NCBI GenBank assembly: GCA_964535955.1
Contig: CAZHVK010000014.1
Coordinates: forward strand, 1 to 34,687
Direction: 5' to 3'
Source of the DNA: an uncultured Methanosarcinales archaeon
GTDB lineage: Archaea; Nanobdellota; Nanobdellia; Woesearchaeales; CAXGTL01
Length of the DNA stretch: 34,687 nt
Position 1 is the stretch's first letter, and each line of letters begins with the position of its first letter. The translations under genes were made by a program, and so were the position numbers. Below the pieces are notes generated by a model. That model did no database searches. It saw only the letters and a list, made by a program, of their open reading frames with translations, and was not told the origin of the DNA. Positions 1 to 34,687 of this stretch are shown piece after piece.

Positions 1-2
1 AA

Positions 3-467
3 ATAAGAAGGCAAAAAGAAGCAGAAGTTTTGTTTGAAGCAATGCATACTGGTCATAGTGTTTATGGTACAATACACGCAAATAATGCAAGAGAAACTGT
101 CATTAGATTAACAAATCCTCCTATTGATATTCCTAAATTAATGCTGCCTGCATTGAATTTGATTTTAGTACAGCATAGAAATCGGCGTACTGGTGCACGT
201 AGGTCATTACAGATTGCAGAGGTTTCTGAATCAGGTGATCCTAATGTTTTGATGCAGTTAGATATTCATAAAGATACTCTTCTTAATAAAAATAAGTCAA
301 AGTCTATGTTTGGAACTATTAATCTGTACACAGGAATGGAAGAAAAAGATATTAGTAAGGATTTAGTTAATAAAAGAATGATTTTGAAAGATTTAGTAAA
401 AAAGAATATTAATGATATTCATAAGATTGGTTTGATTTTTGCTAAGTATTATGCAGATAATAAGTAA
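3..467 (+). CDS. Type IV pilus/secretion ATPase (CpaF/TadA/VirB11/FlaI family), 3' fragment; gene begins upstream of window
   Basis: Frame open from nt 3 (IRRQKEAEVLFEAMHTGHSVYGTIHA..), i.e. the region after Walker B plus the His-box (TGH..T.HA) of VirB11-type ATPases; RLTNPPI motif; followed by two TadC-like genes. Confidence 0.92.
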   Translation: MRRQKEAEVLFEAMHTGHSVYGTIHANNARETVIRLTNPPIDIPKLMLPALNLILVQHRNRRTGARRSLQIAEVSESGDPNVLMQLDIHKDTLLNKNKSKSMFGTINLYTGMEEKDISKDLVNKRMILKDLVKKNINDIHKIGLIFAKYYADNK

Positions 468-497
468 ATAATAACATCAAAAGGGGGTGTAAATTAG

Positions 498-1295
498 TTG
501 AGTCAGCTAAGCAGTATAATAGAAAGAATCTTTCCTAAACTTGAACACCATCTTATCTCAGCTAGATTGCCTTATTCTGTAGAGGATTATTCTAAAAGAA
601 TTGTGACAGGTACTGTCTTTATCACAAGCGTGTTTACTTTTTTTAGTTTCATGGTTTTAGGTATTTTGATAGGCTTTCTTACTTTTTTTGCATCATTGGT
701 TGGAAGTTTTTGGTTTTTTGGAAATTATCCTAAAGCTACAATTAAAAAAAGGGAGAAATCAATCAATAGAAATATCTTGTTTGCAGGAAGATACTTATTA
801 ATTAAGCTAGAATCAGGAGCACCATTGTTCTTGTCAATGATTGGTGTTTCTAAGTCATATGGTGAAGCTGGAAAAGCATTTAATGATATTGTGCAAGATA
901 TTAATTTTGGAGCATCTATTGATGGTGCAATAGACAAGGCAATCAAATATAATCCTTGTAAAAATCTGACCAGAATATTATGGGAATTGTCTAATTCAAT
1001 AAAAACAGGAACAGATATAACAAAATCACTTAATGCAATACTTGAACAGATTAGTTCAGAATATATAATTGAAATCGAAAAGTATGGAAGAAAGTTAAAT
1101 TCATTGGTATTATTTTATCTTGTCATGGCAATCATATTTCCTTCATTAGGTTTGACAATGTTTGTTGTTATATCTAGTTTTATTAATGTTCAGATACCTG
1201 GATTTATGTTTTATGTTGTTGGTGCTATGTTAGTATCAATACAATTATTTTTTATTTCATTGTTTAAAGCAGCAAGGCCTGCTGTTAATCTGTGA
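498..1295 (+). CDS. Type II secretion system F-family / TadC-like pilus platform membrane protein
   Basis: TTG start with GGGGGTG SD; N- and C-terminal TM pairs around a soluble domain (LESGAPL..F..IV.DI..G.S...A), typical of T2SSF/TadC; adjacent to ATPase. Confidence 0.88.
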   Translation: MSQLSSIIERIFPKLEHHLISARLPYSVEDYSKRIVTGTVFITSVFTFFSFMVLGILIGFLTFFASLVGSFWFFGNYPKATIKKREKSINRNILFAGRYLLIKLESGAPLFLSMIGVSKSYGEAGKAFNDIVQDINFGASIDGAIDKAIKYNPCKNLTRILWELSNSIKTGTDITKSLNAILEQISSEYIIEIEKYGRKLNSLVLFYLVMAIIFPSLGLTMFVVISSFINVQIPGFMFYVVGAMLVSIQLFFISLFKAARPAVNL

Positions 1296-1300
1296 TTCAC

Positions 1301-2326
1301 ATGAGAAAAATAAAATTATTAGAAAATTTTGGAAAAGCATTTTTGCCAGAACGGTTTAGACCATTTATTAGAAAGTATTTGCAAAAATCTGGTTTTTATG
1401 AAATTCCTTATACTATGTTTGGTGCCTTGTTTTGGGTATCTTCAATTATTACTTTGGGATTGTTTATTTATTTGTGGCCTGTGTTAAGTAAGTTTGCAAA
1501 AAATCCTATTTTTATGTTTTTTACTGTATTTGTAGGCTGGTTTAGTATTCATCTTGTGATTGCATTGATTATAATAGCTCTTATTTATTTTTATTTTGAT
1601 TTTATGATCTATAACAGGACAAAAGATATTGAAAAGGTTCTGCCTGACTTTCTTAATGTATTTTCTGAAAACCTGAGAACAGGAATGACAACTGATAAAG
1701 CTTTGTGGAGAGCTGTTAAACCTGAGTTTGGTGTGCTGGCTTCTGAAGTAAGGATTGCTGCTAAACAAGTTTTAACTGGAAAAGATATTGATATAGCTTT
1801 GACTGAGTTTGCTGATAAATATAATTCTCCTACATTAAATAGATCATTAAAATTGATTATAGAAGGGATGAAGTCTGGTTCAGAGATTGCCATTATTATT
1901 GATAAAGTTGTTGATGATATCAATAAAACCTCTGTTCTAAAAAAGAGAATGGCTGCAAATGCTTTTACTTTTATGATCTTTATTTCGGTGATTGTAATTT
2001 TTATTGCACCTGGACTTTTTGCATTATCACAGAATTTGCTAACAATTATTTCTTCATTTGTTGAAAATCTGCAGGCAAGTAATCTTGCAGCTGTTAACAT
2101 GCCAATAAAATTTGATACTGTTGCAATGGAGCCAAAAGATTTTGAAAATTTTTCTAGATTTGCCTTAATTGTAATTGCATTTTTTTCATCATTGATTGTG
2201 TCTATAATCAGCAAAGGCGAAATAAAAGCTGGAATGAAGTATATTCCTTTGTTTGTTATCTGCTCTTTGTTAAGTCATCTGTTCTTTGTGACTGTTTTGT
2301 CATTTGTGTTTGGAGGTTTGTTTTAA
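1301..2326 (+). CDS. Second T2SSF-family / TadC(TadB)-like pilus platform membrane protein
   Basis: IEKVLPDFL...NLRTGMT..KAL...PEFGVLA.E motif of T2SSF domains, several TM helices; start may be GTG 1292 or ATG 1301. Confidence 0.9.
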   Translation: MRKIKLLENFGKAFLPERFRPFIRKYLQKSGFYEIPYTMFGALFWVSSIITLGLFIYLWPVLSKFAKNPIFMFFTVFVGWFSIHLVIALIIIALIYFYFDFMIYNRTKDIEKVLPDFLNVFSENLRTGMTTDKALWRAVKPEFGVLASEVRIAAKQVLTGKDIDIALTEFADKYNSPTLNRSLKLIIEGMKSGSEIAIIIDKVVDDINKTSVLKKRMAANAFTFMIFISVIVIFIAPGLFALSQNLLTIISSFVENLQASNLAAVNMPIKFDTVAMEPKDFENFSRFALIVIAFFSSLIVSIISKGEIKAGMKYIPLFVICSLLSHLFFVTVLSFVFGGLF

Positions 2327-2736
2327 TGAAGCGTGCACAAACATTATCAATGGACTTAATGGTAGGAATCATGATATTTGTAGGAATGTTGATTGTTTTT
2401 TTTGGAATAATGATGTTTGTTGCTAAGCCGCCTGATGTTTCTGATCTTAATTCTGAAGGAGAACATATTGTAAAGACTTTGGATTCTGTTGAAATGGGTG
2501 TGATAAAAGAGAATCAGATAGATGATAAAGAACTGCAGGAATTGGTTAGCAAGGATTATGACGAACTTAAGAATGAATTAGGTATAAGAAATGAATTTTG
2601 TATATTTTTAGAAGATGAAGAAGGTAATGTAATTCCAATTGAAACAAAGGATGGAAGACTTGTTGCTGGTGTTGGTGATTCAAATGTTGAGATTGGTGTT
2701 GGTGTTGGTGGGCAGCAAATGCTTTGTGGTAAATAA
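2326..2736 (+). CDS. Pilin-like protein with class III signal peptide (136 aa)
   Basis: MKRA|QTLSMD followed by a ~20-aa hydrophobic helix; TAATG stop/start overlap with the upstream gene. Confidence 0.8.
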   Translation: MKRAQTLSMDLMVGIMIFVGMLIVFFGIMMFVAKPPDVSDLNSEGEHIVKTLDSVEMGVIKENQIDDKELQELVSKDYDELKNELGIRNEFCIFLEDEEGNVIPIETKDGRLVAGVGDSNVEIGVGVGGQQMLCGK

Positions 2737-2760
2737 AATAATTAGAATCATAATTAAATC

Positions 2761-2996
2761 AATAAAATAAAATAAAATAAAATAAAATAAAATAAAATAA
2801 AATAAAATAAAATAANNNNNNNNNNNNNNNNNNNNNNNNNNNNNNNNNNNNNNNNNNNNNNNNNNNNNNNNNNNNNNNNNNNNNNNNNNNNNNNNNNNNN
2901 NNNNNNNNNNNNNNNAATAAAATAAAATAAAATAAAATAAAATAAAATAAAATAAAATAAAATAAAATAACAAAATAAAAATAAATAAAAAATAAA
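2761..2996. repeat. (AAAAT)n pentanucleotide microsatellite spanning a 100-N scaffold gap (2816-2915)
   Basis: 11 perfect units on each side of the gap (2761-2815, 2916-2970), degenerate units to ~2996; true length unknown. Confidence 0.95.
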
Positions 2997-3006
2997 GGTG
3001 GTATAA

Positions 3007-3963
3007 ATGAAAAATATAAAAATCATTGAAAAGATTGTCTTGTTTGTTTTAGTAATAATGATGTTGGGAGTGGTTGTGAGTGCATTTAGTGCTTCTGATC
3101 CATGGCATCCTTTGCAACAGATTGTGAGGACTGATGATAATAGTGTGTCTGTTGATGCTGATGGAGATGGTGTGATTGATAATGCTGCACATGCTGTTAC
3201 TGCTACAAGTGCTGAGACTGCTACTACAGCGACTACTGCTACTACTGCACAGAATGCTGTGAATTTAGGTGATGTTGCTGCTAATCTTTATGCAAAAGTT
3301 GCTAATTTGCCTTGGATAGTGTCTGGTGATAATGTTTATAGAAGTAGTGGGAATGTTGGTATTGGTACACCAAGTCCTAATACTAAACTTACTGTTAATG
3401 GTCCTGTTAGATTAATGCCTCAGTCTTCTGCAACATGTGATGCTAATCATGAAGGAACTATCTATTATGATGCTGAAGATGACATGGTATATGTGTGTAA
3501 AAATTCTGCTTGGACAGAGTTTAGGGGGCCACAAGGTGAGCAAGGTATACAAGGTATTCAAGGTCCAAAAGGTGATAAAGGAGATATTGGTGCGACAGGA
3601 GCAACTGGCCCTGCAGGTGCAACAGGTCCACAGGGTGCAAAAGGTGATAAAGGAGATAAAGGAGATACTGGTCCAGCAGGTGCAACTGGTGCAACAGGTC
3701 CGGCAGGTGCAACAGGCGCAACTGGTGGAACAGGTCCGCAAGGTCCACAAGGTCCAGCAGGAACAGTTTCAACTTGTTATTATAACAGTAAGTCTTACAC
3801 TGTTGGTGCTGTATGTAAATTAAATTGTAAAAGAACTTCTGGTACGATGTGTTATCCTGATTATTTTTATGAGTATCAGGTCTGTAGAAGTACTGGTTGG
3901 GATTCAGGATCTAGATGCGTGACTCAGTCATGTACTTACGATCCTCCAACATGTGGCTCCTGA
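3007..3963 (+). CDS. Secreted collagen-like fibre protein
   Basis: GGTGG SD; signal peptide; DADGDGVID loop; Ala/Thr run; [25 protein letters not shown] fibre motif; 27 uninterrupted G-X-Y triplets (3526-3768); Cys-rich C-terminal domain. Confidence 0.88.
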
Positions 3964-4069
3964 AATCAAATAAATAATATTCAAAATAAGAAAATAAAAA
4001 CATGAAAACAAATTCACTAACGTTCGTAGCATTCATTTTGAATGTTCATGAAAAATGGTGATATTCAAA

Positions 4070-6019
4070 ATGAATACAAAAACATTGATAGGAATCTGGA
4101 TTATGATGTTTGTAGTATTGAGTGGTTCATTTGTTTATGCATATTGTGTAGATTCAGATGGAGGCATAGATTACTCTAAAAGAGGAACTGTGAATTATGA
4201 TTTAAGAAGAAAAACTAGAGATTGGTGCTGGCCGTCTGAAAAAAGAGGCAGGGAATTAAAAGAGAATTATTGTTATGGTGGCAAAATTAGAACTACTGGT
4301 GTTAAGTGCACTTGTAGAAATGGTGTTTGTGTTGGAGTTCCTCCATGCAGAGATACAGACAAAGGTTTTGATCATACTGTGAAGGGTGTAATTTATATCT
4401 CTGGAAAAGAAAAAAATGCTGATTATTGTTTAAGTAATGGTAAATTAATGGAATTACATTGTAGAGGATCAGGTTATTCTAAAGAAAATAAAAAAGGTGT
4501 CAATTGTCCTTCTGGAACAGAGTGTAGAGATGGTGCTTGTGTAAAAATAGTATTTGATTTTGATGAAGATGGTCATAATGCAGAGAAATATGGTGGAGAT
4601 GATTGTGATGATAATGATGCGAATATAAAACCAGGTGCAACAGAAGTGTGTGATGGTGTTGATAATAATTGTGTAGGAGGAATAGATGAAGGTTTTAAAG
4701 ATAATGGTTTAACATGTTCTGCAAATACTGAATGTTGTTCAGATATATGTGATGTTAATTGTTGTTCTATTGCTTGTACTGAAAATGATGGTGCTTATGG
4801 AGATTCTTGTAATGGTGGTGATATTAAAACAGAAATAAGAGATTATTTTTGTGATGGTCAAGGTGGATGCACTTTTACATCAAGTTATAATTTAAAGGAC
4901 AATAATCAAGAATATAATTGTGAAGATACTGCTATTGATAGTGATGAGAATAATGGTGATGATCATATTTATGATGTAGGTGGACAATGTACTGATAATG
5001 AACTTTGTTCTGGTAGTGATTCTGCTTGCCCCTCTGCTGTTGTAAAACATGATACTTGTTCTGGTGGTTTGATAGATGCATTTTTAGGAAATGAAGAATT
5101 AACAGAATGGTTTGTACAAGATAATGATTGTGTAAGTGAAACTATTATTTGTGATGCTGAATTAAATGGTTGTGATCCTAGTGCATGTCCTGGTGATGAT
5201 TGTGTGTATAAAGATTATTTTTGTCATGAAGATGATGTTACTGAGAATGATTATTGTGGATTTAATGCAATTGATGTTGATGATAATAATGCTGAATATT
5301 GTGGTCAATGTAATCTTAACAAGATCAAAAGTAATGAAAAATCTGCACATGGTGATTACTCTGCTGATGACATTAGTGACAAGGTTGAAGAATGTTGTGG
5401 TGATGATATTGGTGAATTCTTTTCACTAAATATCTGCGATGATACTCCTGACAATGTTTTTGCATGTTGTGATAAAGCAACTGATTATGTCTATAAAGAT
5501 GGAACATGTGTTGATACTTATGATGATTGTAATGCTAATCCTACTGTTATGAAAAAACTTACAGCACCTAAAAAAATTAAAGGTGGTTCTGTGATTAATA
5601 TAATTCCAGAGGAAGTGTCTGATTATGATAATGATATTTTATCTATTTATTGCGCAGTTGGAATCATGCCTGTTACTATCAGTGATGGAAATCTGGTTAT
5701 TAATGTTGATCTTAATTCTGAATCATATTGTTCTCAAACCAATGTGAAGGATTATAATAATTTAATTTGTGAAGGTTTACGCATTCCTGCAAATAATAAG
5801 ATGAATAAAGTAAAATGTAAAATCTATGATGGAAAAGAATTGTCAAAAGATCTTGATGTTTCTATTAAATCTGATTCAAGTCCTCCTGTTGTTAAGATTA
5901 TAAAAAAAGAACCTGTTGGTGTGAGAAAGTTTACATTTTATAAGAAAGGACAAAAAAAGAAACCTATTGCTACTTCCCTAAATAAAAAACAAACACAAAA
6001 TAATCAAAATGAAGATTAA
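4070..6019 (+). CDS. Secreted Cys/Asp-rich surface protein (MopE-like metal-binding motif; partial paralog of the downstream giant protein)
   Basis: GGTGA SD before ATG 4070 (ORF open from 4055); signal peptide ending VYA; C.D[ST]D.G.D....G repeats; DCDDNDANIKPGATEVCDGVDNNC motif; Lys-rich C-terminal tail. Confidence 0.85.
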   Translation: MNTKTLIGIWIMMFVVLSGSFVYAYCVDSDGGIDYSKRGTVNYDLRRKTRDWCWPSEKRGRELKENYCYGGKIRTTGVKCTCRNGVCVGVPPCRDTDKGFDHTVKGVIYISGKEKNADYCLSNGKLMELHCRGSGYSKENKKGVNCPSGTECRDGACVKIVFDFDEDGHNAEKYGGDDCDDNDANIKPGATEVCDGVDNNCVGGIDEGFKDNGLTCSANTECCSDICDVNCCSIACTENDGAYGDSCNGGDIKTEIRDYFCDGQGGCTFTSSYNLKDNNQEYNCEDTAIDSDENNGDDHIYDVGGQCTDNELCSGSDSACPSAVVKHDTCSGGLIDAFLGNEELTEWFVQDNDCVSETIICDAELNGCDPSACPGDDCVYKDYFCHEDDVTENDYCGFNAIDVDDNNAEYCGQCNLNKIKSNEKSAHGDYSADDISDKVEECCGDDIGEFFSLNICDDTPDNVFACCDKATDYVYKDGTCVDTYDDCNANPTVMKKLTAPKKIKGGSVINIIPEEVSDYDNDILSIYCAVGIMPVTISDGNLVINVDLNSESYCSQTNVKDYNNLICEGLRIPANNKMNKVKCKIYDGKELSKDLDVSIKSDSSPPVVKIIKKEPVGVRKFTFYKKGQKKKPIATSLNKKQTQNNQNED

Positions 6020-9000
6020 TAAAAAGATAGTATGGATGTGGATGGTGATTTTGGTAGTTTTGAGTGGGTTTGTTTTTACTATTACATCTGGCCAAGAATT
6101 TCAAGTGGATGAGTTTTCTGGTGGTGAATCTGACCCAGTTATTTGGATGGATTCAGATGGTAATTTTGTTGTTACATGGGTGAGTGATGATCAGGATGAT
6201 GATAAGTATGGTGTTTATTCAAAAAGATTTGATTCAAATGGTGGTGAACTATCACCTGGAACTAATATTATAATTGATAATCCTGAAACAGACCAAGCAA
6301 CCGGTAATGAGTTTAGAGTCAATACTCATCATAAATGGAATCAATGGTGGCCAGAAATTGCAATATCTTCAAATGGTAATTTTATTGTAGTTTTTCAAGG
6401 GCAGGATATTAATAGTGTTTACTCTACTGGTATTTCCTCGGGAATTCTTGCGAAAAGGTATGATTCTAATGGTCAAGAATTAACTCCTCCTTCTGGAATC
6501 ACATTATCTCCTGCTCCAAGCGGCACTGTAAACAATAATAAAGAGTTTGTAATTAATAGTTATACTTCTTATGACCAATTATTTCCAGATATTGCAATGG
6601 ATACGAATGGAAATTTTGTTGTTGTTTGGCAGAGTAATAGTCAGGATGGAGATTATACTGGTGTTTATGCAAAAAGGTATAATTCTAATGGACAAGAATT
6701 AAATCCAGGTTCAAATGCAATCACAAGTACTGCACAAGGCAAAGAATTTAGAGTTAATACTCAAAATACTAATGATCAAGAAAAACCAAAAATTGCAATG
6801 GCTCCTAATGGTGATTTTGTAATTGTTTGGGAAAGTTATAACCAGGACGGCGGTGGTGATGGGATTTATGCAAAAAGATATTATGCAGATGGTAGAGAAA
6901 AAACACCTCCTAGTGGTGTAACAAGAGGGGAAGGTAATGAATTCTTAGTTAATACAAAAACTTCTGGTAATCAAAGATCTCCTATTATTGGAATCGCACC
7001 AAATGGAGATTTTATCATTGTTTGGGATAATACTTATGCAAAAATGTATTATGCAGATGGTAGAGAAAAAACACCTCCTGCTGGTTCAGAAATTGTTCAA
7101 GGTAATGAGTTTAAATTATCAGCAAAGAAAATTGCATTTGATTCACAAGGTAATTTTATAACAATTTCAACTAAACTTTTTGACAAACCAACTGGAGGTC
7201 AGGCTCAGTATATAGTAGCGCAGAGGTATGATGCAAATGGAGATAAAGTTGGTGCAGAAATTAAAGTAAATAATGATCCTATCTCATGGAGTGCAACTGG
7301 TTGGGGTTTGGATGTTACTATGGAATCTCTTAATGATTTTACAATTGTTTGGGAATATCCTCAAGGTGGGATTTTTGTGAATAAATATGTTCTAAATCAA
7401 AACCCTGGCACTCCTTGTGGTGATGATATTGTATGTACATCAGGAATATGCGATGAACATTGTTGTTCATCAGAATGTCCTGAAGATGGATGGCATTGTG
7501 ATGGTGATTTTGCAGAACGAAGAGAATATTTTTGTGATTCATCAGGAGCGTGCGACTATACTTTTAGTAGTAGAACAGATTGTAATCAAAATGATCAAGC
7601 ATCTGGAGGTTATTTTTGTTCAGATGGAGATATAAAACAAAATTATAAAGATGGTTATTGTGATGATTCAATAAATTATTGTAAGACTCAAGATACTCAA
7701 ATACTTATTGATGATTGTGATTCTGATACTGCTACAGATACAGATAGTGGTAAAGATTATACAACTGGGGGATCTTGCATAAATAAAGAACCTTGTACTT
7801 ATCACACAACTTGTCCTAATCCTGTAACAACTCCTGATAATTGTATATCAACTAACACTCTTTATGAAAGGTTTGTTTTGAACAATGATTGTAGTTTTGA
7901 ATCTTTTCAATGTTCTACACTTAACAGTTGTTCTGGTGATTGTCCTGGATGTGTGTATAATGAGTATTCTTGTTTTAATACTAATGAAGATTATTGTAAA
8001 CCAGAAGCAAAAGATCCGGATACAGATTCTTCTTATTGTAATTCATGTTTAGGAGATAATAAGTGGGATGTGGGAGGAGATATCTCATCTGGGTGTTGTG
8101 GAGATGATTCTAGTGAATTTTATTCACCGAATAAATGTGATGGTGTTGGTGTTGATGTTAATGCTTGTTGTGATAATGAAAATGATTTTGTAAATAAAGA
8201 TGGCCAATGTGTTGAACAATGCTGTGAATGTGAAATAGATGGACAATGTCATCCAACAGAAACAGGTAAGAGATGTAATGGATGTGATTATATTGGTGTT
8301 AATGATATTCCTGTTGAATTGACATGTGATGGTATTGATGAAGATTGTGATGGTAATTTTGATGAAGGTGTTATAAATACTTATTATCAAGATAATGATG
8401 ATGATAATTATGGTGACCCTGTTGCAGATCCATTAACATCTTGCGGTGTTATACCTAGTTCTAGTTATTCACGAAATAATATGGATTGTAATGATGCTGA
8501 TGAAGACATCTACCCAAATGCACCTGAAGAATGTGATGGTAAGGATAATGATTGTAATTCAGAAACTCCTGACATATGTGCGCCTGAGATGGGCAGTGTG
8601 ATTATCCAAGAAGATGTTGATAAAGTAATTATCCTACAAGAGGATACTTTTAAAATATTGCCTGGTTCTAAAGTCACAATCATACCACAAGCTGTTGCTG
8701 ATAATAATGGTGATACATTGTCAATGTATTGTAAACTAGATGTTGATGGTGATTATGTGCCTGTTCCTGTAGATAAATGCTCTGGTGATGTTGCTTATTC
8801 TGAAACAGAGGGTTATTCTGATCTAGAATGTGTTGATTTTTCAATATCAGGTGATGATGGTAATCATGAACTAAGTTGTAAATTATATGATAATCAACTG
8901 TATTCTGAAACACAGACAGTATCAATCATAATTGATTCAGCGCAGCCAGAAATACAAGATTATGTATCTGCGCCAGATGGATTGACTGTGTCTAAATTAG

Positions 9001-12000
9001 TTAAGTTAGAAGATCCTGAAGAATTGGTTGACGATGTTTCTGGTGATCCTCCATTAGAAATCCCTTTAGAAACACAGATAAGTTTTACAATCACTACTGA
9101 TGAACCTTCAAGATGTAAATATGATACAGAGGATAAATCATATGAAGATATGAGAAACACATTAACAGCAACATTTGTAATGAGTCATACAAAGATCTTT
9201 AATTCACTGCTTTATGATCAGGATAATAATTTTTATATAAGATGTGAAGATGAGATTGGTAATTTTAATACTGTTTCTTATAAAGCTGTGATCAACCTTG
9301 GACCAGCACCAGAAGTAGTTGAACAAACATTGTTTTGTGAAATAGGTAGTTCTGTAGAAATTGGTACTGATTCTATTTCATTTGAGTTTACAACTGATGA
9401 AGATTCTATTTGTAAGTATAGTGATGATGAAAATAAAGATTATGATGATAATGAAATGATTGATATTGACGAGGATTATGTTACAGATCATACTATGCAA
9501 CTTGATAATCTTAAATATAATCTAAATTACAAATTCTATGTCAAATGTAAAGATGATGTTGGAAATATTAATATTGATCCATATATTGTTGAGATTGATC
9601 TTGGTGAAGATCCTGAAGGTCAAGGTATTAGTGTGTTCCATATATCTGATCTTGTGAATGCGCAGGCAGAGTTAGCTAGCGAACAAAATTATGATTGGCA
9701 TGTTTATTGTAGAAGCAAGGTTGGTGAACTTTCTATTGATTGTGCTGATCCTGAAATTGATCCTGAACAAATTGTTGTAAGATTGTCTGATACAACAAAT
9801 GCTCATGTTGAGCAAGGTGATCAGAATAATTATGCTAATGATGTTTGTCTGTCTAATACTGATGATAGTTATGAAGTTGATTGTATGTATTCACAAGCAC
9901 CTTGTGCTGAAGGATATACATGTGTTGCTTCTTTGTCAAGTGTGATAAGTGCTCATGTGTCTAGCTGTGCTGTTGCTGATAAATATTCTCATAATATTTG
10001 TTGTAAACAAAGGGAAGAGATTATTGATTGTAGTTTATTGACTGATAATGATGTTTGTGATACTTATTGTATTTATGAAGATCCTGAATGTGTGCATGAA
10101 CATCAATGGCCAATTGGAATTTATGAACCATATTGTTGTAATATAGGTGATGAAGTAAAGACAGGTGATGATTGTATGCCTGGTGGTGTTGCAGAGCCTC
10201 ATATCAATTGTGAAACAGAACAAGTGATGACTGATCCGCATTTACACACATTCGAGATACAGTTTGAACATATAATGATTGAATCTGGTACTATAAGTTG
10301 TGACATTGATACAAGGGATGGAAGTGATCTTTTAGTTCCATTGACTGTTTCAGAAGAATTTGATACAATGCCTGTAGATGGGAAAATTGAATTAAGTTAT
10401 ACTCTAAAAAACACAGACAACATAGACAGGACAAAGCCTTGGATAATAAAGTCTTGCTCAATTGAAACAGAAGATACAAGGTTTAAAGAAATGTTTGATG
10501 AAAAGTTTGCAGATCTTGATGAAAAAGTTTATGTGCATGGGAATACATGGACTGGGTTGATTAATACTGATGATGATGCGTACAGAGCATATTATTGTTA
10601 TTATAACACTCCTGGAAAATATTTTGATAATGATGTAAAATGTGATTGGGTGGGTGATTTAGTTTTTGCTAAAGCAAAAAGCAAGAAGTTTGGTGCTGTT
10701 GAAATAATCTGTGATGATGAAGTAGATAATGATGGAACAGGTGATGGTGCTGACTGTGCTGATTCTAATTGTCATGGAATAGCAGTCCCAATATGTCCAA
10801 TAGATGGTGATGGAAAAAATATTTATTCTAGTATTCATCCAAAGCTTTCTTCAGATTCAGATGATGAGATTACATTAAGTTCTGATTTTGCTGATGATAG
10901 TGACATGTTATCACTTGTAACTGGATTATTTTCAAAAGTAACTGGTGAAGCTGTTGCACCTATTGGTTCTGTTTGTAAAGGAAATATTTGTGAAGGTACT
11001 TTGTCTGATTCAAATATTAAAATTTGGTATACTCAACATGTTAATACTGTTAATGGAATATTTAAGATGAGGTTTGATTTAGGAATTGTTGATTCTGGTT
11101 CTGATACTAGTACTACGATTGGTAATCTTCCTTCTCCTCCTCAGCCTGTTTATGGTCTAGAGGTTGGTCCTTTAAAATATGGGTTGACTGGGAGAACAGA
11201 AAATCTTGATTCTTTTATAACAACTGCAAAAGTTGATGGACATGTTGATCAAGTAATGTCTGCATTATTTACAAGTGTTGCAGATGGTATAACAGTTGTT
11301 GATGCAAGTGCAATTGTTGGTGGTGATCCTATTCAAGATAAAGAAAACATAAAGTTTTATGCTGATACTAGTGCTCCTGTTAATAATGATGAATCTGATT
11401 CTAATGTCTATTCAGACCCTGTTGACAATGATTATTATCTGTATGGAACGATTGGTGATGATGGTGATAATATAGGGCAGAATCAAAATAATCCTTGTAA
11501 TGATGGTATTGATAATGATTTAGATTACAAACCTGATTGTAAAGATCCTAATTGTTATGGCGAAGTTATTGGAAAGACAGCTGAAATAATTGGTGGTGAA
11601 ATAACATTGCATGATGATATAAAATGTGAAGCAGCAGAAACAACTTGTTGGGATGGTTATGATAATGATCATGATGGTTTGGTTGATTGTGCTGATGAAG
11701 ATTGTGATGGAAAGATTGGTGCTTATGTTTATAATAATATTCCTCAGAAATTTAAAAAGACTGGTTATGATTCTGTTGTTGTTTGTGAAAAACCAGAAGG
11801 AAGTAATAATGATAAAGAGACTGCACCTTATTATGATGAAGGAATATTGGATAGTGATACAAGGTTAGGTAGTTGTTCTGATAAGTTTGATAATGATGCT
11901 GATAATAATCCTTGGAATGAAATAACTTGTGAAGATGTTGATGAATGTATAGAACGAAACATTGATTGTTATGATCTATTTAGTTGTTGGGGTAAGGGCG

Positions 12001-15000
12001 ATGATAGTGCTCCATGTCCTCTAAAAGAAACAATCTGTGATGATGGTGTTGATAATGATTTTGATTATAGAATAGGTACTGGTGCTGTAAGGTTTGGTAG
12101 TGCAGATAATTGGTTAGGTATTGATAATTATAAACCATATGGATTTGGACCATTTAGTATATACTTTACTGGAACTGATAATGGTGCTGATTGTTTTGAT
12201 TATGATTGTAAAGGAAAAGGTAGTTGTCCTCTTACTGAATCTGTTGATCATGCTAATTGTTTTGATGGGTATGATAATGATCTTGATGCTTATGTGTGGA
12301 GTGATACTGATAATAATTATGTCAAGAATCCTGATTCAAAAGCTGGTATTGATTGCCAAGATTTTGATTGTCTGAATGTTGAAAATCCTAATAAGCCAGG
12401 TGAAAAATGTTATCCATCTGAATTTAATTTGTTTGCATGGGATGTATGTAAAGATGGTGTTGATAATGATTATGATGATTTACCAAATAATGATGGGAGT
12501 AAGACAGATGGTAGAGATAATATTAATGAAGGTGTAGAAGGTGCTGGTGTAGATTGTTATCATAGAACAGATTATTGTGGTGTTCCTGGTTATCCTGGAT
12601 TGTCTGTTCATGAAAATATAAATGTGTTTGCATGTGCTGATAAAAGTGCTAGTGGTAATGATATTGATAATGATTTAATTGATGGTGCTAATTGTGCTGA
12701 TCATGGTGATTGTGATAATATGTTGGGTAGTTATTCTGGTGCAAGATGTGTTGCTGATGGTGATGAAACAGGTGGTTATTGTGGTGATGGTTTAGATAAT
12801 GATGCTGATGGTAAAACTGATTGTGAAGATGCAGATTGTCATAATGATGCTGATGATAAAGGGTCAAGAGGACAAACTTGTGTTTTAAATGAAGCTAGTG
12901 ATACTTATTGTTCAGATGGTTATGATAATGATGCTGATGGTCATGTTGATTGTCTTGATATTGATTGTTATGCTGTATTTGTGTGTGATAGTGAAAAAGA
13001 TTGGAGTAATGCTGATTGTTTAAGTGTTCCTTATGTTGTGAATGGTGATGTTGGTGTTGGTGGTTCTGTCTCATTTAATCATCAAGAAAGATTGCACATG
13101 GATGATAATTATGCACTTAGTCTGTCTGGTTCAAAAGCACCTAATAATTATGATGAATTGACAATCTTTGTAGGAGAAAATGATGTTGCATGGGGTAAAA
13201 GGTTTCCTTATGATACAAGTACATGTAGTTTACAAGGAACTAATGCTGATTATTTTATATTTACTAAGGAAACTTATATGCTTGCTTTAGAAAAAGTATC
13301 TAGTGCAAGTTTTGATTCATTTGATGTTGAGATTGTTTGCACTGGTATTGATCAAGTTACTGAAGAAAGGTCATATGTTGTTGATGTGAGTGCAACTTCT
13401 ATGATTGGGTTAATTGAAGAAGCTGAATCAAAAAGTGTTGAGTTAAAAACACAAGTCTATGAAAACACACCACCAATTATCTCTGACATACATGTTAGTG
13501 GTTTAGATATTGCAACAAATACTGTTGAATTAGTGTATGAAGATAAGTTAGAATTTAGAGGCTTGCCTAATGCTGATGGATCAGGAATCTGTGGTTGTGA
13601 ATTTACTGGTGATATAACAGAAGATGATACTGGTGTTCCTACAGGTGGTAATTGCATAACTTCTATGGAGATAACAAAAGATTATCCTGCTGGTATTCTT
13701 CCTGATGGAGAATTTAAGATCAATGCAAGAGCAACAGACGGTGCTGGTAATATTGGTGGATTAAAAGAAAAATCATTTAATATAATTGTCAAGCCAAAAG
13801 AAATAACAGAGAATTATGAATTAGGTAGAATATTTTATAATTCTGCTGATTATACTAATGTTGATGTTGGTGAGTTTAAATTTATAACAGCAACAAATAG
13901 AGAATTTAAACCTGATTGTAAGTTTAATATTAAAAAACCTGATGGAACACTAGTAAAAACATATGATGAAACAGGAACAGTTACAAATAATGAACTTAGT
14001 TGTACTAAAACTTTGGATTTGGTTGATGTTGGTGTTGCTGCACAAGATGGTATGTATTTAGTAAATGTTGAGGTAAGTGATAAAGATAAACCAGAATTCA
14101 TAATTAATTCAAAACCAAAGATCTTCTTTGTGTGTAATAATGAAAATAGTAAAGATGAAGAAAATGGACTTTGGGATTGTCAATATCTTGACATGGACAA
14201 TGATGGTGTGCCTGAAGGATTGACTACAACTATTTATGATCCTGATGGTGTTATAGAATTACCATGTGATAATTGTCCTGAAGATCCTAATCCTGAGCAA
14301 GGTGATTGGAATGCAAATGGTTTGGGTGATGTTTGTGATTGTGGATATGACAATATAGCAACTGACGGAGAATGTGATGAAGCTTGTGAAGCTTATGATC
14401 CTGACTGTGGTTGTCATGTTGAAGAAGAACCTTGTTATGAAGGTTATGATTTAAAGTGTCCGGGACCAGATTCAACTGTAGAAGAAGGCTGCTCATCAGA
14501 ACTTATTTGTAATTCTGATGGCATATGCGATTCTAATCAAAAAGAAACATGTGCTTGTGTTGATTGTTATACTAAAGCTAATCCAGATGATCATTTACCT
14601 AATGATGCATGTGTAAAAGGATTGGTTTGTAATCCTATCCTCATTGGTGAATGTATGTGTGATTCTATTTCAGATGGTTTTTGTCCAACAAATACAAAAG
14701 ATTTTGAATATTGTAGTACAATTCCTGATGGTGAAACTTTACCACGTGATCCTGATTGTTTAATAAAACCAGTTAGAATAATATATCCTGGTGGTGATCC
14801 TGATAAAGAAGATATTGTTACAGGCCCTGACAAAGTAATAATTCATTGGGCAAAAGATGTGCAAGATCTTGATCATAAGATTTATTTTGATCTTGATTAT
14901 ACTGATAATGCAGGTTCTGAAGATGAATGGCATGAAATAGTAAATGGTGCTGAAGCTGTTCCTGCAACTAAAAGAGATGATGATAATTATATTTATTATG

Positions 15001-15944
15001 AACTTGATATTTCAGATCCAACTAAGTTTCCTAATCTTAATAAAAAATATCAAATCAAGATTACACCTAGGTTAATGTCAGGTGATACTGTTCTTCAGTC
15101 TGGGAATGAGATAAAATCTGCTGTGTTTAGTATTTGTAGGCTGGAGGATTCAAAGATTAGGGTAAAAGTATTAGATAGACTTGATAATGATAAACTTCTT
15201 GTTGGAGCCAATGTTAAAATAATAAGTGAAAAAGATCCAACAAATATTGTTGAAGGTGATATAAGGGCTAGTGATACTGGTGGAAGATTATTTGAAGGAC
15301 TTAATCCTAAAGAAAATTATAATATAGAAGTTACACCTCCTGGTACTCCTACTTATACTAATTACCAAAAACAGTCTAGAACAATAACAACAGAATATTG
15401 TAAAGAAAATTTACCAATATTTAAATTAGATAAATGTGGTGATGGAACTTGTGTTAAGGCTGAAGGTGAATATTGTACTAATTGTGAAGATTGTGATTGT
15501 GTAGTAGATGAATCACAAGATCAATATTGTGATCCAGGAGACCTAACTGTTAGTCCTCCTGTTGTTCCTTCTTGTAAAGATAAACCTAGTGGACCATGCC
15601 CTATTGGTATTAATTATTGTTGGGGTAGTACTGGTGAGTGCGATGCTTCAGAAGGTTGTTGTTGTGAAGATTGTTATGATAAAGGATTAGTTAATAAGCC
15701 ATGGAAATTTTGTGATTATGATGAAGAAACAGATACTGTAGAAGAAATTTGTGCATGTTATCTAGATTGTGATTCAGTAGCTAATGATAATTTAAAAACA
15801 GAATGTGAAAATTGTCAACAAGGTTGTGCTCAATCACAAGAAGCAAAGATCAATGTTGATCTGGCTGAAAACATAATAACAACTACAAAGATTGTTACAT
15901 ATAAAGGAAAACCAGTAAAAATGAAGATTGTTGTCTGGAATTAA
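6009..15944 (+). CDS. Giant (3311 aa) secreted Cys/Asp-rich mosaic adhesin-like protein
   Basis: Uninterrupted 9.9-kb ORF; signal peptide; N-terminal EF.VN...Q..P.IAM..NG.F.VVW repeats; MopE-like motif; two TTDE.S.CKY Ig-like repeats; three S....AH/NAQ repeats; many C.DG.DND.D...DC.D.DC repeats; TSP3-like CDNCP..NP.Q.D.N.NG.GDVCD; carboxypeptidase-regulatory-like domain; no C-terminal TM helix. Confidence 0.92.
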   Translation: MKINKKIVWMWMVILVVLSGFVFTITSGQEFQVDEFSGGESDPVIWMDSDGNFVVTWVSDDQDDDKYGVYSKRFDSNGGELSPGTNIIIDNPETDQATGNEFRVNTHHKWNQWWPEIAISSNGNFIVVFQGQDINSVYSTGISSGILAKRYDSNGQELTPPSGITLSPAPSGTVNNNKEFVINSYTSYDQLFPDIAMDTNGNFVVVWQSNSQDGDYTGVYAKRYNSNGQELNPGSNAITSTAQGKEFRVNTQNTNDQEKPKIAMAPNGDFVIVWESYNQDGGGDGIYAKRYYADGREKTPPSGVTRGEGNEFLVNTKTSGNQRSPIIGIAPNGDFIIVWDNTYAKMYYADGREKTPPAGSEIVQGNEFKLSAKKIAFDSQGNFITISTKLFDKPTGGQAQYIVAQRYDANGDKVGAEIKVNNDPISWSATGWGLDVTMESLNDFTIVWEYPQGGIFVNKYVLNQNPGTPCGDDIVCTSGICDEHCCSSECPEDGWHCDGDFAERREYFCDSSGACDYTFSSRTDCNQNDQASGGYFCSDGDIKQNYKDGYCDDSINYCKTQDTQILIDDCDSDTATDTDSGKDYTTGGSCINKEPCTYHTTCPNPVTTPDNCISTNTLYERFVLNNDCSFESFQCSTLNSCSGDCPGCVYNEYSCFNTNEDYCKPEAKDPDTDSSYCNSCLGDNKWDVGGDISSGCCGDDSSEFYSPNKCDGVGVDVNACCDNENDFVNKDGQCVEQCCECEIDGQCHPTETGKRCNGCDYIGVNDIPVELTCDGIDEDCDGNFDEGVINTYYQDNDDDNYGDPVADPLTSCGVIPSSSYSRNNMDCNDADEDIYPNAPEECDGKDNDCNSETPDICAPEMGSVIIQEDVDKVIILQEDTFKILPGSKVTIIPQAVADNNGDTLSMYCKLDVDGDYVPVPVDKCSGDVAYSETEGYSDLECVDFSISGDDGNHELSCKLYDNQLYSETQTVSIIIDSAQPEIQDYVSAPDGLTVSKLVKLEDPEELVDDVSGDPPLEIPLETQISFTITTDEPSRCKYDTEDKSYEDMRNTLTATFVMSHTKIFNSLLYDQDNNFYIRCEDEIGNFNTVSYKAVINLGPAPEVVEQTLFCEIGSSVEIGTDSISFEFTTDEDSICKYSDDENKDYDDNEMIDIDEDYVTDHTMQLDNLKYNLNYKFYVKCKDDVGNINIDPYIVEIDLGEDPEGQGISVFHISDLVNAQAELASEQNYDWHVYCRSKVGELSIDCADPEIDPEQIVVRLSDTTNAHVEQGDQNNYANDVCLSNTDDSYEVDCMYSQAPCAEGYTCVASLSSVISAHVSSCAVADKYSHNICCKQREEIIDCSLLTDNDVCDTYCIYEDPECVHEHQWPIGIYEPYCCNIGDEVKTGDDCMPGGVAEPHINCETEQVMTDPHLHTFEIQFEHIMIESGTISCDIDTRDGSDLLVPLTVSEEFDTMPVDGKIELSYTLKNTDNIDRTKPWIIKSCSIETEDTRFKEMFDEKFADLDEKVYVHGNTWTGLINTDDDAYRAYYCYYNTPGKYFDNDVKCDWVGDLVFAKAKSKKFGAVEIICDDEVDNDGTGDGADCADSNCHGIAVPICPIDGDGKNIYSSIHPKLSSDSDDEITLSSDFADDSDMLSLVTGLFSKVTGEAVAPIGSVCKGNICEGTLSDSNIKIWYTQHVNTVNGIFKMRFDLGIVDSGSDTSTTIGNLPSPPQPVYGLEVGPLKYGLTGRTENLDSFITTAKVDGHVDQVMSALFTSVADGITVVDASAIVGGDPIQDKENIKFYADTSAPVNNDESDSNVYSDPVDNDYYLYGTIGDDGDNIGQNQNNPCNDGIDNDLDYKPDCKDPNCYGEVIGKTAEIIGGEITLHDDIKCEAAETTCWDGYDNDHDGLVDCADEDCDGKIGAYVYNNIPQKFKKTGYDSVVVCEKPEGSNNDKETAPYYDEGILDSDTRLGSCSDKFDNDADNNPWNEITCEDVDECIERNIDCYDLFSCWGKGDDSAPCPLKETICDDGVDNDFDYRIGTGAVRFGSADNWLGIDNYKPYGFGPFSIYFTGTDNGADCFDYDCKGKGSCPLTESVDHANCFDGYDNDLDAYVWSDTDNNYVKNPDSKAGIDCQDFDCLNVENPNKPGEKCYPSEFNLFAWDVCKDGVDNDYDDLPNNDGSKTDGRDNINEGVEGAGVDCYHRTDYCGVPGYPGLSVHENINVFACADKSASGNDIDNDLIDGANCADHGDCDNMLGSYSGARCVADGDETGGYCGDGLDNDADGKTDCEDADCHNDADDKGSRGQTCVLNEASDTYCSDGYDNDADGHVDCLDIDCYAVFVCDSEKDWSNADCLSVPYVVNGDVGVGGSVSFNHQERLHMDDNYALSLSGSKAPNNYDELTIFVGENDVAWGKRFPYDTSTCSLQGTNADYFIFTKETYMLALEKVSSASFDSFDVEIVCTGIDQVTEERSYVVDVSATSMIGLIEEAESKSVELKTQVYENTPPIISDIHVSGLDIATNTVELVYEDKLEFRGLPNADGSGICGCEFTGDITEDDTGVPTGGNCITSMEITKDYPAGILPDGEFKINARATDGAGNIGGLKEKSFNIIVKPKEITENYELGRIFYNSADYTNVDVGEFKFITATNREFKPDCKFNIKKPDGTLVKTYDETGTVTNNELSCTKTLDLVDVGVAAQDGMYLVNVEVSDKDKPEFIINSKPKIFFVCNNENSKDEENGLWDCQYLDMDNDGVPEGLTTTIYDPDGVIELPCDNCPEDPNPEQGDWNANGLGDVCDCGYDNIATDGECDEACEAYDPDCGCHVEEEPCYEGYDLKCPGPDSTVEEGCSSELICNSDGICDSNQKETCACVDCYTKANPDDHLPNDACVKGLVCNPILIGECMCDSISDGFCPTNTKDFEYCSTIPDGETLPRDPDCLIKPVRIIYPGGDPDKEDIVTGPDKVIIHWAKDVQDLDHKIYFDLDYTDNAGSEDEWHEIVNGAEAVPATKRDDDNYIYYELDISDPTKFPNLNKKYQIKITPRLMSGDTVLQSGNEIKSAVFSICRLEDSKIRVKVLDRLDNDKLLVGANVKIISEKDPTNIVEGDIRASDTGGRLFEGLNPKENYNIEVTPPGTPTYTNYQKQSRTITTEYCKENLPIFKLDKCGDGTCVKAEGEYCTNCEDCDCVVDESQDQYCDPGDLTVSPPVVPSCKDKPSGPCPIGINYCWGSTGECDASEGCCCEDCYDKGLVNKPWKFCDYDEETDTVEEICACYLDCDSVANDNLKTECENCQQGCAQSQEAKINVDLAENIITTTKIVTYKGKPVKMKIVVWN

Positions 15945-15945
15945 A

Positions 15946-16566
15946 ATGATAACTAAAAAGAGATTAAGTATAAAGAGATTAGGTAGAAACAGAAAGTATT
16001 TAGGTAGAAATAAAGGATATTTTTTTTCTATAGATGCTGTTACTGCTGTTGGAATTCTATTGATTGGTATTTTTCTTGTCTTTTATATTATTTCATCAGA
16101 GCCAATGGAAACGCCTGCTTATCATTTGTCAGAAGATATTATCAATGTTTTATCAAAGACAGAGATAAGTAATTTGAGTGAGGTTGATTATTTCAAATAT
16201 AAAAATGATTATCCTGAAGTTTATAATTTGATCAAGAATAAAGAAACAGATAATACAGTGCTTGAACAAGTTGGTGAATATTATTATGACTATTCTAAGA
16301 CTCCTCCTAGATTCAATTCTAAAATAAAAGCTAAAGATCTTGTTCATGTTATGGTAAAAGGTCTTATTCCTAATCAATATAGATTTACTTTAAGAATTGT
16401 AAAACCAGGTGGTACTTTTGAAGAAATTTATACAAAGCAAAGTGATATTACTCTTATTGCAGATGATGCAGAAGTTAGAATTGCAATCAAGAAAATGGTT
16501 TTTGGTCAAACAAAAGAGAATGATGTTTGGGGGCCGTATGTTGTTGAAGCTGTTGTATGGAGATAA
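15946..16566 (+). CDS. Pilin-like protein with class III signal peptide
   Basis: Basic leader then NKG|YFFSID and a hydrophobic helix; ATG 1 nt after the giant gene's stop; C-terminus GPYVVEAVVWR. Confidence 0.82.
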   Translation: MITKKRLSIKRLGRNRKYLGRNKGYFFSIDAVTAVGILLIGIFLVFYIISSEPMETPAYHLSEDIINVLSKTEISNLSEVDYFKYKNDYPEVYNLIKNKETDNTVLEQVGEYYYDYSKTPPRFNSKIKAKDLVHVMVKGLIPNQYRFTLRIVKPGGTFEEIYTKQSDITLIADDAEVRIAIKKMVFGQTKENDVWGPYVVEAVVWR

Positions 16567-16569
16567 AAA

Positions 16570-17781
16570 GTGTATAAAATAAAGAACAAAATAAAAAAGA
16601 AGGTTAGTCAAAGGAATCTCGGTAAGAAAGGAATGTTTTTGTCTTTGATAGCTTTGCTAGTTGTGATGATGTTTGTGTTTATGATAACTCTGCAAAATAT
16701 GTCTGTTGCATCTGCTTATAAAGATGAAGTTGTAAAGACAAGGGTTAATATTGTTGATGATTATATTAAATCATTGTTTGAAGTTTATATTCCAACTGCT
16801 GCTGAGATTGCTACTTATAATGCTTTAGATTATATTGCTACACATAGCTGGACAATAAGAAGCAGTGATGGTACTACTATTATTGAACAAGGTCCTGTAA
16901 ACTATGGTAATTTGGATGATGATTTTGTACAAGGAATCCCTTTTGATTCTGTTGATCGTTGGAATTTGATTAGGTTTGGATATTATACAATAGGATCAGA
17001 TAAGGTGTATGCAGAAGAATTAGAAAAAGGATTTCTACAACTTTGGATTGATCAAATAGAAGATATTTCAAATCAATATCTTGGTTTTGAAAATATTGAA
17101 ATTACTCTTATTCCACATGAAAATGGACAAAATATCAAACTAACACAGCAAGATCCTTGGAATATTAATGTATCATTTAATGTACAATTAGATATTGATG
17201 CTGGACTTGCAGAATGGCACACTACAAAACTGATTGAAACAAAAGTCAGCATCATTGGTTTACATGATAAAATGGTTATTGATGAGTGGGTTAAAAAAGA
17301 TTATATTTCAAAAAACAAACCTTCTGTTTATGTTCCTGATCCAGACTTAATAAATGCTCTTCCTAAAATAGAAATGACTGAAAATGAATTATCATTTGAT
17401 TGGAAAAAGAGTGATGATAAAAGTCTTGAAAGATTAGGAGAAATAAATACAGAACCTAGACAATATTATACTCATTATCCAAAGTCAAGCAGTTATTTGC
17501 AAAGATTAAAAGGTGATCCTATTTTACAATCTGAATGTTGTGGAATTACATCATTTATTGATCAGATTGCTGAGGATGTTAATGTTTGTTCTCCTCCTGA
17601 GAGTTTTTTAGGTTATTGTTATTATAATGGTTATACAGATGAAGATAGTGGTTGCGGGCCTAATTTTTTATATTGTCCTAGTGGTTCACCAAGTATGATA
17701 ATCTCAGTATTACAAGCAAAGTTTTTTAATGTAGATGGAAAGTGTGCATCAAGTCTTTCTGAGGATGTTACATGTAATTAA
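16570..17781 (+). CDS. Large pilin-like protein with class III signal peptide and Cys-rich C-terminus
   Basis: Basic leader then KKG|MFLSL and a hydrophobic helix; SYLQRL.G...SECCGI.S motif; tightly packed in the operon. Confidence 0.78.
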   Translation: MYKIKNKIKKKVSQRNLGKKGMFLSLIALLVVMMFVFMITLQNMSVASAYKDEVVKTRVNIVDDYIKSLFEVYIPTAAEIATYNALDYIATHSWTIRSSDGTTIIEQGPVNYGNLDDDFVQGIPFDSVDRWNLIRFGYYTIGSDKVYAEELEKGFLQLWIDQIEDISNQYLGFENIEITLIPHENGQNIKLTQQDPWNINVSFNVQLDIDAGLAEWHTTKLIETKVSIIGLHDKMVIDEWVKKDYISKNKPSVYVPDPDLINALPKIEMTENELSFDWKKSDDKSLERLGEINTEPRQYYTHYPKSSSYLQRLKGDPILQSECCGITSFIDQIAEDVNVCSPPESFLGYCYYNGYTDEDSGCGPNFLYCPSGSPSMIISVLQAKFFNVDGKCASSLSEDVTCN

Positions 17782-17787
17782 TAAAAA

Positions 17788-18300
17788 ATGACAAAAACAT
17801 ATTATGACAAAATTTCTAAAGGTTATGATAGGTTGCATGGTGAAGAACAAAGAAACAAATTAAAAATAATAAAAGAAAATCTACAAAAAAATAAAATCAA
17901 AATAAATAAAAACACAAAACTTCTAGATGTTGGTTGCGGCACTGGACTTAGTTCTGATTTTAAATGCAAGGTTGTTGGTATTGATCCTTCTATTGAACTG
18001 TTAAAGATTGCTAAGCATAATTACAAAGGTGATAAAAGTAAAAGTTTTATCAAAGCATTTGCTGAGAAATTACCATTTGAAGATAAGAGTTTTGATATTG
18101 TTATAAGTATGACAGCAATACATAATTTTTCTAACATAGAAAAAGGAATCAAGGAAATGAAAAGAGTAGGTAAAAAAGTGTTTGTGATAAGTGTTTTAAA
18201 AAAAAGTAAGAAATTGCCTAAGATCGATAAGTTAATCAAAAAATATTTCAAGATAAAGCACAGGATAGAAGAAGACAAAGATGTTATCTATTTTCTATAA
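17788..18300 (+). CDS. Class I SAM-dependent methyltransferase
   Basis: LLDVGCGTG motif I, GID, AEKLPFEDKSFDIV. Confidence 0.92.
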   Translation: MTKTYYDKISKGYDRLHGEEQRNKLKIIKENLQKNKIKINKNTKLLDVGCGTGLSSDFKCKVVGIDPSIELLKIAKHNYKGDKSKSFIKAFAEKLPFEDKSFDIVISMTAIHNFSNIEKGIKEMKRVGKKVFVISVLKKSKKLPKIDKLIKKYFKIKHRIEEDKDVIYFL

Positions 18301-18405
18301 TAATAATCTTTATATATAATTAGGTTAAATTCATATATATAAATAAGATAATCTCTTATATAAATTGATTGTAATTATATAAATAAATTAAATAAGGTGA
18401 TAATA

Positions 18406-19038
18406 ATGGGATATGTTGAAGATATTAAAAAAATAAATAAGATGGCTAAAGAGCTTATTTCTCATGGTATGGCTAGTTCTTTTGATGAAGCTGTTCAAAA
18501 AGCAACAAAGATGATTGGTGAAGGTGCTAGTGTAACTCACAGCAGGGATTTTGAAGCAAATAAACCTGTACAACGACAGCAGCCAATGCCTAAACCAGAA
18601 GTTTATGAGCAAAAACAACAACCACAGCAGCCAATGCCTAAACAAGAACAAAAAGATCAAAGAACTGGAATGACATGGCAGCAGGCAATGGCTAAGAATA
18701 ATGAATATATTGTAAAGTTGTTAAAAGATTTTCAAAAACAGATTGAAGGTGTTCATTCTAAAATAGGAAGTTTTGAAAATAATATGCAAGAATTAGCTAG
18801 AAGACAGGCAAAGATGGGTGAAATGATGGTTTCTGCTCCAAAAGGTTCTGAAGAAATAAATATTGAAGATGATGAACCAGAGCAAAAACAAGAACCAAGA
18901 GGAATGCCTCAACAACAAGAACAAAAACAACAACCTCAGGCACAACAAGAAAAAAAAGAATCACATCCTAAGCAAGGTGGTTATAATCCTGAAGATGTAT
19001 CTGTTGATAAAATCTTTTATTTTGGGAATAAGAAATAA
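18406..19038 (+). CDS. Hypothetical protein, Gln/Glu/Pro-rich with central coiled coil
   Basis: AGGTG SD before ATG 18406; low-complexity QQP tracts; 20-bp exact internal repeat (18576-18595 / 18624-18643); compact C-terminal motif HPKQGGYNPEDVSVDKIFYFG. Confidence 0.75.
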   Translation: MGYVEDIKKINKMAKELISHGMASSFDEAVQKATKMIGEGASVTHSRDFEANKPVQRQQPMPKPEVYEQKQQPQQPMPKQEQKDQRTGMTWQQAMAKNNEYIVKLLKDFQKQIEGVHSKIGSFENNMQELARRQAKMGEMMVSAPKGSEEINIEDDEPEQKQEPRGMPQQQEQKQQPQAQQEKKESHPKQGGYNPEDVSVDKIFYFGNKK

Positions 19039-19147
19039 ACAATCTATCACACCAAAACCTTTATATATGCAGTGCCTCATAATTATATTATAATTAAATA
19101 ATTATATAAATAAATTATATGAAAAACAAACAAAAGAGGTGCATACA

Positions 19148-20446
19148 ATGTTAGATTATATTGATCTTAAATATAAACCAAATTCTAAAGACCTAGTTGC
19201 AGAATATTATGCAGAACCTGCAAGAGGAATGACATTAAAGAAAACTTGCCAGCACTTGGCAGGAGAATCATCTATAGGTACTTGGACAACTATTTCTTTA
19301 TTAAATAAAAAGATTGCAAAAAGATTAAAACCACATGTGTATTATATTAATCCATTGACAAAATTTGTTAAGATTGCTTATCCATATGAATTGTTTGAAG
19401 CAGGAAACATGCCACAAATCTGGTCAAGCATAGCAGGAAACATATTTGGAATGAAAGCTGTTAAAAATCTGAGATTAATGGATATACATTTTCCAAAGAT
19501 TATCATGAACAAGTTCAAAGGACCTAGGTATGGTGTTAAAGGAATTAGAAAATTATTAAAAATAAGAAAAAGGCCTTTGACAGGAACAATTGTTAAACCT
19601 AAAGTGGGTCTGACAGAAGCACAGCACGCAAAAGTTGCATATGAATCATGGCGCGGTGGTCTTGATGTTGTAAAAGATGATGAAAACCTGTCATCAATGA
19701 CTTTTAATAAATTCAGAAAAAGGGTTAAGTTAACATTAAAACTAAGAGACAAAGCAGAGCATGAGACAGGTGAAAAAAAAATGTATATGGCAAATGTGAC
19801 TGCTGAGACAGATGAGATGAAGAAAAGAGTTGACTATATAAAAAAACATGGTGGAGAATATTTTATGCTTGATATATTGACAATTGGTTGGTCTGGTGTG
19901 CAAACAATGAGAGATTATAATCAGAGAAAGAACATGGTAATACATGCGCATAGAGCAATGCATGGTGCTTTAACAAGAAATCCTAAACATGGAATCTCAA
20001 TGATGACAATTGCAAAATGTGCAAGATTGATCGGTGTTGATCAGTTACACATTGGAGCAATTGTTGGAAAAATGCAAGGTGGTGCAAAAGAAGTTCATAA
20101 TATTGGTGAAGAAATTGAAGAACAAATTATTGGTAAGAGGTCTGAATCAAATCATATGCTTGAACAACATTGGTTTGGTAAAAAGCCTGTGTTTGCTGTA
20201 TGCTCTGGTGGTGTATATCCAGGTGTCATCCCACCTTTGATAAAAATCATGGGCAATAATATTATTATACAAGCAGGTGGTGGTTGTCATGGACATCCAG
20301 ATGGTACTCGTGCTGGTGCAAAAGCAATAAGGCAGGCTGTTGACACTGCTATGCATGGAAAGACTCTTCATGAATGTTCTAAACAGTTTCCTGAGCTGAA
20401 GAAGGCTGTGAAATTATGGGGAGTGCCTAAGAAGAGGAAATATTAG
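19148..20446 (+). CDS. rbcL: RuBisCO large subunit, archaeal form III / III-like (probably nucleoside salvage)
   Basis: GAGGTG SD; catalytic motifs AGESSIGTW, GNIFG, GTIVKPKVGL, DVVKDDEN, HAHRAMH, DQLHIG..GKM, SGG, QAGGG all present. Confidence 0.95.
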   Translation: MLDYIDLKYKPNSKDLVAEYYAEPARGMTLKKTCQHLAGESSIGTWTTISLLNKKIAKRLKPHVYYINPLTKFVKIAYPYELFEAGNMPQIWSSIAGNIFGMKAVKNLRLMDIHFPKIIMNKFKGPRYGVKGIRKLLKIRKRPLTGTIVKPKVGLTEAQHAKVAYESWRGGLDVVKDDENLSSMTFNKFRKRVKLTLKLRDKAEHETGEKKMYMANVTAETDEMKKRVDYIKKHGGEYFMLDILTIGWSGVQTMRDYNQRKNMVIHAHRAMHGALTRNPKHGISMMTIAKCARLIGVDQLHIGAIVGKMQGGAKEVHNIGEEIEEQIIGKRSESNHMLEQHWFGKKPVFAVCSGGVYPGVIPPLIKIMGNNIIIQAGGGCHGHPDGTRAGAKAIRQAVDTAMHGKTLHECSKQFPELKKAVKLWGVPKKRKY

Positions 20447-20544
20447 GTTTCCCACCATCCTTTTTGTTTTCCCCCGACCACCCACCCCAGGTTAGGTAAG
20501 TAGTCTATTTTTTCTTATTTATTTTATTTTTATAAGAATTAATT

Positions 20545-20703
20545 TTATTCTTTTATAACATTACTGACATTGTTTTTTTCAAACTCTACAGGCAGTTCTA
20601 TCTTTTGTGTGCATTGTTGTTTAAGTTCCCAATGATACCAACATTTATTACCCTGAGTTTTCCAGATTATACAGTTTTCGCAGATTTGATTTGTTTTTGC
20701 CAT
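20545..20703 (-). CDS. Small Cys-rich (putative Zn-binding) protein, 52 aa, below the ORF-track cutoff
   Basis: Manual translation MAKTNQICENCIIWKTQGNKCWYHWELKQQCTQKIELPVEFEKNNVSNVIKE*; GGTGGG SD just upstream and TTTATATA box further upstream. Confidence 0.75.
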   Translation of the reverse strand: MAKTNQICENCIIWKTQGNKCWYHWELKQQCTQKIELPVEFEKNNVSNVIKE

Positions 20704-20786
20704 ACATCCCACCAATATATGTAATTTTTTAATTATATATAAATCTTACTAATGAATATAAAAGAAATAATTAAAAAAAATAAGAA

Positions 20787-21083
20787 TCAAAACCTTTTTG
20801 GTCTACGCTTTTGAAAACATTCTTTGCAATAAACAGGTCTTTCTCCTGATGGTTTGAATGGTACTTCACATTCTTGACCACATTCTGCACATGTTGCTTT
20901 ATGCATTTCTCTTGGCCCAGATCTAAAATTGTTTCTTGGTCTAAATCCACCACCTGAATGGCCTCCATATCCACCACTTCTTCTGTCAGAACCACCAAAT
21001 CTTTTTCCTTTAGATCTTCTAGAATCTCTTCTAGATCCTTTAAAATTTCTGTTTCTACCTTCCATATTCTTCTTTGCCCCCAT
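20787..21083 (-). CDS. CxxC-x17-CxxC domain protein with Arg/Gly-rich N-terminus
   Basis: REMHKATCAECGQECEVPFKPSGERPVYCKECF motif; start could be ATG 21065. Confidence 0.9.
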   Translation of the reverse strand: MGAKKNMEGRNRNFKGSRRDSRRSKGKRFGGSDRRSGGYGGHSGGGFRPRNNFRSGPREMHKATCAECGQECEVPFKPSGERPVYCKECFQKRRPKRF

Positions 21084-21188
21084 AGCTTTTGCCAGAGAAA
21101 TATTAACATGATAATAAAACTAAAATCCCTCTGATTAAGGTATATAACACTGTTTAAGTATATAAAGTATTTGTTTTTTATGTGGACT

Positions 21189-21599
21189 TTACTTATGATA
21201 AGGTTCATTATTCATAATTGTAAAAGCCCTATATATTTGTTCTATAAGAATCAGTAGTGTCATGTCATGCTGAAGTGTCATCTCTGATAAACCTAGTTTA
21301 AGGTCTGCTTGGTATAACATGTTTTCTGTAAAACCTTGAGCAGGACCAATTATGAATGATAGGTTTTTGTGTTCCATATTGAGTTTGTTGAGCAATGCTG
21401 AGAATATAGGTGTGTCACATGTTTTCCCGTGTTCATCTAGTATTATTCTGTATGTTTTTTCTGAATGTTTTAATGCTGTTTCTTCTGTTTTGCATTCTAG
21501 AATTTCTATTTTATTATACTTTGTTATTCTTTTAGCATATTCATTGATTAAATCTACATATTTTTTGTCTATTTTTCCTATTGTGAGTATTTTGAGCAT
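21189..21599 (-). CDS. rlmH: 23S rRNA (pseudouridine1915-N3)-methyltransferase RlmH family (SPOUT)
   Basis: I...GK, EY.KRI, LDE.GK, FIIG...G, LS.MTL.H....LIL.EQIYRA.TI....PYHK signature. Confidence 0.9.
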   Translation of the reverse strand: MLKILTIGKIDKKYVDLINEYAKRITKYNKIEILECKTEETALKHSEKTYRIILDEHGKTCDTPIFSALLNKLNMEHKNLSFIIGPAQGFTENMLYQADLKLGLSEMTLQHDMTLLILIEQIYRAFTIMNNEPYHK

Positions 21600-21667
21600 A
21601 TTTTTGTAGTGTGTTGAGTTGTTTATAAAGGTTAGTTTTTTATATACATCCTATTTAATTTACTATT
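21600..21667. promoter_or_regulatory. Compact divergent promoter region for rlmH and ABCE1 (probably leaderless transcripts)
   Basis: TTTATAAA (~21622-21629) about 23 nt before the rlmH ATG on the minus strand; TTTATATA (~21639-21646) about 21 nt before the ABCE1 ATG; neither gene has an SD. Confidence 0.55.
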
Positions 21668-23419
21668 ATGACTAGAATAGCAGTAATCAACAAACAAAAG
21701 TGCAACCCAACAAAGTGTGCAGAACTTTGTCTAAAAAAGTGTCCAGTAAACAGGATGGGTGAAAAATGCATAATCAAGATAGATCATAAAGCACAGATTG
21801 ATGAAACATTATGCAATGGATGTGGGATATGCCAAAACATATGTCCGTTTGAAGCTGTGCACATAATTAATCTGCCGCAAGCTTTGGAAAAAGATCCTAT
21901 CCACCAATTTGGTGAAAATGGATTTAGATTATTTAAATTACCAATACCAATATTTGGCAAAGTTGTGGGTATTTTAGGTAGAAATGGAATCGGTAAGACA
22001 ACTGCTGTAAAGATCTTGGCAGGAATCCTCTCACCTAACCTAGGGAATCTTGGTAAAGAAGGGACTTATAAAGACCTTATTGAATATTTCAAAGGAACAG
22101 AAGCTCAGTCTTATTTTGAAAAAGTAGAAGCAGGAAAAATAACAATAAGTTACAAACCGCAACAAGTTGACATGATACCTAAAACATACAAAGGCAAAGT
22201 TAAAACTTTATTAAAAAAAGTTGATGAAACAGGTAAGATGAATGAAATTATTGACAAACTTGATCTAAAAGATGTTCTTGATAATGATATTAAAAAGATT
22301 TCAGGCGGAGAATTGCAAAGAGTGGCAATTGCCGCAACTGTTCTAAAAAAAGCAAATCTTTATTTTTTTGATGAGCCTACATCTTACCTTGACATTAAAC
22401 AAAGAATTAAGGTTAGCAAATTTATTAGGTCTCTTGCAACTGATGATGTTGCTGTCATGGTCGTCGAACACGATCTTATCATTCTAGATTATCTAACAGA
22501 CCTTGTCCACTTAATGTATGGTAAAGAAACTTGTTATGGTATTTGTTCAATGCCAAAATCAACTCGAGCAGGGATCAATGTGTATCTTTCAGGATTTCTT
22601 AAAGAAGAAAATGTCAGGTTTAGGGATAAAGAAATAAAATTCACAAAACATGCTGATGAAAAAGTTAAGGGGAATTTAGAGTTGACTAAATGGACTGATG
22701 TGAAGAAAAAGCTTGGTAAATTTAATCTAGAAGCAAAGTCTGGAACAATAAACAGGCAAGAAGTTGTTGGGATTCTTGGTGAAAATGGAATAGGTAAGAC
22801 AAGTTTTGCAAAAATCCTTGCTGGTGTGATTGATGCTGATTCTGGTGAAATAGGTAGAAATATCAGGGTTAGTTATAAACCACAATACTTAGAAACAAAG
22901 TCTGATGAAATAGTGATGCAATTTTTAAAAGATGCTTTTGAAAAATTTGATGTGCAATTAGTAAAACCATTAAACCTTAAAACATTAGAATTCAAAAAAT
23001 TAAATGAATTAAGTGGAGGAGAATTGCAAAGAGTGAGTGTTGCACATTGTCTAAGCCAAGATGCAGATCTTTATTTACTAGATGAACCATCTGCTTACTT
23101 AGATGTTGAGCAAAGATTAATAATCTCTAAATTAATACAGGATTTTATGGAACAAAAAGCAACAACTGCTTTAATTGTTGACCATGATTTACTTTTCATC
23201 GATTACTTGTCACAAAGATTGATTGTGTTTGATGGCAAGCCTGCTGTGCATGGAACAGTTCATGGACCTTTTTTGATGCGGCAAGGCATGAACAATTTCC
23301 TTACTGAATTAAATCTAACTTTTAGAAGAGATCCTGAATCAGGAAGACCAAGAGCTAATAAACCAGACAGCATAAAAGATAGAGAACAGAAAGCACAGAA
23401 TAAGTATTATTATGGATAA
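21668..23419 (+). CDS. rli: Ribosome recycling ATPase ABCE1/RLI
   Basis: N-terminal 2x[4Fe-4S] Cys motifs (CNPTKC..LCLKKCP; CNGCGICQNICPF), two NBDs (GRNGIGKT, GENGIGKT; SGGELQR; DEP), C-terminal TFRRDPESGRPRANK. Confidence 0.97.
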   Translation: MTRIAVINKQKCNPTKCAELCLKKCPVNRMGEKCIIKIDHKAQIDETLCNGCGICQNICPFEAVHIINLPQALEKDPIHQFGENGFRLFKLPIPIFGKVVGILGRNGIGKTTAVKILAGILSPNLGNLGKEGTYKDLIEYFKGTEAQSYFEKVEAGKITISYKPQQVDMIPKTYKGKVKTLLKKVDETGKMNEIIDKLDLKDVLDNDIKKISGGELQRVAIAATVLKKANLYFFDEPTSYLDIKQRIKVSKFIRSLATDDVAVMVVEHDLIILDYLTDLVHLMYGKETCYGICSMPKSTRAGINVYLSGFLKEENVRFRDKEIKFTKHADEKVKGNLELTKWTDVKKKLGKFNLEAKSGTINRQEVVGILGENGIGKTSFAKILAGVIDADSGEIGRNIRVSYKPQYLETKSDEIVMQFLKDAFEKFDVQLVKPLNLKTLEFKKLNELSGGELQRVSVAHCLSQDADLYLLDEPSAYLDVEQRLIISKLIQDFMEQKATTALIVDHDLLFIDYLSQRLIVFDGKPAVHGTVHGPFLMRQGMNNFLTELNLTFRRDPESGRPRANKPDSIKDREQKAQNKYYYG

Positions 23420-23453
23420 ACTTTATATACCACTAAATTATTCTCATAATAAA

Positions 23454-24035
23454 ATGAAACCAGCACTCTTATTAATAGATTGTCAGAATGACTTCATAAA
23501 AAATAAATCAGATTATTCTTGTGAAATGTTAGACAGCCAATGTATTAGTAGAATTAAACAATTAATCGACTTTTGCAGACAAAAACAAATGCCAATCATA
23601 TTTACACAACATACAATCAAACCAGACAAATCAAATGAAGAGTTTGGTGAACCAAAAGAAGTTAGAGCTTGTATTGAGGGAACAGAAGGTTGGCAGATTA
23701 TTCATGAGCTTGGTAAAAAGGATGAAGATAAGGTTGTAAAGAAGGATAAATTTGATGCATTCTATAATACAGACTTACATGAAAAACTACAAAAACTTGG
23801 TGTTGACACATTAATCATATGCGGTTGTTACACAAATAATTGTGTTAGAGCAACTGCAGAAGGTGCGCATTATAGGAATTTTAGATTATTTATGGTTTCT
23901 GACTGCTGTGCATGTGTAAGTTTTGTTAAGGATTATGAAAATCAACAAGTCAATGATTTTACTTTAAAAGAATTAGCAGAAAGAATGTATGAAACACAAG
24001 TTATGAGTTTTGATGAATTGAAAAAAAGATTCTAA
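23454..24035 (+). CDS. Isochorismatase/nicotinamidase-family cysteine hydrolase
   Basis: ALLLIDCQNDF, K..FDAF and G..TN.CV catalytic D-K-C triad; TTTATATA ~25 nt before ATG 23454 favours this start over 23412. Confidence 0.9.
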   Translation: MKPALLLIDCQNDFIKNKSDYSCEMLDSQCISRIKQLIDFCRQKQMPIIFTQHTIKPDKSNEEFGEPKEVRACIEGTEGWQIIHELGKKDEDKVVKKDKFDAFYNTDLHEKLQKLGVDTLIICGCYTNNCVRATAEGAHYRNFRLFMVSDCCACVSFVKDYENQQVNDFTLKELAERMYETQVMSFDELKKRF

Positions 24036-24095
24036 CAAGTATTATTGTCTTAAATTACATAAAAATTTATAAATCTAGTTACATTACTTTGTCAT

Positions 24096-24482
24096 ATGCC
24101 TCCAACACTATTCCTTGAGAAACTAGTAAAAGAATATAAGAAAAATATAAAAAATGGTCCTCGTCTTGATAATTATATTCCAGATCCTATTTATCTTGGA
24201 ATGTTCTATGATAAACAAAATAATATAGATTATCAAGAGATTTCACAATATCTTAAAATATCAAAAGAATGGGAATCAGAATTAGTAAAGATAGCAATTG
24301 GATTTGAATTTGAAGAACAACAATTGCACAGGGTTCTTATTGGCCTGAACACACCTATTACTAAATGCAGTAAAGATGATTTATCATATAGAACAACAAC
24401 TTTAAAGAATTATGTGGATGATTGTCCAAAGTTTGGATTAAAACCTAATTTTAGATTATTTGATACAATTGTTAATATTTAA
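24096..24482 (+). CDS. Hypothetical protein (128 aa)
   Basis: ATG start ~22 nt after TTTATAAA; genome-typical codon usage; no motif recognised. Confidence 0.6.
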   Translation: MPPTLFLEKLVKEYKKNIKNGPRLDNYIPDPIYLGMFYDKQNNIDYQEISQYLKISKEWESELVKIAIGFEFEEQQLHRVLIGLNTPITKCSKDDLSYRTTTLKNYVDDCPKFGLKPNFRLFDTIVNI

Positions 24483-25846
24483 TCTGGTGTATACTTCTCA
24501 ACTTTTTCATCAATTCCATGCTTTTGTTTAAAATCTTTTAATAATAAAGAACCTTGGATCAATAGTGGAACATCTTTTTCAAAATCAGTTATTATTTCAT
24601 ATAATCCTGGAACATCTTTGAATATTTCTGTGTACAGATCTGATTCATTATCAAGATATTCTGTTCTTATCTCTTTAAAAGAAAAATCATCACCTGGTTC
24701 AAGCTTAAAACTATGTGCAAGATAATCAATAAACCCATCTCTATCCTGGTCATACATATAAATTGTCAATGTTGGAAATACATTTTTATAAAACAAATTC
24801 AAATAAAGAACTTCTTTTGCAATTCCTGCTGTCTTAACAATTTCATAACAATATTTTGTTCTTATGTTGCCAGATTGATTTGAAAAATAAAACTTAAAAC
24901 CTAGTTTTGATAATAGGTAATCTTGATGAACTTGTTGTGAAATTTCTTCTGGGATTTGTTCTTTTTGCTTTTTCTTAATAATTTCTTGTTTTTGTTTTAT
25001 TTCTTTTTTAATTTGTTGTTTTCTTTTTTCTTCTTTGTCTTCTATATTTTTCTCTTTCTCTTTTTGTTCTTTTTTTCTTTGTGATATGAATTCCCTGCGC
25101 AGATTATCTACTCTTTTCTGTAATTCTGGGTTTGGTTCAGTTTTTTGTTGATCTTGTTTATTTTCTTGTGCCTTTTGCACCAATCCTTCTTCCTCAACTT
25201 CTTCTTCAGTTACTCCAGTTATAATATAATCACTTAATAACATGTGTGACCAAACATCAAGGCCCATATCACTCACAAATCTTTCATCTTCAAACAGATT
25301 TTCATACACCATATCAATACCATAAGAAAAATCATCACTTAAACCCTTATTTTGTTGATCTTTTATCTTTTCATAAACAGTTCCATAAAATAATTCATCA
25401 AGATTTGTATAAATCCTTCTATCCATCTCAAGATCAAATAACTTTTTATCCTTTATATCATCTAAGAGTGTTCCTGGCATCATGCTACCTAAAAGTTCAT
25501 CTAAAGGAATTGCATGGTGTGTTGTTGGGATTGTGTAAGTTGTTTCTTCAACTAAAGACATTTCTGATATTTCTTTTGTTTGTGCTTGTTTTGTATTTGA
25601 TAATGTAATAACTGCATATCCTGGATCTTCAACAGGATGTTCATTATATCCTTGTTGGCTTATTTGTTCAATCCTTGGAGTGCCTGATCTTTTTTTCTGT
25701 ATTTGTTCTTTATCAGAACGACTACACTTTGCGAAAAAGCCAAGAGCAATAGCAAGTGTAAAGATTCCTGCTACTTTTAAAAATGTATTTCTAATATCTG
25801 TATTTAATTCTTCTATTACAGACTTGTTTTCTTTAGACTCCCCCAT
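24479..25846 (-). CDS. Hypothetical membrane-anchored protein with Lys/Glu/Gln coiled coil
   Basis: Long ORF; single N-terminal hydrophobic helix followed by Cys; charged coiled coil; DQDRDGFID loop; stop overlaps the convergent gene's stop at TTAA 24479-24482. Confidence 0.75.
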   Translation of the reverse strand: MGESKENKSVIEELNTDIRNTFLKVAGIFTLAIALGFFAKCSRSDKEQIQKKRSGTPRIEQISQQGYNEHPVEDPGYAVITLSNTKQAQTKEISEMSLVEETTYTIPTTHHAIPLDELLGSMMPGTLLDDIKDKKLFDLEMDRRIYTNLDELFYGTVYEKIKDQQNKGLSDDFSYGIDMVYENLFEDERFVSDMGLDVWSHMLLSDYIITGVTEEEVEEEGLVQKAQENKQDQQKTEPNPELQKRVDNLRREFISQRKKEQKEKEKNIEDKEEKRKQQIKKEIKQKQEIIKKKQKEQIPEEISQQVHQDYLLSKLGFKFYFSNQSGNIRTKYCYEIVKTAGIAKEVLYLNLFYKNVFPTLTIYMYDQDRDGFIDYLAHSFKLEPGDDFSFKEIRTEYLDNESDLYTEIFKDVPGLYEIITDFEKDVPLLIQGSLLLKDFKQKHGIDEKVEKYTPD

Positions 25847-26043
25847 AATATGAATATAAAGTATATACAATTTTATAAAGATTATTATACTGTATTACTA
25901 TATTGTTCTCTTGAATCTATATATAGTATGGAGTTCAGTAAAACTTAAATACCTTACTCTTTTCTTATATATAATTAGATAATTAGATATATTCATTTGA
26001 AATTTATTTGAAGTATTTATTTTGATAAAAATTGGTGATTAGA

Positions 26044-27834
26044 ATGTGTGGAATAATAGGTTATAAAGGAAGTAATCAATCAGACAACATAGCAAATAAT
26101 GTTGTTTTGAAAGGATTACAAAGTTTAGAATATAGAGGTTATGATTCTTGGGGTATTGCTAATATTTATGAAAATAATATAGAGTCTACTAAACAAATTG
26201 GAAAGATTGGACATATAAATCTTGAAGATCTTAATCTTAAACAAACTAATATTGCTGTTGGTCATACAAGATGGGCAACACATGGTAATGTTACAGAAAC
26301 AAATGCTCATCCTCATTTTTCATCTGATAAAAAGATTGCTGTTGTGCATAATGGAATAATTGAAAATTTTCAAGAAATAAGGGGGTCCTTAGATCAAAAA
26401 GGCTATAAGTTTATATCACAAACAGATACAGAAGTCATCCCAAAGTTAATTCATTATTTTCATTATAAAAAAAATATGTCTTTTAAAGAAGCAGTCAGAC
26501 AAACAGCATTAAAATTAGAAGGATATTATGCATTTGTTGCAATAAAACATGATAGTGATCAGATGATTGGTGCAAGAAACGGGTCGCCCCTTGTCTTAGG
26601 CATAGGTGATGGTGAAGGTAAGAATGAGTTTTATGCTGCATCTGATGTACCAGCATTTCTCAATCATACAAATAAAGCTGTGTATTTAGATGATAATGAA
26701 ATGTTTATCTTTGACAACCAATTAGAAATATTTAACATAGAGTCAAACAAGCCAGTAGAATATAACATAACTGATATTACATGGAATGCGCAACAGGCAC
26801 AAAAAGGTGAGTTCAAGCATTTTATGTTAAAAGAGATATCTGAACAAAAATTTACAATAAAAAAAGCAATTGAACAGCCAAAAGAATTAATAAATAAAGT
26901 GGTAGATATGATTAAAAACTCTGTAGGTGTTTTTTTTGTTGCATGTGGCACAAGTTATCATGCTGGTTTAGCAGGATCTTATCTTTTTTCATCGATTGCA
27001 AAAGAACATGCAAATATTGTTTTAGCATCTGAGTTTCCTAATCATCAAGATTTTATAACTAAGGATACATTGATGATTGCAATCAGCCAAAGTGGTGAGA
27101 CAGCTGATTTGCTGCAGGCTGTAAGAGTTGCAAAAAGAAAAGGTGTCAAGATAATCTCAATTGTTAATGTAATGGGGTCAACATTGATGAGATTAAGTGA
27201 TGTGTCGGTTCTGATGAATGCTGGGCCAGAGATCTGTGTTCTCAGCACAAAATCATATACATCACAAGTTGCAATCTTAACATTGCTTGCATACACACTT
27301 GCAGGAAAATATGAAGAAGGAAAAAAATATATTGAAGAAGCAAGTCATTATGTTGATGAAATCATTGATAATAATATTGAAGACATAGAAAATTTAGCCT
27401 ACCAATTGAAGGATTCAAAAGATATTTTTATTATTGGCAGAGATCTTGCATATCCAACTGCACTAGAGTGTGCATTAAAAGTTAAAGAAGTTAGTTATAT
27501 ACATGCAGAAGGTTTTGCAGGTGGAGAACTAAAGCATGGGACGATTGCACTTATTGAGGAAAAGGTTCCTGTCATTGTACTCAACACAGAAAAAACTAAA
27601 AAAGAGATCACTGGTAATGCAATGGAAGTCAAGTCTAGAGGTGCATATCTGATAGGCATTAATGACGAGCCAAACGATATCTATGATCATTATATTTATG
27701 TGCCAAGTGTTGGTGTGACTGATCCAATCCTTGACATTATCCCTGTGCAGTTGTTTGCTTATTACCTAGCAATTGCTCGTGGTTGTGATCCTGATAAACC
27801 TAGGAATCTGGCTAAGAGTGTGACTGTTAAGTGA
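26044..27834 (+). CDS. glmS: Glutamine-fructose-6-phosphate aminotransferase (isomerizing)
   Basis: MCGIIG N-terminus with GGTGA SD, LEYRGYDSWG, GHTRWATHG, SQSGETAD, ELKHG, PRNLAKSVTV. Confidence 0.98.
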   Translation: MCGIIGYKGSNQSDNIANNVVLKGLQSLEYRGYDSWGIANIYENNIESTKQIGKIGHINLEDLNLKQTNIAVGHTRWATHGNVTETNAHPHFSSDKKIAVVHNGIIENFQEIRGSLDQKGYKFISQTDTEVIPKLIHYFHYKKNMSFKEAVRQTALKLEGYYAFVAIKHDSDQMIGARNGSPLVLGIGDGEGKNEFYAASDVPAFLNHTNKAVYLDDNEMFIFDNQLEIFNIESNKPVEYNITDITWNAQQAQKGEFKHFMLKEISEQKFTIKKAIEQPKELINKVVDMIKNSVGVFFVACGTSYHAGLAGSYLFSSIAKEHANIVLASEFPNHQDFITKDTLMIAISQSGETADLLQAVRVAKRKGVKIISIVNVMGSTLMRLSDVSVLMNAGPEICVLSTKSYTSQVAILTLLAYTLAGKYEEGKKYIEEASHYVDEIIDNNIEDIENLAYQLKDSKDIFIIGRDLAYPTALECALKVKEVSYIHAEGFAGGELKHGTIALIEEKVPVIVLNTEKTKKEITGNAMEVKSRGAYLIGINDEPNDIYDHYIYVPSVGVTDPILDIIPVQLFAYYLAIARGCDPDKPRNLAKSVTVK

Positions 27835-28044
27835 ATTAGGAATTCCCACCCCCCTACCACTCCTTCCACCCTGTTCTTATAGTGGGCTATGTTTTGTAAT
27901 TGTTCTTTTTTTGGCTTTTTTTTCTTATTTTTCTCAAGCTTGTCTAGGGCTTAATAGCAAAACCTATGAAGAGTAGAGTTTGGATAGTAGTCTGGACAAT
28001 AATAAACTTAATAAATAACAGACTAATTATCAACAATATTCGCG

Positions 28045-29406
28045 ATGAAAATGACTGAAAAAAAACTATTTGGGACAGATGGTATAAGGGGTATTGCTAA
28101 TGTTTATCCTATGACTGGTGAAATTGCATTCAAGTTAGGTCAAGCATTAGTAAAGGTTTTTGATAAGAAATGGAGAAAACATAGAGTTCTTATTGGTAAA
28201 GATACAAGACTAAGTGGTTATATGATTGAATATGCTTTAACTGCTGGAATCTGTTCAATGGGTGGTCAAGTTTTACTTGTTGGACCAATACCAACTCCTG
28301 CAATTGCTCACCTTACAAAATCAATGTGTGCTGATGTTGGTGTTGTGATATCTGCATCACACAATCCTGCTGAACATAATGGCTTAAAGTTGTTTTCTGG
28401 AAAAGGTGTTAAAGTAGATGATGATATATTATTAGAAATTGAAAACATAATCTTAAATAATAACATAGACACTTCAGAAATAATAGGAAATCTTGTAGGA
28501 AATGCATTTAGAATTGATAATGCAAAAGGAAGATATATTGAATATGTGAAAAGTACAATAAAAAATACTAATTTAAATAATATTAAAATTGTTTTAGATT
28601 GTGCAAATGGTGCTGCATACAAAGTTGCACCTTTAATATTTAAAGAATTAGGTGCGGATATGATTATAATAAATAACAATCCTGATGGATTAAATATAAA
28701 TGAAAATTGTGGTTCTTTGTTTCCACAAAATATTGCAAAAAAAGTTATAGAAACTGGTGCCAACATAGGAATTGCATTAGATGGTGATGCTGATAGAATC
28801 ATTGTTATTGATGAAAATGGTGAAATTTTAGACGGTGATGAATTATTAGCCATATGTGCAAATTATTTAATGCAAAAAGGTAAATTAAAAAATAATGCAA
28901 TTGTGGCAACTGTGATGAGTAATGTTGGACTAAACATTGCAATGAAAAATATTGGTGTCAAGGTTGTAAGAACAAAAGTTGGTGATCATTATGTTTCAGA
29001 AGCAATGCAAAAAGGAAATTATATCTTAGGAGGAGAAAATTCTGGGCATATAATCTTTGGAAAGTATATGTTGACAGGGGATGGGATTATTGCTGGATTG
29101 CAGTTATTACAAATTATGAAAGAAAAAGAACAGAAATTGTCTCAACTAAAAAAGATTATAACAAAATATCCTCAGGTTTTAATCAATGTGGAAGTCAAAG
29201 AAAAAAAACCTCTTAATCAGTTAACAGAAGTTATCAAACTAGTTAATCTTATTAAACAAAAGTTAGGTGATGAAGGAAGGATTCTTATTAGGTATTCTGG
29301 TACTGAAAACAAATGCAGAGTCATGATTGAAGGTAAAGATCAAGATGTTATCAATGTTTATGCAAAACAGGTTGTGGCAGAAGTTGAGAAAGAGATTGGG
29401 ATTTAG
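28045..29406 (+). CDS. glmM: Phosphoglucosamine mutase
   Basis: LFGTDGIRG, GKDTRLSG, ISASHNP, DGDADR, GGENSGH, RYSGTE; lies between glmS and glmU. Confidence 0.95.
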   Translation: MKMTEKKLFGTDGIRGIANVYPMTGEIAFKLGQALVKVFDKKWRKHRVLIGKDTRLSGYMIEYALTAGICSMGGQVLLVGPIPTPAIAHLTKSMCADVGVVISASHNPAEHNGLKLFSGKGVKVDDDILLEIENIILNNNIDTSEIIGNLVGNAFRIDNAKGRYIEYVKSTIKNTNLNNIKIVLDCANGAAYKVAPLIFKELGADMIIINNNPDGLNINENCGSLFPQNIAKKVIETGANIGIALDGDADRIIVIDENGEILDGDELLAICANYLMQKGKLKNNAIVATVMSNVGLNIAMKNIGVKVVRTKVGDHYVSEAMQKGNYILGGENSGHIIFGKYMLTGDGIIAGLQLLQIMKEKEQKLSQLKKIITKYPQVLINVEVKEKKPLNQLTEVIKLVNLIKQKLGDEGRILIRYSGTENKCRVMIEGKDQDVINVYAKQVVAEVEKEIGI

Positions 29407-29418
29407 GTGGTGGTTTGT

Positions 29419-30600
29419 ATGCAAGCAGTAATATTAGCAGCAGGAAAATCGACAAGGACTTATCCATTGACAATAACAAGACCAAAGCCTTTGTTGAAAA
29501 TTGCAGGGAAAACAATTCTTGAACACAATCTTAATGCTCTACATGGATTAGTTGATGAAGTTATTCTTATTGTTGGGTTTAAGAAACAAATGATAATTGA
29601 TTTCCTGGGAAATGAATACAATGGAATCAAAATTAAATATGTTGAACAAACAGAACAACTTGGTACAGGACATGCACTGTTGCAAGCAAAAACATGTCTC
29701 ACAGATAAATTCATATTGCTTAATGGAGATGATATTTACAGCAGAAAAGATATTGAAAAATGCTTGAAACATAAATATTGTGTTATGGTGAAAAAAGTCA
29801 ATGATCCTGAAAAATGGGGGATTGTTAAAGTTGAAAATAATAAAGTTGTAAAAATAATTGAAAAACCAAAAGAGTTTGTAGGTGACCTGTGTAATATACA
29901 ATTCTTTGTCCTTGACATAAAAATTTTTGAACACCAACTTCAAAGATCTCCAAGAGGTGAGTATGAAGCTACTGATTACATAACTTATCTTGCATCTGTT
30001 GACCATGTTAACTATGAAGAGGTTTCAGATTATTGGCTGCCTGTTGGTTATCCTTGGCACATACTTAATTCAAATGAGTTTTTGATGAAAAAATTAAGTT
30101 TATCAGAAGCAAAAGGAACACTAGAGCAAGGAGTGACTGTGAAAGGTGTTCTGATTCTAGGTAAGAATTCAGTCATCATGACAGGTGCTTATATTCAAGG
30201 GCCTGTGATCATAGGTGATGATTGTGTAATTGGACCAAGAGCTTTTATCAGAGGACATACATTTATAGGAAATAATTGTAAAATAAATGCTGAAGTAAAG
30301 AATTGTGTTATCTATGATAATACTAATATTGCACATTCCAATTCTTATATTGGTGACAGTGTGATTGGGTATAATGTTAATCTGGGTTCTGGTACAACAA
30401 CTGCTAATCTTAGGCATGATAATGCTAATGTCAAGTCATTTGTAAAAGATAAATTAGTTGATACTGGTAGAAGAAAATTAGGAACTATCATTGGTGATAA
30501 TGTGCATACAGGAATCTTTACACAAATTTATCCTGGAAGAAAAATCTGGCCAAATAAAACTACATTGCCGAATGAAGTTGTTAGGAAAGATTTGGTGTAA
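29419..30600 (+). CDS. glmU: Archaeal-type bifunctional sugar-1-phosphate nucleotidylyltransferase/acetyltransferase (GlmU-like)
   Basis: MQAVILAAGKSTRTYPLT..RPKPLL, EQLGTGHA, RGEYE.TD, hexapeptide repeats, ANLRHD, TGRRKLG.IIGD; GGTGG SD. Confidence 0.9.
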   Translation: MQAVILAAGKSTRTYPLTITRPKPLLKIAGKTILEHNLNALHGLVDEVILIVGFKKQMIIDFLGNEYNGIKIKYVEQTEQLGTGHALLQAKTCLTDKFILLNGDDIYSRKDIEKCLKHKYCVMVKKVNDPEKWGIVKVENNKVVKIIEKPKEFVGDLCNIQFFVLDIKIFEHQLQRSPRGEYEATDYITYLASVDHVNYEEVSDYWLPVGYPWHILNSNEFLMKKLSLSEAKGTLEQGVTVKGVLILGKNSVIMTGAYIQGPVIIGDDCVIGPRAFIRGHTFIGNNCKINAEVKNCVIYDNTNIAHSNSYIGDSVIGYNVNLGSGTTTANLRHDNANVKSFVKDKLVDTGRRKLGTIIGDNVHTGIFTQIYPGRKIWPNKTTLPNEVVRKDLV

Positions 30601-30643
30601 TTTGTTTATTGATTTGTTACTTTATTTATATTATTCACTGAGC

Positions 30644-30753
30644 CATTGAACTCACTTCACTTTGTTGCGTTCAATGTCAATCATAGATTGACAAGCATGC
30701 AAATTAAAATTTGCATACGTGCGTTGCAAAGTTCTCTTTGATCACTTTGCAAC
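30644..30753. other. Cluster of four adjacent inverted repeats between convergent glmU and Lrp-domain genes
   Basis: CATTGAAC/GTTCAATG (30644-51/30669-76); TGTCAATC/GATTGACA (30675-82/30686-93); ATGCAAATT/AATTTGCAT (30697-705/30708-16); GTTGCAAAGT/ACTTTGCAAC (30723-32/30744-53). Confidence 0.6.
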
Positions 30754-30969
30754 AATCATAGTGCTTGTCAGTTTAGTGCCTGATAAATTTCTTATCTTAT
30801 CCACAATAAATCTTTCTAAATTTTTAGTATCACTAACTTCAATCTTTGCTATTATATCCCATTCACCAAACATAAGATGACTTTCTTTTACTTCTTCCAT
30901 TGAAGAAATCTTGTCTAAAGCATCTCGTTCTGTGCCTGGTTTAAAACTCATTAAAACATATGCAAGCAT
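30742..30969 (-). CDS. Stand-alone Lrp/AsnC ligand-binding (RAM) domain protein, no HTH
   Basis: AYVLM...PG.E......I....EV.E.H...GEWDIIAKIE...KIR...G...TST.I pattern; GGGGTG SD before ATG 30969. Confidence 0.88.
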   Translation of the reverse strand: MLAYVLMSFKPGTERDALDKISSMEEVKESHLMFGEWDIIAKIEVSDTKNLERFIVDKIRNLSGTKLTSTMIVAK

Positions 30970-31045
30970 GTTATGCACCCCCAATTATATCTTTAGTAGT
31001 AATCATATTATTTAAATGTTGTTGTTGTAGACTGTAGTTTATAAC

Positions 31046-31816
31046 TCATAACCTTCTAACAAAACTCAAGAAACCACTATGGCCCATCATCTTGCTTTTT
31101 GGTCTAACTTTTCTTTTATCAAATTCCCATTCTCGCAAAATTAACTCAACTGTTTTTATATGGAAAAGTTCTTCATGTTTGTTGACTTCTGATATGAAGT
31201 CCATGATAGAAGGTACACTCGGTGAATAGTTTACAATAAAACCTCCATGTTTGAGTGCTGTGATGCAGTTCTTTACAGCCAGCCAAGGTTCAGGTAAATC
31301 TAAAGTTATGACATCAATATCTTTTTCATCAATGTTGTCATAGATACTTTTGTTTTTTACTGTGATATTTTTTAGTTCTAATGTCTTAATATTTTGTTTA
31401 ACTATGTCGCAATGTTCTTTTTTAATATCATAAGTTATTATTTTTTTTACAATGTTTGCTAGCATTAATGATAATCCTCCACTTCCACTTCCTGCATCAA
31501 CAACAATGCTTTTATTACCTAAACCAGTTTCTGTTATAATCAAACCAATGTCTTTTCTTGGTATTATCTGAGGTAGACGTCTGATGTGTTTGTAATCATC
31601 AATAAAATGTGCTGGAAAAATAAAGAATTCCTTGTCTGTTGAAGATTTTACTTTGCCTGTTTTCTTTAAATCTGATTTTTTTATTGTGCCATACTGTGTG
31701 CTGAAATCTTTGTCTAAATTATCAATGTAATATCTCTTTTTTTTTGAGATAGTAACCTCTCTTCCAAGCTCTTCAATATACTGTTTTTTTGGTTTTTTTA
31801 TGATTATTTTGCTCAT
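31046..31816 (-). CDS. trmI: tRNA (adenine-N1)-methyltransferase TrmI/GCD14 family
   Basis: R.PQII..KDIG.I, DAGSGSG.L, LDLPEPW, RP...M.GHSGFL. Confidence 0.92.
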   Translation of the reverse strand: MSKIIIKKPKKQYIEELGREVTISKKKRYYIDNLDKDFSTQYGTIKKSDLKKTGKVKSSTDKEFFIFPAHFIDDYKHIRRLPQIIPRKDIGLIITETGLGNKSIVVDAGSGSGGLSLMLANIVKKIITYDIKKEHCDIVKQNIKTLELKNITVKNKSIYDNIDEKDIDVITLDLPEPWLAVKNCITALKHGGFIVNYSPSVPSIMDFISEVNKHEELFHIKTVELILREWEFDKRKVRPKSKMMGHSGFLSFVRRL

Positions 31817-31996
31817 TTTAATTAGTTTCTAATGTTTTTTTAAAAATATTTATATACTACTGAAATATAGATGAATATATAAAGGTATCATTTTTTTATA
31901 TATAATCTTTCTTGTTTTCTATGCTTTTAACCACTTTATAATAAAAACCAAAAAACACAAGTTATTTATATAATTAATTATATTGATAATAAAATA

Positions 31997-33229
31997 ATGA
32001 AGTTTTTAAAGGGGGTTGTTAGGCAAAATTTGCCTAAAAAGGTTACAAAGAAACTTATAGATGATGTTTTAGATAGTATTAATTCTTATATAAAAAAGAA
32101 TAAAATCATAGCTACTGCATCTTTAGGAGGTTCATATGCCAAAAATACACACTTAAAGTATTTTGATTGTGATATTTTTGTTAAATTTGATATGCAGTAT
32201 AAAGAAAAAAATTTATCTATTATTTTGGAGAAGATTCTTAAGACATTTAAACCTATGAAAATTCATGGTTCAAGAGATTATTTTAAGTTTATTAAAAAAG
32301 GAATTACTTTTGAAATTGTGCCTGTTTTAGATGTGGGTGGCCCAAGTGAAGCTCAAAATGTTACTGATGTTAGTCCTTTGCATGTTGATTGGGTTAGAAC
32401 TCATATTAAAAAGTTGCATGATGATGTGAGATTATCTAAACTATTCTGTAAGGCTAATGGTCTTTATGGAGCTGAATCTTACATAAATGGATTTTCAGGA
32501 TATATCTTAGAAGTTTTAACAATTCATTATGGTGGTTTTAAAAAATTATTGAAAGGAGTTACTGAATGGAGACCTAAACAATGCATAGATGTGGAAGGAT
32601 TTTATCATTCTAGACACGATATTTCTCGTCGATTAAACAAAGCAAAACTTCATAGTCCATTGATAATAATTGATCCTGTTCAACCAAATAGGAATATTGC
32701 AGCTTCACTTAGTAATGAAAGGTTTTCTCAATTTATTTTAGCAGCAAGATTGTTTTTGCAAAAACCTAGTAAACTTTTTTTTAAGAAAAAAGAATTTAAA
32801 CTGAGTGAAGTAAAGAAAAAAGCAAAATTATTAGATTGTTCTTTGGTTATGTTGAATATTACTCCATTACAAAGTAAGAGAGATGTTGTAGGGAGTAAAT
32901 TGTTAAAAGCATTTTTATTTATTCAAACACAATTAGAAAATTGTGATTTTAATGTTTTGGATTCTGGTTGGTCTTGGTCAAAAAAGACTTTTTTTTGGTT
33001 TCTTGTTTTTCCTAATAAACTTTCTAAATATGAGAAACATCCAGGACCTTTAGTTTATTCTAGTAATGAATTCTTTAAACCATTTACTAAAAAATATAAG
33101 GATTATATAATAGAAAACTTTAGAATTTATGTTCTTAGGAAAAGAAAATTCTATAAACTGAAAGACGTAATCAAATACATTGTTAAAGATGAATATTTGA
33201 AGGATAAAGTTAAAAAGGTAAGAATTTGA
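31997..33229 (+). CDS. cca: Archaeal (class I) CCA-adding enzyme
   Basis: GSYAKNT.L...DCDIFV, TDVSPLH..W, YGAE..I.GFSGY..E.L, IIDPVQPNRN.AA. Confidence 0.93.
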   Translation: MKFLKGVVRQNLPKKVTKKLIDDVLDSINSYIKKNKIIATASLGGSYAKNTHLKYFDCDIFVKFDMQYKEKNLSIILEKILKTFKPMKIHGSRDYFKFIKKGITFEIVPVLDVGGPSEAQNVTDVSPLHVDWVRTHIKKLHDDVRLSKLFCKANGLYGAESYINGFSGYILEVLTIHYGGFKKLLKGVTEWRPKQCIDVEGFYHSRHDISRRLNKAKLHSPLIIIDPVQPNRNIAASLSNERFSQFILAARLFLQKPSKLFFKKKEFKLSEVKKKAKLLDCSLVMLNITPLQSKRDVVGSKLLKAFLFIQTQLENCDFNVLDSGWSWSKKTFFWFLVFPNKLSKYEKHPGPLVYSSNEFFKPFTKKYKDYIIENFRIYVLRKRKFYKLKDVIKYIVKDEYLKDKVKKVRI

Positions 33230-33256
33230 TTATAGAAGCTGTTAATTTCAGTTAAC

Positions 33257-33519
33257 TTTATAAATTACTTTGATTTTCATGTGTTTACATTTATAAATCA
33301 CCACCAGATTCTATATTTCGGATATTAAACTCCGAGACTACATATAGAAAATTCATAGGCTAGCGAGAGCTATCCCATTTAAACTAGCTAACTTATGTTA
33401 CTTAATCATAGCATTAAGTAATGAGTAAGAATAGATCTCTAGAATCAAGAACTATATGTTCTTGACAATTCCTAATTAAAAATTGCGACCAAATAAACGA
33501 TAAAAGGATAGAAGTTAGA
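33257..33519 (+). promoter_or_regulatory. rRNA promoter and structured 5' leader
   Basis: TTTATAAA boxes at 33257-33264 and 33290-33297; hairpins TTACTTAAT/ATTAAGTAA (33398-33421) and TCAAGAAC/GTTCTTGA (33445-33465). Confidence 0.5.
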
Positions 33520-34247
33520 ATTCCCGTTGATCCTGCGGGAGGCTGCTGCTATCAGGGTTCGATTTAACCATGCAAGTCAAGGGGTCCTTCGGGACACCGG
33601 CAGAATGCTCAGTAACACGTCAATAATCTAACCTTAGGTCCTGGATAACCTTGGTAAACTGAGGCTAATATAGGATATAAGATAAATTCTGGAATGAATA
33701 TCTTTTAAAAGTAATGCCTAAGGATGAGTTGGCGGCTGATTAGGTAGTTGGTGGGGTAAAGGCCCACCAAGCTTACGATCAGTAGGGGCCTTGAGAGAGG
33801 GAGCCCCGAGAAGGGCACTGAGACACTTGCCCTAGCCCTACGGGGTGCAGCAGGTGCGAAACCTTTACAATGCACGAAAGTGTGATAAGGGAACCCTGAG
33901 TGCCTATACTTAGTATAGGCTTTTACTAAAGGTAAATACTTTAGTGAATAAGCGGTGGGTAAGACTGGTGCCAGCCGCCGCGGTAACACCAGCGCCGCTA
34001 GTGGGAGCCGCGTTTATTGGGCCTAAAGCGTCCGTAGCTGGATGAGTAAATTTTTTGTGAAATTGTCAAGCTTAACTTGACAGCGCGCAGAAAACACTTC
34101 TTATCTTGGAACCGGAAGGAGTCAGAAGTATGCGAGGGGGAGCGGTAAAATGCTATAATCCTTTGTAGACTACCTGTGGCGAAGGCGTCTGACTAGTACG
34201 GGTTCGACAGTGAGGGACGAAAGCTAGGGGAGCGAACCGGATTAGAT

Positions 34248-34354
34248 ACGAGAAATCATGTCTGATTTCTGGATTTGGCTTTGTAAAAGATTCGTTAAAT
34301 CTGCTAAATTACGAGCGAAACAGAAGTTGCTATATGATGATTTACTCGCTAACT
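34248..34354 (+). other. 16S rRNA intron 1 (107 nt, bulge-helix-bulge junction, after E. coli position ~793)
   Basis: Central helix TTAG(34242-45)/CTAA(34349-52), 3-nt bulges AT|A and CT|A, intron stem CGAGAAATCAT/ATGATTT(A)CTCG; splicing restores GGATTAGATACCC. Confidence 0.93.
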
Positions 34355-34473
34355 ACCCGAGTAGTCCTAGCTGTAAACTCTGCGAGCAAGGTGTTACATA
34401 TCTTACGTGGATATGTAGTGTCGAAGCGAAGGCGTTAAGCTCGCCGCCTGGGAAGTACGGTCGCAAGGCTGAA

Positions 34474-34520
34474 ATTATTTCGACTGGGAGTCTCAAAATC
34501 TCCTGATCAATAATCAGTAG
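34474..34520 (+). other. 16S rRNA intron 2 (47 nt hairpin, relaxed BHB/BHL junction, after E. coli position ~908)
   Basis: Central helix GCTG(34468-71)/CAGT(34515-18), bulges AA|A and AG|A, exon helix AAG/CTT, intron stems TTATT/AATAA and GGGAG/CTCCT; splicing restores GCTGAAACTTAAAGG. Confidence 0.9.
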
Positions 34521-34687
34521 ACTTAAAGGAATTGGCGGGGGAGCGCCACAAGGGGTGCGGCGTGCGGTTTAATCTAATTACACACAGAGAATCTCACCAG
34601 GGGCGACGGCAGGATGAAAGTCAGGTTGAAGGCCTTACTTGACGAGCCGAGAGGTAGTGCATGGCCGTCGTCAGCTCGTGCCGCGAG

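What the first reader, a model, noticed from the sequence alone, without database searches (positions are those of the whole stretch)
2326..16566. Possible split pilin / donor-strand docking: the giant adhesin ends in a pilin C-terminal segment that the upstream pilin lacks
Seen: the last ~30 aa of the 3311-aa protein (DLAENIITTTKIVTYKGKPVKMKIVVWN, nt ~15855-15944) align with the C-terminus of the next pilin (DDAEVRIAIKKMVFGQ...GPYVVEAVVWR, nt ~16459-16566), sharing D.AE..I...K.V and P.....VVW. The 136-aa pilin (2326-2736) resembles that pilin in its N-terminal part (S.D after the class III cleavage site, E.I...L helix, F.[IL].[LI]....G strand) but ends in ..MLCGK without this segment. The giant protein has a Sec-type rather than class III signal and no TM anchor. 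Established: beta-strand donation is used by chaperone-usher pili, and beta-strand addition has been proposed for PilY1/PilC binding to minor pilins. Inference: the adhesin completes the fold of the short pilin in trans and is displayed on a DPANN type IV pilus, possibly for host attachment. I do not know of a description of this in archaea.
Basis: partly seen in the sequence, partly recalled or inferred. Interest (0 to 1): 0.9.

Follow-up and report, generated by a model that had tools for sequence, protein, structure and literature searches.

The report
Conserved tail on archaeal pilus adhesin

Summary
The likeness between the giant protein's tail and the end of the 206-aa pilin is not above chance: 395 of 5000 shuffles reach it, hhalign gives 0.23 %, and the second genome does not repeat it. 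The 136-aa pilin is not a truncated pilin. It belongs to a family of at least 454 clusters with a median length of 140 aa, has a near-invariant Cys pair, and folds confidently alone at pLDDT 91.8.

The tail itself is real. It is a 26-aa segment whose residue pattern suggests an amphipathic hairpin, set on a linker. It recurs at the extreme C-terminus of an otherwise divergent 703-aa secreted protein in a related locus, again directly upstream of the same minor-pilin pair (0 of 5000 shuffles).

In a third locus the 403-aa-type minor pilin is naturally split. Its C-terminal part sits at the end of a Sec-secreted, Cys-rich 1110-aa protein.

My best reading is an adapter that docks the adhesin on the minor-pilin tip complex. 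This would parallel bacterial PilC/PilY1 β-strand addition, published in 2026.

The parts
3..467 (+). C-terminal part of the pilus assembly ATPase (FlaI/PilB-like), cut by the window edge
   Evidence: Pfam T2SSE E=5.9e-9. NCBIfam FlaI model E=3.8e-17, below its cut-off.
498..1295 (+). Platform protein 1 (T2SSF domain)
   Evidence: Pfam T2SSF E=1e-8. Weak UpsF match.
1292..2326 (+). Platform protein 2 (T2SSF, ArlJ-like). Two platform genes are the layout of archaeal T4F 'system 1'.
   Evidence: Pfam T2SSF E=5.6e-9. ArlJ/FlaJ model E=7.2e-12, below its cut-off. PMC13705601 section 11.
2326..2736 (+). 136-aa small pilin (RA|QTLSMD). It is a complete member of a large family and probably the filament-forming pilin.
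   Evidence: phmmer gives 454 clusters at E<=1e-3. Median length of the best 150 is 140 aa. C134 is invariant and C92 is at >=90 %. AF2 pLDDT 91.8.
3007..3963 (+). 318-aa secreted collagen-like protein
   Evidence: Pfam Collagen E=2.8e-13. One N-terminal hydrophobic segment.
4055..6019 (+). 654-aa secreted Cys-rich protein. It shares a CCGDD-type module with the giant protein and has no tail.
   Evidence: MopE motif E=3.7e-11. 7.6 % Cys and one N-terminal hydrophobic segment. It is not among the 15 best of the 91 matches at E<=50 that I printed for the tail HMM, the 15th at E=10. The shared module is from my reading.
6009..15944 (+). 3311-aa secreted, acidic, Cys-rich giant adhesin-like protein
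   Evidence: 5.3 % Cys, 19.4 % D+E, a single N-terminal hydrophobic segment. MopE motif and acidic double-disulfide repeats.
15864..15941 (+). 26-aa C-terminal tail of the giant protein: two alternating-hydrophobic stretches around a YKGK turn, ending in VVWN. This is the proposed docking adapter.
   Evidence: Conserved in the L005 703-aa protein: best BLASTP HSP E=1e-4 and 0 of 5000 shuffles. The tail HMM finds only these two among 924 ORFs.
15946..16566 (+). 206-aa minor pilin (KG|YFFSID) with conserved WGPY..E..VW[RQ] end. It starts 1 nt after the giant's stop codon.
   Evidence: AF2 pLDDT 80.8 with a four-strand sheet.
16570..17781 (+). 403-aa minor pilin-like protein (KG|MFLSLIA) without the acidic residue. 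Candidate apical cap subunit and candidate tail acceptor.
   Evidence: Follows the 206-type gene in all 4 loci with downstream sequence, and in the window. Acidic residue at +6 in 0 of 5. Split in L002.

Best explanation
The region is a type IV pilus locus of a low-GC archaeon with a system 1 (Epd-like) layout, holding the following.
- An ATPase and two platform genes.
- A small, complete pilin of 136 aa.
- Three Sec-secreted surface proteins.
- A conserved pair of minor pilins. The 206-aa one carries the usual acidic residue. The 403-aa one lacks it, as the apical PilK/GspK subunit does in bacteria.

The 3311-aa protein is a secreted adhesin without any membrane anchor. Its last 26 residues follow a linker, and their residue pattern suggests an amphipathic beta-hairpin.

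I propose that this tail is an adapter that fixes the adhesin to the pilus tip. It would add its strands to the beta-sheet of a minor pilin: the 403-aa cap, the 206-aa pilin, or their interface. The bacterial parallel is the last ~10 residues of PilC/PilY1 completing the sheet of PilK.

Shown: the locus make-up, the conservation and position of the tail, the completeness of the 136-aa pilin, and the split minor pilin in a related locus.

Inferred: that the tail binds a pilin at all, and which one.
For: 1. The tail is conserved where almost nothing else is. Between the giant protein and the 703-aa protein of L005, the best BLASTP HSP is the two extreme C-termini (E=1e-4, 21 of 59 identical). 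The only other HSP below E=1 is a CCGDD module. Tail against tail scores 66 against 21.4 +/- 4.8 for shuffles, reached by 0 of 5000.

2. The position is conserved. In both genomes the tailed gene lies directly upstream of the 206-type pilin gene, which is followed by the 403-type gene. The spacer is 1 nt in the window and 30 nt in L005.

3. The tail follows a stretch I read as linker-like (GPPRLSSTAAVRPELVSD in L005). One face of its last stretch is all hydrophobic (my reading).

4. None of the secreted proteins has an anchor other than the N-terminal signal.

5. The 403-type family has an acidic residue at +6 in 0 of 5 members, against 6 of 6 for the 206-type family. PMC13533445 states that PilK homologues lack Glu+5 and accept the PilC/PilY1 strand (passages).

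6. In L002 the 403-type pilin is split.
- A 138-aa ORF covers profile positions 1-108 (E=4.8e-18).
- Residues 868-1105 of a Sec-signal-bearing 1110-aa Cys-rich protein cover positions 138-349 (E=1.5e-28).
- The two ORFs overlap in ATGA.
- So trans-completion of a pilin by an adhesin's C-terminus probably does occur in this system family.

7. Among the 5 genomes with sequence downstream of the 206-type gene (the window and 4 loci; L003 is too short), the 2 with a tailed adhesin have the short 403-type forms (403 and 354 aa). The 3 without a tailed adhesin carry an insertion or the adhesin itself at one site of the 403-type protein.
Against: No binding test was obtained.
- Complex prediction never ran.

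Only two independent tails are known.
- They are the window and L005. P0006 is a near copy of the L005 protein.
- A word-based search with the tail profile found nothing else among 35 candidates.
- The search for relatives of the giant's C-terminal 362 aa found only itself among 3116 candidates.
- So generality is unknown, and conservation between two orthologous-looking proteins does not by itself prove docking.

The tail has no sequence likeness to PilC/PilY1, and the giant has no PilC Pfam match.

The 206-aa pilin model is complete on its own, with four strands and the last blocks at pLDDT 86-90. The 403-aa protein was not modelled, so no open groove has been seen in any candidate acceptor.

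The L002 split could in principle be an assembly frameshift in a metagenome-assembled genome. The canonical signal peptide at the start of the second ORF argues otherwise.
Confidence: 0.45

Rival explanations
1. The 136-aa pilin is an incomplete pilin, and the giant's tail supplies its missing C-terminal strands in trans. The tail would be a copy of the segment that the 206-aa pilin has in cis.
For: - Literal identities link the window's tail and the window's 206-aa pilin end.
- Short pilins and tailed adhesins occur together in the window and in L005. In L005 the two short pilin genes lie directly upstream of the tailed gene.
- No short pilin is found in L001 or L004, which also lack a tail.
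Against: - The likeness is at chance level and is absent in L005's own pair: 395 of 5000 and 2285 of 5000 shuffles. hhalign gives 0.23 % and the HMM gives no hit.
- The short pilin family has at least 454 clusters with a median of 140 aa. C134 is invariant, C92 is at >=90 %, and the conserved end is GIGS...G..CG.
- It folds alone at pLDDT 91.8, with 80-88 over its last residues.
- 0 of 150 listed representatives end in a VW motif. None matches the tail HMM better than E=0.24.
- The family is far commoner than the tail.
- A major pilin present in thousands of copies is an unlikely single-copy anchor for a 3311-aa protein (inference).
- Its co-occurrence with the tail cannot be separated from co-occurrence with the whole machinery locus.
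Confidence: 0.1
2. The tail anchors the adhesin to something other than the pilus, for example the S-layer, the membrane surface or another envelope protein. Its position in a pilus locus would only reflect co-regulation.
For: - The tail is Lys-rich and ends in Trp, which suits binding to acidic or lipid surfaces (my reading).
- The protein lacks any other anchor.
- Nothing in the calls shows contact with a pilin.
Against: - The tailed gene is tightly joined to the minor-pilin pair in 2 of 2 cases.
- In L002 an adhesin-like protein is physically part of a minor pilin.
- The tail profile found no further protein in the word-based search of the whole collection, which would be odd for a general envelope anchor. 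That search was weak, with only 35 candidates.
Confidence: 0.2
3. The tail is only the last structural element of the adhesin's own C-terminal Cys-rich domain, or a folding cap. It docks on nothing.
For: The BLASTP HSP extends about 30 residues upstream of the hairpin into a Cys-containing stretch. The conserved unit may therefore be a roughly 59-aa terminal module.
Against: - The stretch between the last Cys and the hairpin reads as a linker and is not conserved in length or sequence (A2).
- Two strands cannot fold alone (established knowledge).
- The rest of the two proteins is almost unrelated.
Confidence: 0.15
4. The tail is a sorting or export signal. It would be recognised by the pilus machinery acting as a secretion piston, or by a C-terminal processing enzyme, and would not be a lasting attachment.
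For: It sits at the extreme C-terminus, is conserved, and lies in a type IV filament locus. Type IV filaments include secretion systems (PMC13533445, passages).
Against: - The protein already carries a Sec-type signal.
- The tail has no hydrophobic helix plus basic tail of the kind seen in known archaeal C-terminal sorting signals (recalled, not tested).
- No candidate processing enzyme was seen in the window.
Confidence: 0.1

Closest known systems
[quoted passage not shown] Sources: PMC13533445, abstract and passages read; PMC13711793, abstract read.
   Same: - A large, non-pilin, Sec-exported adhesin is encoded next to minor pilin genes.
- A short conserved peptide sits at its extreme C-terminus.
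- An apical minor pilin lacks the conserved acidic residue.
- In related systems the complementing element can be supplied in cis or in trans. Here the comparison is the intact 403-type pilins against the split one in L002.
   Different: - The domain is Archaea.
- There is no sequence relation and no PilC beta-propeller Pfam match.
- The tail is about 26 aa with a two-strand pattern rather than about 10 aa and one strand.
- The adhesin gene lies upstream, not downstream, of the candidate acceptor.
- Binding is untested here.
TadG/CpaL and T2SS GspK: the apical minor pilin supplies the last strand itself, sometimes after a large insertion (PMC13533445, passages).
   Same: The 403-type family has an insertion hot spot inside the pilin fold. 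L001 and L004 carry about 125 aa there, and L002 carries a whole adhesin there. This recalls the large insertions between acceptor sheet and donor strand described for CpaL.
   Different: In L002 the protein is cut into two genes, and the second has its own Sec signal. I did not see that described in the passages I read.
Archaeal T4F system 1 (Epd-type pili) as classified in PMC13705601 (passages and section 11 read).
   Same: An ATPase plus two platform genes, several pilins, and presence in DPANN (Nanobdellati). That paper notes large adhesin-like proteins in archaeal T4F loci.
   Different: The paper's passages do not describe how adhesins are attached. The three pilin families here have no Pfam family. 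The main Epd pilin is said to lack a globular domain, whereas the 136-aa pilin has one.
Chaperone-usher donor-strand complementation, and archaeal donor-strand filaments such as threads, cannulae and Tat-dependent pili (search listing only).
   Same: The concept of completing a beta-sheet with a strand from another polypeptide.
   Different: Those are polymerisation mechanisms of Ig-like subunits outside the type IV filament superfamily. No chaperone or usher is present here, and no subunit was seen to lack a strand.

Membership tests
Type IV pilin (class III signal peptide protein): 136-aa, 206-aa and 403-aa proteins | A short basic leader ending in G/A, followed by a ~20-residue hydrophobic helix | tested here: met
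   The N-termini read RA|QTLSMD..., KG|YFFSID..., KG|MFLSLIA.... AF2 gives N-terminal helices 3-32 and 23-50. hhalign aligns the N-terminal 43 columns of the two families at 93 %.
Type IV pilin (class III signal peptide protein) | Encoded with a T4F assembly ATPase and platform protein | tested here: met
   T2SSE and two T2SSF genes at 3..2326. The same holds in L005 and L002.
Type IV pilin (class III signal peptide protein) | Cleavage by a prepilin peptidase (PibD/EppA/FlaK type) | not testable with these tools
   No peptidase A24 gene was found in the window. Cleavage needs an experiment.
PilC/PilY1 tip adhesins: the giant protein | C-terminal PilC/PilY1 beta-propeller domain | tested here: not met
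   Pfam scan of the 3311-aa protein at E<=0.01 gives only the MopE motif. The PDB sequence search gives one weak teneurin hit.
PilC/PilY1 tip adhesins: the giant protein | The extreme C-terminal peptide completes the beta-sheet of the apical minor pilin | not tested
PilK/GspK-like apical minor pilin: the 403-aa protein | Lacks the conserved acidic residue of the mature N-terminus | tested here: met
   0 of 5 family members have D/E at +6, against 6 of 6 in the 206-type family. The criterion comes from PMC13533445.
PilK/GspK-like apical minor pilin: the 403-aa protein | Fold similar to GspK/PilX | not tested
   No model of the 403-aa protein was made. The Atlas gives only unnamed archaeal clusters and a DUF7286 lead at 0.87. 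Pfam has no match at threshold.
Archaeal T4F system 1 (Epd-like) | Platform protein encoded by two genes, plus an ATPase | tested here: met
   Definition read in PMC13705601 section 11 and in the system 2 passage.
Chaperone-usher type donor-strand acceptor: the 136-aa pilin | A subunit fold lacking its last strand, with an open groove | tested here: not met
   The AF2 monomer has pLDDT 91.8 with strands up to residue 133. C134 is invariant and C92 is at >=90 %. Family lengths cluster at 127-179 aa. A model cannot exclude a free sheet edge.

The most novel reading that the evidence does not exclude
Archaeal type IV pili carry Sec-secreted adhesins at their tip by trans-completion of a minor pilin. 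The donated piece would range from a 26-aa hairpin tail (window, L005) to the whole C-terminal half of the cap pilin (L002). Tip-complex beta-strand addition was shown in 2026 for bacterial T4aP, T2SS and Tad pili. On this reading it would be shared by both prokaryotic domains, and in DPANN-type cells it would be the way giant host-contact proteins are mounted.
Probability: 0.3. Interest if true: 0.8.

Novelty: new variant of a known kind. Interest (0 to 1): 0.55.

Why it matters
How small episymbiotic-type archaea hold their very large surface proteins is unknown. These proteins have no membrane anchor.

If the tail is a pilus-tip adapter, three things follow.
- It would give a searchable signature for pilus-mounted adhesins in uncultivated archaea.
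- It would extend the newly established bacterial tip-licensing mechanism to archaeal filaments.
- It would support the view that this mechanism is ancestral to type IV filaments.

The naturally split minor pilin in L002 offers a ready-made test case for trans-complementation.

If the tail instead binds the envelope, it would be a new kind of archaeal surface anchor.

Tried and rejected
- **Complex prediction.** The queue was full, and the job was not forwarded. Nothing was folded, so docking is untested.
- **BLASTP, giant C-terminus against the 206-aa pilin.** It returned only an unrelated weak HSP.
- **Relatives of the giant's last 362 aa.** Only itself among 3116 candidates.
- **Tail profile against longer proteins.** Only P0006 among 35 candidates. 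One search failed on an out-of-range E-value and was corrected.
- **Foldseek of both pilin models against the PDB.** 0 matches at E<=0.001.
- **PDB sequence search with the giant.** One weak 24-residue teneurin match.
- **Pfam at E<=10 for the three pilin families.** Only sub-threshold DUF7287 and DUF7288 matches. The Atlas look-alikes are leads only.
- **A second tail on the 654-aa protein.** Its end has an FYKKG..KKK pattern, but it is not among the 15 best tail-HMM matches that I printed.
- **A cis copy of the tail in the ~125-aa insertion of the L001 403-type protein (...IIVELWQ).** It is not among the 15 best tail-HMM matches that I printed. The insertion aligns instead with a repeated module of the L002 adhesin (my reading).
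- **Supplementary figures.** Those of PMC13705601, including its S10 on DPANN loci, were not seen and may bear on novelty.
Full report
**1. What is in the region**

| Coordinates | Product |
|---|---|
| 3..467 | C-terminal part of a FlaI/PilB-type ATPase |
| 498..1295 | T2SSF platform gene 1 |
| 1292..2326 | T2SSF platform gene 2 |
| 2326..2736 | 136-aa pilin |
| 3007..3963 | 318-aa collagen-like secreted protein |
| 4055..6019 | 654-aa Cys-rich secreted protein |
| 6009..15944 | 3311-aa giant protein |
| 15946..16566 | 206-aa pilin |
| 16570..17781 | 403-aa pilin-like protein |

The rest of the window carries archaeal housekeeping genes: ABCE1/RLI, an archaeal CCA-adding enzyme, a RuBisCO large-subunit homologue and GlmS/GlmM/GlmU-type genes. 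G+C is about 31 %.

Two platform genes plus an ATPase is the layout that PMC13705601 calls archaeal T4F system 1. That paper reports it in methanogens and in DPANN (section 11 read).

The giant protein has one hydrophobic segment, residues 5-31, and none at the C-terminus. It is 5.3 % Cys and 19.4 % Asp+Glu. So 'Sec-type signal, no anchor' is right.

**2. The claimed likeness of the tail to the 206-aa pilin's end**

They are not more than chance gives.
- BLASTP does not report the alignment.
- The local score is 27 against 19.7 +/- 4.4 for shuffled tails, and 395 of 5000 shuffles reach it.
- Against the C-termini of the four other 206-type pilins, the window tail reaches 535, 150, 138 and 123 of 2000 shuffles.
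- In the second genome that has both elements (L005), the tail against its own pilin end gives 2285 of 5000.
- A 35-position HMM of the pilin end, built from 9 sequences, finds the 6 pilins among 924 six-frame ORFs at E <= 5e-17. The next hit is at E = 0.17, and neither tail is listed at E <= 100.
- hhalign of the tail profile against the pilin profile gives 0.23 % over two columns, 'VW'.

At family level, the only things in common are a [VI]W near the end and alternating hydrophobic residues (alignments).

**3. The 136-aa pilin is not a pilin that lost its end**
- phmmer over 1.84 billion representatives gives 454 clusters at E <= 1e-3 and 127 at E <= 1e-10.
- The best 150 have a median length of 140 aa, with the 5th to 95th percentile at 127-179.
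- In a 105-sequence alignment G117 and C134 are invariant. C92 is present in at least 90 % of sequences. The consensus ends in GIGS......G..CG.
- AlphaFold2 with that alignment gives pLDDT 91.8. The model has the N-terminal helix, three short helices and strands up to residue 133. The last two blocks score 80 and 88.
- L005 has an orthologue of 134 aa (E = 8e-17).
- None of the 150 ends in a VW-type motif. None matches the tail HMM better than E = 0.24.
- Its relation to the 206-aa pilin is confined to the class III signal and helix: 43 columns at 93 %.

A model cannot, however, exclude a free sheet edge.

**4. What is real: the tail**

The scan of genome contigs with the 206-type pilin alignment gave five loci. 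In L005 the same set of genes occurs:
- two short pilins;
- a 703-aa Sec-signal Cys-rich protein;
- a 206-type pilin and a 403-type pilin;
- then an ATPase and two platform genes.

The 703-aa protein ends in ...VENIKTFQHTVNYKGKKIKMYVTIWENDE. The giant ends in ...AENIITTTKIVTYKGKPVKMKIVVWN.

Evidence that this match is real:
- Between these two proteins the best BLASTP HSP is exactly these C-termini (E = 1e-4). The only other HSP below E = 1 is a CCGDD module at E = 2e-4.
- Tail against tail beats all 5000 shuffles.
- The tail HMM finds only these two among 924 ORFs. It finds only their database copies, P0005 and P0006, among the 156 stored proteins.

Features of the tail:
- It follows a stretch that reads as a linker and is not conserved.
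- Its pattern is two alternating-hydrophobic stretches around YKGK. One face of the last stretch is fully hydrophobic. That is what a pair of strands lying on a hydrophobic core would look like (my reading; no structure was predicted for it).
- In both genomes the tailed gene is immediately upstream of the 206-type gene. The spacers are 1 nt and 30 nt.

**5. The minor-pilin pair and a natural split**

The 206-type gene is followed at once by a 403-type gene in the window and in all 4 loci with downstream sequence. L003 is too short to tell.

After the [KR][GA] site, the 206-type proteins have D/E at +6 in 6 of 6 cases. The 403-type proteins have it in 0 of 5. PMC13533445 states that PilK homologues invariably lack Glu+5 and are the most apical minor pilins (passage).

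In L002 the 403-type protein is in two pieces.
- ORF 7654..8070 (138 aa) matches profile positions 1-108 (E = 4.8e-18).
- ORF 8067..11399 (1110 aa) matches positions 138-349 with its residues 868-1105 (E = 1.5e-28) (BLASTP).
- The two ORFs overlap in ATGA.
- The second starts with a canonical signal peptide, MRSLVLLLLLAVCLGAGAEA.
- It is 7.9 % Cys.

Unless this is an assembly error, here an adhesin-like protein carries the C-terminal part of a pilin, and the pilin's N-terminal piece lacks it.

L001 and L004 have an insertion of about 125 aa at the same site of their 403-type proteins. So among the 5 genomes with sequence downstream of the 206-type gene (the window and 4 loci; L003 is too short):
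- the 2 with tailed adhesins have the plain 403-type form;
- the 3 without a tail have extra material inserted in the 403-type protein.

This pattern is suggestive, but the numbers are too small to test.

**6. Mechanism**

I commit to the tail being an adapter that mounts the adhesin on the minor-pilin tip complex by sheet augmentation. I rate this at 0.45. The acceptor would be the 403-aa cap, the 206-aa pilin or their interface.
- Shown: conservation, position, lack of another anchor, the cap-like character of the 403-type family, and the split in L002.
- Inferred: binding itself and the acceptor.

The co-fold that would discriminate among them could not be run.

**7. Comparison with what is known**

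The closest known system is bacterial PilC/PilY1.
- Two 2026 papers show that its last ~10 residues add a strand to PilK/PilX and are needed for piliation and tip retention: PMC13533445 (abstract and passages) and PMC13711793 (abstract).
- GspK and CpaL supply that strand in cis.
- The 'archaea' passages of PMC13533445 that I read mention archaea only in general terms (the archaellum in the introduction).

The giant protein is not a member of the PilC/PilY1 family, since it has no propeller domain match. The comparison is therefore functional only.

My literature searches found no description of an archaeal adhesin mounted by a C-terminal tail. They were (listings), plus passages of PMC13705601. 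Donor-strand complementation is known for other archaeal filaments (listing). I could not see the supplementary figures of PMC13705601.

**8. Verdict**

The finding is a new variant of a known kind if the docking holds. I score interest at 0.55. It stays well above ordinary because of the conserved tail and the split minor pilin.

Noticed in passing
L002:7654-8070 and L002:8067-11399: The 403-type minor pilin is split into a 138-aa N-terminal pilin piece and a Sec-signal-bearing 1110-aa Cys-rich protein. The last ~240 residues of the second protein are the rest of the pilin fold. The ORFs overlap in ATGA.
   Followed up: yes
L001:10537-12012 and L004:10519-12000: The 403-type proteins of these loci carry an insertion of about 125 aa at the same site where L002 is split. 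The insertion looks beta-rich to my reading. It resembles a module repeated in the L002 1110-aa protein.
   Followed up: partly
proteins P0063, P0018, P0020, P0065 (hits): Some members of the short-pilin family carry C-terminal extensions. These include Cys-rich repeats and, in the 726-aa P0063, what reads like a beta-propeller repeat region. They look like modular pilins, with the adhesive part fused directly to the pilin.
   Followed up: no
window 3007-3963: A secreted protein with a collagen triple-helix repeat region (Pfam Collagen E=2.8e-13) and a Cys-rich end lies inside an archaeal pilus locus.
   Followed up: no
window 4055-6019 and 6009-15944: The 654-aa protein and the giant protein share a CCGDD..E[FW][FY]S module, which is also present in the L005 703-aa protein. 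The giant's start codon overlaps the end of the 654-aa gene by 11 nt.
   Followed up: partly
L005:661-1032: A second short-pilin paralogue matches the family only in its globular part (profile positions 63-134, E=1.7e-11). It has no recognisable class III cleavage motif at its N-terminus.
   Followed up: no
window 1-20000: G over C skew is strongly positive (0.2-0.41 in 2-kb windows) across the whole pilus locus, where all genes are on the + strand. It falls to around zero or below in some later parts of the window.
   Followed up: no
window 19139-20446: A RuBisCO large-subunit homologue (Pfam E=9.8e-91) lies about 1.4 kb downstream of the pilus locus. I recall, but did not test, that this fits the nucleotide-salvage RuBisCO common in DPANN genomes.
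   Followed up: no
L001:3765-4748 and L001:4745-5803: Two adjacent lipoprotein-like ORFs have related C-terminal ends (...EYGY/RYGY...S...K[IV].IK). They appear unrelated to the tail studied here.
   Followed up: no

Follow-up and report, generated by a model that had tools for sequence, protein, structure and literature searches.

The window, that is, the whole stretch of DNA analysed (34,687 nt), ends within an archaeal 16S rRNA gene. The gene matches Rfam RF01959 with 926.5 bits (E 1.2e-272) at model positions 1-1020 of 1478, so that its 5′ two-thirds are present before it is truncated by the window end. When 34150..34687 was aligned to the archaeal consensus by cmscan, two inserts were observed. 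The first has 108 bases against one model position directly after GGAUUAGAUA, and the other comprises 47 bases between GCUGAAA and CUUAAAGGAAUUGGCGG. E. coli numbering was calibrated on K-12 rrsH, in which GGATTAGATACCC starts at gene position 785, and the junction of the first insert is therefore U793|A794, within the 790 loop (helix 24). This loop is a subunit-interface and P-site element that faces the large subunit. The original prediction had placed a 107-nt ORF-less BHB intron in the 790 loop of a DPANN 16S rRNA gene, and the rrsH-based numbering confirms that location. The features of the locus are listed in Table 1.

Table 1. Features of the 16S rRNA gene and its inserts in the window
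Feature	Position	Strand	Basis
16S rRNA gene, partial, archaeal	33520..34687	+	Rfam RF01959
Probable BHB intron, 107 nt, E. coli 793/794 (790 loop, helix 24)	34248..34354	+	cmscan insert, cut-site reading, numbering, 109 related inserts
Exon-side helix h, 5′ strand, pairs with 34357-34359	34238..34240	+	sequence; A1 columns 8-10 with 214-216 100% paired
Central 4-bp helix H, exon strand UUAG, pairs with 34349-34352	34242..34245	+	99.8% of cells paired, 109 distinct sequences
Central helix H, intron strand CUAA	34349..34352	+	sequence; pair counts
5′ bulge AUA, 3 nt; predicted cut after 34247	34246..34248	+	geometry; canonical EndA position
3′ bulge CUA, 3 nt; predicted cut after 34354	34353..34355	+	sequence; canonical position, inferred
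h′ (34249-52) and P1 extension, 5′ strand; pairs with 34337-34343 and 34345-34348, A34344 bulged	34249..34259	+	constrained fold; pair counts
Rod helix P2, 5′ strand; pairs with 34321-34328	34264..34271	+	constrained fold; pair counts
Rod helix P3, 5′ strand; pairs with 34309-34316; encloses terminal hairpin 34288-92/34298-34302	34278..34286	+	constrained fold; pair counts
Second BHB-like intron, 47 nt, E. coli 908/909	34474..34520	+	cmscan insert; pair counts; numbering

The ends of the first insert can be folded with the flanking exons into a BHB motif. Its two 3-nt bulges lie on opposite strands, exactly four base pairs (UUAG/CUAA) apart. Beyond the 5′ bulge follows the intron-side helix h′, in which CGAG (34249-52) is paired with CUCG (34345-48). 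On the exon side, the motif is closed by helix h, which is the natural terminus of helix 24 and has the pairs C34238-G34359, G34239-C34358 and G34240-C34357. Between h and H, A34241 (A787) faces C34356 (C795), and the exon side of the motif is slightly relaxed. The canonical cut of EndA is after the second base of each bulge. Cuts at these positions would excise 107 nt and join GGATTAGAT to ACCCGAG. The restored junction, GGATTAGAT followed by ACCC, agrees base for base with both the Rfam consensus and the motif at E. coli 785-797, and in spliced RNA the two exons are predicted to meet as GGAUUAGAU followed by ACCC. The motif, the cut rule, the exact restoration of the exon and the A787.C795 apposition had all been described beforehand and proved correct on direct reading of the sequence. 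In mononucleotide shuffles of the insert, assessed in fixed register, all four H pairs together with all four h′ pairs occurred in 233 of 200,000 cases (0.12%).

Relatives were collected by scanning species-representative genomes for 71-131 bases of any sequence between GGATTAGAT and ACCCNNGTAGTCCNNGC, with no requirement for a BHB; this pattern detects only insert-bearing genes, with inserts 71-131 nt long. The scan resulted in 112 loci. Three were set aside as artefacts (L029, L060 and L080, which are tandem duplications or runs of N in contigs titled as bacteria), leaving 109 real inserts of 71-130 nt. The contig titles are nearly all Woesearchaeota, Nanoarchaeota/Nanoarchaeia, Aenigmatarchaeota, Micrarchaeota or unclassified archaea. 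With the window included, the 110 inserts have a median length of 103.5 nt and a mean G+C content of 34%. The lengths touch the lower bound of the scan, with inserts of 71 and 72 nt in Aenigmatarchaeota, and introns at 793 shorter than 71 nt probably exist outside the scan range.

All 110 sequences, window included, were aligned (alignment A1, 109 distinct rows). Both exon flanks are invariant in 110 of 110 sequences. Both H and h′ have four of four pairs in 102 sequences; seven more have 4/4 in H with 3/4 in h′, and one has 3/4 in H with 4/4 in h′. Counted over the cells of A1, H is paired in 99.8% and h′ in 98.4%, whereas sliding the partners by 1-3 columns as a control lowered pairing to 22-50%. 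Each of the four h′ pairs shows changes on both sides that compensate each other, the first pair being UA in 51, CG in 47, GC in 9 and AU in 2 rows. The observed covariation score was matched by none of 500 shuffles. Together with the motif geometry and the exact exon restoration, the compensatory h′ changes over 109 distinct sequences bear out the claim that the insert is a BHB intron. One might suspect an artefact of assembly or binning, or an insertion that resembles a BHB by chance, as rRNA assemblies from metagenomes are prone to chimeras, one relative (L111) is a mosaic with respect to the window and three of the 112 scan loci were indeed artefacts. However, the insert stands at exactly the same site, with compensatory changes, in 109 independent assemblies from many projects, and the motif test was passed by very few shuffled inserts (0.12%), so that we give such an origin practically no credence.

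The junction can also be paired in a shifted register that is free of bulges, and this register is preferred by thermodynamic folding and by RNAalifold. It pairs only 85.9% of the cells, and it leaves the conservation of CUAA on the intron side unexplained, where the C is nearly invariant and the A invariant. Only the BHB register explains these bases, which identifies the BHB as the conserved feature. When a 137-nt piece of the window was folded in isolation, the prediction did not favour the BHB (-27.3 kcal/mol for the BHB-constrained fold versus -30.2 kcal/mol for the MFE), and the piece as a whole has no unusual stability (z = -1.2). In the ensemble, H has a probability of 0.02 for the window and of 0.43 on average over the 110 sequences. 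Enforcing the BHB costs a median of 1.9 kcal/mol over the unconstrained optimum; the cost is at most 2 kcal/mol in 69 of the 110 sequences and above 4 kcal/mol in 13.

With the BHB enforced, the folds of all 110 sequences have one unbranched architecture in common. In it, h′ is prolonged into P1, a stem of 11 bp in which one A is bulged, and beyond an internal loop come P2, a further loop, P3 and a small terminal hairpin. When 36 close relatives were aligned with MAFFT and folded with RNAalifold, P1 was obtained with the junction register shifted, and P2 and P3 were missing; a covariance model was therefore built from 10 seeds with the enforced-BHB structure. The model was run on 100 sources (L103-L112 omitted) and recovered the insert in 100 of 100, and the resulting alignment also contains two low-score reverse-strand matches. 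In this alignment, which is fitted to the model and leans towards it, the P1 extension is paired in 88.1%, P2 in 86.2% and P3 in 86.6% of cells, compared with 34-51% when the rod helices were slid. Changes on both sides were observed in 25 of 25 rod pairs of the same model-fitted alignment, including all seven modelled pairs of P2 and all eleven of P3. Sequence conservation in the interior is almost nil, and a conserved interior sequence motif was rejected, with a single interior column reaching at least 80% identity in 100 sequences. The only function of the rod is most likely to keep the intron self-folded and the BHB held against competing rRNA folds.

The fold of the relatives differs in part from the one proposed for the window, which was branched; the relatives favour an unbranched rod. 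One of the two interior helices put forward, TTCTG/CAGAA, is real and conserved, and corresponds to P2. The other, GGATTTGGC/GTTAAATCT, is complementary but absent from the constrained folds of the relatives, which have other pairing instead, and it was not retained. Two further candidates within the interior were rejected. A K-turn or L7Ae site between P2 and P3, scanned for as tandem sheared G.A pairs beside a 3-nt loop between two stems, is matched in 21 of 110 introns, compared with a mean of 7.8 and a maximum of 14 in shuffled sequences; the window has no match. The bases of ATGATGA and CTGA, which could be read as C/D boxes, belong to the P1 stem and lack conservation among the relatives, and the corresponding Rfam matches are at chance level.

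A self-contained rod of this kind could protrude from the loop, and DPANN rRNAs have been little studied; both points would allow the insert to persist in mature rRNA, where it would form an expansion segment specific to the lineage. A retained hairpin, however, needs neither 3-nt bulges four pairs apart nor an invariant pairing of CUAA with the exon. The exon flanks in the 790 loop are invariant in 110 of 110 sequences, and a rod of 107 nt would be expected to clash there. Furthermore, the insert varies freely in length (71-130 nt) and in sequence, with the one interior column of at least 80% identity mentioned above. We thus consider retention of the insert very unlikely, and an intron that is removed remains the favoured explanation.

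The original prediction further proposed a hairpin that competes with the BHB stem as a possible folding switch. The hairpin, formed by AGAAATCA and TGATTTCT, is present in the window and would tie up the 5′ strand of P1 and h′. In the relatives, 66.9% of cells allow the equivalent pairing, versus 59.5 ± 1.1% for shuffled and 35-56% for slid controls, and the rod helices reach 86-88%. When the 5′ half was folded alone, at least seven of the 11 bases concerned were paired in 67 of 110 introns, with a mean of 6.5 paired bases versus 4.3 after the downstream part had been shuffled, and in 87 of 110 introns the 5′ half was more stable than its own shuffles. Much of this signal arises because A-rich strands face U-rich strands. 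The hairpin thus exists and is weakly conserved, but the small excess over shuffled sequences does not carry the switch. A transient co-transcriptional 5′ hairpin is plausible in view of these folds, and a selected folding switch is a possibility.

The insert had been predicted to lack an ORF and to be too short for a group I intron, and both statements hold. The sole ORF that overlaps it (82 aa, 34258..34506) continues into exon sequence and is without a match in Pfam at E<=1, and no ORF for a LAGLIDADG homing endonuclease was found in the 107-nt intron. No Rfam intron family was detected in the window at the gathering threshold, nor on the insert at E<=10, RF00028 included. RF00028 does match in one of the relatives, L028, where a group I intron lies in the 23S rRNA gene (732..1012, -, 72.5 bits). 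The rRNA operon of this contig carries two intron types, the group I intron in the 23S gene and the BHB intron at 793.

We conclude that 34248..34354 is very probably an ORF-less BHB intron in the 790 loop of a DPANN 16S rRNA of the Woesearchaeota/Nanoarchaeota group, which would be spliced by EndA and RtcB. The roles of the two enzymes, the circularisation and the timing are inferred by analogy with known archaeal splicing. Before splicing, UUAG, the four loop bases at the end of exon 1, would pair in the pre-rRNA with CUAA near the 3′ end of the intron. The intron ends would pair with each other, with h′ extended to the 11-bp stem and continued by the rod of P2 and P3. In this fold the two 3-nt bulges would be presented on opposite strands, four base pairs apart, and the tRNA-splicing endonuclease EndA would cut after the second base of each. 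Finally, the RtcB ligase would join the exons, which would restore the loop, and would circularise the intron.

Intron-bearing tRNA genes also occur among the relatives of the window. In L019, a tRNA gene of 101 nt (2722..2822, -) has an insert of 25-26 nt after anticodon-loop position 37, and L062 contains a tRNA gene of 130 nt (5531..5660, -). Both genes match the whole 71-position tRNA model; they were detected by Rfam and missed by ARAGORN in bacterial mode. As relatives carry tRNA introns (L019), the lineage can be taken to splice. EndA variants, including loop-bearing alpha4 forms, are described for several DPANN lineages in the accessible part of PMC5829648, and the available text of PMC12918454 reports both EndA and RtcB in the archaeal genomes surveyed there.

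Cleavage at the BHB might also take place with no re-joining of the exons, and the mature 16S rRNA would then consist of two pieces (about 750 and 700 nt) held in the ribosome. Some bacteria have fragmented rRNAs that arise from excised intervening sequences, and a two-piece 16S rRNA would resemble these. The BHB evidence shows a conserved cleavage substrate only and is silent on ligation. Moreover, no EndA or RtcB gene was detected within the 34.7-kb window by Pfam searches of its 23 ORFs, and the lack of an RtcB gene among them would be in keeping with two pieces. On the other hand, RtcB ligates BHB cleavage products in the archaea studied, according to the accessible sections of PMC4496867 and PMC12918454. 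A permanent nick would lie inside the 9-nt 790 loop, at the P site and subunit interface, where it is less likely to be tolerated, and the exact restoration of the loop along with the invariant exon flanks (110/110) fits selection on a re-joined loop. Two separate pieces therefore seem improbable to us, and we prefer excision followed by ligation.

To examine the lineage of the host, about 400 exon bases of each of 105 sequences were used for a quick maximum-likelihood tree, which is weakly resolved (27 of 102 inner branches starred). On this tree the window groups with contigs titled Woesearchaeota or Nanoarchaeota, in agreement with the predicted DPANN origin of the gene. Its nearest relative is L110, with 93% identity over 409 columns, and the two are paired with 99% SH-aLRT support. 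Three groups can be distinguished: 88 sequences of Woese- and Nanoarchaeota, with introns mostly of 86-130 nt; 11 sequences mostly titled Aenigmatarchaeota, with short introns of mostly 71-91 nt; and six titled Micrarchaeota. Exon and intron distances are correlated (Spearman 0.31 for 95 sequences), and none of 500 permutations gave a value as high. The class of the h′ tetranucleotide changes 59 times on the exon tree (105 sequences), compared with at least 67 times in 200 shuffles. These comparisons suggest, though not decisively, that the 793 intron descended mostly vertically, and transfer may have played a part as well.

Some contigs stand out by their composition or by their titles. The 16S gene of L111 (1..733) is a mosaic relative to 33940..34687 of the window, with 202 of 259 identical positions in the 5′ exon, 107 of 107 in the first intron and 166 of 167 in the distal 3′ exon. 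This may reflect either a chimeric metagenome co-assembly or recombination or co-conversion around the intron. The contigs L028 (titled ‘Aminicenantes bacterium’) and L065 (‘Yanofskybacteria bacterium’) carry archaeal SSU and LSU rRNA genes in addition to the 793 intron, and both therefore look misbinned. L086, which is titled ‘bacterium’, was placed among the Aenigmatarchaeota on the exon tree, and several contigs titled ‘uncultured Methanosarcinales’ were placed among the Woesearchaeota.

A more far-reaching proposal is that the 793 intron is an old family, mostly inherited in three DPANN phyla, which has been kept for a reason. Until its removal, the intron would lock the 790 loop into a pairing that is inactive, and splicing could thereby act as a late licensing step in the assembly of the small subunit. 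The frequent 5′ hairpin would, under such a scheme, delay formation of the BHB until the 3′ half has been transcribed. Alternatively, the circular product, a rod of about 100 nt, would have a role of its own. We regard this proposal as a whole as rather doubtful.

The closest known counterparts are the archaeal 16S introns analysed by Jay & Inskeep 2015. As given in the accessible text of that study (PMC4496867), they are confined to 13 loci (374, 548, 722, 781, 803, 901, 908, 919, 978, 1093, 1205, 1213 and 1391) in Thermoproteales, Desulfurococcales and Aigarchaeota; 793 is not among these loci, the nearest of which are 781 and 803. As in those introns, a BHB core lies at the junctions of the 793 intron, the most conserved parts of the 16S rRNA and its universal primer sites are interrupted, and removal by EndA and RtcB is presumed. 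The second intron of the window is located at their locus 908. The hosts are different, namely thermophilic TACK archaea in the published cases and DPANN at 793. According to the same part of PMC4496867, many of the published introns encode LAGLIDADG homing endonucleases or are hairpins of less than 50 nt, whereas the 793 family is ORF-less, measures 71-130 nt and forms a rod of three helices. The archaeal pre-tRNA introns at the canonical position 37/38, a kind that is also found in L019, share the two 3-nt bulges, the 4-bp helix and the cuts after the second bulge base. They differ from the 793 intron in that the host gene of the latter is an rRNA gene, it is several times longer and its exon-side helix opens with an A.C apposition.

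Insertions in DPANN rRNA genes have been reported before. In Micrarchaeota ARMAN-2 and ARM-1, the 16S rRNA gene likewise contains an insertion, for which the authors call splicing unproven (Sakai et al. 2022, PMC8784108). This insertion differs from the present one in its length of 522 bp, its location at E. coli 1093 and its coding capacity for a hypothetical protein. The accessible text of the same paper, which deals with a cultivated DPANN archaeon, names 16S insertions for Crenarchaeota, Aigarchaeota and Micrarchaeota only and contains no site in the 790 loop. Nawrocki et al. 2018 (PMC6125680) describe DPANN rRNA genes as intron-rich, with group I introns and co-occurring BHB introns, as far as the available portion of the article goes. 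It counts 36 group I introns for LSU genes and three for SSU genes, two of them at SSU/1498 among the table rows shown, and its Figure 1 marks BHB introns. In the accessible part of He et al. 2021 (PMC7906910), ‘intron-containing 16S rRNA genes’ of CPR and DPANN are mentioned in one sentence, and insertions of at least 10 bp were stripped before analysis. The same loop is a recurrent intron site in another domain, since eukaryotic nuclear group I introns occur at SSU S788 (PMC8395846, accessible sections). Those are self-splicing ribozymes of several hundred nucleotides, inserted five bases upstream of the 793 junction; the 793 intron, by contrast, has no ribozyme core, and its removal presumably depends on a protein enzyme. 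In the full-text literature, a body that mostly excludes subscription papers and supplements, no account was found of a BHB intron at 793 or in a Woesearchaeotal 16S gene. The 793 site, the DPANN host clade and the breadth of its occurrence thus appear to be undescribed, while the mechanism is already known and an earlier mention is possible.

The 793 intron is mainly relevant to primer bias and to the evolution of introns in reduced genomes. Position 793/794 is in the middle of the binding site of the primers 785F, 805R and 806R, which are widely used and named by E. coli coordinates. Because the intron splits this site, amplicon surveys with 785F, 805R or 806R should fail on such genes. The insert is carried by at least 109 species-level genomes of DPANN archaea, which are tiny symbionts, and it offers a concrete cause for part of the known under-detection of DPANN. 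As a 14th BHB site in 16S rRNA, beyond the 13 published, 793 widens the host range of BHB rRNA introns beyond thermophilic TACK archaea, adding three DPANN phyla. An ORF-less intron whose fold is kept while its sequence drifts would also be a clean system in which to study constraints beyond the splice motif.

The second, 47-nt insert of the window has a BHB-like structure as well. H is formed by GCUG (34468-71) and CAGU (34515-18), and h by AAG and CUU. The 5′ bulge, AA(A) at 34472-74, has two A's or three, depending on whether A34474 is paired with U34514; the 3′ bulge is AGA (34519-21). The cuts would give GCUGAA followed by ACUUAAAGG, which corresponds to E. coli 908|909 and to the published locus 908. 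Among the 110 sequences, an insert at this site is present in nine and absent from 72, and the site is unreadable in 29. All nine inserts have four of four H pairs, in four sequence types, and three of three h pairs. L062 and L071 have homologous copies of the window's 908 intron; the inserts that L008, L021, L076, L077, L083 and L090 carry at this site are unrelated. L110 and L111 lack the 908 intron despite a distal 3′ exon that is 95-99% identical, which argues for a recent gain or loss.

Among the other genes of the window, Pfam identified a RuBisCO large chain, an ABCE1-like and a GlmS-like protein, a member of the phosphoglucomutase family, a GCD14-type tRNA methyltransferase and a CCA-adding enzyme. 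This set fits an archaeon and is uninformative on splicing. The RuBisCO large-chain homologue (19139..20446, +) matches PF00016 (E 1e-90) and PF02788; in this small-genome archaeon it is probably of the nucleotide-salvage type. An ORF of 3311 aa (6009..15944, +) is rich in cysteine and aspartate. It adjoins genes for a type II/IV secretion-like ATPase and membrane proteins (3..2326) and an ORF with collagen repeats (3007..3963), the Pfam assignments being those of the neighbours only. The 3311-aa ORF may encode a giant surface protein as in episymbiotic archaea.
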